Below, one piece after another: positions 1 to 64,000 of a stretch of 64,000 nt of DNA. Position 1 is the stretch's first letter. Every line of letters starts with the position of its first letter. A model generated the notes under the pieces. The model was not told the origin of the DNA. It ran no database searches and was given only the letters and a program-made list of their open reading frames with translations. The translations under genes and the position numbers were made by a program. The stretch lies in the NCBI GenBank assembly GCA_964187785.1, contig OZ076409.1, forward strand, positions 55,182,001-55,246,000, given 5' to 3'. This stretch comes from Amphiscolops sp. MND2022 (taxonomy: Eukaryota).

Positions 1-479
1 GCAAGTAAAATGTGAGTACACTTTAACAAGTAAACGAGTTTGAATAATCTATTGCTACAGCTTATTTTACTCCCTGTCCAAGTTTCAATTAGCCAATGAG
101 AATGGAGCTATTCTACGCATTTTTTCTAGCCGGACAGACTTAACGTCTGTCACAGTATAAGTGTCATTTTCATTGTTTACTCTAGACATGAAGTGTTGAT
201 AGTTGTAATATAAACTGTAAATAGTGCATAAATCCCCATCATGTAAATCTTTGACCCGCAAGTCTACCCTACCCGCCTTTTGCCAATAAACCTTTGATGC
301 TATTTTTGTATCATAATTATAGTAACGTAATTCTTACGTCAGTTCAGGGGGGGCTATTTCTGAAACCCTATGTGCTTTTTATAGACGGCTGATGAGCATA
401 AGTTTGCGTCTCACGGTCTTCTAACGAAAAAAAGGGTCTGTCCAAGCCTAGGGACACAATTTGATTTGCGATACACGAG

Positions 480-3400
480 TTGATTACGATTGATTCACTT
501 TTTACTTGTTGAATAACTTCCTTCCTTAGTACTTGTTGAACTTTACCATTCATATTCCACAAAAAAACCACATCTCCAATAAAGCTTTTGACTGGGAAGG
601 AAAATGCGTCTTCGGCGATAAAACTCAAAGTTTGGTGTATGATATTTTCATCTTGAACATGTCTAAGAGGCATGTCCAAGAAAAACTGTGCAATGAACTG
701 AAAGAAAAACCTGCCGAAGCATTAGAAAATGCAATAGCGTTGGCAAACGATATTAGAAAACAGAAGACAATCGGACAGCTGACTTCTATGAAAATCAGAA
801 AACAACCGGTATATGCAGTCACAAGCCAGGAAAACAAATAAGAATGCTGAAGATGCGGTGCCGGGAAATTTAAATCAGCAAACATGAAGGTTGGCATGTC
901 CCGAAACGAATTCTAATTATTATTGCGGCATAAAAGGCCATTTTTAGAATTGTTGTACTTCGAAGCAGAGGGACAAGTTGAAGAAAACTGACATTCCAAG
1001 AAAAAGAGACAGACGTGACCGAAGTGCAAAAAAAGTCCAAAGAGTATCTTATTAGGGCGAAGACGAAGATTCTGAAAATGATGAATTGGTCCTAATTGTG
1101 GAAATTGAAGGTGCATAAAGCACTAAATGGAAGGATGGATAAATGGTTTTCGTTTCAAAAGCATGATTGTTACTGGCCCACCAGTAACAACATTTGCGTT
1201 AGATAAAAGGTAAAATGGAGGAAGATGTCGATTGCATTGGAAAGCACCTTATTTTACTGGGATATGTTTGCCAACTACAAGTGAGGGAAAGCTTATAAAG
1301 AAAGCGCTTGAGCTACTCGCATGACAGAGGCATGAAATCAATAGTGGATGAATTAGACATTATTGCAGTTGAGAAGGAGGCAAAAAAATTAGGCACATAA
1401 ACAAAATCTTTAGTAAACAAATTTCCACAGTTGTTTTTGAGAAAAGGAAAAGTGAAAGATCATGAGATCCGAAAAAAATGAAAGACGACGCCGTAATCTC
1501 GCAGCAAAATAAAAGAAGGATACCAATCCCAATGCAAAAAGCGGTAGACGCGGAAATAAAACGTCTATTAGAAAAACGGTCATTCTCGAAAAGTCGCTGA
1601 AATTAAGGTTGAAGTTTTCATCCACCAACTGTTATAACTGTGAAGAAAGACCGGTCAGTAAAAACTGCGGTGGTTGCGAGAGCCTTAAAAAAGCCATCGA
1701 AGACAAATACCATGTACCAAACTGAGAAAGTCTGATAGAAACGATAGCCAAAATGCTATATAATACCAATGGGGAGGCTTGGTATTCATCAGTTGATTTA
1801 ACATATGTTTATGGACAAGTCCCTTTACATGCGCTAACGGCGAAGCATTGCAATTTTCACATTATCGGCGGAGAATCAACGGGCACGTATCATTTCGTAA
1901 CAGGTTTTTTTGTCTGACGATTATGCCGACAGAATTTCAAAAGGTTATGGATAACCCTTCAGCTAGATTTAGAGAAGACTCGTTTTGAGCGATGACAATT
2001 TATTAGTAACCAGAGGAAGGAACGAAGATGCAACATATGGCAAAAATGCGTGAAAGACTCAGAACTCTTGACTTATCAAGTTTGCTAAAAAAGGCAGAAA
2101 GGTGTAAAGTTGCACAAAATCAAATTGAAAGGCTTGTTTTTGAACTGAAAAGTTCGGCAATTTCGCCAATTAATCTTAAAGTGCAAGGTATCACCGAAAA
2201 GCCGCGGTCGACGAATTGGAAAGAACTGAGATCATACTTCGGCGCAGTCAATCAAAAAAATTATTCCAGACTTAGCGGGAGAATTCTCTTTAGAGACATT
2301 TGAAAGAAAGATTAATAATGAAACTGGTCCTTAGAGCATGAGAAAGCCTATGAAAAAATAAACATGCGAGTGAAACAAGCCGGGAACGGCCAAAGTCGGC
2401 GCTATATTTTAGGCTCAAAATCGTAAAAGGTTGGCACTTTGAGCTTTGTGAAACTCCAGTTGGTTGCAAAGTTTCAGAAAAAAAATAAAGAGTGGGTCCC
2501 TTGGAGATTTTTAAATTTTCCGAAAAGAATTTCAAAAATGAGACATTTGAACAGTGTCACAGTGCCGAAAAATGTAAAAGGGGGTACCCGTTGGGATTTT
2601 TTGACATCCATTGTGTTGCAAAATATCGAAACAAACGAAGGGGAGACTCTTTGGTGGAATCCAAAAAAGTTCAAAAGTCGCCGAAAAAAATCCGAGTGAA
2701 AAACACAACGGGGTCCTATGTTTTCGAGGTTCTGAACGTCAATGTTTTTGTTTTGGACGAGATTCTGGCGCTTCGAGTATGTTTTGAAGTCCGTAGTTCA
2801 AGTTCATGATCTTGAACAAACGAACAAAAAAGAAAAAAGTGGACCAATCGCGTTGACTTCACGAAAAAAAGCTAGACACTGGAACATTTGTGTATTTTCT
2901 TCGAAAACGCTGACTAAAAAATAGTTGAATCAAGACACATCAAACGAAATCGACTGTTAAGAATAATCTGCAACATAAGCAAGCAAGAGCTTGGAGTGCT
3001 ACTCCGAAAAGAAGAGACGAATATTTGGAATCCGATTGCGTACGGATCGCGGTTTTTGACAGATTTGGTAGCAATGCTTTCGATAAATGATTTGAACTAT
3101 CTAGCGGTTGTGTGGTCAGTAGAACGTTCCAAAAATTACGTATACGGGATTGAATGCGAAATAGTATCAGGACATAAAACGTGTGCTAAAAGCAAATATA
3201 TCCAACGAATGTTTTTCGAGCTGTTTAACCAGATGGGTAGACAAATTACTTCCGTTCGATTTTCAGTTTTACTGTAGTACTAACACCGGAAAGAACGCTA
3301 GGAATGGTGGATTATTTCTCACGTCACCCATCCCCATACAGCGGCACACTTAAAAAATTGGAGCAGATGTTTAACGATTGGTATACAATAAATGTAGAGA

Positions 3401-5050
3401 ATGAAATTGCAAAAGATTCCAATGAAGCAATTTTAGTGAACGCAAAGCAACAAACAAAAGATAAGAACAAAGTTTTCTACAAATCAGATGCTAGATCGCG
3501 CGTACTGACTGTACCTCAGCGGAACGGAAGAGTGGAGCAAAACGACAAAGTAAATGTTAGTGGCATTTTTTATTCAAGGGTATACATTAAAACAAGGGTA
3601 ACAACTTCAAGTGATCGCAGCATTTCACGAAAAAGTAATGTTTACGTACAAGCGAACTATGGAAACGACAGACATCTTCAGAAAGGTACTGAATTACTGG
3701 AAACTCATGACGCGGCGCAGGTTGACACGATTCACTTTACCTTGACGAAAGGCTCGGTGTTCCTAAGGATATGGGACAGAACATGTTAACCGCAATCCAC
3801 TTTCTGCACGCTTGCAGATATGCCATGCTGATGGAGGCGGCGGTTGTCGGGTGGCCATGAATCCACTGCGTTTTTATTGAAAAGGTCAACTCTGCCGATA
3901 ATGTTGCCAAGCAGGTTAGAATTTAAAGTGTTTGAAAAGGCAAAACAAACTTGGAAAAATACCAATTGCTGAAAAAGCGAAAAAGGAAATATCATTAAAG
4001 TTTGTTGGTCTTTTCCAAAAGGGGCCGCAAGGGAAAAAGTACAAACGTGTGTCAGTGGATAATGACTCAGGATGGCCGGAGGCCTAATTTTGAACTAATC
4101 CAAATGCTGAGAAGGTCGTAGTGTTTCTACAAGAATATGCGTCTCATCATGGTTTTCCCCAAAGAGTAAGAACGGAGTCAGGAACGGCGTTTGAAAGTGA
4201 CAATTTTGGAAAAATTTAAATTTTTGCAGAGACAAATTATTGAAGCAGGTGGTCTGCCCATTAAGGGACTAGAGAGGAAATGGGAAAGTTGAACCAATGA
4301 TTAGAACCATATATAAAGGCTAAGAACAGACAAAAGGGTAGTTTTAGAAAGGAAGCTCAAAAATCTGGCAAGGATTTTGTCGCTCTAAGAACAGAGATTT
4401 GTAAGATAGGAAGTCGGCGTTTAAACGTCACAACGTCTGGAATGGTCTTTGATTTTATTTCAAAAAAGAGCCAAACCTCCAAATCAAGGAACAGGATTTT
4501 AGCTCCGACGCTGATTCAACCGTGCTCTTTCGAGAAAACGCAAGAGGGTTAAAACTGGAAGGGACTTTCTCAAAAAAAAGGACGCGTGGTGGTCGAATCA
4601 TGAAATACAGTAATAAATCAGCCGAACAAAGGCCAACTAATCATCCTATCGAATTTGGATGTAGCCTGAAATTAGGAAGAAAAGCGAGATCATCAGTCGA
4701 CAGAATAGTGGAAAAAGTCGTGAGAAACCAAAGTAAAAAAAGGCGAGTAAGACAAAATTGCCGAAATTGAAAAAGAGTACGTATACAAATCAATCGTTTT
4801 CAAGTGAAGAGGTAGAAGAGATGGCGGGAGAAAAAACTGCTGCCGAGCCATCAGTAGCGAGCGAGACGCCAGCGGAAACTGGTGTCAATGAAAGTTTAGA
4901 GAACCTCGTGGAAATTCGAAAAGCACAAGAAACAGAACTGGAAGAAGGAGAAATCGCTAAGGCAACGAAGTCCAAAACAAAGACAATCGCGTATGGTTAG
5001 GCGGATGAAGTAGATGTGATCCTGAAACCATGCCAGTTGAAGGCGAAGTC
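480..5050 (+). mobile_element. Heavily degraded Ty3/Gypsy LTR retrotransposon internal region
   Basis: Broken frames in Gypsy order: gag-like 533-841; RT remnants near 1770-1960 (WYSSVDL..YGQVPL, IMPTEFQKVMD); RNase H at 2996-3330 (PIAYGSRFL..LAVVWSVE..NYVYG, DYFSRHP); integrase remnants near 4050-4300 (HGFPQRVRTE, GNGKVE). Many stops and frameshifts. LTRs not resolved. Confidence 0.75.
2374..2922 (+). mobile_element. Non-autonomous Helentron-like (HINE/DINE-1-like) element inserted in the Gypsy RT/RNase H region
   Basis: Starts AACAAGCCGGGAACGGCCAAAGTCGGCGCTA and ends AAACGCTGACTAAAAA. Shares these termini and internal AAAGGGGGACCC repeats with other copies in the window. Confidence 0.6.
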
Positions 5051-5643
5051 ATCTGGGAAGGCACAGAAGTGCAAACCCGATCAGGACGGGTAATCAGGAG
5101 ACCTATGTGGCTGGGGCAAAATATTGATTGGCAAGGTTGAAATAGGAAAACTTTTAATCATAAACCTTTCACCTTATTACAATATTATATTACATTTTTT
5201 GTTAGTAATTGGCAATTTTACGTTTTTATCATTATTATTAAAACCTTCTGTTGCGTTGTATCTCTGAATGACATTTGCGTAAATCCACAGAATTTGTAAC
5301 TCTAGTCTTTGTATTCAAACAGAGGAATGTGGTAGAATTGTAAATTAGCACCAATTCACTTGCATTTGCCACATCTGATCTTTTTGCTACTCCTAGTAAG
5401 CTTCAACACCTATCATAACTTTCACAATATTTATCGCATAATTTTTAAACAACCATAATTTTAAACTAGATATGAAACCTAAGAAACTTTTACGTTTATC
5501 ATTTTTCAAAAGTCACTGCCGCTTTTGATATATTTGATTCTGAGATGTCATATAGTGCTATCAATAATATCACTTCTATAGATGAATTTGTATTGCTCGC
5601 AGCTTTAAGTGAAGTTTGATAGGAATGTATGATCATGATAAGT

Positions 5644-5794
5644 TTAGAGATCAACGAATCCAGGGTTGTGCACAAGTTGGAGGGTGTCACTGGCACTGGT
5701 GTCACAGTAGGAGTATAGCCCTTTCTCTTGACGGCGATGCTGGCATTCGGTCCCATCAACAAGCTACCATCCATCGTCGTAGTGAAGTGCACAC
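5644..5794 (-). pseudogene. L2HGDH: L-2-hydroxyglutarate dehydrogenase-like gene fragment (frameshifted)
   Basis: Minus-strand GVHFTTTMDGSLLMGPNASIAVKRKGY resembles L2HGDH [27 protein letters not shown]. Similarity continues after a frameshift as YSYCDTSASDTLQLVHNPGFV, then a TAA. Preceded by a ttctcAG acceptor-like site. Confidence 0.7.
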
Positions 5795-6299
5795 CTGAGA
5801 AGCGTATCACTATACTACGGGGGGCTGAAATGCCAGTACAAACAGATACTTTTTGATGAAACATTTACTCAAGGTGTTTTAGGATCATGTCTGGTCCAAT
5901 TTTTGTCAAATCTGCGGAACTAAACATCCGAGCACAAAATCAGTTGAATTCACTATTAGTGTGACAAAAAATGATGTTGAAAACGATTCATTTCCGGCAA
6001 AAACGTGACTACTGCGAGTATATTATCGTCTCAAAAAATTAAATCTTTTCGGTTTCACGAATTCCTATTACGCCCAATCAACCAATGTCATGTTGCAAAT
6101 TTTCAGAACGAACTTCTCTGTATGAATCCCCGGTATGACTGACGTGGATCAACTCTGTAGAGCTACTAACAAAGTTCAGCATCGAAATGTAAACTTATTC
6201 AACAGTTCATCAACTATCAGGGATCTGTGCTTTATAATGTCAAGCGAACTACTGCAACTTTGCATGAAGATGTGAATACTTAGAGAGTTCGAACGAATC

Positions 6300-6485
6300 G
6301 GAGGGATAAGATCGGGAGGAATCGGGGAATAAGATCTAAAATAATATTTAAAATTGTGACGTGCTCAACTTCGAAAAGGGGAATAAGATCTAAAATTTCA
6401 GATCTCATTCCCTTCAAATCTTATTCTTTAGATAAGGGGAATAAGATCTAAAAGGCGTTTATTTTAGATCTTATTCCCCCCTCTA
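6300..6485. mobile_element. Palindromic MITE with 9-bp TSD (Mutator-like)
   Basis: Direct repeat GAACGAATC at 6291-6299 and 6486-6494. Internal GGGAATAAGATCT / AGATCTTATTCCC inverted repeats. Confidence 0.55.
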
Positions 6486-7724
6486 GAACGAATCAAGTTC
6501 TACTTACATGACGTGAAAATAAGCTTCATTCTAGATAACCACGACCTACTGAAGATAGTTATAGATGAAAAAGAAATCTAGAGAACTGCCAAAGTTTGGT
6601 ACGAATTAACATCGTTTTCCTTTAGACGCTGAACTACTTTCTTCAGTTTTTAGAATAAAGAAACATTTACATTCTATGATTTTTAGAGCACTAGTCCATA
6701 TGCCGATGTTTAAGTCTTCATCATCATTCAATGATCCTGGGCATGGCGAACCATGGGTCACGAATGCCAAGCCATGATCTGTAAACCTGGGTTATGTTGT
6801 CGTTTAATCAGCAGTCCAAAATTAGAAATGGAGCCTCAATCTTCAGTGTTTTGAGTCAACTGTGAAAATGTTGCTATTAGTGAAGTTGTGATTTCTAATC
6901 AATCTTCCATAAAAACATTTGTGCAAATTGGGTCAATTTCAAATAGGAACAAACAAGTAGGAAAGTTTGCATTTCAACTATGGTACAAGTGATATCTAAC
7001 AACTGAGTTGCGTTGAGTTGATTGGAAGAGCAATGACTAAAAAAGAAAACAAAACTAATGGAAGCAACTAATTGGGAATGGAAAGATTCAGCAGCACAAT
7101 TTAAGTAACCGGCCAAGCCACAGACAGCACCAAGAGTGTTCTTAATAACTTTTGTTAACGCTGTAAGTAAAGCACTGGTGTGTTTTCAACAGCCAACGGA
7201 ACAAATTGAATGCATCTGTAGAAAAAACAATCAAAGAAGACTCCTGATACTTTACAAAGTACAAAAGTTACAGAAACACAAACTGGAATGAAGTTGATAT
7301 GCATACAGGATGATATGTAATGAGCTGAGTGAGCGTCCAATAACTTGCATGACGAACAGCTGAATTGATGCCGTCACGTTTTTGGGTTTGAGGTTCCAAA
7401 CCCTGCTGCTATTTTACAAACAAATCATTTTAATTTCAAGGCAAAACTTGAGCTCATTTGTGGTATACAGTAGACGACATCAGCTGAGGAAGCATCACGT
7501 CCAAGTCACTAACACACAAGGCAATTTGAGACATTATTAGCCCCCACATCAGACGAAAGGAAACATGATAGCTCGCAGTTTGGACTCATTTGTTGAGTTT
7601 GCAAATCTGTGATTTTTCATCACCTGTTCAACTTATTTCATCTCAATCAACATGTACATGAAACACAATAAGAGGTTGTTGGGTTAAGCATTTGGGGGTT
7701 GAACTTGTTCGATCGCAAGACTCG

Positions 7725-7781
7725 TCAAAACTTGAGTGCATAAACATCTCCTGAGACGGCACCCACATACACAAACGAGTC
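7725..7781 (-). CDS. WDR31: WDR31-like gene, putative last coding exon (DSFVYVGAVSGDVYALKF*)
   Basis: Starts after ccTAG and encodes a beta-strand-like WD40 end. Joins in phase 0 to the previous exon only if a GC donor (CAG|GCAGGA at 9738) is used. Confidence 0.45.
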   Translation of the reverse strand, partial: DSFVYVGAVSGDVYALKF

Positions 7782-9219
7782 CTAGGCGCCATTGCAGGGT
7801 GACCACTTACAGACAGGGTGAGTCAAGGTCAAGTCAATCACACACACTTACACCTCACACTTCAGTTGCAATACACTAAACTGTAACATTTTTTTTTCAT
7901 TTTTGAATGACGAAAAATTACGGGACGATTCCACAGTAATCATCCAAACGGGTATGAGAAATTACACAATGTTGACTAAAAACGGAATCAGCAGAAACTA
8001 TTTTGAAGTGGCAATTCAATTATTCCAACAAAACGTTTCCATTTGATGTACAAGGTATTAGTCGTGGAAACACCAGCTTCCATTAGCATACTTTACGGCT
8101 TATCCATTTCAACTACACAGCAGTTCTCACTGCTAGGATAAATTTCATCATTCTGTACTTTGCGACAAAACGCAACAGAGCTTGGCCATAAGACCACCTC
8201 TGTTAACTGATTCAACATCGCCAGACGAACTCAGCATACTCCAATAAAAAGATACGTAACCAGGGTTGTTGAAATGCTAATCTTCGTTTCGTGCGATGTG
8301 TATTTGTAGAAATTTTTGGACTTATTGGTTACGACCAAAATGTCACCTAAACAGTAAAAAAATCCTATTTTTAACATTTTAATGCAGTTTTTGTACATTT
8401 TTGAATACTTTCGAGGGCTATTTCCAAAAAGTTTCAAGATGATGGAACAAGCAACCCAGGACGTTTTTGAAGAGATATCTGAAGTTTTCTGCTAAAGTGT
8501 CTCAAAATGATTCAAAACAATTTTAAAAATTTACAAATTTCCATTTTGCGATTTTTAAGGCAAATTTTGTGCACTTTTAAGAACGCCCCGAACGATAAAA
8601 TAATCCTGAGAGTTCAACGACGAATCAGCTAGCTAACTTGTACGTTGTTACGAAGAACATGCCGATGCATTTGTTACAAAGATGCTTTCGATATTTTTCT
8701 CCTCCCTTAGATGTTTTTGTCGATACGAACATCCATGGAATTCAAAAAACAATTTGGCTACTACACACTTTATTGGGAGTGTTTTTCAAAGGATGGCGTG
8801 AAATTTAAAAATGAAAGGTGAAGTTTGCATGTTCGGGGCGGAAAATAACCCGCTGATCAACGGGCGTCCTGTTAATTATTTTGTCCAAGTTTTTGAAACT
8901 ATGTGTTATGACCAGATTGAATCACTACAATTCAGCATTAGGTGCACAAAACTGAACTTGGAAGTATTTTCAGCAAAAAGACCATTTCAAAAATGTGTTT
9001 TTGGTGTACTTTTTGAAGGAGGCTTGGTAGAAATGCATCCAAAATAGCTGACCCAATGTGAATTGAGCCAGCAATGAAAAGCCTTGTCGTAACTGTTGTA
9101 CACAGAGGCGAAGCGGTGCTTCGCAACATATGACGAAGACATCGATTATTTTAATATGCGTATATATATTATTTTAATCGCATACGTATATATTCAACAG
9201 TTCAACTTTGTTCAATAAC

Positions 9220-9292
9220 GTCCCTATGGCACAGTGGTCACCACTTATGCCGTGCAATCGGGAGGCTGCAGGTTCGAATCTCTCTGGGGTTT
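9220..9292 (+). repeat. tRNA-like sequence (SINE head or tRNA pseudogene)
   Basis: A-box-like TGGCACAGTGG and B-box GGTTCGAATC at tRNA-like spacing. The cloverleaf stems are imperfect. Confidence 0.5.
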
Positions 9293-9411
9293 TGGCTTTT
9301 TTTTCTAAAAGGCGCTCATTATGAAGTTGACTATAGTGGAAAAAAAACTTACTTAGCTGGACTGCAATGCACATTGACTTCGTCATGTGCAATAACTGAG
9401 CGTATGCGTTT

Positions 9412-9670
9412 AACAAGCCGGAAACGACAAAAGTTTAAAAGTCTCAAAAGTACTCCGAAGAGTCAAGGATTTGCCTTTGAATAAATTCTACATTTCACAG
9501 TACCGAAAATAAATTTCAAAATACTTGGGATACAACGTCGGAAATTTGGCTAAAGCGTATATTTGTGAAATTATTTTGATAAGTTCGCATGGATTGAACG
9601 AGAATAATAAAACTGGCAAAAAGTCACTATAATAGGCGAGCTTTTTTCAATAAAGCGCTGACTAAAAAAA
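9412..9670 (+). mobile_element. Short HINE-like element copy
   Basis: AACAAGCCGGAAACG start; GTCACTATAATAGGCGAGCTTT...AAAGCGCTGACTAAAA end with a terminal hairpin. Confidence 0.5.
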
Positions 9671-9738
9671 CCTTCATCAGCCTATAATGAGGCCATAGGT
9701 GGTATAACTACTGTAGACTAGAATAGTGGTCATCCTGC

Positions 9739-9991
9739 CTGTCTGCATATATCGAGCGACACCAGCCCCGAGTACGTGGGCGGTCTCTTGGTGTCTACTG
9801 GACTCATCGGTGACGTCACATCCCACTTGTTGACAGTTGAGTCGTTGCTCACAGTGACAAAGTGTGAGCTACTCATTGGGAAGAATTTACATCTATGTAC
9901 AGTCTGCACGTGCGACTTGTACTCGAACATGAGCTTGCCAGTTCGCAGGTCCCACGTCGAAGCCTCGCATCCTTCACCGTCAAAGCCGTTG
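9739..9991 (-). CDS. WDR31: WDR31-like gene, coding exon 6
   Basis: NGFDGEGCEASTWDLRTGKLMFEYKSHVQTV matches WDR31 NGFGGEGCEATLWDLRQ...EYKGHFQTV. The tttAG acceptor is phase-compatible with the upstream exon (AG+C = Ser). Confidence 0.88.
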
Positions 9992-10032
9992 CTAAACAGA
10001 ACCACAAAGTATCAAATCAAATACATCGAATA

Positions 10033-10727
10033 AACCAGCCGGGACCGGCCCAAGTCGGTGCCATATCCAAGGCTCAAAAATAGTAAAAGGCTTCAAAGTG
10101 TCAAAGCTCTCTTCTACAGCACCCAAAAAAACCCAAAAAGGGACCGAATTGGCGCGCCAGGAGGGACACTTTGAGATTTTTCATCCATTGTCGCAAATCA
10201 TCAAAAACCTGAAGGGGGACCCTTTGGTGAAAGAAAAAATTTTGAACTTCTTTGAAAGTCTCACAATTCCGAAAAAACTGAAAGGGGGGACGGACGGGGA
10301 CCCTTTGGGATTTTTCAACATCCATTCTGTCGCAAAACTCCAAAAATTGAAAGGGGACCATTCGGTGATTTTTTTCGAAAAAAGTCTCAATGCCGGAAAA
10401 AACGGAAAGCGGACCCTTTTGGATTTTTCAACATTTCCGTCGCAAAACATCAAATTGAAAGAATGACCCTCTGGTGAAAAAAAACTTCCAAAAAAATTCC
10501 ACAATGCCTAAAAAACTGGAAGGGTGGACCCTTTAGTCTCGCCCGGTATTTTGTTACGCGGAAAAAAAGGAAAACCTTTTTGGTTCAGTTCCTTGGGCCA
10601 ACAGGTACAATTTGGCGTCAAAATTTTGTAAACTATTTTGGTCACTTCCGGTGTATCGAAAAAAAGCACATACGGAAAGCCATGACTATAGTCTACTCTT
10701 TTTTTTTAGAAAAGCGCCAACTGAAAA
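10033..10727 (+). mobile_element. HINE-like element copy in WDR31 intron
   Basis: Same 5' motif (..AAGTCGGTGCCATATCCAAGGCTCAAAAA) and 3' motif (GACTATAGTC...AAAAGCGCCAACT), with internal GGGGACCCTTT repeats. Confidence 0.6.
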
Positions 10728-11739
10728 GACAAAATTAGTCCGGCTCTGATAAATCCGGAATTAGAAAACATGGTTTTTGAAGCAGGAAAAGGTCACAAAT
10801 ACGCGACAGGAAAAAGATTAATGAACATTTGCGTTAGCTCGTCTAAACATGGGGCAACTACCGCTGCCGCTACCAATTCATGCAAAAAGCGCACCAAGGA
10901 GCAACGTTAACGGAAAAAAAGTTATTCCACGAGAAGTCTCCTGGAGTGAAAAAGTAACTACGCATCATGTCGGTAGCTCGAATGTTTCCGAAGATATAGT
11001 TGCTCAAAAAACTGGTGCTAAGATTCGATCTTTCAAGTTTTTTTAGAGGGAAAAGTCCATGTTGGAACATCCGTCAATAATTTGTTAACTGGAAGGTAGT
11101 CCAGAGCCGTGTTGATTTTTCTTTGAAAAAAGGAAACGCGCACCCGTAATGGAAGATGAGAAATAAGGGCTCAAAAACGAAAAAGTTGGTCAATGCCATG
11201 AAAAGAAAATTGCCGCTTGAAAATCGAATGGTAATGGGCGTACTTTCGCTTCCCCTAAACACAAGCGCTGAGGAGCTTAGCGCACGACTCGCCAAGAATC
11301 CGTTAAATAGGCCCTGCGGGGCACAGTATTATTTCTGCTTTTAGGCTTTCAACTTCAATAATAGAAGCATATCTTAATCATTTATATAGCGCACAAATAG
11401 TCAGTACCAGTTTACACCGCATTTAATTTTTCTCGGACTAAAGAAAATATAACTACTAAGCTTAGACGAAGTTTCTCATTCGCATTTGAATGCAGGCGAA
11501 GCTCTCGGCGAACAAAAATTAATACTCGTTCGCTTCATCTCAATAACTCGGCGTACGAAAGCATAATTACCACTGGCTCGTTCCATCGCACGCGAAACGA
11601 ATTGTTGTCCGCAGCTTGAGAAATTTAAATCTCACGCTTATAGTCACTGCCGAACAAATATCTGAATTATTCAGTATCGTGCGAAGAATTGTACTAAAAA
11701 AGTAGATATCGCAGAATTAATAATGAAGTGAAATTTTCG

Positions 11740-12340
11740 CCGCAGAAACCTAGGTTTCTACAAAACTCATATCAATTAAATTCTAGCTTCGAGTTTCCAG
11801 TCGGGTCCCTTTAAGAACTCTAGGGCGGAGTTCGGGAGAGTAGTGGGGTCATGGCGGTTATACATGACCAAGCCATTTCAGTCTGCGCTTCTGGATGGTC
11901 GTGGTGACGCTGCTATCGGGTTTAGAGAATTCCACGGATGTCAGAAGACTTGATAGGGCGCCTCGGGCGGAGAATAAATCTGGCGCATCTGATCTCAAAG
12001 CTGTAGTTTTTTAGATATTAGATGTCTTGAGGGGCCACGTTTCACAGCAATACAGTAGGGAGCTCCGGATGCAAGCGTGGTAAACTTTCGATTTGATCGT
12101 GGTTGAAATATCGCGGCTAAGGGCGTAAATTGGTCACAATTCAACACCCACCGTATTGTGGATAATGACTATGTTGTCTTTTAAAGAAACTTCACAAATG
12201 ATAATTTGATAAAACCATCTTTGGCAGTCAAAACACTTTTTTTCTGGTAATTCAGTTTGACAAATTTTCAGTTCTGGTACTGTTGATTTGACCAAACTAA
12301 AGCAACAAAACACTTGTCCCTAGACGATCGGGCCAAAAAT
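11740..12340 (-). mobile_element. Degraded non-LTR retrotransposon (RTE-like) 3' fragment
   Basis: Minus-strand peptides IRSSLLYCCETWPL and RRLKWLGHV match the LLYGxETW and RLRWxGHV motifs downstream of RTE-type RT domains. Boundaries are approximate. Confidence 0.6.
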
Positions 12341-12443
12341 GCCAAACCGTGTTGATAACTAATTGGTGGTTATTGGATAATGCTTGCAGCAGATGCACGG
12401 GAAGAGATAGATGTATATGACTAGTGTAGAATACTTAACACAC

Positions 12444-12597
12444 CTTGTTGAAACACACAATTTTCCATCGGCAGAGACATCACAACTTGTTTGTATCCAA
12501 TTTTTCCTGGGAAAGATCAAAACTGGTTGCATCTGTCGACTATCCCATAAGTACACTTGCTTGTCTTCCGAAGTCTGCACAAATTCCGTGACAGAGC
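12444..12597 (-). CDS. WDR31: WDR31-like gene, coding exon 5
   Basis: VQTSEDKQVYLWDSRQMQPVLIFPRKNWIQTSCDVSADGKLCVST matches WDR31 [44 protein letters not shown]. tttcAG acceptor and AG|GTGTGT donor. Confidence 0.9.
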
Positions 12598-12734
12598 CTG
12601 AAAGTAACAAGGCAGCATCTTCACAACAACCACTTCCATTCCCACTCCACGAGCAGTCATTGTTTGAGGCACTTAAAATGAACAAATTGGTGGCGTACTA
12701 CGTATTCAATATTGACCGTCAAGGAATGATTGTC

Positions 12735-13204
12735 TTTTTAGTTGGCGCATTTTGTGAACCAAAAAATGCCCGACCCTTAGTGACCCTTTTTCTCAAGACC
12801 ACAGACCTCACACTGAAAGGTCCACTTTTTTTTACAATTTCTCTAGGCCTTCTTACTTTACTAGAAAACAATCTCGAGTGCTTCCACCTTTGGGTACCTT
12901 AATTTTAAAAGCTTTTTTCGTTATCAGACATCTCAGTAGGTTTGGTTTTACTAGTTTTTTCGGCATTGAGACCTTTTCACTGGCTGGATTTTTTTTGTCG
13001 CCAAAGGGACAACTCTTTGGTTATTTTGATTTTTCTGCACCCAACTGGATGATAAAAAAGCCCAAATGGTCATCTTTCGCGTTTTTTGGCATTATCGAAA
13101 CGTTTTTTGTGAATTTTTGATAAAAAAACGTCTGAGCATATTCTAAAAACTTTGCCTTTTTTAGCCTTAGGTATAGCGCCGACTTTGAACGTTCTCGTCT
13201 TGTT
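12735..13204 (-). mobile_element. HINE-like element copy (minus strand)
   Basis: TTTAGTTGGCGC at the left end and AGCGCCGACTTTGAACGTTCTCGTCTTGTT at the right end, the reverse complement of the family termini. Confidence 0.55.
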
Positions 13205-13520
13205 CTTTTTTATGTAGAGCAATTTTAATCTCCACTAAGCTTCGTCTGTTCGTCAAATGACTTTGGTGTTGTACACAAATTGCGCTGTCGTCTGTGAATC
13301 CATATCAACTGTGATTAACATTCGAAAAGACGTCTTTTGACCCTATTTTTGAAGCAGATCTAATTTTTTTATTGCAATGTCTGACGGCGGCGACGACACG
13401 CAGCCACTGTGCCATGGAGTGCTTTGCTTTAATAGTTGATATGCGATGGGTGCTCCTAAAGAAGAACATGGAATACTTTCTAGACTTTTCACTTTGATGA
13501 ATGATCTGGCGCTGACTGAC

Positions 13521-13635
13521 CTGGAAGCCAACAGAGACAAGTGACGAGGTTTCTGGCTATTTTGTGGGAGGACAAGCACGTCTGCCTTTCCACATCCAAC
13601 AGCTTCACGCAGGAGTCCCGAGAACCAGTCAACAA
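13521..13635 (-). CDS. WDR31: WDR31-like gene, coding exon 4 (frame not shown in ORF track)
   Basis: Translates LLTGSRDSCVKLLDVERQTCLSSHKIARNLVTCLCWLP, matching WDR31 LCTGSRDNTLLLWDV...SRNVVTHLCWVP. tttAG acceptor, G|GTCAGT donor, phases consistent. Confidence 0.88.
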
Positions 13636-14410
13636 CTAAACAGTAATTCACCAGTGAAACCCCGAGAAACTTTCATACAATTAAACTATAAATTTCAAAT
13701 TTGCATCACAAACAATGCACTTAATTAGTTTATACCAAGATTCGATTGACCTTATTCTCTTTCCAACTGATTTGACATTGTAAAAGGGACAAAAGGCCAC
13801 AGAGAATGCGAGTTAATTGTTTCCGTCCTTATCAGTTTTAGCAACATGCACTCAAAAGTAGCTGCAAAATTACGGGAAAAGTTAAAAAACAGGCGATAAA
13901 TTTTAAGAGCTTTATAACAGTAGTCAAGTGCCTAGACGAAAAGCATATATTGTTAGATTGACTATAGGCACATAAAAGGACCGTGCATGTCGAAATTTCA
14001 GGGTACAATGATAGAACAAATGTTGCTTTTGCTCATGTTGAAGAGGGGGACGCCTTGGTGAAGTTTTTCAAGTATCAGTACGCTGTAAGCTGCTGCAGAG
14101 AATCCCTAAAGTATCAGTATCGATCCCATTGGAGTTTTGAAAGTTTTTGAAAAAATGGTTATTGCAGAATAATCTATAAATAGGTCACCGCATCACAAAA
14201 TAATTGACTGTCAGAGAAGGTTTGGCACCCGAATGTCAAGGTTAAGACAGCCTTATGTGTACTATGACACTTATGGAAGACTCAGGATGAAAGATATGTC
14301 GAAAGTACCTCTTTTTGGGATATCTCAAGCGGAATCTTTCAGCTTGAATCATTCAGAAAAATGATCAAAACCCGTTCTCTGTTTATAACTATTATGTCTT
14401 TACAGATGTA

Positions 14411-14465
14411 AGAAGAATACAGCCGCAAATAAACCAGGTACTTAGAACAGTTTTAACCCAAATTT
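14411..14465 (+). repeat. Polinton left terminal inverted repeat
   Basis: Exact reverse complement of 38448-38502. Weak similarity continues ~40 bp inward. Confidence 0.95.
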
Positions 14466-14596
14466 TAATTAAATTAAAATTTAACACAAGTACTTTTACA
14501 AATTCTTTTAAGAATTACTGAAAAGGAAATGAATATTCATTCCTATACGCACACGCGTGGCTGCTTTTAATTTAATTTGCGCACGCGCTGGCGGCC

Positions 14597-14685
14597 GTGC
14601 GCGGTTTTTCCCGCGCATCCGCACAAGCTACACGAGCGCGGATTTATCCGCGCAGGCTATACGAGCGCGGATTTTTCCGCGCCGT
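14597..14685. promoter_or_regulatory. Cluster of three GC-rich palindromes just inside the left TIR
   Basis: GCGCGG-tttttc-CCGCGC, GCGCGGA-ttta-TCCGCGC and GCGCGGA-tttt-TCCGCGC in tandem. Function is inferred only. Confidence 0.5.
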
Positions 14686-14954
14686 TCCCATATGCAGCAT
14701 TTTTTTAAACTTTCGTGCGCTCTCACGGCCAATAGAATTGGCTCACACACTCATCTGTTGTAATTTTCAATTGCACAACTATTCATCATCAACTCTTTAT
14801 CAACAACAGCAGCTCTTTCTTCAACGCTAACACTTCTACTCAATCTTCTACGACTATACAAAATCCCGCAGCAAATGTTAGTATTTTTCTAAGTGAATTT
14901 CCATTCCCAATCAACAAAAATAGCAAGCTTCTTTAGTTTTTTTTCTGTTATAGC

Positions 14955-15262
14955 ATGTCTCAAAACAACACCACCACCAGCATCGCCGCCGCCGCCACCA
15001 CCACCACCAGCATCGCCGCCACCACCACCCAGAACTATCCAGAAACGGAAATGTGGGTTATTTATTTGTTCGTTTGCTTACTGGATTGAAAACAAATTCT
15101 TATTAAATTTTCACGAGCTTGCAAATCAAACTGTTTTATTCTAGAATCATCAACGCCAATTCGCAGTCGCCTCTGCTTACCACCCCGATCTTTGTTTTGC
15201 CGCCGCCCTACGAAGAAGAAGAAATTTATTCATCGGAGATCTCCCAGGACTCAATGTCCGAG
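14955..15262 (+). CDS. Putative spliced Polinton left-end gene (exons 14955-15052 and 15145-15262; downstream exon uncertain)
   Basis: ATG follows a polypyrimidine-AG. GTGGGT...ttctAG intron, in-frame join (MSQNNTTTSIAAAA...PIFVLPPPYEEEEIY...SE), then a GTATGT donor. Confidence 0.4.
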
Positions 15263-15450
15263 GTATGTTGAAGCAATGTTCATATTTTTGACAGAATTTT
15301 TTTTGTTTGCGCCCTTTAGCAATTGAGAACCTTAACGAAAGTCAAGTTGCACAATCATTGAAAAAAAAGGCAACAAAAATAGTTTCCTATTGTAACAACG
15401 AATGTACACTAAACCTTCAGTTCGAAAAAATTTTGTGTGGAAAACATTGC

Positions 15451-18400
15451 TTTTGTGTTGTTTGCGCATTGCCATTGTACAATACAAGTGCATACACGCA
15501 CGTAGGACTTGTGTAACGACCCCGTGGGTGACCGGACAAAATCCGCGTCGCGCGGATTTTTATTTTTTGCTTTTGTCAAGCTCCCCGTGCATTGTGGGAA
15601 TGTTGTTTTTGTGTTGTTTGCGCATTGCCAATGTACAATACAAGTGCATACACGCACGTAGGACTTGTGTAACGACCCCGTGGGTGGCCGGACAAAATCC
15701 GCGTCGCGCGGATTTTTATTTTTTGCTTTTGCCAAGCTCCCCGTGCAATGTGGGAATGTTGTTTTTGTGTTGTTTGCGCATTGCCAATGTACAATACAAG
15801 TGCATACACGCACGTAGGACTTGTGTAACGACCCCGTGGGTGGCCGGACAAAATCCGCGTCGCGCGGATTTTTATTTTTTGCTTTTGCCAAACTCCCCGT
15901 GCATTGTGGGAATGTTGTTTTTGTGTTGTTTGCGCATTGCCAATGTACAATACAAGTGCATACACGCACGTAGGACTTGTGTAACGACCCCGTGGGTGGC
16001 CGGACAAAATCCGCGTCGCGCGGATTTTTATTTTTTGCTTTTGCCAAACTCCCCGTGCATTGTGGGAATGTTGTTTTTGTGTTGTTTGCGCATTGCCAAT
16101 GTACAATACAAGTGCATACACGTACGTAGGACTTGTGTAAGGACCCCGTGGGTGGCCGGACAAAATCCGCGTCGCGCGGATTTTTATTTTTTGCTTTTGC
16201 CAAACTCCCCGTGCATTGTGGGAATGTTGTTTTTGTGTTGTTTGCGCATTGCCAATGTACAATACAAGTGCATACACGCACGTAGGACTTGTGTAACGAC
16301 CCCGTGGGTGGCCGGACAAAATCCGCGTCGCGCGGATTTTTATTTTTTGCTTTTGTCAAGCTCCCCGTGCAATGTGGGAATGTTGTTTTTGTGTTGTTTG
16401 CGCATTGCCAATGTACAATACAAGTGCATACACGCACGTAGGACTTGTGTAACGACCCCGTGGGTGGCCGGACAAAATCCGCGTCGCGCGGATTTTTATT
16501 TTTTTTGCTTTTGTCAAGCTCCCCGTGCATTGTGGGAATGTTGTTTTTGTGTTGTTTGCGCATTGCCAATGTACAATACAAGTGCATACACGCACGTAGG
16601 ACTTGTGTAACGACCCCGTGGGTGGCCGGACAAAATCCGCGTCGCGCGGATTTTTATTTTTTGCTTTTGTCAAGCTCCCCGTGCAATGTGGGAGTGTTGT
16701 TTTTGTGTTGTTTGCGCATTGCCAATGTACAATACAAGTGCATACACGCACGTAGGACTTGTGTAACGACCCCGTGGGTGGCCGGACAAAATCCGCGTCG
16801 CGCGGATTTTTATTTTTTGCTTTTGCCAAACTCCCCGTGCATTGTGGGAATGTTGTTTTTGTGTTGTTTGCGCATTGCCAATGTACAATACAAGTGCATA
16901 CACGCACGTAGGACTTGTGTAACGACCCCGTGGGTGGCCGGACAAAATCCGCGTCGCGCGGATTTTTATTTTTTGCTTTTGCCAAACTCCCCGTGCATTG
17001 TGGGAGTGTTGTTTTTGTGTTGTTTGCGCATTGCCAATGTACAATACAAGTGCATACACGCACGTAGGACTTGTGTAACGACCCCGTGGGTGGCCGGACA
17101 AAATCCGCGTCGCGCGGATTTTTATTTTTTGCTTTTGCCAAGCTCCCCGTGCATTGTGGGAATGTTGTTTTTGTGTTGTTTGCGCATTGCCAATGTACAA
17201 TACAAGTGCATACACGCACGTAGGACTTGTGTAACGACCCCGTGGGTGGCCGGACAAAATCCGCGTCGCGCGGATTTTTATTTTTTGCTTTTGCCAAGCT
17301 CCCCGTGCAATGTGGGAATGTTGTTTTTGTGTTGTTTGCGCATTGCCAATGTACAATACAAGTGCATACACGCACGTAGGACTTGTGTAACGACCCCGTG
17401 GGTGGCCGGACAAAATCCGCGTCGCGCGGATTTTTATTTTTTGCTTTTGCCAAACTCCCCGTGCATTGTGGGAATGTTGTTTTTGTGTTGTTTGCGCATT
17501 GCCAATGTACAATACAAGTGCATACACGCACGTAGGACTTGTGTAACGACCCCGTGGGTGGCCGGACAAAATCCGCGTCGCGCGGATTTTTATTTTTTGC
17601 TTTTGCCAAACTCCCCGTGCATTGTGGGAATGTTGTTTTTGTGTTGTTTGCGCATTGCCAATGTACAATACAAGTGCATACACGTACGTAGGACTTGTGT
17701 AAGGACCCCGTGGGTGGCCGGACAAAATCCGCGTCGCGCGGATTTTTATTTTTTGCTTTTGCCAAACTCCCCGTGCATTGTGGGAATGTTGTTTTTGTGT
17801 TGTTTGCGCATTGCCAATGTACAATACAAGTGCATACACGCACGTAGGACTTGTGTAACGACCACGTGGGTGGCCGGACAAAATCCGCGTCGCGCGGATT
17901 TTTATTTTTTGCTTTTGTCAAGCTCCCCGTGCAATGTGGGAATGTTGTTTTTGTGTTGTTTGCGCATTGCCAATGTACAATACAAGTGCATACACGCACG
18001 TAGGACTTGTGTAACGACCCCGTGGGTGGCCGGACAAAATCCGCGTCGCGCGGATTTTTATTTTTTTTTTGCTTTTGTCAAGCTCCCCGTGCATTGTGGG
18101 AATGTTGTTTTTGTGTTGTTTGCGCATTGCCAATGTACAATACAAGTGCATACACGCACGTAGGACTTGTGTAACGACCCCGTGGGTGGCCGGACAAAAT
18201 CCGCGTCGCGCGGATTTTTATTTTTTGCTTTTGTCAAGCTCCCCGTGCAATGTGGGAGTGTTGTTTTTGTGTTGTTTGCGCATTGCCAATGTACAATACA
18301 AGTGCATACACGCACGTAGGACTTGTGTAACGACCCCGTGGGTGGCCGGACAAAATCCGCGTCGCGCGGATTTTTATTTTTTGCTTTTGCCAAACTCCCC

Positions 18401-18874
18401 GTGCATTGTGGGAATGTTGTTTTTGTGTTGTTTGCGCATTGCCAATGTACAATACAAGTGCATACACGCACGTAGGACTTGTGTAACGACCCCGTGGGTG
18501 GCCGGACAAAATCCGCGTCGCGCGGATTTTTATTTTTTGCTTTTGCCAAACTCCCCGTGCATTGTGGGAGTGTTGTTTTTGTGTTGTTTGCGCATTGCCA
18601 ATGTACAATACAAGTGCATACACGCACGTAGGACTTGTGTAACGACCCCGTGGGTGGCCGGACAAAATCCGCGTCGCGCGGATTTTTATTTTTTGCTTTT
18701 GCCAAGCTCCCCGTGCATTGTGGGAATGTTGTTTTTGTGTTGTTTGCGCATTGCCAATGTACAATACAAGTGCATACACGCACGTAGGACTTGTGTAACG
18801 ACCCCGTGGGTGGCCGGACAAAATCCGCGTCGCGCGGATTTTTATTTTTTGCTTTTGCCAAGCTCCCCGTGCAA
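15451..18874. repeat. 156-bp tandem array, ~22 near-identical copies, each with a 10-bp-stem hairpin followed by a T-run
   Basis: The sequence recurs every 156 bp (lines 15481 and 16261 align at 5x156). Each unit contains AAAATCCGCG-tcg-CGCGGATTTT. Confidence 0.97.
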
Positions 18875-19198
18875 CCAAATGTTTAAACACAAAAAGGTCT
18901 TGTTGGTGTCGCGGTCATGGTGATTTGCTAGACATTGTCGCCTGCCTCTTGGGAAGGCAGGGTGATGCTGAAAACATCAACAATCACAGTGGTATCTATT
19001 CCAGAAGGTTGAGCCTCGACCCCCACAGAGGTTCAAACCTTCATCACTGAGAACTCTGCCGACAATGTCCGGCCCCGATCAGTATCCGCTGGACTAACAG
19101 GACCTTTATTTGACATGAAAATAGTTTCAGCAATAAAGATCCAGAGACTATGATTGTAGATTTTATAGAACGACGTTGTTTTTGTGTTTGTTCAGGAG

Positions 19199-20302
19199 AT
19201 GAAGTTCCGAAAGCAGCGGGACGCTTTTCAAGTTCTTTACGACTATTTTCGAAGAGGTCGCCAGTCAAGTTTCCACGTTGTGGTCCTCACGCCGTACGTT
19301 GAGCAATTCACGAATAATTTCCTTGGTTACAGCGCTACTGTAAAAGACTACAGCAAAGTTCTTTTTCCCTGTCAATCGATTGACGAGGACGTCAATCACG
19401 TTTACCGAAGTTTCCTCGGTTCAAACACGGACGTGAAGCCAATAAAATGGAAAAAATACGAGGTGATGGATTACCACTACAAGCGATCCTTCGACAGTCT
19501 AGTCCTCGGTATTGATTACGATGAAATTGAAAAAGATTTCCCAGCTGGCGATTCGGATTCGGACGATGATTGGAGTGACGATGGGATCTTCAATCATGAT
19601 GTAGCAGTTCCTGATATAACTTTCAACAACCTCAACGACAATCAAGCCGTCAGGGTCTTCAAGGTCCTTGCAAAGATCAATGATTTCCCATCTTTGCTGG
19701 TCGGAGAAACACGCTTCATTATTGGTCTGAGCAGCCTGCCGGTAGAATCCGTCAACGATGGGTTCCCTATTAAATTTTACTGGGATGTTGGAGAAATGCA
19801 GTTGGTTGAAAATGACACTCTTATTTTCTTGCCAGACGACTGCCTCGAGAAACTGGAGACCATTTGGCTCAATAGCAATAACGAAGAGAATATCTTCGAA
19901 TTTCTTCTCATTGTCGATTTTGAGCAGGGTGTGCTGCGATTTGGCCTCAACGACCAATTACTTTTGCAGACAATCTGTTTCCAAAGTGACCTCGCTTATG
20001 AGATTAGAATTTACTTCACCAAAACCACGGAATCATTGATGATATTAGAGGTTTTCAATCAGCCAAAAGCCTTGTCAAGTCTTGTGCCAGAGTGTCTGTT
20101 GAATATGTATCAAGAGCAGGCCGACGATTTGTTTAGCTGTCAATGGCCCAACGAATTTGTTGAACATCTGGTGAAAAAATTCTATTTTCAGAATTGTTCA
20201 AAAGGTTCAACGGTCACTGATGAACATCATCCCCTGATGGTTTCCCGGAAGTCTCTCTTGGAAGCCCATAGAATTACCAGAATGCAATCGCAAGCTCTGT
20301 AA
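19199..20302 (+). CDS. Divergent SPRY + SOCS-box-like protein (SPSB/Gustavus-like)
   Basis: FIIGLSS, FYWDVGEMQLVEND, FLLIVDFEQGVLRF and PKALSSL occur in the same order as SPSB AVVGVAT, WGWDLGRNRLYHD, FLVALDMDDGTLSF and PLPLMDLC. First ATG is 19199, with an acceptor-like site just upstream. AATAAA near 20435. Confidence 0.6.
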   Translation: MKFRKQRDAFQVLYDYFRRGRQSSFHVVVLTPYVEQFTNNFLGYSATVKDYSKVLFPCQSIDEDVNHVYRSFLGSNTDVKPIKWKKYEVMDYHYKRSFDSLVLGIDYDEIEKDFPAGDSDSDDDWSDDGIFNHDVAVPDITFNNLNDNQAVRVFKVLAKINDFPSLLVGETRFIIGLSSLPVESVNDGFPIKFYWDVGEMQLVENDTLIFLPDDCLEKLETIWLNSNNEENIFEFLLIVDFEQGVLRFGLNDQLLLQTICFQSDLAYEIRIYFTKTTESLMILEVFNQPKALSSLVPECLLNMYQEQADDLFSCQWPNEFVEHLVKKFYFQNCSKGSTVTDEHHPLMVSRKSLLEAHRITRMQSQAL

Positions 20303-20727
20303 TTTGTAATTAAACGTTGCGCTGGATAGCAGTCCTTTCTTGTTGTAACATGTTTTTTGAAGCGTTGAATTGTCTTAAAACTGCTTAAAATTCAATGTAT
20401 TTTTTCAAGGAGTGAGAAAGAATCAGTCTTCATCAATAAAATGTTTGTAATCGGTACTGTTTTTTTTTGGATTTTGCCACCGATACAGTCTAGACGTTTT
20501 TTGGCAGAAGACATAAAACAGTTGGAGTCTTGAAATTGATTCTCCCATCCTGTCCGAAACGCAGCAAACTATATATGTATTCGTTGTGCCTCAAAACGTT
20601 TTCTCCCTTCAAATCACAATTCAGTTTTTTTGTTAAAGTCGCTGATTACATGTTTTACTACATTTTTGAGAGTTCAGATTCACAGTACTCTTTCCGTTTC
20701 AGAGTCTCATTGTTTTGACGAAAAAAG

Positions 20728-21452
20728 ATGAATTGGTTGAACAGTGTTGTACGTAAGCGCTCCCAGAAGAAGACTCTGGGTATTGTTGGAAACGATGCAA
20801 AATCTGTTGTGTCCTCCTGGCGAATCTCACCGGAGCAAGACGAGTCCAGCCACGACAAATGGTGGGACATTGCCAAGTCGCATAATCGCTGGGTTAGAAT
20901 CGGAGTGAAGTGCTACCCAAACAACCTCTCTTCGGAGATGTCAACCGCGACTTACATCGGGCTGCGACTATTCAAACCCGATTTTCAAAGCGGCCAGTGG
21001 CAGCGGCAGGGTCACTTTTCGTTCACTGTTGAAGAGCTGACTGCGTTTGTTGCTTTGCTTGGTCTAGGTGACAAGGCGCAATTGCATTGGAATCATCAGG
21101 GGTGAAATCTGCGACGACGCAGGAGTTCAACAGAGCGATGGAGGAAGCTCTGACGGGTGGGTTCCGAGAACCTACGTCAATCTCAACTTTTGGAAAGAAG
21201 CCTACTGGCAAGAAAGGTTTTTCCAAGGTCAATGGCGCGAAAGTCGGGTCAACCACAACCACATCGAAGAAGCGGGTCCAAAATGTCACGGGCGACTGTT
21301 TGACCAATGGCGACAATGAGAACATAACAATCGAGGCCGACGTTGAAAACCAAAAATTGTTTGAGAAACGAGATTTTGTTATGTTCAACGGTGAGACTGG
21401 TACGAACATAGCCACCACTGAGGATGATGATGATGAAGTTTTCATGAACTAA
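20728..21452 (+). CDS. PC4-like ssDNA-binding protein with low-complexity tail (ORFs 20728-21105 and 21087-21452, probably one frameshifted gene)
   Basis: WDIAKSHNRWVRIGV...YIGLRLF...GHFSFTVEELTAF fits the PC4 pattern (RyVsV...IDIR...GISL..EqW). The two ORFs overlap by 19 nt. Confidence 0.5.
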
Positions 21453-21813
21453 ACGTCTCTTAAAGCTCGATGTTTTGTTGTATATGTGTTTGTTTGTTCT
21501 TGCGCGTGCATTAAGTTTGACATTTTTTAATTTTGGCCAACTTCTCATTACGTTTCACTTATTGGCTTCTAAATAGGCATTTTTTCATACAGTACTTCGG
21601 TTCTCATTTATACTCATCAGGCTAACCCCTCTGTGACGTGTTGCGTATACAAGTTTGTTTCCGGACCATTAATATAAATACCTTCTTCATATAATTTATG
21701 TTGTTGATTTTGTTTTTTTTACTATTTGGAATCTTCATCAATCTTACAGTAGTTTTAATTGCTTCTGTGACACGTTTAATTCTTGTTGCATTGCGTTTGT
21801 TGCAGATTATGCC

Positions 21814-24800
21814 ATGGGGTTCAATCCTGAGCAGTACTATAGTGTAAATCGAATGCCACAAAGACGTAGTCTGTTGCGAGCGGCCAGCAGAGACTATGAA
21901 GTGTACTTCACGGACATTGAAAGTGTGCTGGATCGAATTAAAGAGATTTTCAACCACCTCATCAACAAATTGATATCTGAGATACAGCAAGATCTTCCTG
22001 GTCATTCACACAGAATTCGATTGGTATTGAATGCGCCTACCCTCAACTATCCTATTCATATCCCATTCTCGTCCGTAGCGGATTTCAACGCCGAACTGAT
22101 TCTCGATGAAATTGACAGGGTCGTTAATTCCAACGAGTCATTTGATATTAGCAACAATATCAAAGTCAACGTTTTGAGTGTTTCTTTACCAACAATGGGC
22201 GGGAACCGGCTTGGAGGCATACAGAGCAGGACTGTTCCCGATATCAAGCTCTTCACGAAACAAAAGTCAATAATTGTAATCAAAAGTGACCAGAACGATT
22301 GTCTTTTGCGGGCCATAGCAATTGGCATCAAAGTTAAGGAGCGATCTCCCCGGCCGCCTAGTAAAAGAAAAACGACAAAAAACTTGCACCTGGATCGGGC
22401 TTCCGTGCAAACGCGTGAAATGCAGCATTTGATAACCCTTCTGAAATCTGATCCAAGCATCCCCCAAGACGAATTGCAGACAATTTTGGCTGGTGGTGCT
22501 TCCTCGAAAAGACTTCCCACCTCTGCCTTTGACGACTCCTCTACTGGGTTGCTTCACCATCAGACAGCTCAAACCTCTCCTGCTTCTGGTAAACCTCTTG
22601 CTCTACAAGATTTAGAATTTTTGTCTCAGTCGCAAGTGTTGAAAGACTTTTGTTTATCTGTTTACGATAGCAACTTTATGGGCACTTTCCTTAAATGTTA
22701 TAATCAGGAAGCACAGCAGAATATCGACCTTTTGTATGATGCTCAAAACAGACATGTAGATTTAGTTACCTCAATGAAAGGACTATTCGATGCTCGCCAC
22801 TACTGTTACAGTTGTCACAAGGCCTTTTCCACAGTGAAGCATTTATGCTCTGCCAGTGGTTGTTTGCTGTGTCGGCAGCCTGGCTGTCTCAATAGGACCG
22901 GTTTCATCAACCTTTCGCCGCTCAATTGGACTACCTCGTCCAATGACTTGTCAAAGACCCCTCGCCAGTCACCGGTTTTCCAGTGTGATAGATGCAGGCT
23001 AAAGGTACGAAGCCAAAAGTGTCTGGATTGCCATGTTACCTCTGGGGTGTGTCATTTGTACACTTTGTGCCCTACATGCGACAATACTGTACCTAAGCGA
23101 GCTTTCTCCAATCATATTTGCTCAAAAAAACGCTGTTCTACTTGCTCCGTCCATTACTCATTGTCAGACCGTAAAAACACCTCTTCGCCTTCATCGGAAC
23201 ATCAATGTTTCGTACAAAAACCGAAGAGATGTATAGAGCGAGAAATACCGAATGGTGATACCAATAACGAATTTCCTGATTGTGAAATATTGGGCGGAGA
23301 GAATTATCGTGAAGAAGTTGAGAAAGAAGATCCGATGACGCAAATCAAACGCAGGAAAGTGAGCAACGCTCCAGTCGATGACGATGGTACTGTTACGTCT
23401 CGTGACCAGCCAGCAAACAACTTTGCACGAGCTCCCTCGGATGACAAAATTTGGGTTTTTGACATAGAAACTGACCAGAGTTGTGGCAATGAAGGGCTAC
23501 ATAAACCAATTCTACTGGCAGCAGAGTCTTTGACAGGTGATGAAGTTATTTACTGTGGCTACGATTGTATAAACGATTTTTGTGAGGATGTTTTTGCTAG
23601 TGTTGAAAGGGTTCGTCAAACTGAATGGTTTATTGCCCATTTTGGCAGTGGGTTCGATTTCCTACCAATCCTGGAATGGCTCTACAAACAACACAAATAT
23701 GTCCCCAAAATTTTGCTCAGAGGTAACAAGGTTGTGTCAATGCGTGTGGGGAATAAACGATTCATTGACTCTTATCTTTTCATCCCGATACCTTTATCAA
23801 ATTTTCCCACAACGTTCAATCTCAAGGAATTGAAAAAAGGATACTTTCATTTTTTGACATCTAAAGAGGCCCTCTATCCCGCCGCTACTTCAAAGCTGCA
23901 TAGTTTACAAACATGCGAGAAAGGGGAAAACTGCAATCTGCGCAAAATTGTTTCCAACGACTGCAATCACTGTGTAGCTACACAAAGCAATGTTAGCTGC
24001 TTCAATGCAGGAAATGACCAAGAAGAATGCCAAGAGTTTGCTCTCAAAGAAGGCCAATTTCAACCCGCGTGCCTTTTTGCTTTGAATTCGATGAAAGGAC
24101 AGCAAACGGTGAGCACGTTTTTGGAATGGCACTCAGCACAGACCCAGCTTTATAAAGTTAATAAGCTCGTTTACGACTTTCAACAAGAACTCGTGTCGTA
24201 CTGTCAGTCAGATGTTAAACTACTCAAAGAGGGTTTTTTGAAGTTTAGAACATTAATCAAGAAAGTGTGCAGCGGAATAGATCCGTTCGAAGTCGCTTGC
24301 ACAGCAGCATCAGCATGTAATTACATTTATAGACAACTATTCATGCCGAAGGACTCCATCGCAATCCTCCCTCAGAACGGTTACACGGGCAATGAGTTAA
24401 CGTCTTTCCCAGCTGCCGTTTGGCTGTCGTGGGTGGAACAAGTTGCAAATGATCGGAAGTCAAACGAGTTCAGTATTCGTCTGTATAAATCAGGCGGAGG
24501 ATTGAAGCGAGGCAGAGGTAAGGAGCAGACACTTGGATCATTCAAAGTAGACGGACTTCTTCTGTACAAACGAACATCTCAATCAAAGAGTACCGCATGT
24601 GGGAGTGTTGTCCAGAAACCACAACTGTCGATAGTTTTGGAGTTTTTTGGATGTTACTTCCACGGGTGTCCTTCTTGTTATACAGACCGAGATGAGGTTA
24701 ATAAGAAACGAAATGTTACAACAATGCATGATTTGTACACCACAACAGTTATGGACAGACTGGACTGGATATCAGCTCAAATCTCGAACGGCACAGTCTT

Positions 24801-26841
24801 CACAACAACAGATAACTTACGTTTTGTTGTGCATAGTATATTTTTCATTTGGGAATGTGAGTTTAAAAAACTGTTGGAACTGTCCATATCCGAAGACGAA
24901 GAAGGAATTGATACAACGTGGACGCATTTGCCGAGGTCAGTAGCAGCAAGACTCAGCAGCTCCCCCTCGAGCAATTTCGATGACATCCAGCAGGTCGAAC
25001 AAAGTCGTGTAATACATCAGACCTTACTGTATCGGCTGAGTAACATCAAACTACTGCAACAGATGTCAAATGACAGCATTCGTTACAGTCCGTTACAGCC
25101 TCGTGACGCTTTTTTTGGAGGAAGAACAGAAAATTTTGTCATGAAGTGGTCTCGACAACTACAGTCTCAGACCTTCAAGTATGTCGATGTTTGTTCGCTG
25201 TACCCATATGTGAATTCCAGGTCAGTGTACCCTTCAGGGCATCCTGATTTGATTCTGATTGCTACAGAACAGCAACAACAATCGATTGCGCGTAAAGAAA
25301 AGGCTCGGAATAACAGCAACTCTGCCAATGAAAAACCGCCTCAAACCAGTTGGTTTGACGAGGATGTGAATGTAGCTCAAAGTAAAGCTGTGGAGTTTAA
25401 ACTTTTGGATCGGGTTGACAGGATTCTTACAATGCCCAGTAACGAACGAGACTCGGGAGGAGATCAATGTGAAGCGGAACAATCACATTCTCTGCCTCCA
25501 CCACAGAGGTTCCGAAAGTTCTCGCAACGAACGCTTTTGGAATTCCCCTTAACTTTTGTTGAATTAAAATTGAAAAACGAGGATTATTTTGGTCTGATAA
25601 AATGCCAAGTACTGCCACCGTCTGATATACATCTACCCATTTTACCATTCAAATTTCAATCGAAACTCTTTTTTCCGCTATGTCGAAGTTGCGTTGAAGA
25701 AAGATCCAGCATGCCTGACAATAAGAGTGTGGACTTGACATCAAAGAAGTGTGTTCATCGCCAAGTAGAAGAGAGGAGTTTCTGGGGCACATTTGCTACC
25801 CCAGAAGTTAAGCTTGCTTTGGAAAATGGATACCGAGTGATAGATGTAGCAGAGATTTGGAGTTGGTCGAGAGCAAAAAGGTCTGTGACATTGTTCAAAG
25901 AATATATCGATAACTTTTTGAAAATAAAAATGGAGGCATCTGGTTGGCCAAAAACATGCCGCTGTGAAGAGAAGATGAATTCTGATTCATCGACAGAAAT
26001 GATATGCGAGCATAAGAGGCGTTACCTTCAGGAGATGAAGAAGAAAGAAGGCATTTCACTTGACCCTGCGAGGATAGAGAAAAACGAAGGTCTACGCTTT
26101 ATTGCTAAAATACTTCTGAACAGCTTCTGGGGTTATCTCGGAATGCGGGATAATATGCCAAAAACGAGGTACGTTAACAACTATCGAGAGGTCGTGGACT
26201 ATTTCACATCGCGAACAAAAAGAGTTACTGATGCGACTCTAGTGGGCGATGATTTGATGCTGCTACAATATCAACTCATTGATGACGCGGCAGACGCTCC
26301 GCGGAAGACAAATGTGATTCTTGCTGCCTTCACAACTGCACATGCTCGCATAATACTTTTCAACAATATGCAGCTGGTGAAAAATCCTAAAAATGTACTC
26401 TATTGTGATACAGACAGTATCATGTATGTCCACGATCAATCTCTGACCGATTCCCCGGATATCTCAATTGGGAGTGGACTGGGCGAAATGACCGACGAAC
26501 TGCCTCCTGATGTCTTGATTGACAAGTTTTGGAGTGCAGGGCCAAAGTTTTATTGCTTGTCTGGTCACAACGTTAAAACAGGACTGGAGTATAATATTTT
26601 CAAAGTCAAGGGTGTAACGCTGAATAGGGCTACAGAGAAAACATTCAACCCCGATACCTTCAGAAAACTCGTGCTTGGTGAGACTCATGAATTGCGAAGT
26701 ATTTACAGTAGTCTGAGTCGTTGTGTTCGAACAGGCCAACTGAAAAACAAGTTTTGTGAAAAACGCGCCCGAGTCACAAGTAACAAACGTGTTTTCAACA
26801 CAAATTCCGGCGAATCTACACCGTTTGGTTACGTCGGTTGA
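21814..26841 (+). CDS. polB: Protein-primed family B DNA polymerase (pPolB), 1675 aa
   Basis: Exo I FDIETD, Exo II AHFGSGFDF, Exo III YCQSDV; motif A YVDVCSLYP, motif B KILLNSFWG, motif C YCDTDS; GPKFY and KVKG. Intact ORF. Confidence 0.97.
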   Translation: MGFNPEQYYSVNRMPQRRSLLRAASRDYEVYFTDIESVLDRIKEIFNHLINKLISEIQQDLPGHSHRIRLVLNAPTLNYPIHIPFSSVADFNAELILDEIDRVVNSNESFDISNNIKVNVLSVSLPTMGGNRLGGIQSRTVPDIKLFTKQKSIIVIKSDQNDCLLRAIAIGIKVKERSPRPPSKRKTTKNLHLDRASVQTREMQHLITLLKSDPSIPQDELQTILAGGASSKRLPTSAFDDSSTGLLHHQTAQTSPASGKPLALQDLEFLSQSQVLKDFCLSVYDSNFMGTFLKCYNQEAQQNIDLLYDAQNRHVDLVTSMKGLFDARHYCYSCHKAFSTVKHLCSASGCLLCRQPGCLNRTGFINLSPLNWTTSSNDLSKTPRQSPVFQCDRCRLKVRSQKCLDCHVTSGVCHLYTLCPTCDNTVPKRAFSNHICSKKRCSTCSVHYSLSDRKNTSSPSSEHQCFVQKPKRCIEREIPNGDTNNEFPDCEILGGENYREEVEKEDPMTQIKRRKVSNAPVDDDGTVTSRDQPANNFARAPSDDKIWVFDIETDQSCGNEGLHKPILLAAESLTGDEVIYCGYDCINDFCEDVFASVERVRQTEWFIAHFGSGFDFLPILEWLYKQHKYVPKILLRGNKVVSMRVGNKRFIDSYLFIPIPLSNFPTTFNLKELKKGYFHFLTSKEALYPAATSKLHSLQTCEKGENCNLRKIVSNDCNHCVATQSNVSCFNAGNDQEECQEFALKEGQFQPACLFALNSMKGQQTVSTFLEWHSAQTQLYKVNKLVYDFQQELVSYCQSDVKLLKEGFLKFRTLIKKVCSGIDPFEVACTAASACNYIYRQLFMPKDSIAILPQNGYTGNELTSFPAAVWLSWVEQVANDRKSNEFSIRLYKSGGGLKRGRGKEQTLGSFKVDGLLLYKRTSQSKSTACGSVVQKPQLSIVLEFFGCYFHGCPSCYTDRDEVNKKRNVTTMHDLYTTTVMDRLDWISAQISNGTVFTTTDNLRFVVHSIFFIWECEFKKLLELSISEDEEGIDTTWTHLPRSVAARLSSSPSSNFDDIQQVEQSRVIHQTLLYRLSNIKLLQQMSNDSIRYSPLQPRDAFFGGRTENFVMKWSRQLQSQTFKYVDVCSLYPYVNSRSVYPSGHPDLILIATEQQQQSIARKEKARNNSNSANEKPPQTSWFDEDVNVAQSKAVEFKLLDRVDRILTMPSNERDSGGDQCEAEQSHSLPPPQRFRKFSQRTLLEFPLTFVELKLKNEDYFGLIKCQVLPPSDIHLPILPFKFQSKLFFPLCRSCVEERSSMPDNKSVDLTSKKCVHRQVEERSFWGTFATPEVKLALENGYRVIDVAEIWSWSRAKRSVTLFKEYIDNFLKIKMEASGWPKTCRCEEKMNSDSSTEMICEHKRRYLQEMKKKEGISLDPARIEKNEGLRFIAKILLNSFWGYLGMRDNMPKTRYVNNYREVVDYFTSRTKRVTDATLVGDDLMLLQYQLIDDAADAPRKTNVILAAFTTAHARIILFNNMQLVKNPKNVLYCDTDSIMYVHDQSLTDSPDISIGSGLGEMTDELPPDVLIDKFWSAGPKFYCLSGHNVKTGLEYNIFKVKGVTLNRATEKTFNPDTFRKLVLGETHELRSIYSSLSRCVRTGQLKNKFCEKRARVTSNKRVFNTNSGESTPFGYVG

Positions 26842-27044
26842 ACAATAACTTCTCATTTATTTTAGACATACATGAATTTTATCAAGTTTGTAAAACATTC
26901 GTCCTTGTTGTGTGGCTATTACTTTGCTTTTGAAAATAAAATTTGTGCTTAAATCTCGATTGATCATCTGGATTAAACATCCTCCTTGGTTAATAATCAA
27001 AACTGGCCCAATTAACGAACTGCTGTGTTTCAGACTTTTTGTCA

Positions 27045-27950
27045 ATGGAATTCCGACGTAAATCATCGTCCTTCTATGCCCATTTCGTTTTTTACCCGAA
27101 CCCGAACTCTGAAGACAAAGCAGTGAAGCAATGTCTGTACGTACGGGAAAAATTATGTGAGATGTTCGCTGCTAGAAATGTCGATTATCTAATGGGGGCA
27201 CATCTTTTCAGTTGTTACAGACAATGCGGTTACAATTTTGATGAAGTGCGATGCATTTGTGATGTGTCACCGCAAATACAAAATGGCAGGTTCCCATCTG
27301 GACGGTGTTACATTTTGCCGGAGCCAAGGGACGCCTCCACTATCGACAATCATATTCACATTTTAGTCCATGTACCAGCAGCAAATACCACAGGGCAACA
27401 ATGTAAGGTAGGCTACGATGTCTCTGTACAATCAGTCGCAGGAAAGAATCCATCTGCTAAGCGTATAAAAGTGGAAGAGGCTGCACAAGTTTCTGTTTCT
27501 GGAAACAGTGGCAACCTGACCGTCAATGAGAGAAGCGCAGATTTGCCGAGTGCCACCATTTCACCCTCAACATTACCTGTTGACACATTTAGAGACCCTC
27601 TTGACCCAGTTGTTACTACAGAGACCAACATGAATTGGCAACTTGAAGGAGTTGTTCGCCAAATACAAAAATTTTTCAGCATCGACTTGAAAAACAAAGA
27701 ATTTGGTAGCTTTTCAGTGCAACAGAGAAATGTATGGTGTCCTTACTCCTTGTGGACCAGCTTTGTTGTTGCTGCTGGCGACGGTTTCACCACAATCGTT
27801 GGAAATACCTTCAATTACGCAATGAAAATGGAGCGAAAAAGACAATCGGCAGACTATGCAAACAGAGAGCTTTTTCCGAAGCGAGCCCCCAAAATGAAGG
27901 CCCGTGTTCTTTGGGAACTTCATTGTATCTCTATGCAACAGAGTCTGTAG
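27045..27950 (+). CDS. Hypothetical protein, candidate HUH-superfamily endonuclease
   Basis: ~300-aa ORF followed by AATAAA. Contains HIHILV (HUH motif, ~27351), a later NYAMK (YxxK, ~27816) and a Cys cluster. The ORF is well supported, the function is tentative. Confidence 0.45.
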   Translation: MEFRRKSSSFYAHFVFYPNPNSEDKAVKQCLYVREKLCEMFAARNVDYLMGAHLFSCYRQCGYNFDEVRCICDVSPQIQNGRFPSGRCYILPEPRDASTIDNHIHILVHVPAANTTGQQCKVGYDVSVQSVAGKNPSAKRIKVEEAAQVSVSGNSGNLTVNERSADLPSATISPSTLPVDTFRDPLDPVVTTETNMNWQLEGVVRQIQKFFSIDLKNKEFGSFSVQQRNVWCPYSLWTSFVVAAGDGFTTIVGNTFNYAMKMERKRQSADYANRELFPKRAPKMKARVLWELHCISMQQSL

Positions 27951-28155
27951 TGGTATTTACGTTGTCTGTAGTGGTTACTTGTAATAAAATATTCGTCTAA
28001 TTTTTATTTTTCTTTCAAATCTTTAGCTGGCCGAGCGAGTTTTTTCCCCATGTTTTCTTGGAAAAGTCGGCTATCATTGGTTTTATTTTCACAATCTAGT
28101 ACTCGATTATTTAGTATTGTGTGTTTTTGGAAAAGACCATTTTGCTCAGTTTCAA

Positions 28156-28402
28156 TACATTGGAGCGGTCAGACATGTTTGCGCTGACTTTGTCAAAATT
28201 TGAATTGTTTTTTGAAATTGCCCGCAAATTCCACAGGCATTGCACAAAAACTAACTATGATATCATGGCTGATTATTGCCTCAAAGAGATTGCAGCAAGT
28301 TACGAAAGCGATATCGATCACGATGCTATTTGCCGGAAAATTCGCCTACAACTCGACAATTCCATCCCCGACGTTTTTATTTCAATCACATTCTGTTTTT
28401 AA
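28156..28402 (+). CDS. Small hypothetical protein, possibly the N-terminal part of the PLA2-like gene
   Basis: ATG-initiated ORF overlapping the downstream frame 28276-28779. Confidence 0.3.
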
Positions 28403-28479
28403 CGGTAATTATCGTGGAAACGAATTCTTGTACATGTCAAGGAGTTTGTGATCAATGTGCTATCAACAAAATTTTCAAA

Positions 28480-28779
28480 ATGGGTGATTTGTCGCATTGT
28501 GCACCTTGGGGCGGTATAATTGGACCTGGAATGACCGTCAGAACGCATTACGTTTTTTCAACTATATCATCAATTTTGAAGTTACACGCTGTTTTCCATG
28601 ATGCTTATGGCCACTTGTATCGGACTCGTCAGAAGGGCCCCGGTTACAACTATATGCTACCATTTCAGTTACTACCAAATGTTTTTTGGCTTGGGCATTT
28701 TACAGGTTTTCTCTTCTTCTTCTGGTTAAAAATCAGGTATTCCACTCATTTCAGATACTTTGACGCACTTCTCAAATAA
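28480..28779 (+). CDS. Phospholipase A2-like protein (parvovirus/adintovirus PLA2X type)
   Basis: GIIGPG (Ca-loop-like) followed by HAVFHDAY (catalytic HD..Y-like) and a hydrophobic C-terminus. The frame is open from 28276. Confidence 0.6.
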   Translation: MGDLSHCAPWGGIIGPGMTVRTHYVFSTISSILKLHAVFHDAYGHLYRTRQKGPGYNYMLPFQLLPNVFWLGHFTGFLFFFWLKIRYSTHFRYFDALLK

Positions 28780-28807
28780 TTGCTCCAGCGATTGACATCC
28801 AAAAGCC

Positions 28808-29844
28808 ATGTCCGCCTATGTTCCATTATCAGATTCTTTGCGCATTGCATTGCAGTTCTACCAAAACCTTCCTACACAACCCAACAATTACTCGCATAAC
28901 CCTCAACAAGTGCTCTATCCCAGAGTGTATCTAGTTAGAGAGCAACCCCGAGGTTTATATGGGCCAGTGCCATTGGATTCTGTCGGTCGCACGCAGCAAT
29001 TTGATATGAGCTGGGAAGAGTATTGCAGTTTAGTTCACAGCAAACCTCTTGCAATGAACATTTTGACATTTCGTGACTACACGAATGCTCAGAATGACAA
29101 CACGAGAATTCAACGGGGTATCCCAATGTACAGCCGGCCGTCACAAATTCTCCTCTCTCATTTACAAAGCGGAATAGCCCCCCAGCAGCCCAGTAACACA
29201 ATGTCAGTCCAAAACCCTGGCTTTACGTCCAATCATGTTGTAACAATACAGCAAATTACGGTTATTCAGCCCAAAACACTTTGGTTAGAGAAAGGCCATA
29301 CATGACGAGGCACTATGCATCACAGCATACCAACGGATCCAATCATTTTATGAATATTGCCGGTATCTGGTGTAACAATACTTGCTGTGTGCCCAGAACC
29401 TCTATAATTCCGACATTGAGAAGTTACGCCCCGCAGCCGAGCACATCTAGTTTTGATGGGATGACGCAACAAGATTTAAATACAATTGACTCCAATCGAA
29501 CTGCTAGCACGCTCACTAACAATCCTTCAGCCCAACCAAACAACTCCTGCAATTCATCAATTATCGCTGGTGGCCGATCTTCAACATCATCAGACTTGCG
29601 CTACCTTCCGGCAGCTAATATACGTGCTCCTGTCGAGCAGCAGTCAGAGACGGACAGCGGGCAAGGTGACAACAATAGCGATGATAACATGGGTGACTAT
29701 GACTTTGACAGTGAAGTATCTGAAGACGAATTTCAACTTCCTCCTGATTCAATGACATCCATTGCTTCGACGATTAACAACTTGTCGGAGCCGGTTGTAA
29801 CCCCAGTAGCTCCCATTACATCGACAACAAGCGTTTTGACATAG
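28808..29844 (+). CDS. Second PC4-like protein with S/T/D-rich tail (ORFs 28808-29305 and 29281-29844, probably frameshifted)
   Basis: LSDSLRIALQFY...RVYLVRE...FDMSWEEYCSL resembles PC4 topology. The overlapping second ORF is low-complexity and acidic. Confidence 0.4.
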
Positions 29845-30275
29845 TGTCCTATTCATGTTTTTTTTTGTGTGTTCAGAGTTTGCTAGTATTTTTTCATTGT
29901 TTTTGTTCAAACCTTATTCTAACTGTATGTTTTTGTTTGGTTCCTATCAGTTTGTTTTTAAATTTTTTCTTCTTTATGTGCACATTAATACTATGGATAA
30001 GTTTTATACTGTGGATAATGCGTTTTTTTTGGCTTCTCACTACTTTGTTTCAGTATTGTTTTGTCTCAGCTTATACTAACGAAGTCACTGTACAGAGATT
30101 CTCGATAATAATGTCTATTTGCTTTTAAGATGCATGGTTGCGATACAATTTGTACACGACGGAACAGACGAGGACACAAATATAGACGAGATTAGAAAAG
30201 AGTGACATCTCGCCTCTTAGTGAACGAAAAGTTGGTAACAATTCCCCTGGGTCATCAGAATTAACCTCTTACAAG

Positions 30276-31133
30276 TTGGCGGACCTCCACAGTCAGAGTC
30301 AGAGGATCAAAGCTAGCGATCGACAAAATGATGAGTCTTTTTGTGAGTCCATTGGGCAGTCACCGCGTTGCTTACCGTTTTCTCAAGCTGTATTTTTGAC
30401 ACAACTTGCTGTCATTTTTATTTTGGACGCATTCTGTCTGTTGAAACTTATCACATCCCAAACTGAAGCAAGCACAAAACAGAACCGAGAAATAACTGAC
30501 AATTCGTGTCACGATACATCGATTTATATGAGCATTCTGAGCTCAATGTTAGCCTATCTTATTCCGGCCCCAAGAGTACCTGTGAAAGTCCAAAGTGAGA
30601 GAAGACAACGCACTGTAAAGATATCATCCAATGAACACTCAAAAAGAACGGGATTAACAGCGCAATGTTTTTCATCACCTCAACAACGTCACGATCAGCA
30701 ATCAAATGAAGCAAATTTGGGAAAAAACGAGGTTCCTGCTGTTTCAGCCACTTCGGTAGCGTTGCCGATTGAACCCGACACGCAGATTGAAGGCGTGGAT
30801 TACCCTGACTATGATTGTTTGCCAGAATCAAATGCAACACTAAGTCTTTACAACCAGTCAAAAGACGCAACGAATCTTTCCTGCAGTATAAATTTTGACG
30901 TGGAAGAAGACTCTGACATTTGGCTCTGCTTCAATTGGCAAGTAAGCCGAACTTTTTTCATTTTTTTCTCACAGATTTTTTTCGTCATGGGTCTTGTTTT
31001 GTTCTCCGTTAGTAGAATGTTATTGGTATCCTCACTGAATTGTGAAGAACGAACTGCTCATTTCATGATTCTTTCCACTTGCATTGCCTACTTGTTACCC
31101 AATGCTGATAATCTCGACAGATCAAATAAATAA
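30276..31133 (+). CDS. Membrane protein with two tandem copies of a two-helix module
   Basis: VFLTQLAVIFILDAFCLLKL...C..TSIYMSILSSMLAYLIP and IFFSQIFFVMGLVLFSVSRML...C..RTAHFMILSTCIAYLLP. Lies directly upstream of the ATPase. Start codon uncertain (ORF begins at TTG). Confidence 0.65.
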   Translation: MADLHSQSQRIKASDRQNDESFCESIGQSPRCLPFSQAVFLTQLAVIFILDAFCLLKLITSQTEASTKQNREITDNSCHDTSIYMSILSSMLAYLIPAPRVPVKVQSERRQRTVKISSNEHSKRTGLTAQCFSSPQQRHDQQSNEANLGKNEVPAVSATSVALPIEPDTQIEGVDYPDYDCLPESNATLSLYNQSKDATNLSCSINFDVEEDSDIWLCFNWQVSRTFFIFFSQIFFVMGLVLFSVSRMLLVSSLNCEERTAHFMILSTCIAYLLPNADNLDRSNK

Positions 31134-31137
31134 CGAA

Positions 31138-32196
31138 ATGAATAAATTAATTTCCACGGAAAATCGCATTTTTATGTGTGTCTGTGGCGCATCAGGCTCT
31201 GGTAAAACACACCTTTTACTAAACATGCTGACCAGTCGTTCCGACGGTATATTCTGGCCGAGGTTCGAAAAAGTTATCCTCTTCTACCGCCATTGGCAAA
31301 CAATATATGAACAATTTTATCAAGATGTGCCAAGCAAAGTTTTCTTTGAAAACGTGGTTGAAACGGAGAACGAAACCGGCCTTGCAAAACTTGGTAATCA
31401 GAAACACCAAACCCCAGGTCATAAGACAAGTCATTCAAGAATAGATACCCTGATTTCAAAACTCTTGGATCATCAATCCCAGGAAAGCAAATACCATACA
31501 ACGTTTGGAAATGAAAAAGCATTGGCAATTTTTGATGACTCGTGCGAAGAAATTCTTCAGAGCGCAACCTTCGCCAATCTTGCAACCGCTGGTCGACATA
31601 AAGGGGTCAATGTGATTTTTATCAAGCATAACTTGTACCAGCAGGGTAAATATTGTGTCACGGTCGACAAAAATACAACACATTTGATAATTCTCAAGTC
31701 ACCAAGAATAGGTCGGCAGCTCAGGCTACTGGGGTCCGAACTGGAATTTGCTGATGCTGCGTTCCTTCAAGATGCTTACCAGTTGGCCACATCCGTGCCA
31801 CATGGACACCTGCTGATTGATCTCAGCACCAACTGTCATGATGCCCTCAGGTTTAGCACTCGTATCTGCAGAGCTAGCGACGACATAACTACGCTGATTA
31901 AACAAAACAAAAACAAACAACGATCAAAAGTGCATTCAACCACCAACATTACGCGAAAGAAAGAGAAACCAGACAGTCGGATCCTCATCAATCTCAAAAA
32001 GGTTCTACCGACTGGGTTTTACGTTCCTAAAAGAGTTTTCAACAATTACGCTCGTGTCTATAAAGATCACACTGTTGGCACACACAACATTACTGTAAAC
32101 AGGACCAAAAACTATCCAATCATTGCCTTTCCAAAGTTGTCGCCCTCTTCTATTCTTTACCGGGAATATGCATTATACAGTCCGAATCATCGTTGA
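31138..32196 (+). CDS. A32/FtsK-like DNA packaging ATPase
   Basis: Walker A GASGSGKT, Walker B AIFDD, GRH arginine motif, IFIKHNLY. Confidence 0.92.
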   Translation: MNKLISTENRIFMCVCGASGSGKTHLLLNMLTSRSDGIFWPRFEKVILFYRHWQTIYEQFYQDVPSKVFFENVVETENETGLAKLGNQKHQTPGHKTSHSRIDTLISKLLDHQSQESKYHTTFGNEKALAIFDDSCEEILQSATFANLATAGRHKGVNVIFIKHNLYQQGKYCVTVDKNTTHLIILKSPRIGRQLRLLGSELEFADAAFLQDAYQLATSVPHGHLLIDLSTNCHDALRFSTRICRASDDITTLIKQNKNKQRSKVHSTTNITRKKEKPDSRILINLKKVLPTGFYVPKRVFNNYARVYKDHTVGTHNITVNRTKNYPIIAFPKLSPSSILYREYALYSPNHR

Positions 32197-32257
32197 GGCT
32201 GTGAATTGGGTCACGCCGAATCGAATTATTTTTGGTATTACAATGGGATCAATTTAG

Positions 32258-32764
32258 ATGGAAGAATTTGTTTTGATTCCCCTATCTCATTACCTTGAGC
32301 TTACTTCATCGGTCAGCGATATCAACAGTACTACAGCAGATACTACTTCACGTTTTACGACGCACCAAACACATTATCCAAATGCTCCGAACTCTGAGCC
32401 CGATGTAACATTTGAAAAACAATCAAACTCCAGTGAAGAGCCGCCCGCCGCTGAAAAAGAATGGCTCCAAGGAATTGTTGAACCTTTACCGGAATCCAAA
32501 ACAGAGAAGGAATCTGAAAAAGACCTACAAAAGACACAACATGAATTGTCTATCCGCAGAAAAAGAGTTCAGGGGTTAATAAACCTGATGATATCGACCA
32601 GAGGAATAAGATTCAATAAATCCAATGCTACATTCTCTTTCACGAGTAACAATTTGGCTCATGAAACGCCAACGAGTAGCATCAAAATTCTACAGTTTCT
32701 CCGCGATCTTCAACAGTATCGAAAAAAGGTGCCCCAAGAATACCAACAAAGGCAATTTCTTTAA
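32258..32764 (+). CDS. Hypothetical Polinton protein
   Basis: 168-aa ATG ORF between the ATPase and the integrase on the common strand. No motif recognised. Confidence 0.6.
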   Translation: MEEFVLIPLSHYLELTSSVSDINSTTADTTSRFTTHQTHYPNAPNSEPDVTFEKQSNSSEEPPAAEKEWLQGIVEPLPESKTEKESEKDLQKTQHELSIRRKRVQGLINLMISTRGIRFNKSNATFSFTSNNLAHETPTSSIKILQFLRDLQQYRKKVPQEYQQRQFL

Positions 32765-32843
32765 AACGAGCCAATGATATTGTAATCAATCGCAATTGTC
32801 TCAGCTACATCACTAATCAAAACGTTCATACACAGCGAATGCA

Positions 32844-33875
32844 ATGACTTTCGAACGTAGCAAGCATCGAAATGTCAAGGAGAGGAAGCTGACTGAGTCA
32901 GAATATCGTAAACTCCATGGAATCTATACCTCCCCAAGTGACCCGGCCGCTTTTGGCAGCGTTAAAAATTTGGTGAAAGCAAGTGGCTTGCCACGTTCTA
33001 AGGTCTTGGCTTACCTACAATCGTCGTCGACGTACACAAAGTTCAGGGCGACAAAACGGAAATTCGCTCGCTTACCTGTTGTATCGCTTGGCATTAACCA
33101 TATTTGGTCACTGGATGTGGCATATATGGAGAAATTGGCCAATTTTAATAATGGTAACAAATACTTACTTCTTGCAGTGGACACGCTCTCTAGAAAAATT
33201 TGGGTGCAACCGATGTTGAACAAAACAGCTGCAGCTGCTAAAGCAGCCTTCGAGAAAATGTTGAATTTCGAGACGATGCAGTTCCCCATTAAGCTATGGG
33301 TTGATCAAGGCAAAGAGTTCAGGGGTGAATTTTTGAAATTTTGCAACGATAACGACATTGAAGTTTACAGTACTTTCAGTGAAACAAAAAGCTGTATGGC
33401 CGAGCGTTACATCAGGACACTGAAAACTATTCTCTACAAGTTTTTCGAAGAACATCGAACTTTCAAGTACGTTCATCTACTTCCAAAATTTGCTTCTCTT
33501 GTAAATAGGCGTTACAATCGCGCCATTGGTATGCCTGCTGCCAATGTTACTGCTAAAGACGTTCCTAAACTAATTGCTCTCCAATTTGAAAAGTCAAAGA
33601 CTCGTCCGCAGAAACCTCAATTTGAAGTCGGTGATCGAGTACGTATTGCGCTGAAAAACATGCCATTCCGGAAAGGCTACAAACAACAGTACACCAATGA
33701 AGTTTTTAAAGTTCATCAAGTTTGTAAGCCTAAGAAAACTGGGCTGGCAACGACTTACAGATTAGAAGATATCAAAGGCGAGCCAATTTTGGGAAGATTT
33801 TACACCGCCGAGCTCACTCATTTCAACTATCTACAGAATAGGAGCCGGCCGCGTCATCAACGTATCCTAAATTGA
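32844..33875 (+). CDS. int: Retroviral-like (RVE) integrase of Polinton type
   Basis: DDE triad SLDVA / WVDQGKEF / MAERYIRT, plus a C-terminal FEVGDRVRI..FRKGY module. No chromodomain seen. Confidence 0.95.
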   Translation: MTFERSKHRNVKERKLTESEYRKLHGIYTSPSDPAAFGSVKNLVKASGLPRSKVLAYLQSSSTYTKFRATKRKFARLPVVSLGINHIWSLDVAYMEKLANFNNGNKYLLLAVDTLSRKIWVQPMLNKTAAAAKAAFEKMLNFETMQFPIKLWVDQGKEFRGEFLKFCNDNDIEVYSTFSETKSCMAERYIRTLKTILYKFFEEHRTFKYVHLLPKFASLVNRRYNRAIGMPAANVTAKDVPKLIALQFEKSKTRPQKPQFEVGDRVRIALKNMPFRKGYKQQYTNEVFKVHQVCKPKKTGLATTYRLEDIKGEPILGRFYTAELTHFNYLQNRSRPRHQRILN

Positions 33876-33980
33876 GCTGTAGCTGCTACCCTTTAGCACA
33901 GTCTACGACACCACCACTATTTAATTTAATCTACCATCAAGCCTCTATGTTTTTGGTCAAGTAATGTAACTGGTGGTACC

Positions 33981-34811
33981 ATGAGTGAGTCCTTCACAAT
34001 CACACTCTCTTCTAATGCTTCCCTTGATGTGTATCAGTCGAACACTCTGGCTTCATTCAGGACATGCCTCCCGACTTCCATTGAACTTGATGGCCCGTGG
34101 GAGGTTGCGATCACCGAAATAGCGTATCCCCGGAAGATTTACAACGTACGCGACTCCTACTTTGATTTCTATTGGGATGTAGGTGGAAAGAAGTGGGTCA
34201 AAAACTGCAAATTTGAGAGGGGTGTTTACAACGACGTGCAGGAAATCATTGATGAGATGAATAGAAGCATTCATCGTGCGCGAGGGGCATGGAATAAAGA
34301 AAAGTTGAAAGTTTATTTCAGTTGGAAAATCGATGCCGAAAACAAATTTGTTTTGAATTACCCAAATACTGTCAAATTTGCAAATATGTCGCCCGATCTT
34401 TTCCATATTCTTGGATGTCAGCGGGTGAAGTCTCCCTGGAAGCATCCACCTCATTTTCATGACATGCCATCCTATTTCCCAGTTGATATTCATCATTGGC
34501 ATCAAGTTTACGTGTATGGCGATTTCATCGAACAGCAGTTTGTTGGAAACAGTAGAGCGCCTCTATTGAACACTTTCCCTTTGTTCAACCCTCAGCAGAT
34601 GCCGCCAAGAGATTTGGAGGAGAAACCTGGGGGGAGTTTCGGATACGGCGTTTGTTCTTTCAGGTCTTTTTCAACTCCAGTATTCAAAAAAGTGTCAAAG
34701 AAAACATTGACCGACTTGCTGATAGAATTACGCACTGATACAGGAGATCTGATACCTTTCGTTGGCGTCGGAAGAACAACATTAACTCTTTTATTGAGAA
34801 AGAAGACTTGA
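33981..34811 (+). CDS. Minor capsid protein (penton, single jelly-roll)
   Basis: FTITLSSNAS...NTLASFR..LP..IEL.G.WEVAITEI.YP N-terminus and VYVYGDFIE..FVG...APLL, typical of Maverick pentons. Confidence 0.8.
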   Translation: MSESFTITLSSNASLDVYQSNTLASFRTCLPTSIELDGPWEVAITEIAYPRKIYNVRDSYFDFYWDVGGKKWVKNCKFERGVYNDVQEIIDEMNRSIHRARGAWNKEKLKVYFSWKIDAENKFVLNYPNTVKFANMSPDLFHILGCQRVKSPWKHPPHFHDMPSYFPVDIHHWHQVYVYGDFIEQQFVGNSRAPLLNTFPLFNPQQMPPRDLEEKPGGSFGYGVCSFRSFSTPVFKKVSKKTLTDLLIELRTDTGDLIPFVGVGRTTLTLLLRKKT

Positions 34812-35028
34812 TTTTTTCCATTTTCCTTATCATAACACGCATGGTATTTATTTCCTTTGTTTAGCTTTTAAGTGTTTCAAAAGTGCATGATTGTTACCAC
34901 TGCTTTCTTTGGAGCATTGGCCATTTTTTAAAAGCAAATAAAAAATCCTAATTCATAATTGTATTCTCTTCAGGCCAAACTGGTTGCTTTACTTTTGTGT
35001 CCTGCAAAAAAGTCAACCTGGAGGTGTA

Positions 35029-35544
35029 ATGAGCTATTCTAATCACAACAGACCACAACATCCTACTTTGAATTACTTCCAAGGATCACCATACCGCCAA
35101 TACGGTAGCGGCATAGGTACCGCAATCAAAGCTGGCCTCAAAGGCTTCGTCATTCCCATGGTTAAGCGTTATGGTATTCCTGTGGCAAAGTCTTTTCTAC
35201 AACAGGCAGCGCCAGAAGTTATAAACCTTTTGGACGGAAGTACAAAGCCAAAAGCAGCCATGAAAAATGCAATTAAAAAAACTATCCGACAACAAATGGG
35301 CTCCGGTCGCCGGCGTCGTGTTAGTGGCGTTCCTCGGGGGAAAAAAGGTCGCTACCCGAAACTAAAAAAGAAATCGAAGCTAAAGAAGAAGAAAAGCAAG
35401 CAGCGTCGCCGGAAACCTTTGAAAAAGAAGAAAAAATCGTCACTTGATTCTCTTATCGGACGGAAACCAGTCCGTCGACGGAAAACAAAATCAAAAAAAA
35501 GAAGCCGGCAAGACTTTTTTGCTTCGATAGTTGATCGCGCATGA
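35029..35544 (+). CDS. Basic virion core protein (adenovirus pVII/pX-like)
   Basis: QYGSG and QMGSG protease-site-like motifs, a very K/R-rich C-terminal half, and a position between penton and major capsid. Confidence 0.7.
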   Translation: MSYSNHNRPQHPTLNYFQGSPYRQYGSGIGTAIKAGLKGFVIPMVKRYGIPVAKSFLQQAAPEVINLLDGSTKPKAAMKNAIKKTIRQQMGSGRRRRVSGVPRGKKGRYPKLKKKSKLKKKKSKQRRRKPLKKKKKSSLDSLIGRKPVRRRKTKSKKRSRQDFFASIVDRA

Positions 35545-35614
35545 CCATCTTTTCGTTTGCTACGATAACTGAGATTAAAAACTTTCAACTGTTAATTATA
35601 CTTCACTTTTCATT

Positions 35615-36949
35615 ATGCCTGATACATTTATTTACTCCGAGCCACCAGTACCTGGCATGCATTCAGGACTGTCATTGTTTGGGACCTCTGAGATCCTTGT
35701 CGATTTTCAACGTGGTTATCATGAGGAAATTTTCACTGCAAACAGTGCGGATGGGCCGGTGTTGGAGTTTGATTTCCAGGGGGCCAAAACCGACATTGGA
35801 GGTACAGTAATAGACTTGGTTAATCTTTTCCTGAAATTGGAGGTCAAAATGAAATTTGTTGGCAGAGGTGATGATGACGATGTAACTGATAAGAAACCTG
35901 TTTTTGTTAACAATTTAATGCATAGTTTATTCCAAAATGTAGAGGTTTCCCTTAACGGGACACCAGTGTCGTCAGCAAACAACTTATATCCATACAAAGC
36001 GTTGGTTGAGGCAGAACTTTCGCATAACGCTTCGTGTAAAGAAGGCTGGCTACACTGTCAAGGGTACAGTTTCGAAACAAATCCTGGAGACATTAGTGGT
36101 GATGAGGCATTCAGCAACAGGAAGAAACTAGGTGAAAATTTGACGTCAAAGTGGAGTCTTTACGGTAGAATTGCCGATAACTTCTTGGCAGACAATCATA
36201 AGTTTCTACTTCCTGGTGTCGAGGTCAGAATTCGACTTTATCGCGCACCCGACCAATTTGTGTTGGTCCATGAAGGAGGTGCGAAAGACTCAGCAGGTGA
36301 TTTCTCCTTACAAATTGTAAGCGCCTCTTTGTTGGTTCACAAGCTGGAATTGAAAAATGAGACTTTTCTAACAATCGAGCGAATGTTGTCCAAAAAAGCC
36401 GCTCACTACGATTTTCGTGAGATGGTCCCCAAATCGTTCCTAATCTCCAGCGGCGTCACTATGTATTACAGAGACGACCTCTTCAACCGTGCCCCGATAA
36501 GTCGATTGGTGTTGTTTTTGGTGCCGGAAACTAGCTTCAGTGGTAATTTTGAAACAAATCCTTTCCACTTTCAGCAAATGGACCTCGAGACTGTACGAAT
36601 CAATCGAGAGGGAGCACTTGTAGGGGCCACGCCTTTGCATCTTAATGATAATCTCGTTCGTTCTTATTACAACACTCTGAAGGCAGTTGGTTTTGAACAT
36701 GGTGGTAACGGTATCACTCTTGACAATTTCAATAATCATTTCTGTCTGGTTTTTAAATTAACTGCTGATTACCACATCGAGAACACAATTCGTCCTGAAC
36801 TCACTGGCGCGCGGCTGGGTCTAGAGCTGAAGTTCTCCAAAGCAACAACAAAACCAATTCGTCTCATTTTGATGGGCGAGAGGAGGTCCATCGTTCTCAT
36901 TGATCGCAACAGAGAAGTTATCAAAAACTCCAGTATTTACAATGGTTGA
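35615..36949 (+). CDS. Major capsid protein (double jelly-roll)
   Basis: 444 aa with NNLMHSLF..VEVSLNG..VS...LYPYKA, LLPGVEVRIRL and NPFHFQ motifs typical of Maverick capsids. Confidence 0.88.
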   Translation: MPDTFIYSEPPVPGMHSGLSLFGTSEILVDFQRGYHEEIFTANSADGPVLEFDFQGAKTDIGGTVIDLVNLFLKLEVKMKFVGRGDDDDVTDKKPVFVNNLMHSLFQNVEVSLNGTPVSSANNLYPYKALVEAELSHNASCKEGWLHCQGYSFETNPGDISGDEAFSNRKKLGENLTSKWSLYGRIADNFLADNHKFLLPGVEVRIRLYRAPDQFVLVHEGGAKDSAGDFSLQIVSASLLVHKLELKNETFLTIERMLSKKAAHYDFREMVPKSFLISSGVTMYYRDDLFNRAPISRLVLFLVPETSFSGNFETNPFHFQQMDLETVRINREGALVGATPLHLNDNLVRSYYNTLKAVGFEHGGNGITLDNFNNHFCLVFKLTADYHIENTIRPELTGARLGLELKFSKATTKPIRLILMGERRSIVLIDRNREVIKNSSIYNG

Positions 36950-37422
36950 CAACACTCAGTTAACGGACATAATCAACAAAGACCCAGTACTCAAATTCCG
37001 GTTTCGAGGTTGTTACGCCCGAGATACATTTCCTGCCTTGCAAAAAAATGGATTCATTATTGTGAACACACATCCCTCAACTCAACCTGGTGAACACTGG
37101 CTACTCATCGCTTCGAAAAATGACAGTGTTACTTTACGATAGTTTCGGGAGAGATTTCCGAGAGTATTTTGCGGACATCTTTGCAAAAGTTGGTCGATCC
37201 GTCCGTCCGAGAAATCAAGGTATCTTTCAATACAAGCCATCTTCGACGCTACTTCAGCCTGCTGATAGTCAATTCTGTGGCATATATTGTATTTATTTGG
37301 CACATTTTTACTATAGAACAAAACAGTCACTTACAAGCGAAAAATTGATTCAAATTTCGAGTTTTCCGTCATATGCCACAGAAGAAGACGTTTTGAGATT
37401 TTTAGTCCATCTTTCAAGATAG
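36942..37422 (+). pseudogene. Adenain-like cysteine protease split by one frameshift near 37120
   Basis: IVNTHPSTQPGEHW (His) in one frame; YDSFG (Asp) and LQPADSQFCGIYC (Gln, Cys) in the next. The shift lies at or near an A5 run. Confidence 0.88.
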
Positions 37423-37578
37423 CGCATGATAATATTTCAGCTCAGAGTTTGTAAAATTTGACTGTGCAACTTTACTGACATAATTTTTATCAATGTTTTA
37501 TGTGAAGTATAGTAATTTACGTGTTCAGTATGTTCGTTGTTTTTGTTTCAGTTGCCGAGTAGCCTTAGAGCAGATTTT

Positions 37579-38313
37579 ATGCAGCTGCGAAACTCGTTAA
37601 CGGGTTTGGTTGTGACACCAAACCAATTCGAACGTGCTGATAGCATTTTACGTTCGATTTCCGCAATGCTCTCTGTGAGCTCGCGGACAGGGTCCCGTAT
37701 TCCTCCCCCGGCCAATGCGGAAATGAGCTTGCCATCGTTTAATTCATTTCTGAACGACCTCTTGTTGCAGCCGCTTCCAGAACAGCAGCCGGAAGAGACA
37801 GCTACAGAAGCTAGCATATCGTCTCCCGAAGTCACCTCCGATGCGGCCCCTGTCCCAAAAAGACGAAAACGTCAATTGACAGAGGCCGAAGTCAAAGAGA
37901 AACTTTTGTCCGGCTTGCAATCACCGTCATCATCACCTGCGCTACGAAATGAAAACTTATTTGATCGTTCTGTGGACTTCGGGCAAGTCTGCCGAAGAAT
38001 ACTTCAGCTCGAGCGCGAGCAGAATTTAGGTCTGATAGACCAAGTTTTTTATATCGGAGGAATGGTTGTGGAAGTGCTCCAGCACCAACTCGCAACAAAA
38101 AATTGCGCTCGCATTGCCAGCGAGCTTCAGAAGTTCGGTGTCTTCCTGGGAAAGACCAAAGTCGCGGAGGCAAAAAGAATATACGAGCTCTGTAAAATGT
38201 TCCCGAAACTGAGGCGTGTTCGCACGGGATTCTCGCCGATGGAGCTTACACAGAGCGTTCGGCATTTCGAGAACATTTGTTCATCCGACCGCGACTTCTG
38301 GTCTCAGGAGTAG
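37579..38313 (+). CDS. Hypothetical Polinton right-end protein
   Basis: Long ORF (open from 37537) with a PKRRKR NLS-like motif. It ends 135 bp before the right TIR. Confidence 0.6.
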   Translation: MQLRNSLTGLVVTPNQFERADSILRSISAMLSVSSRTGSRIPPPANAEMSLPSFNSFLNDLLLQPLPEQQPEETATEASISSPEVTSDAAPVPKRRKRQLTEAEVKEKLLSGLQSPSSSPALRNENLFDRSVDFGQVCRRILQLEREQNLGLIDQVFYIGGMVVEVLQHQLATKNCARIASELQKFGVFLGKTKVAEAKRIYELCKMFPKLRRVRTGFSPMELTQSVRHFENICSSDRDFWSQE

Positions 38314-38447
38314 CCAACTCCCTGCTCTGCATGCGAACAAATTCCTTTATTTTTCTACTATCCCCTACTTTATCATCAAATATTTATTCCCAGCAGCAAA
38401 CAGAGGTTTGAAGTTTTAAAAGTGTTTGTTAAAATTTTATTCAATAT

Positions 38448-38502
38448 AAATTTGGGTTAAAACTGTTCTAAGTACCTGGTTTATTTGCGGCTGTATTCTT
38501 CT
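38448..38502 (-). repeat. Polinton right terminal inverted repeat
   Basis: Reverse complement of 14411-14465, followed by TSD GATGTA. Confidence 0.95.
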
Positions 38503-39285
38503 GATGTATTATGGTCTTACAGATAATTGAGATGTATAAATATTCGCCACAATGCAAGTCACAGGACAAAAACCCATTATCAACCAATCAATCAAGTTTT
38601 CCAATTGGTTCGCGAGAATTCGTTTGAGCACAGGTTCCAAGGAATTTTTTTGATGAACCAGTATTAACTAATATTTTGGTGCCATGAAATGCATGTTGAA
38701 TTAGCCAATCAGATGGGCATGTTTCTGAATTCCCTGTTCAGTGCAGGGGTTACCCGGACAGAAATCTTTGAATAACAAGCAAACAGACAATGGCTAACTG
38801 AAATAAAATATAGGCCTCTCGGCATGTTAAGGGCGACCCGTTTCAACATTACGATACATATCCCCGCAAGCAAGTTCCCAGATCTTGCGACTTGCATTAA
38901 TAACCAATCACAGTGAGTTATTATTATAAATACAGTTTTACACTTTTGTCATATTACGCTTGAAGTGGTTGCATATAAATCAGCTGTCAACTAGCTACCA
39001 TAGTCCCCTATATGTTCCATAGACCACGAGGCTTGTTATTCTCCTCCTCTTGCTGATGTTTAACCATTTATTGTTTGAATCATCACTGAAACTGCGAGGA
39101 TGCTCTGCAGCTTGCAGCACAACACCAAAAATGGGCTTACCACTGTAGAGTTTCCACCGTAGAAAGGAAGGATCAATTCAGTACAATTTGGAACAAAAAA
39201 ACCTTGACAGAGACTAAACCTCCTTACCCATATGCGATTACCTTGATATTTTTGCACATCTAGAGACAGAATGAATGAAAGATAC

Positions 39286-39372
39286 CTGGTTAGTGTTGCT
39301 GTTGAAGTCCACGCAGGTGATGATGAGCTCGTGCAAGTTGACAAGGCGACACTTCAAACTCGAGTTTGCGCC
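39286..39372 (-). CDS. WDR31: WDR31-like gene, coding exon 3
   Basis: GANSSLKCRLVNLHELIITCVDFNSNTNQ corresponds to WDR31 GHAMVVTGLAVSPDSSQ. The CAG|GTATC donor is phase 0, joining LLTGSRD. The acceptor is less certain. Confidence 0.7.
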
Positions 39373-40939
39373 CTACGATTGTTCAATGCCACCAAACAGC
39401 ACAGAAACGGATGGGCGCCATAGTTAGGTTAGCTTCGCTCGGAAGCTGAGACCATGTATGTGAACTACGTTCAGGCTACAAACTTTTGAAGCTTATGTAG
39501 CCAACGAAACTCATTATAGCCAAGTCGAATCTCATGAACGACAGACAAGTTAACCCCTCCCCTCGCCCTCAACTTAGTTCAAACTATGTAGAACCGGAAA
39601 GAGTCGAAAACGCAATGTATAGATTTTCATTGACACAATGCCAATGAAATAGTATCAGAAATATTACACTGGAAATATTCCTAGGTAATTTGCTGTGATT
39701 CGATCGTGAGAAAATGAAATTTGAACTTCGACGGGAACTTCGTTTCTATTGCTACTCGAAAAGCAAATTATTTATTATAGAAATATATTTGGGAGAGGCT
39801 AAAAGCCTTAGCTTTTATCACTTTTGATTAGGTTCTGAAAAACCAATCTCAGAAACTCATGTTTAAGAACAGCGATTTTTATTCAGATGTAATATTCAAG
39901 TGATCCCAAAAAAATCATTGGAAAACGGGTTTCTCAGAGCAATTGTAGCATTTGAACAAAACATCTAGGGGGGCAAAACATTTTACCAATACCAAAACCA
40001 CAACGGAAGTTGAGGCCACATTAGACATTAAATCTCAGCGTCTATGGGACACGAGTTTCAGCAAAACTTTTATCGACGTGAAAACTTTGAACGCCCATAC
40101 GAAATACATTCGAGAGAAATGAAAACTACAAACGACCACTAAGAATTTTGTAAAACAAAAAACACCAACCATTTTGATTTTCTTTCCGAGACGAGCCCGA
40201 TAATACCAGTGAACTTCAAAACGCTGTCAAAAAAGTTGATACTGTTGCATACATTGATTTATGTAGCATCCATTCAATCCAAAAGCCTGACTTGATTCCA
40301 GTTTAGTCACTATTGAAGAAAATTCTTTTAGCATTGAAGTTATACGAAAAGGGTTGGCGTGACTAAGGTCTGGGTAGCACTGTCACATCAACAAAAAGCC
40401 CGTTCAAAATTAGCTACCCTATCATCGTTATTTCTAAATTCCCCATTGAGGACGTTATTGAAAGCATTTTTTCGCCGAAACAGCACGATTCAAACTGCGA
40501 AAAAAGATTGCTAACTCTCGACGAACCTACTGAATGTTTCGTTATGGTGTTCTTTCGTCGTAGATTAAAGAAAAGCATTATAGCAGTTTACATCACAGAA
40601 AGTACGTACTAGGATAGAATGGGATGTACCGACGCAAAGAAACGTGCAATAGAAACAAAAACTTTAGAATTATTTTCAAAACTATTATTTTATTACGATA
40701 TATGGGTAGAAAGACAAAAATAACGGAGCAGAAACCGAATTCAAATCTTTCTACTACTACTCAAACTAGTTGTAAGGCTTTCCCCAGTGCTTCTTATTTA
40801 TTAGTCTTTGCAACCAACGTATGGCTTTGAGCAATCCTCTCCGGGTTATTTGAAGAACTTTTACGAATTTTGCGAAAGTGCGGAGTGAGTGGTTTACCGG
40901 GCACTTATTATATATAATACATATTTTTGATGACTAACG

Positions 40940-41005
40940 TTTAGCGGCCTAGTGGTTAATACCCTGATTTTCTGAGGTCCAGAGGTTCGAATCCTGGGGT
41001 CCATG
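40940..41005 (+). repeat. tRNA-like SINE head fragment
   Basis: A-box-like GGCCTAGTGG and B-box GGTTCGAATCC. Confidence 0.4.
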
Positions 41006-41131
41006 TAAATTTTCATTTTGAGCACATTCCTCCCTTTAAAACGCAAGTTATATATGCACAAACTAATGAAACAAACCCGACAAATGACCTAATAAATTCT
41101 GTAAATGAAGTAAGACAGATAACAGAACCAC

Positions 41132-41268
41132 TCCCTTTGTAAACTGAAAAATCTCTTGAGAAGCGGCGTCGCCTGTTGATGGTGAATTGAACAACCGTTC
41201 CTTCAGGTCCCAGTAGCATAAAGAGCAGTCACGGGATACAGAGAACAATAAAGCGTCTTTTTCCGAGA
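41132..41268 (-). CDS. WDR31: WDR31-like gene, coding exon 2
   Basis: LLFSVSRDCSLCYWDL matches WDR31 FFSASRDRMVMMWDL. The tttcAG acceptor is in phase with exon 1. Donor position uncertain. Confidence 0.8.
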
Positions 41269-41727
41269 CTGAAACACAAAAATAACAGCACACAGTGTTG
41301 AAACATTTCAATTCGCTAGAATTCGATTGTTACCGTTTTCACTCGTAGACATTGCACAAAATGCTCTACTCAAACACATGGAAGAAATTCAGGAGCGCGA
41401 TATGAACGAGGGCTCATTACTGCATGTAAAATATAAAGACAACTTAATTCAATACTGTCTCAATTTTTCGTTTTCAATAGAAATTTTTATTATGGGCGAA
41501 CATGTTCAACAACGTTTATCATGTCAAGCATTGCAGTTAACATCATCTAACTTTTAACAACTAACATTCGCTGGAAAACATCAGTCGAAAAAGTGATAGA
41601 TGGAAAAATAGGAGATGTGGCCGCAAAAAGTTTACACCAATATGACAGTCTGAATCGTCAAAAAAGATTTTGAAGTTTGTGTCCACACCGTTTGATAATC
41701 CATTATTATCATGTGATAATAGATTTC

Positions 41728-44700
41728 AACAGGCAAGAAGACGGGAACGTCTCAAGTCAGCGCTATACAAAGGCTCAAAAAGTTTTTGAAATATGCTCAG
41801 GACGTTATGAAACTCACAAAAAAGTTCGAAAACACCAAAAGGTGCCTTTCATGCTCGGAAAACACTTCAGAAGTGCGGATATAGCGTGCTGGAACAAACG
41901 GGAGCGCTTGTTTTCGAACCTCCGCCTCCTCCTTGGTAAACCGGACATAACTTCGGATATAACGCCAAAATTCGGAAACAGCGCTTTTCTTCGGATATTA
42001 CGTCTACAAAACCTAATAGACATTTACAAATATCAGACTATATACATTTACAAAACCTAATATTAGACGAAAAATGAGAATTTGGAACAGTCTAACAGTG
42101 CCGAAAAATTTAAAAGGGAGACTCTGGGATTTCCAAACATCCAGTTGCAAAATATCAAAAATTGAAGGGGGACCCCTTGGAGAGATTAAAAGAATTCGAA
42201 AAATTCCCGTTTTCAGGCGAAAAATGAGAATTTTGAAACTGTCTCATAGCGCCGAAAAAGTAAAAAGGGGGACCCTTTGGAGACATGAAAAAAATTCGAA
42301 AAAGTCTCACAGTGCCGAAAAAATTCAAAGGGGGCCTTTTGGTCTTGTCCGGTTTTGTATATTACGTTTAAAAAGTAAAAAAATGAAAGGGGGGATCCTT
42401 TGCAACATCTGGTGCGTTTCCCAGGTATTTGTTTAGTTGATCAAACTGAAAAAAAATTTCGTCGCATTCGAGTCTGTCGCAAAGAAAAACAAACAAGAAA
42501 AAACATAGGCGACTGCAACTGCCATTGCGCGACGGCTCCGAGCAGACGACCTCTTTGAGAGAGCTCAGGAGTAATGGGTTCTACGAAAGTGCGCCCAAGC
42601 ACCCCAATTGCATGGGGTACATCAAAATATTTTCGCAAAAAAAAAACATATTTTTGTCGCAAAAAATCCAAAACTTTTCCGATTTTTATGCGCCATTTTC
42701 TCAACGACCAATGATCGTAGGATAATGAAACTTTCATGAGGTTAGAGAAGACATCCACTTGCGTCGGTCGGAGCTAATTATGAGCCGGTTCGGTGTCGTT
42801 TAAGTAGTAAAATTGAGCCAAATCTACATTTACAAAATTTTTTCGCTAAAAACCCAAAAACTTTTCCAATTTACATTCCCTATTTTCTCAACGACCAATG
42901 ATCGAAGGATAATGAAACTTCCATGAGCTTAGAGAAGACATTCTCTTGCGTCAGTCGGTACCAATTATGAGCCGGTTCGATTCGTTTAAGTAGTAAAATT
43001 GAGCAAAATCTTTTTAGAAAATTTTTTCGAAAAAAAACCCAAAAAATTCCCGATTTTTATTCGCCATTTTCTCAACGCCCAATAATTGTAAAATAATGAA
43101 ACTTGCACGACCTTAAAGAAGACATCCTCTTGCGTCAGTTGGTACCTATTTTGAGACGGTTCGATATGGTTCAAGTGGAAAAATTACGCAAAATCGGAAA
43201 AAACCCTAAAAATTTTCGCAAAAATCATGTTTTCGAAGCTAATATAATCGCCCAGGCGGAAAATTTTCGGAACCTTCTTACATGGCCAGAAAGGGCATTC
43301 ACTTGCGGATCTTTTTTTGAAACTTTGAATTGTCTCGGAGAAATAGGCTTGGAGAAAAATAGCCGAAACTTTTACAAATGCAGAGGGATGTCACGTTTTG
43401 GCGAAAAAAAAACATAGGCGCGACGGCATGTCGCGCTTGGGCACGAGCAGAAACGTTCAATGGTCTGCAGAAGGTGTTACAAATTCTTTGTGTTCCAGGG
43501 CTCACAACCTCGTGAACTTATCCAATCTCAGATGAGGATACTTTGATGAAAGCTAAAAAGATGAAGGAAATTTTTTTAAGAAGAGAAATGAAAAAATGTA
43601 TTTTTGGCAAAAACCCGAAGGCGTCATACTTGATGACGAATACTTGGGTGGTACAAAAAAAACCTATATCCTTGCTGTTTGTCTTGAGGAAGAATGGCTT
43701 CTGTATCTTTCGTCAGTTTTGAGAAATATGAGCTACAAATGAAAAAAAAATTTTCGAAATTTTTTTAAATCCCTTTTTCTGCCCAAAAAGCGAAGTCGAA
43801 AAAAATTTTTTGACGCCATTTTTAGGTGAAAATGTAATCTATGAAACGCTTGTATATTATACGAAACCATGAACCCTGTATCTGGTCTCGGTTCTGAGAA
43901 ATAGGGGATGGAAGATGAAAAACAGTCAAAAATAGCGTTTTTTCAAAATTTCTTTTCAAAAAAAACCATAAAGCCGCATTTTTCTTGCAAATTGTTTTGA
44001 CGCAATTGTAGCCGAGGATCCTGCGCAACTTTTAGCTAGGATAAAGGTTTTTCGTATCTCTTTTCAGTTCTGGGAAAAATCAGTTACAAATTATAAAAAA
44101 ATGGGAAATTTTTGAAATTTCTTCTTCATCCCTTTATTTGCCCAGAAAAACCAGAGCGAAAAAAATTCGACAACATTCACTGCTTTAAAGGCAGAATACT
44201 GAGCCCTAGAACAAATTATGAAACCATGGACTGCGTATTTGTTCTCGGTCTTGAGATATAGGGGCTCAAGTATAAAATAATTAGGAAAATTTTTCAAAAA
44301 AAAACAAGTATTTTTAGCAGAAAAACGAACGCGTCATACGTGATGACGGAAACTATGTTGGTACAAAACCTAGCTTACATCCTTGCTGTTTATCTTGAGG
44401 GAGAATGGTTTCTGTATCTTTCGTCAGTTTTGAGAAATATGAGCTACAAATGAGAAAAAATTTTTCGACACTTTTTTTCATCCATTTTTTTGCCCAAAAA
44501 ACGAAGTCTGAAAAAAAATTTCGACGCCAATTTTGACCGAAAATGTAGCCTATGAAACGCTTGTAAATTACACGAAACCATGGACCCTGTATTTGATCCT
44601 GGTTCTGAGAAATAGGGGTTCAAACATAAAAAATAGTCAAAAATAGCGTTTTTTCAAAACTTCTTTTAAAAAAAAACCATGAAGCCGATTTTTTTTCGAA

Positions 44701-44988
44701 AATTTTTTTGGGCGAAAATGTAGCCCAGGAACCTGCGCAACTTTTAGCGGAAACATGGCGTCCGTATCTGTTATGGGTTTTAAGAAATTTGCCTCACAAG
44801 TTTGAAAAATTGGCACATGTCACGAAATCTGCGAAAAAAAAACGTCACCATATGGGCAATCTCGCTCCGCTCGTGCCCCAAAAACTAAACGCAAACAATA
44901 AGGCCCCTCGCTTCGCTCGTCGCCTTAAAAACCAGTGACTGTGACAGTCGGGCTCTTTTATTAATTATATCAAGGAGCGGACTAAAAA
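41728..44988 (+). mobile_element. HINE-like element interrupted by a nested second element
   Basis: Family 5' end (GACGGGAACGTCTCAAGTCAGCGC) near 41740 and 3' hairpin (AGTCGGGCTCTTT...AAGGAGCGGACT) near 44945-44985. Closely related to the 63008-63903 copy. Confidence 0.6.
42492..44926 (+). mobile_element. Nested HINE-like element of a second family with internal duplications
   Basis: AACAAG start, AGGCGAC/GTCGCCT subterminal inverted repeat, ~185-bp units x3 (42660-43180) and an internal duplication offset by ~720 bp. Inserted in an A-run. Confidence 0.55.
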
Positions 44989-46364
44989 GATTCAATTGTT
45001 TTTTGATTGGTTAAAGCAATTACAATTAGTTGCTATTGAAATGTTGATTGTGCTCTTGTTACAGCTACAAGATATCCTATTCCTAATTAAATGTATGAAC
45101 GTCAGATTGGATTAGAAGTTTGATCAACATCTTTGTTTCAGAGATCACCATTGCCCACCAAGACCAGACAGTTGCCTAACATTTGACCATATGAAACCAC
45201 GTTCGACCATCTGCAGACAAAGTTTTCTCACCAGGCCGATTTCTCTAATCAATCGACAAGTTGAATTTTGAAGGTCCTCGAGATCTGAAAGAACTACTTT
45301 TGAAACACCTTTGGACGTTTTTCGAGAATGAGCTTGTCAATGACACTTGGAAACTATAGCATCCACTGCGATAAAAAAAACTTTGAGTAAGTTCTCAAAC
45401 CCCTCGAGGAAGGGGCAATTTCTCATTAACACCCCAATCTAATGAATACTCTTTTGGAGATACCGTTTCCGGACAGGATCCAGGCAGATGTCTCCCATTT
45501 TATTTTCATTTTGACACTATTTTAACGCGTTTCATTAATGTATGTATTTTTAGACTAATTTCATTGTTAGATCTTCATTTTAATTAACGATTTTGGTTAT
45601 TTTGAAAACAAAATAGCACCCACAGCATCTATTGATTCTCCCTGCTCCTGGCGTCTCACAGCGGAAGGACAAATCCACAATGCTACTTGAAAATAGCACT
45701 CGAGGTTCAAGATTTTTTGCACTAGCCAGTTGATGCCTTCGTCTTGAGCATGCTTGGTCATACGTTTCGAAGGCCAGTCTTGTATCTATACCATCATGTA
45801 TACCATCATCTATACGTTTCGAAGGCCAATCATGTAGCTATACCATTTATATTGTTTAGAAATCTCAGCTTTGCATTTTGACTAATTTTCATTATCATCC
45901 ACCAGCTCAATCATCCAATGCCGATATGGTGTTTGGAGAACACAGGCCCTGACATTTTTTTGGTATAATTGTTAAAATTAGGACTGGTATTTTTTGCATC
46001 AGGTAGGAATGACCTTGTAACTCGAAACAAGCACAGCTGGTGATGCTATGAATGGTTGCTGCCTTTCTGGAGCTTATTATGCATAGTCCATTTGAACAGC
46101 AACAATGGTATCGTAGCCACCATGATCACATCATGTCAAGCATCCCCTCCTCTTCTATCGAAGACTTGGTGGAAGCAACAAATTTCCGGGAACTTCTGAT
46201 GCAGAGAATTCAAAGGGAGCGGGAAATTTAATGCAAAAATTCTTTAACTGTTTGCGAGGACGGTCTTAAAAAACAGCGTAAGCTTTCAAGTCGTGACTTT
46301 TTTATTGAATAATGCAGTAGTAACTTTCTGGTAGAGAATTACAAGAACGAAATTAGCTCCTAAC

Positions 46365-46752
46365 CTGTCAAGTACTTTATGTCTCTATCATGGCCCTTTG
46401 ACAGAGCGACAAATGGAGGAACCGAGCCACAGCTCGCTTTCAATTCGAACAATTTGATACTTTCGGAACACGTCGCCAGAGTAACTTCTCCATCTGAGGA
46501 GGTGGCAGCTGTGTCACAGGTGGTTGAAGAACTTTCTGGGTCTTCCAAAGTACCATTCTCGAGCTTTTCAAGTTTCGGAAATATGGTGAAAAGCTTCAAA
46601 CAGCTAACATTCTGATGATGCGCTTTGAATGATGAAATAGTAGGTAAAACCAGCTCCACTGTGGCATCACAAGATGCTGATTGGCTTGTCTTTTTGTCAC
46701 TCGATTTGAATCGAGGGGTTCTATTACAACAGGAAGTGAACGCAGATAGCAT
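46365..46752 (-). CDS. WDR31: WDR31-like gene, first coding exon
   Basis: ATG at 46752. AHHQNVSCL and KGHDRDIKYL correspond to WDR31 AHMDTVSVV and KGHEHEITKV. G|GTTAG donor. Confidence 0.75.
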
Positions 46753-47239
46753 ATCTTCAAAACTGTTTGATAACGCAAAATTATGTTCTCATCGTCATAA
46801 CTTTGCATGAGTGGTGTAGAATGGACACGAAAAAGATATTACCTTTCTTCTCATCCTTCACGTCATATCACCTTTCCACGTGTCAACTGAAATAAGTTCT
46901 ACTGGTGCTTCCATATTTTCACAAATGTACAAAAATCATTTGAAGAAGTACATGTGTGTGTCAGACTTCTGATCAGAGATGCCAAAATGTATATCGTACA
47001 TGCAAACTTCATTCAGAGGCATACAACTCTCGATATCATGACAGACCCTAATATATTTAGACCCAATCTAAAAAAGTTTTTTGTTGCGCATTTTGCTCAA
47101 ACCAAAAATTGTGAATCTTATTTTAATTTCTGATGCATGTAATATATTTAGTACACAATGTGTAATTTAAGCCTTTTACTACTACTACTACTACTGCAAT
47201 AATCTTAAAAGAACGATATTATTTATTGATTGCGATTAT

Positions 47240-47559
47240 TATCAAGGTTTGCCATCCGCCTCGCAAGGCGGGAACGATCAAATGATGAGCCACGACCCCT
47301 AAGGTTCAAGTACCTGCCAGATGACATCGCACACACAACTTTTGATGCCGCACATTGATGTACCTGTTTGTGCGATACAACAGACAACTCTTGATACCGC
47401 ACAATTTTTGTTGACTGACAGGTACCTGTCGCGGTGCTATATATACCCGATGCTGAACCACTTCTACCATCAATTGCAATTGTATATACATAAACCAAGT
47501 CTGATCATAACTAATCAATCTCAATTCAGTTCTTCATTCCTACCCAACCTGTTTTGAAA
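47240..47559 (+). repeat. Copia 5' LTR
   Basis: Near-identical to 51644-51970 (about 6 substitutions and a ~7-bp indel by eye). Confidence 0.95.
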
Positions 47560-47574
47560 GGTTATGGGCCCAGC
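47560..47574 (+). promoter_or_regulatory. Primer-binding site complementary to the tRNA-iMet anticodon arm
   Basis: GGTTATGGGCCCAGC immediately after the LTR, as in Drosophila copia. Confidence 0.85.
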
Positions 47575-47629
47575 AGATTCCCAGACGACGCCATCTACTT
47601 AGCTGACCACAGCCTCACCAGCGATCACG

Positions 47630-48677
47630 ATGACGGCACCACGACACTCTCGACAAGAGAAGCTGCTGTTTAGTGGACGAGAGGATGACTTCCCCACTTT
47701 TCTGGAGCAGTTCGAAGCAAGAGTCTATGCCCTGGGACTTTCTGACTGCCTTCTGGACAATCAGAACAACACCTCAAAAGGATGTGGAGACGAATGATGA
47801 ACGTGTCAAGCGAGACGGGGAAGAAGCAGATCGAGCCAAACTACAGTACATGGTGTGGTGCGAGCTGGTTCAGTGCCTTGACAAGGCAAGCATCAACTTC
47901 ATCAGAGGGCACAAGCCGAATGGGACTGCAGCCTGGACAGCTTTGACGAAGCTCCACAAATCAACTGAACGGCCTCGTGTTCAATCACTGATGACACAGC
48001 TCACTGGTCTCAAGATGACATCAGGGGAGAAGGTGACTGACTACCTCACCAAAGCAGAAGGGCTCAAACTGGATCTGGCTGAAGCGGGGGAAGTGGTCTC
48101 AGATGCTCTCTTCATAGCGATGATTCTCAAGGGTCTTCCAAGTGACTTCGACAGTGTGGTGGCAGTCCTCAACTTCGGCACAGCAAAGGGGTACTACGAG
48201 ATGAAGCAGGACTTGGTCAACTTCGCAGCAACCAGGGGTCTCTGTGTTTCCAGCGAGACATCGATGACAGCAATTCACTCAGCCGGGAGGAAGCCTTCAA
48301 AGTGCTTCAAGTGTGGAAAGATGGGGCACCGAGCTAAAGACTGCCACAGTCGGGAGACGAGGACTTGCTTCAACTGTGGTCAGATGGGGCATCTGGCTTC
48401 AACTTGCAGGAAGGGACAGCAAAAGAGCTCAAGTGGAGGATGTGGATCGGGTCAATCCAGCAACCATTCATCAGCGGACTTCTTCAGCTTCGGGGCTTTC
48501 AGGGCTGGTTGCTACGACAAGGGGAGCATTGAGCTTCTCATTGACTCTGGGTGCAACGGCTTCATGATCAAGAACAAAGAGCTCTTCTCTGATCTGGACG
48601 AGGGTTTTCTGGCAGACGTATGCAACGCTAACAGCAGTCGTTCAGAGGAGGACATGGGACAGTGCGATGCTTTGTGA
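47630..48677 (+). CDS. gag: Copia gag-protease region (frameshift near 47760)
   Basis: MTAPR...LLFSGREDDF start, two CCHC knuckles (CFKCGKMGHRAKDC, CFNCGQMGHLASTC), protease LIDSGC. Confidence 0.85.
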
Positions 48678-51600
48678 AGGACAATACGGGCCGTTCTTGT
48701 CTGCTGAAACTGAAGGATGCCTTCTGGGTACCATCCTACGCGAGGAATCTGGTGTCGGTCAAGCGATTGACGGACAAGGGGGCAATGATCCAGTTCAATG
48801 ACGACCCAACCATCAAGATGCCCAATGGAACTGTTGTGCCAATGATGACAAACGACGAACTTTTCAGTGTGATGGCTCAACCTGTGGAGACGGGGTCACT
48901 AGCATTGATGTCTCACTCTATCAAGCACTGGCATCGAGTGATGGGGCACAACAACTGGCACGATGTGGCAAAGTTGCAGCAAGAGGTTGTGGGCATGAAC
49001 ATCTCTGGCTCCGAAAAGAAGACGAACTGCAACATCTGCTGCACCGAAAAGGCGAAGCGGGCATCTATTCCGAAGACGTGGGGCACTCGAGCGAAAACGA
49101 AACTGGCTATCGTTCACACAGACGGGCTCGGACCCATTCAGCAGGAGTCCCACGAGGGTTTTCGCTATGCAGTGGGCTTCATCGACAGTTACAGCCGTTT
49201 CGGGGCAGTTTACTCAATGAAGTCAAAAGATGACGTCACCGCAAAGTTACAACGATTCATCATCGATGTTGGCCGGCCTGGAACCTTGGTTTCAGACGGG
49301 GCTCTCGAGTTCAAGTCAAAGCAGTTCAGTGACTTGTGCACATCCAATGGCATCAAACAGGAGTTTTCTGCTCCCTACACACCCGAAGAAAACGGCCAAA
49401 TTGAGCGAGCATGGGGCACTGTGACTGGCATGACGCGATGCATGATGGCAACTGCAGGGGTCCCAAAGCAGTTTTGGCCTTTTGCTCTTTCAACTGCCAT
49501 CTACCTGAAGAATCGATCAATCCACTCGGAGCATGGCAAGACCCCTTTTGAGATGTTTCACGGAAGCAAGCCTGACCTTTCACATCTTCATGTGTTTGGG
49601 TGCCAGTCGTTTGTGCTCAACGAAGTCAGGAAGAAGCTGGACAGCAAGGCACGGGAAGCTATTCTACTGGGATACTCGGGAAATTCTAAGGCATATGTAG
49701 TAGCCTCAACAGACGGGTCAGAGACAAGGGCACCAAAGGTCTGGGTATCACGAAACGTCAACATCAACGACGATGCATTTCCTTACCAACGTGGTTCTGC
49801 AGTCACCCAAGGGGAGAGCGAGGACGATGATGCATCTCAATCAGATGTTGATGATCTGAAATCGGGGTCAGATGAACAATGCGAGACCACATCTACGAAA
49901 ACCCATGCAATTCAAGGCGAATCAGAAGATAACATCAATCCAGATGAAGGGACACCCAATGTTACAGACAGTACAACAGCTGTGCAGCAGACGACAACCA
50001 GATGTTCGGGAAGGACTCGAAGAGCGCCTCAACACTTCGGTGACTATGTGACAGGGAGAGAATTGGAGAACCTGGCACTTCACTGTGATGCTTTGATTTC
50101 AAGCGGCCTTCCAAGCAATACAGCAGACGCCCTGGCGGATCCCAACTGGAAAGCAGCGATGGACAGAGAGTTCAAATCTTTGGAAGAAAATGGTGTCTGG
50201 GAGCTAGTCAAGCCACCATCAGGACAAGGCATCATCAGCGGAAAGTGGCATTTTGCTCATAAACTAGATGACGAAGGAAACGTGGTAAAGTACAAGGCGC
50301 GATTCGTGGCACGGGGATTCACTCAGACGCCAGGCATTGATTTTCACGACACCTACTCACCAACGGCGAAGCTGTCTACACTCAGAACTGTCCCGGCATG
50401 TGGGGTGAAGCTGGGTATGCATTTCAATCAGATGGACATAAAGACAGCATACCTGAACGCACCAATTCAAGAAGACATCTACATGGAGCAGCCAGAGGGG
50501 TACCAAAAGGGCAAACAGATGGTGTGCAAGCTTAAGCGGTCACTTTATGGACTAAAGCAATCGGGGAGCAATTGGTTTGAGTGTCTCTCTTCCCATCTGT
50601 TTGAGTTCAACTTCAAGGCATCACTTCACGACCCTTGCTTGCTGACTCTGACGAGGAATGGTCACAAGTGCTGGATAGTGATCTGGGTGGATGATATTTT
50701 TTACGGGTCAACTGACAGTCAATTTGCCACGTGGTTCAATGACAAGATGAGCGAGCAGTTCATCATTGGCGAAAGCGGTCCTCTGACGTGGTTCTTGGGA
50801 ATTTCCTTCAAATGGGGTGACGGTTCACTGACAATGAAGCATCAGGGGTATGTGAGCAACCTACTTCGCAAACACGGTATGGGCGAGTGCAAGGCAGCTT
50901 CAACACCACTCGCAGACAAGCTGGATCTGACGAAGGATCAGATGCCTGAAGACGGATCAGATGAGCAACAGCAAATGTTGAGACATGACTACAGAGGCCT
51001 GGTGGGTAGCATTGCTTACCTCTCGCTGTTCACACGACCTGACCTGGCATTCCCGGCCCACCTACTTTCTCGATTTCTTAGCAACCCTGGATTTGCTCAC
51101 TGGCAAGCAGCGAAGCACGTGTTACGCTACCTCAGAGGTACAGCTGACGTGGGCATCACTTTCATGAAGTGCGATGATACAGGCCTAAATGGATACACGG
51201 ATTCAGACTATGCCAGCTGCAAGGACGATAGACGAAGCATCACTGGTTTCTGCTTCAACGTGGGTAGTGGGGCAATATCGTGGGCTGCTAGACGACAAAC
51301 ATGTGTAGCGACTTCAACCACTGAGGCAGAACTTCATGCCTTGAGCGAAGCCGTTAAGGAAGCGGTGCATTTGCGGGGGATTCTGGACACTCTTGGAGAA
51401 TCCATAGCGACGACTTTGTTCACGGACAGTCAATCGTGCCTAGCATTAGCAACCAGAGATGACAACAGCGCAAAGACGAAACACTTTGCAACTCGGATGG
51501 CCTATGTGCGGGAGACAGTGAAGAATCAGTCGATTGATCTGAAGTTTATTGCAAGTGGTGACAATTGCGCTGACATTTTCACGAAGGGACTGGGTAAGAC

Positions 51601-51706
51601 AAAGACGCAACAACACCTTGCTCGGCTGTCGGCAATGCGGGGGTATCAAAGTTTGCCATCCGCCTCGCAAGGCGGGAACGATCAAATGATGAGCCACGAC
51701 CACTAA
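48662..51706 (+). CDS. pol: Copia integrase-RT-RNase H
   Basis: WHRVMGH..CNIC, DDE (HTD, SDG, IER), KARFVARG, MDIKTAYL, LYGLKQ, WVDD, DSDYA, ADIFTK. The ORF ends inside the 3' LTR. Confidence 0.95.
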   Translation: MRCFVKDNTGRSCLLKLKDAFWVPSYARNLVSVKRLTDKGAMIQFNDDPTIKMPNGTVVPMMTNDELFSVMAQPVETGSLALMSHSIKHWHRVMGHNNWHDVAKLQQEVVGMNISGSEKKTNCNICCTEKAKRASIPKTWGTRAKTKLAIVHTDGLGPIQQESHEGFRYAVGFIDSYSRFGAVYSMKSKDDVTAKLQRFIIDVGRPGTLVSDGALEFKSKQFSDLCTSNGIKQEFSAPYTPEENGQIERAWGTVTGMTRCMMATAGVPKQFWPFALSTAIYLKNRSIHSEHGKTPFEMFHGSKPDLSHLHVFGCQSFVLNEVRKKLDSKAREAILLGYSGNSKAYVVASTDGSETRAPKVWVSRNVNINDDAFPYQRGSAVTQGESEDDDASQSDVDDLKSGSDEQCETTSTKTHAIQGESEDNINPDEGTPNVTDSTTAVQQTTTRCSGRTRRAPQHFGDYVTGRELENLALHCDALISSGLPSNTADALADPNWKAAMDREFKSLEENGVWELVKPPSGQGIISGKWHFAHKLDDEGNVVKYKARFVARGFTQTPGIDFHDTYSPTAKLSTLRTVPACGVKLGMHFNQMDIKTAYLNAPIQEDIYMEQPEGYQKGKQMVCKLKRSLYGLKQSGSNWFECLSSHLFEFNFKASLHDPCLLTLTRNGHKCWIVIWVDDIFYGSTDSQFATWFNDKMSEQFIIGESGPLTWFLGISFKWGDGSLTMKHQGYVSNLLRKHGMGECKAASTPLADKLDLTKDQMPEDGSDEQQQMLRHDYRGLVGSIAYLSLFTRPDLAFPAHLLSRFLSNPGFAHWQAAKHVLRYLRGTADVGITFMKCDDTGLNGYTDSDYASCKDDRRSITGFCFNVGSGAISWAARRQTCVATSTTEAELHALSEAVKEAVHLRGILDTLGESIATTLFTDSQSCLALATRDDNSAKTKHFATRMAYVRETVKNQSIDLKFIASGDNCADIFTKGLGKTKTQQHLARLSAMRGYQSLPSASQGGNDQMMSHDH

Positions 51707-51970
51707 GGTCCAAATACCTGCCAGATGACATCGCACACACAACTTTTGATGCCGCACATTGATGTACCTGTTTGTGCGATACAACAGACAACTCTTGATA
51801 CCGCACAATTTTTGTTGACTGACAGGTACCTGTCGCGGTGCTATATATACCGGATGCTGAACCACTTCTACCATCAATTGCAATTGTAAATACATAAACC
51901 ATAACTAATGTCTGATCATAACTAATCAATCTCAATTCAGTTCTTCATTCCTACCCAACCTGTTTTGAAA
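51644..51970 (+). repeat. Copia 3' LTR
   Basis: Follows the GCGGGGG PPT and is followed by TSD ATTAT. Confidence 0.95.
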
Positions 51971-52849
51971 ATTATGAAATGAAAATCTAATGATGGAAAA
52001 AGAACATTTCACCACTGGAATAAGTTGAATAATGAAAAAACACTTAACACCAAACTCGTCAACGCTGCATGCTCACAGGTCCTCTCACATTGAATTAAAC
52101 GGTGCCTATTAACCTTCGCGGCGGTGGTATCTGGTGCCATGCATGCGCAACGTACACACACGTTAAGATCACAACGCAAACTTCCTATGCAAAACGTACA
52201 CATCAGAGCGATCCGTAGAAATAGCGCACCGATGTCGACTGGGTCTAACCCACACACTACGAAATCTCCGCGAAGCTCTGCAGACTTCTGGGAAAATGTA
52301 ACCCTCCACCACTTACCTGAACTCAATTTATAGGGAAATAGTCCACTGACATCCTCTACTCAACATTTCAGTAAAAGCAAAACGGGGTTCAAAGTAATCG
52401 AGACACTGAACGTCCTCTTCTCTCAAGCAATCCAGCCAACGATCGAAATGAATACTTCAATAGCAGCAATGGTGTTTCCTCATCTGATAAGAGCAAGACA
52501 AAAAAACTCGAATGGCAGTTCAATAATGAACAATCCGGAAACGGCTCAGGTCGGTACCATATCTAAGGCCCAAAAATAGCAAAAGGACTTCAAAGTGTCA
52601 AGTATTCCCTTCTGCAGTACCCGAATGATGAAAAATTTTCCGAATTTTTCTCTGAAGTCTCGTAATTCGCAGTGCCGGGGACTCTTTTGACACATTGAAA
52701 AAATTTTCGAAAAACTCTCACAAAGCCGAAATAACATGCACAAAAAATTATGATCACAAAAACTAATGACTTGAACCCACGTCCTTCAGCTTAGCAGACC
52801 TCAAAAAATCCTAATTACACTCTATGCCAAGTGGGGGTAGAAGTTACAG

Positions 52850-55800
52850 GGTGACACGAATCGGCTCGAAAACATTCATTCGAATTTCAAGCGATAAGCT
52901 GGGGTCGAAATAAAGGAATTTAAATAAAATGATCGACTCCTCGCATCGAAATGTCAAAATTTGCGATCCAGGTCGAAACAACTTCGATCCACATATGGCT
53001 GGCAACATGAAACCTCCCGATTTGGAATTGATTCAGAGTATGAAACGTGCTTCGGATACGTCCCCATTTCCTCTGTCCCCGGGGCAACTTGGGGCCGCTC
53101 AAGGGCTTCGGGCAATAAGTTCGATTTACTAAGTTCGAATTTGAACTAGTGCAAAAAGTTCGAATGGAATAGTTTCGAGACACCAAGTTCGAATTTTCAT
53201 ATCGGGCATAACCGGTGTAAACTGGACATCCTTCACACGAGATCCTGAGAGCTCCACCGCCTAGGATCTAAAGGAATCTAAAAACTGAAATGTGGGGCAT
53301 ATCCGGTGTTACCAGTCACTCGGTTTAATACCATTTGGCTTAATTTTTTCGTCGAGACATTTGGCTGAAAAATTTTATGCCAAGTGACCACAAAATTGAG
53401 CCAACTCCATTCCAACTCAAGGAATAAATATGTCAACTCCCGGAAATATCATAATGTGGGGCATATGCGGTGTATGCACGCTCGCCCTCAGCGTCGCAAA
53501 GACCAGCTCCCACTACGATCGCTTCGCGATCTTCGTTTCCGCTAGGTCTTTGCTCCTGTTCGACCTCGCTTAGCAAGATGGGAATATAAGCGGCCCCAAG
53601 GGGCCGCAGGGCACTAGAGGAAATGGGGACATATCCGAGGGGTACTTGATATGACATGTTATAATAATACGCTGACTACGTTATGAAGATAAATTCGACA
53701 AAATCTGCCACGTGTTTTCAACTAAGTGGTTTTAAGTCAAATGTCTTTAAGCCAAGTGACCAATACCCGAGACACTTAGTCTAAAAAAATTAAGCCAAGT
53801 GACCAATTGTATTAAGCCAAATGACTTTAAGCCAAATGGCATTAAGCCAAGTGACCATTTACCGAATTCCGGACGTTTCGGCAAAAGACGTTTCGGCAAA
53901 AACATGGCGGCGGACGTTTCGGCAAAAAAAATATGCCGAAACGTCTCAGGCCAAAAAAATTTGCCGAAACGTCTCGCATGATATAGGAAAAACAAATTGT
54001 AGGAAGAACTTGTATTAAAGTCAACCAATTAACATTGTCAAACAATTTGAGTGTCAATAACTGAATCGATAATAAATATGCAACTCCCGGAAATATCATA
54101 ATGTGGGGCATATGCGGTGTATGCACGCTCGCCCTCACCGTCGCAAAGACCAGCTCCCACTACGATCGCTTCGCGATCTCCGTTCCCGCTAGGTCTTCGC
54201 TCCTGTTCGACCTCGCTTAGCAAGATGGGAATATAAGCGGCCCCAAGGGGCCGCAGGGCACTAGAGGAAATGGGGACATATCAGAGGGGTACTTGATATG
54301 AATTCCGGACGTTTCGGCAAAAACATGGCAGCGGACGTTTCGGCAAAAAAAATTGCCGAAACGTCTCGAAATTTTTTTGGCTGAAACGTCTTTGCCGAAA
54401 CGTCCTGTTCCCCATTTACCATCCGGTGTATGCACGCTCGCACTCACCGTCGCAAAGACCAGCTCCCACTACGATCGCTTCGCGATCTCCGTTCCCGCTA
54501 GGTCTTTGCTCCTGTTCGACCTCGCTTAGCAAGATGGGACCATAAGCGGCCCCAAGGGGCCGCGTGGCACTAGATGAAATGGGGAAATATCAGAGGCACG
54601 TTTCATACTTAGTTCAAAATTCGAACACAGTGATTCGAACTTGTTCCGGTTTTTGGAAAATTCGAACTTAGTCCATTTGAAATTAAAATTGGAACTTATG
54701 GGTTCGAACTTATCACCGTGCCCCTGCTCAGGTTCCCATGTTGCTAAGCGAGGTCAATCAGGAGAGGTGGGCGGAAATAGGTCGAAGAAACGGGATCGAA
54801 AATCAGAGTTAGTCCTCAGGCCGACATACCAAATTTTTGAATCGGATCGAAACAACTCGGATCGAAATTTTTATAACGTAGTCAGATTTGTTCACATACC
54901 CCTAGTGCCCTGAATGCAGGAGCGAAGCGAAGCGGAGCGACGTGCTATATGGCCATGCCTCAATGTTGCTACTTGGCGAAGGGAGCGAAGCCACCGAGCC
55001 ATACAACAAATACGATAAAATTCGACTGCTTTCCATTCGATCCCTGCCATTCGATCAAAAGGTTCGATCTCTGTCCTTTGGACCAGAAAAATTCGACCTA
55101 TTTACAGCCACCCGATCAGGAGCAAAGACCTAGCGGGAATGGAGGGGAACTGGAATAACATCTAAGGTATAACGACAAAAGTCCACCGGGAATAACGTCT
55201 AAAGGAATAACATCTAAATCTGAAATAAACGGGAATAACGTCTAAAAAACGGAAATAACGTCCAAAAAGTGGAATAACGTCTAAAAAGCGGATTAACGTC
55301 TAAAAATGACATACGTTTAGAATGTCAAAAAACAATCAAAATACGTCTGAAAAACGGGAATAACGTCTCAATTAGGCCAATACGTCTTAAATGTCAAAAA
55401 GTCATCAGAATACGTGGCAGCGAGAAGAATGTCTGAGGAACAACATCTAAATACAAAAGGGGAATAACGTCTAAACTAACTCATTTTTTGAGACTAGCCT
55501 CTGAAGTTTAGGACGTTATTCCTGTTTCGAAAAAGGCTTTCTGAAAGCGAAAATATCAAAATGTGGGGCATATGCGGTGTATGCACGCTCGCCCTCACCG
55601 TCGCAATGACCAGCTCCCACTACGTTCGTTCGCGATTTCCGTTCCCGCTAGTCCTTTGCTCCTGTTCGACCTCGCTTAGCAAGATGGGAACGTAAGGGCC
55701 AAGGGCCCAAGGGCCGCGGGGCACTAGAACGAATGGGGACATATTGGAGGCACGTTTTATACTTTACATCATTCCCACATTATTGATCTTTTTGTTTTTC

Positions 55801-56600
55801 TGCAATTCCAGAATTCTACAAACTGGTATGCTACAAATTGGACCTAACCAATTTGTAGGAAACCAGTTTGTAGAATCCAGTTTGTAGAAAAAAAAATTCT
55901 ACAAACTGGACCTCACTTTTCTACAAACTGGTTCCATACCTATTAAACGATTTCTTTTTTTACAATTTAATGTGTTTTTCCCGTTTCTCAGTCGTATTTT
56001 GATGACGTTCGGATGTTTTGGGCGTTTTTTTTTCGGATTTTATACAAGATTTTTTTTTCAGACGTATTTGCATAGTTTTCTGATCTCTTGAACGTTTTTT
56101 TTTCGATTTAGGTGCAAATATCCATTAGACACATAGACTTTTGCTCGTTTTCCGTGGCCTTGAATTTTTTAACAGTTCATTCCTGAAAACTAGAGCAAGG
56201 GAAGAAGTTTTCAACATAAGAAAAAATATTTCATAGTCGGGAATAACATCTAAAAAACGGGAATAACGTCTAAATATTTAGACGTTATTCCTGAAAATTG
56301 AGTAAAATTTAGATTTTATACCTTTAGACATTGTTCCTCAGACGTTATTCCCGCCCCTGGGAACGGAGATCGCGAAGCGATGGTGGTGGGAGCTGGTCTT
56401 TGCGACGGTGAGGGCGAGCGTGCATACACCGTATATGACCCCTCATATCATTTTCGATCCTTTTAGCAAAAACTATCCCCCTTCAATTTCGACCTACTAC
56501 TTTATCGACCATTTTAAACTTGAGTTGTTTCGACCAAAAGTTTTCGACTTGGGTATATCTCGCCGAAGTTACATTAGTCCGGCAGTTAGTGGGAATCAAC
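52850..56600. repeat. Patchwork of nested MITE-like and minisatellite repeats
   Basis: A ~200-bp unit (ATGTGGGGCATATGCGGTGTATGCACGCTCGCC...) occurs near 53450, 54100, 54420 and 55560, inverted near 56360, and again at 61850-62105. Interspersed with TAAGCCAA, GACGTTTCGGCAAAA, GGAATAACGTCTAAA and CTACAAACTGG minisatellites. Confidence 0.8.
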
Positions 56601-56929
56601 GTTTCCTAATTGGGTGATAAATTTGTTAAATAGCTTTGGTAAGTGAACGCATTCGCTCATTAAAAGGTCATTTCAGTTGTTCTGGTGTAGAGCCCGGCAA
56701 AAGGGTTTTCAGAATCCGGCCCGAACTGGACCCTTATCTATCAATAAAAATAGCAGGAAGTACCCAAATTCTAAGACTGGTCATTCATTGGTTGCAGAAT
56801 AGCCTCCGAAGATCAAACCTGGTCCTGGCTTGGACCTTCACCGCCTTGCAAAGGGTTTCATCAAAATTGACTGTTAGTTCGTTCCAAGGTTGCTTCTATC
56901 CCTTCATTCATCTTTTCTTTTTCCTGCTG

Positions 56930-59900
56930 GATGGTCTTAGTCATTGGTGCTAGTTTATTGGACAAAATAATTATACAATACCCACAACGATCGAAACATC
57001 GCATCTGTCAATATACAATTGCTATAAGAGGCCAAACCTCCGATACCCGCGGTTCTCGAGGACAACGAGCTTATCTAGGCATTACTACATCAAGATCCTC
57101 GGAGTATATACTCTGGCACGATTGTATTAAGAACTCCGTGTTACGCCACCCCACACAACCCTTCCACAAACCATATCCCGTTCAAAAGCTAGTGCATCAC
57201 CTCAAAAAATTGAAAAATAAAATCAAGGCCATCATTTATCACCAACCGAACTCTCGAAATACGGAAAAAAATCAACCTCTGTGGGAAAACTTCACAGCAA
57301 AAAACAGATGGCGAAACAGATTCATCAGTCGAAATCACGTTTTCCACAACAAACACAAACGGCTGATATACAAACTGTTCATGATGTGAACAAAACCTTA
57401 ATTGTTACAAACACTTCAAATTTCTCAAACAGCGTCACAATCAAGAAAGAATTTGCAAAAGTTTTTCCATTGAAACGACCCACTTACGCCTTCACAACAG
57501 GTAGAGTTTATTTCCATCTTGGATTCCTGACCGAAACGGAAGCCACAGAAGTCTTAGAGAAATGGAACAATTTTTCCTTGGTAATCAAAGTAAAGTCCGA
57601 AGAGCCAACCAGGTTGAAAAACCTAAAAAAACTGTGACTATCAAGAAGGTCTCCACCGTTATAGGCGACTCCGAAAGAGCCCTTTCAATCCAAAACCATA
57701 ACTACTTTGAGGACGTCAAAGTTCCGAGGTTCAATAAAGGTGATCAAACGAAACTTGAAACAGTTAAAATGAACTTTAAAACAATGAATGACGCGGAGAA
57801 AGCCCTAAACGAAGGGTTTTCCATTGACTCACTGTTGTACAAACCAACACGTTCCGAACAAAGGACTAACAATAATACGCCGTTTCAACTGCCGACAGTT
57901 TGGACACAGAGGCTTTGATTGTAAATCCAATCGAACCTGTGGCCACTGTAGTGGAACTCACAGTTATAACCAATGCTCAACATCAGAACCACCACAATGT
58001 GGTAACTGCCACGGGAAGCATCCAGCTGACTCTACAGACTGCCCAGCCTACCTGAAACAAGTAAACACCGTATACAACGCTCGTGGGATACCGATACCCA
58101 TATCAGTTCAGCAAGGGATCGAAAACCTAGGAAATCAAAACAATGACACGTGACTAATGCCGTTTCGTGGTACTGATTGTCAACAGAATTAACGAACAGT
58201 GCAAAAATGCTCTGGATAAACACGTCAACGAGCAACAACTGATCTGTGTGTGCCTTAATGAGACAAATAAGCACCTCGACATTGATGCCTTCACAAACTA
58301 TAACACTGAAAGCTCAACTAAATACCGAGGCGTAGCAATACTAATCCGATGAGACAAAATCTTCGTTACACTAGATTGACCGGACTTGAATTCAGCAAAA
58401 CTGATAACATTTTCCTGGCCACAATCATCCGCGATCAAAAAATGTTGTTCAGCATAATCTGTTCACCTAACGAATTAATAGCCCCTAACGAATGCGAATC
58501 TGGTTAGAAGAATACGATTCTGCTTTCGAGCAGATAGTCCGGAATGACTTCAATGGCATGCTCTTTTTCGGAGACCTGAATGCCAGACACATATACTGAG
58601 GAGACACAACTGCAAACGACCATGGAATCATGTTAGTGGGTAGATTGAACGAAAAGGTCGCTGTGGTCAATAATGGTGAACCTCTTTTCCCAGCATCAAA
58701 TGGCCATAGCGTTTTTGACTTATGCATTCTGACTCACTCCTTATCTTCAAAACTGACATGTCTTACAACAGACGATAAAACGGATTTTTTCACTAGTGCT
58801 CCAGACAGAAGACACATTTCAGTCTGTCTAGAGTTACAATTATCAGCGGAACCTCACGCCGTACAAACCAAGCCGTGGATAGAAAAGGCGGATTGAGAAT
58901 CTTGACGAAACATTTTAGAACAAGAAATTTGTGAACAGTCACTTTAAAATGAGGACCCCGAGCGCTGAATGGAATCACTTGAACGTCTATTGACGGAAGC
59001 TACGAATCTCTACAATTGGACAACACGAACTAATAGATAGAGCAAGCTGTTTTGGAACGGGGAACTCACCAAAGCCAGTAAGGATTTAGGACTCTTGAGG
59101 CGCAAGTTCATATACAACTCCAACTACCGAAACGGTCATTATCTAGCAAAAGCTATAGATGATTTCAAAAAAATACTGTCGGAGAGCGCATCAACATGGA
59201 TGAGGAAAATTTTAGCCGAAATGAGACATAAACACGGAAAACAGTTGTGGTCAGTTTACAATAAACTTTTCAAAACAAAAACTTGCGAGATGGGCCCTAT
59301 TACAAACTTCGAAGGAAAATTGCTCTGCGAACAAAAGGATAATGGCGAACATTTGATACATACTTTCGTTGACGTCGTACACTTGAAAAACCACAGCTTT
59401 GACGAAGATCATCGTTAAACAATACAGAATTATATGCAAACGGATGTCCGTTTTCCATTGCAGGAGGAGTCATTATATATATGGCAAGATGAATTCACAC
59501 TTACTGAACTGGAGAAAGCCTTAAAAATTGTCAGGAGCAGCTCGTTCGACAGCGATCTCATCCATCCAAAACTTTTGCAAAACTGGGGACCAAATACCAT
59601 AATGGCAGTTCTTGATTTATTCAATATGTGCTGGACCAAATCAACTTGGCCATGAGGGACTTCAAAGATCATTTTCATTGAGAAAGCTGATAAGAGCGCT
59701 TATGACATTGCATCAAGCTTTCGAATCAAATCAATAACAAGCCACATTGGAAAGTTGTTCGAAATAATGATCGAGCGACGACTGCCTACCTTCCTTGAGG
59801 AAGAAAGTATCATCGAAGAAGAAAAAGAAGGGTTTCAAAGAAGAAAGAAGACGCTTAGATCCCTCTACAGACTAGATCTCGAATGCGAATGGGCAAAAAC

Positions 59901-61400
59901 GCATAACGAGTCAGCAGCACTTCTAAACGTGGACATTGAGAAAACTTTCGACAGTGTGTGGGTCGATGGCTTGGTCTACAAATTGGAAAATTTGAAAACA
60001 AATGGAAAATGATAATTATGATTGACGCCTTCCTTCGTTCCAGAAAAGGACAGATTAACATAGTTCCTCACATCTCACCTCTGTTCAGTATCCATATTGG
60101 ACTACCACAAGGAAGTGTGCTCTCCCCTGTGCTATTCATTATTTTCATCTCTGATTTCCTATCAAACTCATTGAAACACTTTAATTTTGCCGATGGTTCT
60201 TCAGTACTTCTTTCCAGACAAAAAATTACGGAACCGTTAAAAGGCACCTGCTTAGATATCGAAATATGGTATAAGCGCTAGAAAATGGCTGAAAACGGAT
60301 CGAAAACTAAAATTTTGCATTTAACAAACTCACACGAAGACTTCACCCAGATCAAACTAAACGGAGAAAACCGCAAATTTAGCGAAACCACGAAATCACT
60401 CGGGCTCAACATCGATTCTAAGCTCAACTACAAACAACACAATGAAGTAATAGTTGCCAAAGATACGCTAAACTGACATATCCTCCGAAAGCATTGCAGC
60501 ACTAAGTGGGTCATAACCCTTCCGACCCTAGTCTATCTGTACCGATCGGTCATACAATCCCAAGTTTTATATGGAGCACCAATAAGGGCACAAAAGGATA
60601 TCAAATGCCTACAACTCTTCCAAAACAAAATTCTGAGAACAATCTTCAAAAACTGTTTATCACCTATTAGTACAGCTGAAGCTCTCACAGGGATTCCACC
60701 AATTGACTTTTTCTTCCAAAGTCTAGCTGTCAATTTTTTTCGAAACAAAGCATAAAAACGACCTAATACAGGCAGCCCACAACCAAGCAGTAACCCAAAA
60801 TCGCAGCAGTAACTGCGTCCTCGGAATATGTTGAGGAAAGTCTTGCAAAGCGACCAACACAACCGAAATTGATTGCACTTTTCAGTCGGTATCCGCAAAT
60901 CTAAATACTTTATTGCTGAACCGATGGAAAAACCCACTGACCGATGTCTTCCTTAAAAATTTTATTCACTCGAAACCCGCTATTGGTAAACCCTGTCCAC
61001 TTATTAGGGGAAATTCCTGTTATGCAAACCGCATCTGCAGCCTACTGATGGCCAACACGACAATCTTCAATGAGATCGAAAGGAAGTTAAGCAAATGTGC
61101 CTCTCCGAAGTGCTCATGTGGCGATGAAGATGGTATGATCAACGTATACCACTATGTCTTTCTCTGCAGCAAAGTTTTTGCCATCCGTTCAAATGAAATT
61201 GTCCTGCTTGACATCTTCGACGATACTGACTGCAAAATACTGAAAGAATTCATTAGTTCTAGCCAAAAACTTGGAGAACTTTACCCGTGACATTTTCACT
61301 TCAACAAACTGATGCTCACCCAAACTGGAAACTATATCCCAAATTTTACATCCTCCGGCAAAGAGGGTTTTACAGAATTTATCTAAAATATAGTGGAAAC
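56930..61400 (+). mobile_element. Degraded, near full-length LINE
   Basis: ORF1 zinc knuckles (57824-58153), APE motif GDLNARH (~58570), RT motifs LNVDIEKTFDSVW, GLPQGSVLSP and FAD, C-terminal CxC...H...C finger. Many stops. Confidence 0.85.
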
Positions 61401-63007
61401 CAGCTTACGGAGCTTATGAAATCTGTCACTTAGTTGATCCTGAAAACATGGAAAATAGAAAAGTCACTGCTATAGTCTGCATTTTTTTTACAAAAAGCGC
61501 TGACTAGAAAAGCATTGCAAGACTTGAAGACTTGGATGCATGGCACAGCTGTGATTGCACCTAATTGTTCAACTAGGGCACGCCTGGAGCGTTTGTGAAA
61601 ATCTGCACCAAAGTCGTCATCCCACGAGTCCGAAGGACCACGAGTCCGAACATTTTTTCTCTACATTTGTTTGAATTAGGTCCACTTTGTTGAAAACCAG
61701 TTTACAGAGTTCTACAAACTGCTCCTAGGTGGTCCAGTTTGCAGAATTTCCTTTCTACAAACTGGATCACTGAATTCTACAAACTGGACATCCTTCACAC
61801 AAGATCCTGAGAACCACCGCCTGAGATCTTTAAAGAATAAGATCTAAAAACTGAAATGCGGGGCATATCTGGTGTATGCACGCTCGCGCACACTGTCGCC
61901 AAAAGGAGCTCCCACTACGACCGCCGAAGAACCACCGCCTAAGATCTTCAAGAATAAAACCTAAAAACTGAAATGTGGGGCATATCTGGTGTATGCACGA
62001 TCGCCCTCACTGTCGCAAGAAGGAGCTCCCACTACGATCGCTTCGCGATCTCCGTTCCCGCTAGGTCGTTGCTCCTGTTCGACCTCGCTTAGCAAGATGG
62101 GAACTTGATCGCTCTGTTCTTGACCTCGTTCTTTTTCGAAAATAGCGGAAACAGCAAGATAAGCGATCATATGTTCAATTGCTACGTCTGAATCTGTATT
62201 AAATTAAATTTTGTGGCAACTTTCGTCGTCGCTATCATGCTTGTATGTATCTTTGTATTTCAGATTAACTTTACATATTATTTCTATCTAGACAGATGTT
62301 TAATCAGAAAAATCTCCAATTGATTCCATTGGTTCTTGAAAAGAAACTATTTTACAGTTTGTTATAAGTTTTGTTGATATAGATCTTATCAGCAACCTAA
62401 ATATTGATAATATCGATGTTGTTAATTATGAATCTTTCCCGTATGAAGAGTCCTAATTAGGTGAGATTGATATACTCATCTAAACACGGATGGAGTGCAA
62501 CTTAGGTCTCACCTGATGAAATCCCGTACCCTAGTGTAAAGGACCTGAACGTTTTAAAACTTTTTTACAATCTGAATGAAAGCATTTATGAAAATTGATA
62601 AAAACTCGAGAAAAGACCATGCATGCACTTGAAAGAAGACTGTTTTCCTATCCTGATTGTCTATAGATAGGTATACTCGTTCATGAGAAGAACTTTTTTG
62701 TCTGTAAACCCTCGCCACAATTATTGCTACACCTAAAAACTAACAAGAGCTATAGCTAAAAAATTGCTAAACAAAACGTTTCAGGTGAACAAATATGAGA
62801 AGAGTAACAAAATTGCTGTATACAAAAAAGCCCAACAAAGATTTCAGGGTGAAATTTTTCTCACTCTGCTGATATGATCATCGGTAGAATTCGCCCGCTT
62901 TAAACTTCACTGATTTCTGGGTTTGCACGTGGAATGTAGCACCACAACTTTGTTAACGTCATCGATTGGATCCACTAGTTTTCGGCAGCCTCGAAGCAAA
63001 AACCAGC

Positions 63008-63903
63008 TTTTTAGTCGGCGCTTTAATAATAATTAATAAAAGAGCCCGACTATTACAGTCACTCGTTTTTTTCTTTTTTTTTTAAGACAGACTAGAAGCG
63101 ACGAACGGTAAAATTAATGTTCAACTACTAATTACAGTACTAACAAAATACTGGCAGCGCATTTAAGATATTGCAAAGGGCCCCCTTTCAGTTAGTCCAT
63201 TTTTTTTGTAAGATACAAAACCGGACGAGACTATAGGGTCCCCCTTTGAGTTTTTTCGGCACTCTGTGACTTTTTTTCGAATTTTTTTGTCTCCAAAGGG
63301 TCCCCCTTTCAAGTTTCTTGATATTTTACAGCAAACTGAAGTTTCAAAAAGCCCAAAGGGTCTCCCCTTTCAAGTTTTTCGGCACTATGAGACTGGCTAA
63401 AAATTCTTATTTTTCGATTTTTCGTTTCCTTCTGGAAAATGTTCTTTAATGTCTCGAAAGGGTCCCCCCTTCAATTAATAAAAAGTTTTGTAACATAATA
63501 GATATTAAACAAACCCAAAGGGTCCCCTCTTTTAGATTTTTCGGCACTATGAGACTTTTCAAAATTGTCATTTTTTGTCTGAAATTAGGTTTTCTCAGTA
63601 TATATTTACCAAAAAATTTCTTCCAAAACTATCCGAAACTTGGACGTAATATCCTGAGTAAAACGCTATATCCGAATTTTTGACGTTATATCCGAATTAT
63701 ACTTCGTTTTACCAAGGGGGAGGCGGAGGCTGAAAAAGCGCTCCCATTTGAGCCAGCACGCAAAATCCGAAGTTTGAGATGTTACACCCTGCAACAAATT
63801 GCATTTTCAAAAAACCCAAAGGGTCCCCCCTTTTACAATTTCAAAAAGTTTGAGCTTTTTGAGCCTTAGATATGGCGCCGACTATAGACGTTCCCGTCTT
63901 GTT
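63008..63903 (-). mobile_element. HINE-like element copy with clear terminal structure
   Basis: Subterminal inverted repeat TAGTCGGCGC (63012-63021) / GCGCCGACTA (63875-63884), hairpins at both ends, CTTGTT terminus, T-rich flank. Confidence 0.65.
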
Positions 63904-64000
63904 AGTATAAAGACCTGGTACAATAAAAGGAACTATCTAGGATGCTGGAAACTTGAGTGAACATCTGGGAATTCCAGAGAAAAAGTGCAAAAAGCAAAAA

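Follow-up and report, generated by a model that had tools for sequence, protein, structure and literature searches.

The Polinton and its internal array

The window, by which we mean the whole 64-kb stretch of DNA analysed here, contains a Polinton of 24,092 bp (14411-38502) bounded by inverted ends and a 6-bp target duplication, and a tandem array of 156-bp units lies near the left end of this element. The features referred to in the text are given below in order of position.

14405..14410, no strand: left target-site duplication GATGTA, with the identical 6 bp at 38503-38508
14411..14486, plus strand: left terminal inverted repeat, 55 bp perfect and 76 bp at 93%, beginning AGAAGA
14599..14682, no strand: subterminal cluster of three tail-to-tail dyads GCGCGG-W5-YCCGCGC, at 14599, 14636 and 14665
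14729..14741, no strand: inverted CCAAT box pair, possibly part of a left-end promoter
14877-14953, 15053-15144 and 15263-15319, plus strand: three putative intron-like GT..AG stretches
15447..18873, no strand: tandem array, 21.9 x 156 bp with 98% matches (Tandem Repeats Finder)
15538..15560, no strand: first of 22 identical head-to-head palindromes, at unit positions 86-108 and followed by a T-run
15609..18734, no strand: 10-unit higher-order repeat, composed of 15609..17170 (1,562 bp) and 17171..18734 (1,564 bp)
19199..20302, plus strand: first conventional ORF after the array, 367 aa
21814..26841, plus strand: a further feature of the element
31102..32196, plus strand: A32-type packaging ATPase (PF04665, E 6.3e-07)
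32844..33875, plus strand: retroviral-type (rve) integrase (PF00665, E 2.8e-10)
35615..36949, plus strand: double jelly-roll major capsid protein (structure model, pLDDT 78.8)
36873..37422, plus strand: putative adenain-like protease, its motifs split over two reading frames in the window copy
38427..38502, minus strand: right terminal inverted repeat, with no palindrome cluster behind it

The polymerase, ATPase, integrase, capsid protein, inverted ends and target duplication together identify the carrier as a Polinton. The polymerase belongs to the protein-primed family B (PF03175, E 4.8e-27), and the best matches of the capsid model were the capsids of Sputnik (E 6.8e-16), iridovirus, PBCV-1 and mavirus. 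The protease-like gene gave E 0.082 against Peptidase_C5, which is below the cut-off, and a candidate minor capsid (penton) protein at 33981-34811 matched nothing in Pfam or PHROG. Among the 23 ORFs scanned there was no helicase or primase gene, and the Pfam and PHROG searches of the unexplained ORFs of the element found no DNA-binding family. For the product of the 367-aa ORF, a low-confidence structure model suggests a SPRY-like fold. The capsid protein falls in a 90% cluster of 32 members, and because the 15 members listed lie on 15 different contigs, the Polinton family is multi-copy.

With Polinton/Maverick elements, as described in the parts of the literature consulted (PMC8097293, PMC4028283, PMC8502044), the window element shares the protein-primed polymerase, the rve integrase, the A32 ATPase, the double jelly-roll capsid, the inverted ends, the 6-bp target duplication and, putatively, the protease. 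Its length of 24.1 kb and its 76-bp end repeat are within the ranges given in the same excerpts for vertebrate elements (12.7-24.6 kb and 46-1,447 bp, respectively). It is unlike them in that a copy-variable array takes up 14% of its length and in that its core genes all point one way. The consulted parts of PMC8097293, PMC6431247, PMC8502044, PMC4028283, PMC11296320, PMC12220804, PMC12910113 and PMC7598501 do not describe an internal copy-variable array in Polintons; our literature search found no internal variable array in any Polinton, and the founding papers, Repbase and supplements may mention such repeats. The nearest case, from the consulted part of PMC4935994, was a locust satellite that resembles a Polinton coding stretch.

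The original prediction, made from the letters of the sequence, was that about 22 nearly identical units make up 14% of the element, each with a perfect 10-bp stem, a 3-nt loop and a T-run, and this description was confirmed. The array has 22 units with a period of 156 bp, of which the 21 full ones comprise 11 distinct types, the pairwise identity being 98.1% on average (range 95-100%), and it occupies 3,427 of the 24,092 bp, or 14.2%. The palindrome AAAATCCGCG-TCG-CGCGGATTTT, an exact 10-bp stem with a 3-nt loop, is present in 22/22 units and is followed by six T in 20 of them, by eight in one and by ten in one. A perfect stem of at least 10 bp with a 3-8-nt loop arose in only 3/2000 dinucleotide shuffles of one unit, so that the palindrome is more than a chance occurrence. 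The whole unit folds no better than its shuffles, either as RNA (z -0.46, 67/200 as good) or as DNA (z -1.26, 21/200 as good). The proximity of the unit length to nucleosomal size, to which attention had been drawn, found no counterpart in a 10-bp periodicity of AA/TT/TA, as 2063/5000 shuffles were as strong.

The array begins 1,036 bp in from the left end of the Polinton and is situated between a left-end dyad cluster and the gene cassette, whose core genes are all on the plus strand; no second array or unit match was found elsewhere in the Polinton or in the rest of the window. A 10-unit block duplication within the array is newly described here. Units 2-11 have been copied as units 12-21: when 140 nt were compared with T-run length levelled, 10/11 of the pairs at lag 10 were identical, and 0/100,000 permutations of the units were as good. 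The two halves of about 1.56 kb differ by one substitution and two T. Since the pattern of units 2-11 is found again in units 12-21, the array appears to have been nearly doubled by one recent block duplication. The block could also be a false duplication of the assembly, and 12 units would still remain in that case.

The array in sister copies

Because the unit corresponds to 52 codons and some of its frames are open, ORFs placed across the arrays by gene callers could be used as a proxy for the arrays themselves; the evidence on sister arrays consists of such predicted proteins, on contigs that were told apart and matched by their length and possibly belong to more than one assembly. The plus-frame ORF of the window belongs to a 90% cluster of 14 proteins on 11 contigs, 10 of them beyond that of the window, and a minus-frame search of 50% representatives, followed by a cluster look-up, added 8 further contigs with the array. 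Of the 14 minus-frame matches, P0102-P0104, P0106, P0107, P0110 and P0113, together with P0112, are derived from the unit; P0109 was judged by eye to be unrelated to it, and P0105, P0108, P0111, P0114 and P0115 (20-28% identity) do not enter into any of the counts.

Array-derived ORFs were thus present on 18 other contigs, and 16/18 of these are tied to the Polinton family of the window, two being untied. A relative of the adjacent 367-aa ORF lies on 14/18 array contigs, among the matches listed, and a flank peptide of the element on two of the remaining four. Conversely, no array match was found on 14/28 listed contigs carrying the 367-aa ORF, in a search that was not exhaustive. The number of units in other Polinton insertions, which the original prediction had proposed to compare, was obtained through the same predicted proteins: the ORF spanning both flanks (P0089) has 8 units, and two others (P0091 and P0097) have at least 16 each. 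In 104 full sister units, four variants recur in 10/10 arrays and a fifth in 6/10, and their order is mixed, as expected of repeated exchange. Judged from these proteins, the array is a copy-number-variable tandem repeat belonging to the Polinton family of the window. Its presence on 18 other contigs, its variable unit number and the existence of two diverged unit lineages are, on the same predicted-protein basis, new here.

Two outcomes had been named that would have disposed of the array as a subject, namely an assembly artefact hiding one or two real units and a host satellite missing from sister elements. The sister ORFs, with 8 and at least 16 units, speak against the former, and the 16/18 contigs tied to the Polinton family against the latter. 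Outside these contigs, DNA scans found the unit pattern in no metagenome contig and the bare hairpin at one locus in viral contigs (L001), which we took as chance. The Polinton polymerase and capsid had no match in viral contigs, and in metagenome contigs the polymerase had two weak matches (31%).

Half-sites, constraint and transcript signals

The half-site WWWCCGCGC, a motif picked after inspection of the sequence, has 27 occurrences in the 64 kb, of which 22 lie in the array and the remaining five at 14599-14682; there is none in the rest of the Polinton (19.6 kb), at its right end or in the 40 kb of host DNA. Situated 190-270 bp from the left terminus, the left-end dyad cluster has in addition to its five half-sites one TTTCCCGC at 14607, which we take to be a match to the E2F consensus, and it folds into three hairpins (z -4.87). 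Of the shorter form WWTCCGCG, the 1,036-bp left arm contains 4 copies, compared with 0.17 in shuffles, 0/3000 of which reached that number. The orientation is head-to-head for the half-sites of the array but tail-to-tail for those of the left-end cluster, which is easier to reconcile with a DNA half-site than with an RNA fold. The left-end dyads, TTTCCCGC and the inverted CCAAT pair, judged against consensus motifs, read like a TATA-less cell-cycle promoter. The unit contains neither a TATA box nor a histone stem-loop, and the array has no match to TTTSSCGC, which makes E2F only a guess as its binder.

Two unit lineages have diverged from that of the window, and the array is homogenised in both: lineage B (three contigs) has 67-72% residue identity to the frames of the window unit, and lineage C (one contig) has 61%, the latter being represented by one 126-aa ORF over 80/156 codon positions. 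When matches and mismatches to natural window units were counted, the stem codon positions differing by majority were 0/16 in lineage B versus 22/124 outside the stem (P 0.155), and 0/11 in lineage C versus 20/65 (P 0.115); for the two lineages pooled, the chance is about 0.02-0.03, a figure calculated post hoc. In lineage C a difference is seen in the codon that spans the boundary of stem and loop, and by our reading the residue change places this difference in the loop. By degree of conservation, the hairpin takes 28th place among 156 windows, and the counts as a whole point weakly to conservation of the stem between lineages. In lineage B, conservation is higher in a U/G-rich block that covers unit positions of about 149-33 (0/39 differ, versus 25/105 elsewhere); in lineage C, 5/20 positions of this block differ, so that it is not better kept there.

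Within the sister arrays, 13 of 69 private changes fall in the stem against 9.5 expected, some of the private changes being possible sequencing errors, and the hairpin codons are intact in 84/104 units. Such private stem mutations are expected in dormant copies, yet they lend no support to a function. CpG transitions account for 11/69 of the private changes against 3.2 expected (P 3.5e-4), an excess that suggests methylation and decay after insertion.

The left arm also carries signals of a possible transcript. The intron-like stretches between 14877 and 15319 may belong to a spliced left-arm gene or leader, and a search of the left-arm frame in Pfam, PDB and Atlas gave no family match. An open frame with a Cys/His pattern runs from 15292 to about 15516, extends into unit 1 and is conserved on three further contigs; a RING-finger exon interrupted by the array was considered and rejected, the frame having no match in Pfam, PDB or Atlas. 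Each unit contains GT donors and the T-run; an AG, preceded by A, is present in 12/22 units and missing in 10/22. A U/G-rich acceptor-like tract before the 367-aa ORF has 14 nt in common with the unit (E 0.097). The Rfam search of the unit and a tRNA search gave no match, and no match to the consensus of the Pol III A or B box was present on either strand of the unit. A 10-nt match at a distance of one period had pointed to a degenerate unit 0 ahead of the first unit; this was discarded, since 58/500 shuffles and 98/500 other windows were as good.

Possible roles of the array

We predict, with a probability of roughly 45%, that the array is a multimerised cis-acting binding module of the enhancer or anti-silencing type. 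Each unit would offer one palindromic site, predicted to be a target of the factor that reads the left-end dyads, and a dimeric DNA-binding protein could load on up to 44 half-sites. The binder may be a host factor recognising a CGCG core, such as E2F/DP, or a protein of the element, as in VANDAL/VANC, and the bound array would raise or restore transcription of the one-directional cassette. The array appears to have grown by block duplication, and units are reshuffled between copies; this turnover may be driven by unequal recombination or by polymerase slippage during element replication. The sites are rich in CpG, and sister arrays show an excess of CpG transitions, so that activation by the array would probably be countered by host methylation. 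Of the roles first suggested for it, enhancer or protein docking fared best, by inference from the half-site shared with the left end and a stem with no lineage-wide change.

Several known systems resemble the array in part. If the binding-module reading is right, the array would act in the way of VANDAL target repeats or of baculovirus homologous regions (hrs) in their enhancer function. The consulted part of PMC5735166 describes, for VANDAL/VANC of Arabidopsis, a short motif multiplied in tandem repeats in the non-coding and terminal DNA of a DNA transposon; the window motif is unlike it in being palindromic and seemingly kept between the (close) lineages B and C, whereas VANC motifs differ between families, and a DNA-binding anti-silencing protein encoded by the element was not found among the ORFs of the window Polinton. 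Baculovirus hrs, according to the part consulted of PMC4535591, likewise consist of tandem units, each with a palindrome (about 23-24 bp), and their activity scales with copy number; they are spread over several places in a circular genome and serve, with IE1, as origins, whereas the window array occupies a single position in an element that is linear and protein-primed. Its single site, the failure to find a binder and the motif kept between lineages place the array outside both groups. Helitron/Helentron central repeats and foldback elements, as presented in excerpts of PMC8268682 and, for Tetris, PMC4079207, are also element-bound arrays of satellite size and variable number; the present carrier differs in being autonomous and capsid-encoding, and no free-standing array was seen in the window.

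Similar arrays are found in herpesviruses, where the EBV W and FR repeats are copy-variable 100-200-bp arrays by a viral promoter, possibly in a spliced transcript. The Marek's disease virus 132-bp repeat, in the part of its literature consulted, is likewise a copy-variable repeat of 100-200 bp beside a viral promoter. These herpesvirus arrays have no sequence relation to the window unit, and transcription through the window array is putative.

Among other explanations, we regard it as somewhat unlikely that the array is a neutral passenger, derived from 156 bp of the left arm that were duplicated once, then multiplied and rearranged through slippage and unequal exchange, and kept since the capsid tolerates a length change of about 10%, the palindrome either aiding amplification or echoing the left end by chance. 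The copy number of 8 to 22, the even spread of private mutations over the unit including the stem, the marginal stem conservation and a short similarity between the array flanks and the unit junction are all in keeping with such a history, and central arrays of no known function are common in transposable elements, for example in oyster Helitrons (consulted part of PMC8268682). Homogenised arrays nevertheless persist in three unit lineages, where a useless array should tend to collapse to one unit, and the half-site is clustered at the left end but absent from other parts of the element and from host DNA. It is quite unlikely, in our judgement, that the array acts at the transcript level, either within a spliced left-arm transcript, each unit being a short exon plus a 57-nt hairpin-bearing intron or a U/G-rich RNA signal, or as a repeated small RNA. 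EBV W repeats are a model for such repeated exon/intron units. The three intron-like stretches upstream, the Cys/His frame kept on three other contigs as it runs into unit 1, the GT donors, T-run and AG of 12/22 units, and the best-kept block, which is U/G-rich and has 14 nt in common with the acceptor-like sequence that precedes the 367-aa ORF, favour it; but the AG is preceded by A and missing from 10/22 units, the Cys/His frame has no Pfam, PDB or Atlas match, and no two-sided stem change is seen in what the protein frames reveal. The idea that the unit serves as a template for structured RNAs found no support, the unit folding no better than shuffles and having neither an Rfam match nor a Pol III A or B box.

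A role in replication, packaging or tethering, as iterated origin, packaging signal, capsid stuffer or episome tether, appears improbable. The array lies near the left terminus, like the adenovirus packaging repeats, its units bear palindromes as in baculovirus hrs, and the element appears to encode a complete capsid module. Protein-primed polymerases start replication at element ends, however, which weakens this explanation as a whole and, together with the single site of the array where several would be expected, makes the iterated origin of the original prediction unlikely; moreover, helicase and primase are absent among the 23 ORFs scanned, the adenovirus packaging motif TTTG-N8-CG is absent from the unit and the left arm, and the unit number varies nearly threefold. 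We attach very little weight to an assembly artefact or to a host satellite inserted into the window copy alone: the possibly false 10-unit duplication, leaving 12 units, would fit the former, but the array has 11 distinct unit types in an ordered pattern, its halves differ at three positions, and other contigs have the same flanks with their own variant order. An array that is family-wide, with its own variants and a half-site shared with the left end, is most likely neither an artefact nor a stray host satellite. It may yet be an incipient satellite, as the original prediction suggested; in the window, no copy of the unit lies outside the element. A protein-coding repeat seems least credible. 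The number 156 is divisible by three, and 3/6 circular frames of the 52-codon unit, on either strand, are open (187/2000 shuffles have three or more), but T-runs that differ in length by +2 and +4 disrupt the frames, sister ORFs terminate in frameshifts, 8/8 substitution variants in the window alter a residue in the plus frame, and the Pfam matches of the repeat ORFs are noise summed over repeats, no stretch passing alone.

A more specific form of the binding-module reading, which we consider unlikely as a whole, is that the array would be a dose-tunable, methylation-sensitive switch for exit from latency, in which the left-end site is multiplied up to 44-fold, concerted evolution extends over the family, and unrelated palindrome arrays occupy the same place in other Polinton families of the host. 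According to the part consulted of PMC8097293, the way in which Polintons integrated in animal genomes become active is not understood, and their particles have not been seen. If the switch proposed here is real, the array would provide the first cis-regulatory element to be defined for the reactivation of Polintons, as well as a handle on which tissue makes particles. The palindrome array is a concrete bait for DNA pull-down, and the sister copies offer a natural dose series of 8 to 22 units. Even if neutral, the array is a copy-specific fingerprint with which insertions can be traced, and an example of a capsid-encoding element that seeds repeats of satellite size.

The palindrome pattern and a contig of near array-less length

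When the bare 23-nt palindrome pattern of the array units was compared with 2.9 million viral contigs, one match was obtained, close to a contig end (L001:11-33), and we take this match as chance. The capsid cluster member P0047, which is present also in JGI/IMG, is located on a contig of 20,652 bp, shorter by 13 bp than the element minus its array (20,665 bp); this contig is possibly a collapsed short-read assembly or a copy without the array.

Other repeats and a retrotransposon were also found in the window. In the regions 53400-62100 and 42650-43195, dispersed repeats of one family, about 100-117 bp long, lie in either orientation and with short palindromic tandem repeats; a 184-bp x 2.9 repeat is present there as well.

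Retrotransposon in the window
47685-51706: gag and pol ORFs of a Copia-type LTR retrotransposon

Reading frames and start codons of the element

ORFs from two sister copies (P0099 and P0101) differ in a five-residue stretch from the open frame entering unit 1 (window 15292-15516), and the sequences look as if paired compensating A-run indels had occurred, after which the original frame was regained. Such compensation may be a hint that this frame codes, but the search is biased toward such matches. The protease-like gene (36873-37422) is split over two reading frames in the window copy, reflecting either a lesion or a sequencing indel. A U/G-rich tract with YAG lies, at 14953, 19195 and 37551, a short way upstream of several start codons, and the Polinton core genes are all on the + strand.

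The ORF behind the array

ORF behind the array
19199-20302, + strand: 367-aa ORF, SPRY-like fold in a low-confidence model

Mean pLDDT of this model is 48.7 (low confidence), with about 70 at residues 150-285. In structure comparison it matches SPRY and other concanavalin-type sandwiches, levanase being the top hit, and Gustavus and SPSB1/2/4 are among the matches (E 1.8e-4). The C-terminal helices look like a SOCS box. If the Polinton carries a Gustavus-like adaptor, germline defence proteins such as Vasa could be its targets.

Follow-up and report, generated by a model that had tools for sequence, protein, structure and literature searches.

Viral BC-box adaptors and accessory genes of Polintons have both been described before (PMC3355856, PMC4812663, PMC8502044, bioRxiv 10.1101/2022.07.12.499685). 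HIV Vif, adenovirus E4orf6, CELO Gam1 and EBV BZLF1 are reported to contain a viral BC-box, often together with an incomplete cullin box, and to redirect a host ligase (PMC3355856, PMC4812663). The pattern given for the BC-box is (S,T,P)Lxxx(C,S,A)xxx-hydrophobic, while the Cul5 box requires LPxP and the Cul2 box reads hydrophobic-P-xx-hydrophobic-xxx-hydrophobic (PMC3355856). Among the Polinton relatives, adintoviruses carry host-manipulating genes upstream of the polymerase, the same place that the SPRY-like gene of the present study occupies; these "Oncoid", Bcl2 and IAP genes are described as non-core, fast-evolving and host-interacting and occupy the element's left part, ahead of the polymerase or integrase (PMC8502044). 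The wasp and krma cargo of nematode Polintons is likewise non-core, fast-evolving, left-part and host-interacting, and contains introns, too (bioRxiv 10.1101/2022.07.12.499685). The accounts of adintovirus and nematode cargo on which we draw name no SPRY or BC-box gene (PMC8502044, bioRxiv 10.1101/2022.07.12.499685), the supplementary adintovirus gene maps of PMC8502044 being a place that could hold a SPRY annotation, and a search of the literature without most subscription journals found no report that connects Polintons to SPRY or BC-box genes. The locus analyzed here resembles these systems and differs from them in two respects. Vif, E4orf6, Gam1 and BZLF1 bear short motifs according to the available descriptions, whereas the Polinton protein seems to be a whole captured adaptor with a SPRY domain, its binding being predicted. 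Moreover, unlike the reported adintovirus and nematode cargo, the SPRY-like gene is fixed in one clade and not swapped, and it would span a subfamily-specific array.

The window, i.e. the whole analyzed stretch of 64,000 nucleotides, contains a Polinton of 24,092 bp (14411-38502), whose ends were defined by the terminal inverted repeats (TIRs), the target-site duplication and the ends of sister copies (Table 1). Both Polinton hallmarks, TIRs and a 6-bp target-site duplication, are present; the duplication reads GATGTA on both sides, and the matching to 5-6 sister copies stops at these ends. The core gene set of pPolB, integrase, ATPase and capsid was found in an order common to sister elements. 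The open reading frame (ORF) at 19199-20302 (+) encodes 367 aa and is intact and stop-free, in agreement with the earlier note, which had described an uninterrupted ORF within the TIRs and had placed the gene outside the Polinton core set, an assignment that is supported here. The alternative of a host gene beside a Polinton was ruled out by the position of the gene inside the TIRs. The syntenic neighbour gene is broken in two in the window copy; most sister copies have it as a single frame with roughly 242 codons. Outside the element, gag and pol ORFs of a Copia-type LTR retrotransposon occur at 47685-51706 of the window.

Table 1. Features of the Polinton and its SPRY-like gene, in window coordinates.
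Feature	Position	Strand	Remarks
Left TIR of Polinton	14411..14505	+	Arms 88% alike over 95 bp; 6-bp duplication ahead, 14405-14410
Candidate exon 1	14955..15052	+	ATG, GT donor, phase 2
Candidate exon 2	15145..15262	+	Ends phase 0, GTATGT donor; PPxY in A/A' only
Tandem array, 156-bp units	15401..18900	.	About 22 copies; within putative intron
Main exon	19196..20302	+	Acceptor ends 19195 (phase 0), ATG 19199, 367-aa ORF
SPRY beta-sandwich, predicted	19583..20068	+	Residues ~129-290; AF2 model, Foldseek, VIA, hhalign
BC-box-like motif	20069..20098	+	Residues 291-300; Leu292, Leu300 kept; Val at Cys position
Cullin-box position	20144..20170	+	Residues 316-324; Cul2-box pattern fits, Cul5 LPxP absent
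Neighbour gene, syntenic	20728..21452	+	No Pfam match to either part; split into two ORFs here
Protein-primed DNA polymerase B (pPolB)	21814..26841	+	Above Pfam cut-off
A32-type packaging ATPase	31102..32196	+	Above Pfam cut-off
Retroviral-type integrase	32844..33875	+	Above Pfam cut-off
Major capsid protein	35615..36949	+	Pfam Capsid_N E 0.011, under cut-off
Right TIR of Polinton	38410..38502	-	6-bp duplication directly after

The genome (1.07 Gb) holds 80 matches to the 367-aa protein, 11 of which, the window copy included, comprise at least 366 residues with 86-100% identity and no stop. The A/A' lineage of the window copy has many 98-99% identical copies, while subfamilies B and C share about 33-36% and subfamily D 17-19% identity with the window protein; the unnamed database proteins P0135 ("E", 40%) and P0139 are also related. 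An intact ORF in related elements, which the earlier note had wanted to see, was found, since the gene is retained in four main subfamilies and the 11 near-full-length copies are stop-free. At the fetched B, C and D loci the SPRY-like gene precedes the polymerase and shares its orientation. In a synteny count based on 58 match starts chosen from genome searches, with small fragments beside the listed places left out, the SPRY-like gene stood at most 3.5 kb upstream of the neighbour gene at 44 of the latter's 46 places (one of the two exceptions has a short fragment), and the neighbour gene followed downstream at 45 of 55 places with the SPRY-like gene. A domesticated stand-alone copy is unsupported: five of the ten places without the neighbour gene adjoin other Polinton genes, one is near a weak integrase remnant, and Polinton genes were not detected at the other four, which are short or full of stops.

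The dN/dS values between lineages were 0.17-0.37 in all eight A/A' comparisons, whereas near-identical copies gave 0.27-1.66 on few changes and single pairs gave 0.44 (B) and 1.01 (D). The SPRY-like gene is under purifying selection between lineages. Collectively, its fixed position between a satellite array and the polymerase block, its retention in four subfamilies and the between-lineage dN/dS identify it as a stable, selected and long-resident accessory gene that is specific to one Polinton clade. It diverges far faster than the capsid (73-86%) or the integrase (61-67%). Relatives were found in none of 99 metagenome stretches and none of 87 viral contig stretches, nor in the phage collection or among longer proteins. 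The gene was also absent from 527 frames from 20 sampled stretches of other Polintons with capsids about 36-40% identical, the stretches covering not every element whole. A second Polinton group in the genome (e.g. L195, L199, L203, L206), apparently far more numerous with 1582 first-look candidates and a capsid about 40% identical, has a different gene order, and the SPRY-like gene was not detected in it. Some copies are locally amplified in tandem, at C8:53.465-53.485 Mb (L050), L138 and L016/L017; those on C8 are degraded (about ten pieces), and those on C12 are an identical pair. The database protein P0147, which fuses N-terminal parts of the neighbour gene and the SPRY-like gene, probably stems from a rearranged copy.

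The SPRY beta-sandwich proposed in the earlier note is indeed predicted. An AF2 model made from 19 viral rows, with host rows excluded, shows a beta-sandwich at residues 132-286 with block pLDDT values of 63-88 (mean 56), residues 52-131 and 287-318, the BC-box region included, being below 50; the single-sequence model was unusable (pLDDT 32.8). In the Foldseek search with the AF2 model, SPRY domains filled the top 16 ranks, where rank three was SPSB1 (3f2o) and rank six Gustavus (2ihs), and the best matches include TRIM67, SPSB1, TRIM9, DDX1 and Gustavus. With VIA, RyR2 SPRY1 reached Z 13.3 (rmsd 3.8, 142 aligned) and MID1 Z 12.2 (rmsd 2.8, 123 aligned), and Gustavus and a galectin had Z 10.8 each, the galectins being 1.4-2.5 Z below the best SPRY. 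The SPSB3-type structure 8ol1_L gave Z 9.3 compared to 10.8 for Gustavus in a comparison of structures. Because galectin and Gustavus are equal in Z, the fold can be called SPRY-like, but it does not single out SPSB as the donor.

The resemblance to SPSB proteins becomes visible with profiles. The hhalign comparison with 42 SPSB rows aligned 154 collinear columns, which begin at the first strand of the SPRY domain and end at the BC-box (E 6.9e-4; the probability against the SPSB profile is 24-27%), and its score of 33.9 was reached by none of 196 block shuffles (best 25.7) and not by the reversed profile (11.5). All four SPSB motifs listed in the earlier note occur in the translation in the order given there, but the profile alignment pairs IIGL with the SPSB "VGY.SL" loop and not with the "AVVG" strand. 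Using the SPSB HMM against single sequences, the window protein was not significant, as its score was equalled or exceeded by 12 of 500 shuffles, and one unrelated ORF of the element scored higher; for eight single viral proteins 2-23 of 500 shuffles reached the score, and 2 of 10 rows were unreported. Neither SPRY (PF00622) nor SOCS_box was matched in Pfam by any copy or profile, and phmmer and hmmsearch against the PDB gave no sequence match for any copy or profile; matches to RAMP (E 0.0026, under the cut-off) and LRR (E 0.39) were judged to be chance. ESM features placed the window protein with SPRY and SOCS_box clusters at 0.92 and subfamily D (19% identical) with unannotated, SPRY and Neuralized clusters at 0.89-0.90, the recognition values of 2123 and 2082 being below the 2300 mark. 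The viral HMM reported 120 of 120 SPSB proteins with a median of 8.2 bits (0.7-12.6); among 13 other host SPRY frames, several of which are exon fragments, DDX1 reached 7.2 bits and the remaining 12 at most 2.4 bits or were unreported, and the host's own SPSB on C6 gave 1.2-1.7 bits, i.e. less than DDX1. Hence, the resemblance to SPSB is beyond chance only at the profile and structure level.

SPSB1/2/4 and Drosophila Gustavus likewise show the order SPRY then BC-box, collinear with the viral protein at the profile level, and a fold that appears alike in the model. In contrast to them, the viral protein is mobile-element-borne, shares only about 12-14% identity and adds an N-terminal region with an acidic tract, found directly ahead of the first aligned strand in the window protein, as well as a C-terminal extension of about 35 aa. 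It might be argued that the gene encodes a SPRY- or lectin-like sandwich of non-SPSB descent, serving as binding or virion protein, with a chance amphipathic helix imitating the BC-box: galectins and other SPRY families match or exceed SPSB structurally, identities are as low as 9-16%, and SPRY and ConA-like proteins occur in other viruses. In BFVD, SPRY proteins were found in pandoraviruses, in one fish herpesvirus match and in phages with 8-11% identity. This descent is improbable, because the SPSB match continues in register across the BC-box and cullin-box positions, the motif directly follows the SPRY domain in all subfamilies, and the gene is outside the capsid block. An SPSB origin of the SPRY-like gene is accordingly regarded as quite probable, the likely source of the capture being a host SPSB/Gustavus gene. 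The present host genome contains two SPSB genes (L052 and L053), with no SOCS exon found within 10 kb of L052; the host SPSB gene has its closest named relative in Symsagittifera roscoffensis (cluster at 69% identity). A further host family, locally expanded on C6 and C7, consists of single-exon SPRY-like genes (L063, L065, L066, L067, L069), the C-terminal part of which is of unassigned type.

Pro289, Leu292 and Leu324 are invariant in all 19 family rows, while the column of Cys296 contains Cys in 11 rows, Thr in three (D), and Val in four and Gly in one (A, A'). Subfamilies B, C and E keep the BC-box Cys, and the full BC-box consensus is satisfied in the C rows, P0135, P0139 and P0141. The window copy deviates at Ala291 and Val296; the Cys is not displaced, as the earlier note had read it, since Val296 substitutes for it in register. 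In the tree, the Cys loss falls on the A/A' branch, which is sister to the Cys-bearing P0135 (support 100/99). The best score of an SPSB BC-box matrix fell directly behind the SPRY domain in 13 of the 14 non-A rows and in none of the five A-type rows. Judged from these motifs, Elongin binding is likely weakened or altered in the subfamily of the window copy. The Cul5 box LPxP is absent from all 19 rows, so that of the SPRY-SOCS box gene claimed in the earlier note the SPRY fold and the order SPRY then BC-box are supported, but not the full SOCS box. The Cul2 pattern, expected 8-23 residues past the BC-box, fits the A rows and P0135, whereas C and D deviate from it. As a separate observation, the main exon of subfamily D (L138:3999-4060, L146) opens with a second BC-box-like stretch, which has matrix scores of 9.9-10.7, level with the C-terminal one, and corresponds in the alignment to the LYDYF motif that A-C conserve.

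The missing Cul5 box in 19 of 19 rows, together with Val or Gly at the Cys position in five of five A-type rows that are nevertheless under purifying selection and represented by many 98-99% identical copies, would also fit a decoy, in which the SPRY domain holds a host protein or Elongin BC is tied up without an active ligase. Since 11 of 19 rows keep the BC-box Cys, this reading is limited to the subfamily of the window copy, where it is most plausible. The invariance of Pro289, Leu292 and Leu324 speaks against it, as does adenovirus E4orf6, which is reported to recruit Cul5 without a Cul5 box (PMC3355856, PMC4812663), so that the absence of LPxP is still compatible with a ligase. We regard the decoy as unlikely. 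The protein family likely works, as far as its motifs indicate, as a viral substrate adaptor of an Elongin BC-cullin ubiquitin ligase; it would act in a similar way to SPSB and Vif/E4orf6 proteins, but it departs from SPSB1/2/4 in its Cul5 box and NNN pocket and, as far as the window copy is concerned, also in its BC-box.

As a possible target, the earlier note had brought up Vasa, the helicase that Drosophila Gustavus binds. SPSB1 is reported to contact the NNN motif of Vasa/Par-4 via Arg77, Thr111, Tyr129, Val216, Trp217 and Gly218, and SPSB3, which is without four of these pocket residues, to show no NNN-motif binding (PMC2923778). The window protein has Asn132, Pro164, Leu177 and Thr at the positions of Arg77, Thr111, Tyr129 and Gly218; its Ile-Tyr-Phe-Thr 271-274 faces the Val216-Gly218 region, with Tyr/Phe at the Trp217 position. 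Arg77 and Tyr129 are unmatched in every aligned row, in a low-identity profile alignment where shifts of 1-2 residues are possible and D perhaps has an Arg near the first position, while an aromatic-Gly pair at the Trp217-Gly218 position is kept in most B and C rows. As a whole, the NNN pocket thus appears not to be kept in the viral family, and Vasa is unsupported as substrate. The idea that Vasa is degraded or held in a Gustavus-like manner, blunting the piRNA defence, could appeal to the SPSB-like ancestry, to the aromatic-Gly pair of most B and C rows and to the SPRY domain of RanBP9, which binds a DDX4 peptide (PDB 5jiu title) and indicates that other binding modes exist. With the Arg77, Thr111 and Tyr129 positions altered family-wide, Gly218 replaced by Thr in the window copy, and SPSB3 reported to fail on the motif when these residues are missing (PMC2923778), it is very improbable.

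The adaptor function could proceed in the following way. The BC-box helix would dock on host Elongin C and a cullin would be recruited, Cul2 and Cul5 both being considered because the Cul5 motif is lost and the window copy fits the Cul2 pattern. Remodelled SPRY loops may bind a new host substrate rather than an NNN-motif protein, and this substrate would be sent for degradation, by which expression or copying of the element might be helped. We lean slightly towards this complete scheme, in which an adaptor of SPSB descent binds Elongin C, brings in a cullin and has a new host target degraded; every step past the fold is one that we infer. How animal Polintons counter their hosts is little known. 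A clade-wide ligase adaptor would provide a handle on this question, as the binding partner of its SPRY domain would be a candidate host factor restricting Polintons. Moreover, the natural Cys/Thr/Val/Gly variants of the BC-box permit a comparison of adaptor and decoy states without engineering. Acoels, apparently the group of the host, possess pluripotent adult stem cells.

The gene may begin further upstream than its annotated ORF, i.e. the real protein start may be upstream of 19199. In each of the four subfamilies, a phase-0 splice acceptor marks the start of the homology. The phases of the two candidate exons are kept despite length changes in eight of eight A/A' copies, exon 1 having a length of 2 mod 3 in all eight, one with a stop; both B copies modelled have a two-exon plan alike, with the same exon 1 phase and a similar exon end. 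A 69-nt phase-0 exon was detected in four of eight stretches scanned of subfamily D, while the search for an upstream exon in subfamily C found none. In B and C the conserved QVLYDYF(K/R)RG, 5-7 of whose 9-10 codons differ synonymously, precedes the first in-frame Met, which is codon 24 in B and at least codon 87 in two C copies; this conservation ahead of the first Met calls for an upstream coding exon in both subfamilies. For the window copy, sequence features suggest a gene that is probably spliced over the satellite array, with the ORF as its final exon. Several points are counter to the splice model: with an acceptor that lies closer, 13 codons result in A and 70-90 in A'; subfamily A possesses an ATG of its own, three bases past the acceptor; and acceptor-like pyrimidine-AG stretches occur 8-30 bases ahead of several other start codons of the element. 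Such sites were noted at window positions 20700-20727, 21800-21813, 27030-27044 and 37545-37578.

The candidate exon 2 contains a PPxY motif in eight of eight A/A' copies, and the motif was found neither in a pattern check of one B copy nor at the left end of D; the lineage with PPxY is the lineage without the BC-box Cys. PPxY binds the WW domains of NEDD4 ligases. It is conceivable that A/A' switched ligases, canonical Elongin binding being lost and the N-terminal PPxY recruiting a NEDD4-family HECT ligase, which would suit both this distribution and the mapping of the Cys loss to the A/A' branch with P0135 as sister (100/99). However, the coincidence represents a single evolutionary event and depends on a predicted splice, the PPxY is within a proline-rich stretch, and the BC-box leucines are still present in A, making such a switch highly improbable for us. 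Likewise a long shot is the more far-reaching scenario of an ancient capture of a whole SPSB adaptor that was retargeted to a host antiviral or transposon-silencing protein and spliced over the array, with the newest lineage shifting from Elongin-cullin to a PPxY-recruited NEDD4-type ligase. Our preferred reading remains the Elongin BC-cullin adaptor.

Finally, the arrays directly before the SPRY exon differ by subfamily (L173, L180, L181, L141, L031). The units measure 156 bp in A (14-59 units), 143 bp in A', 149 bp in C and 134 bp in D, and subfamily B has just a 509-bp repeat of 2.8 copies in one of three stretches. The position of the array is conserved while its sequence turns over.
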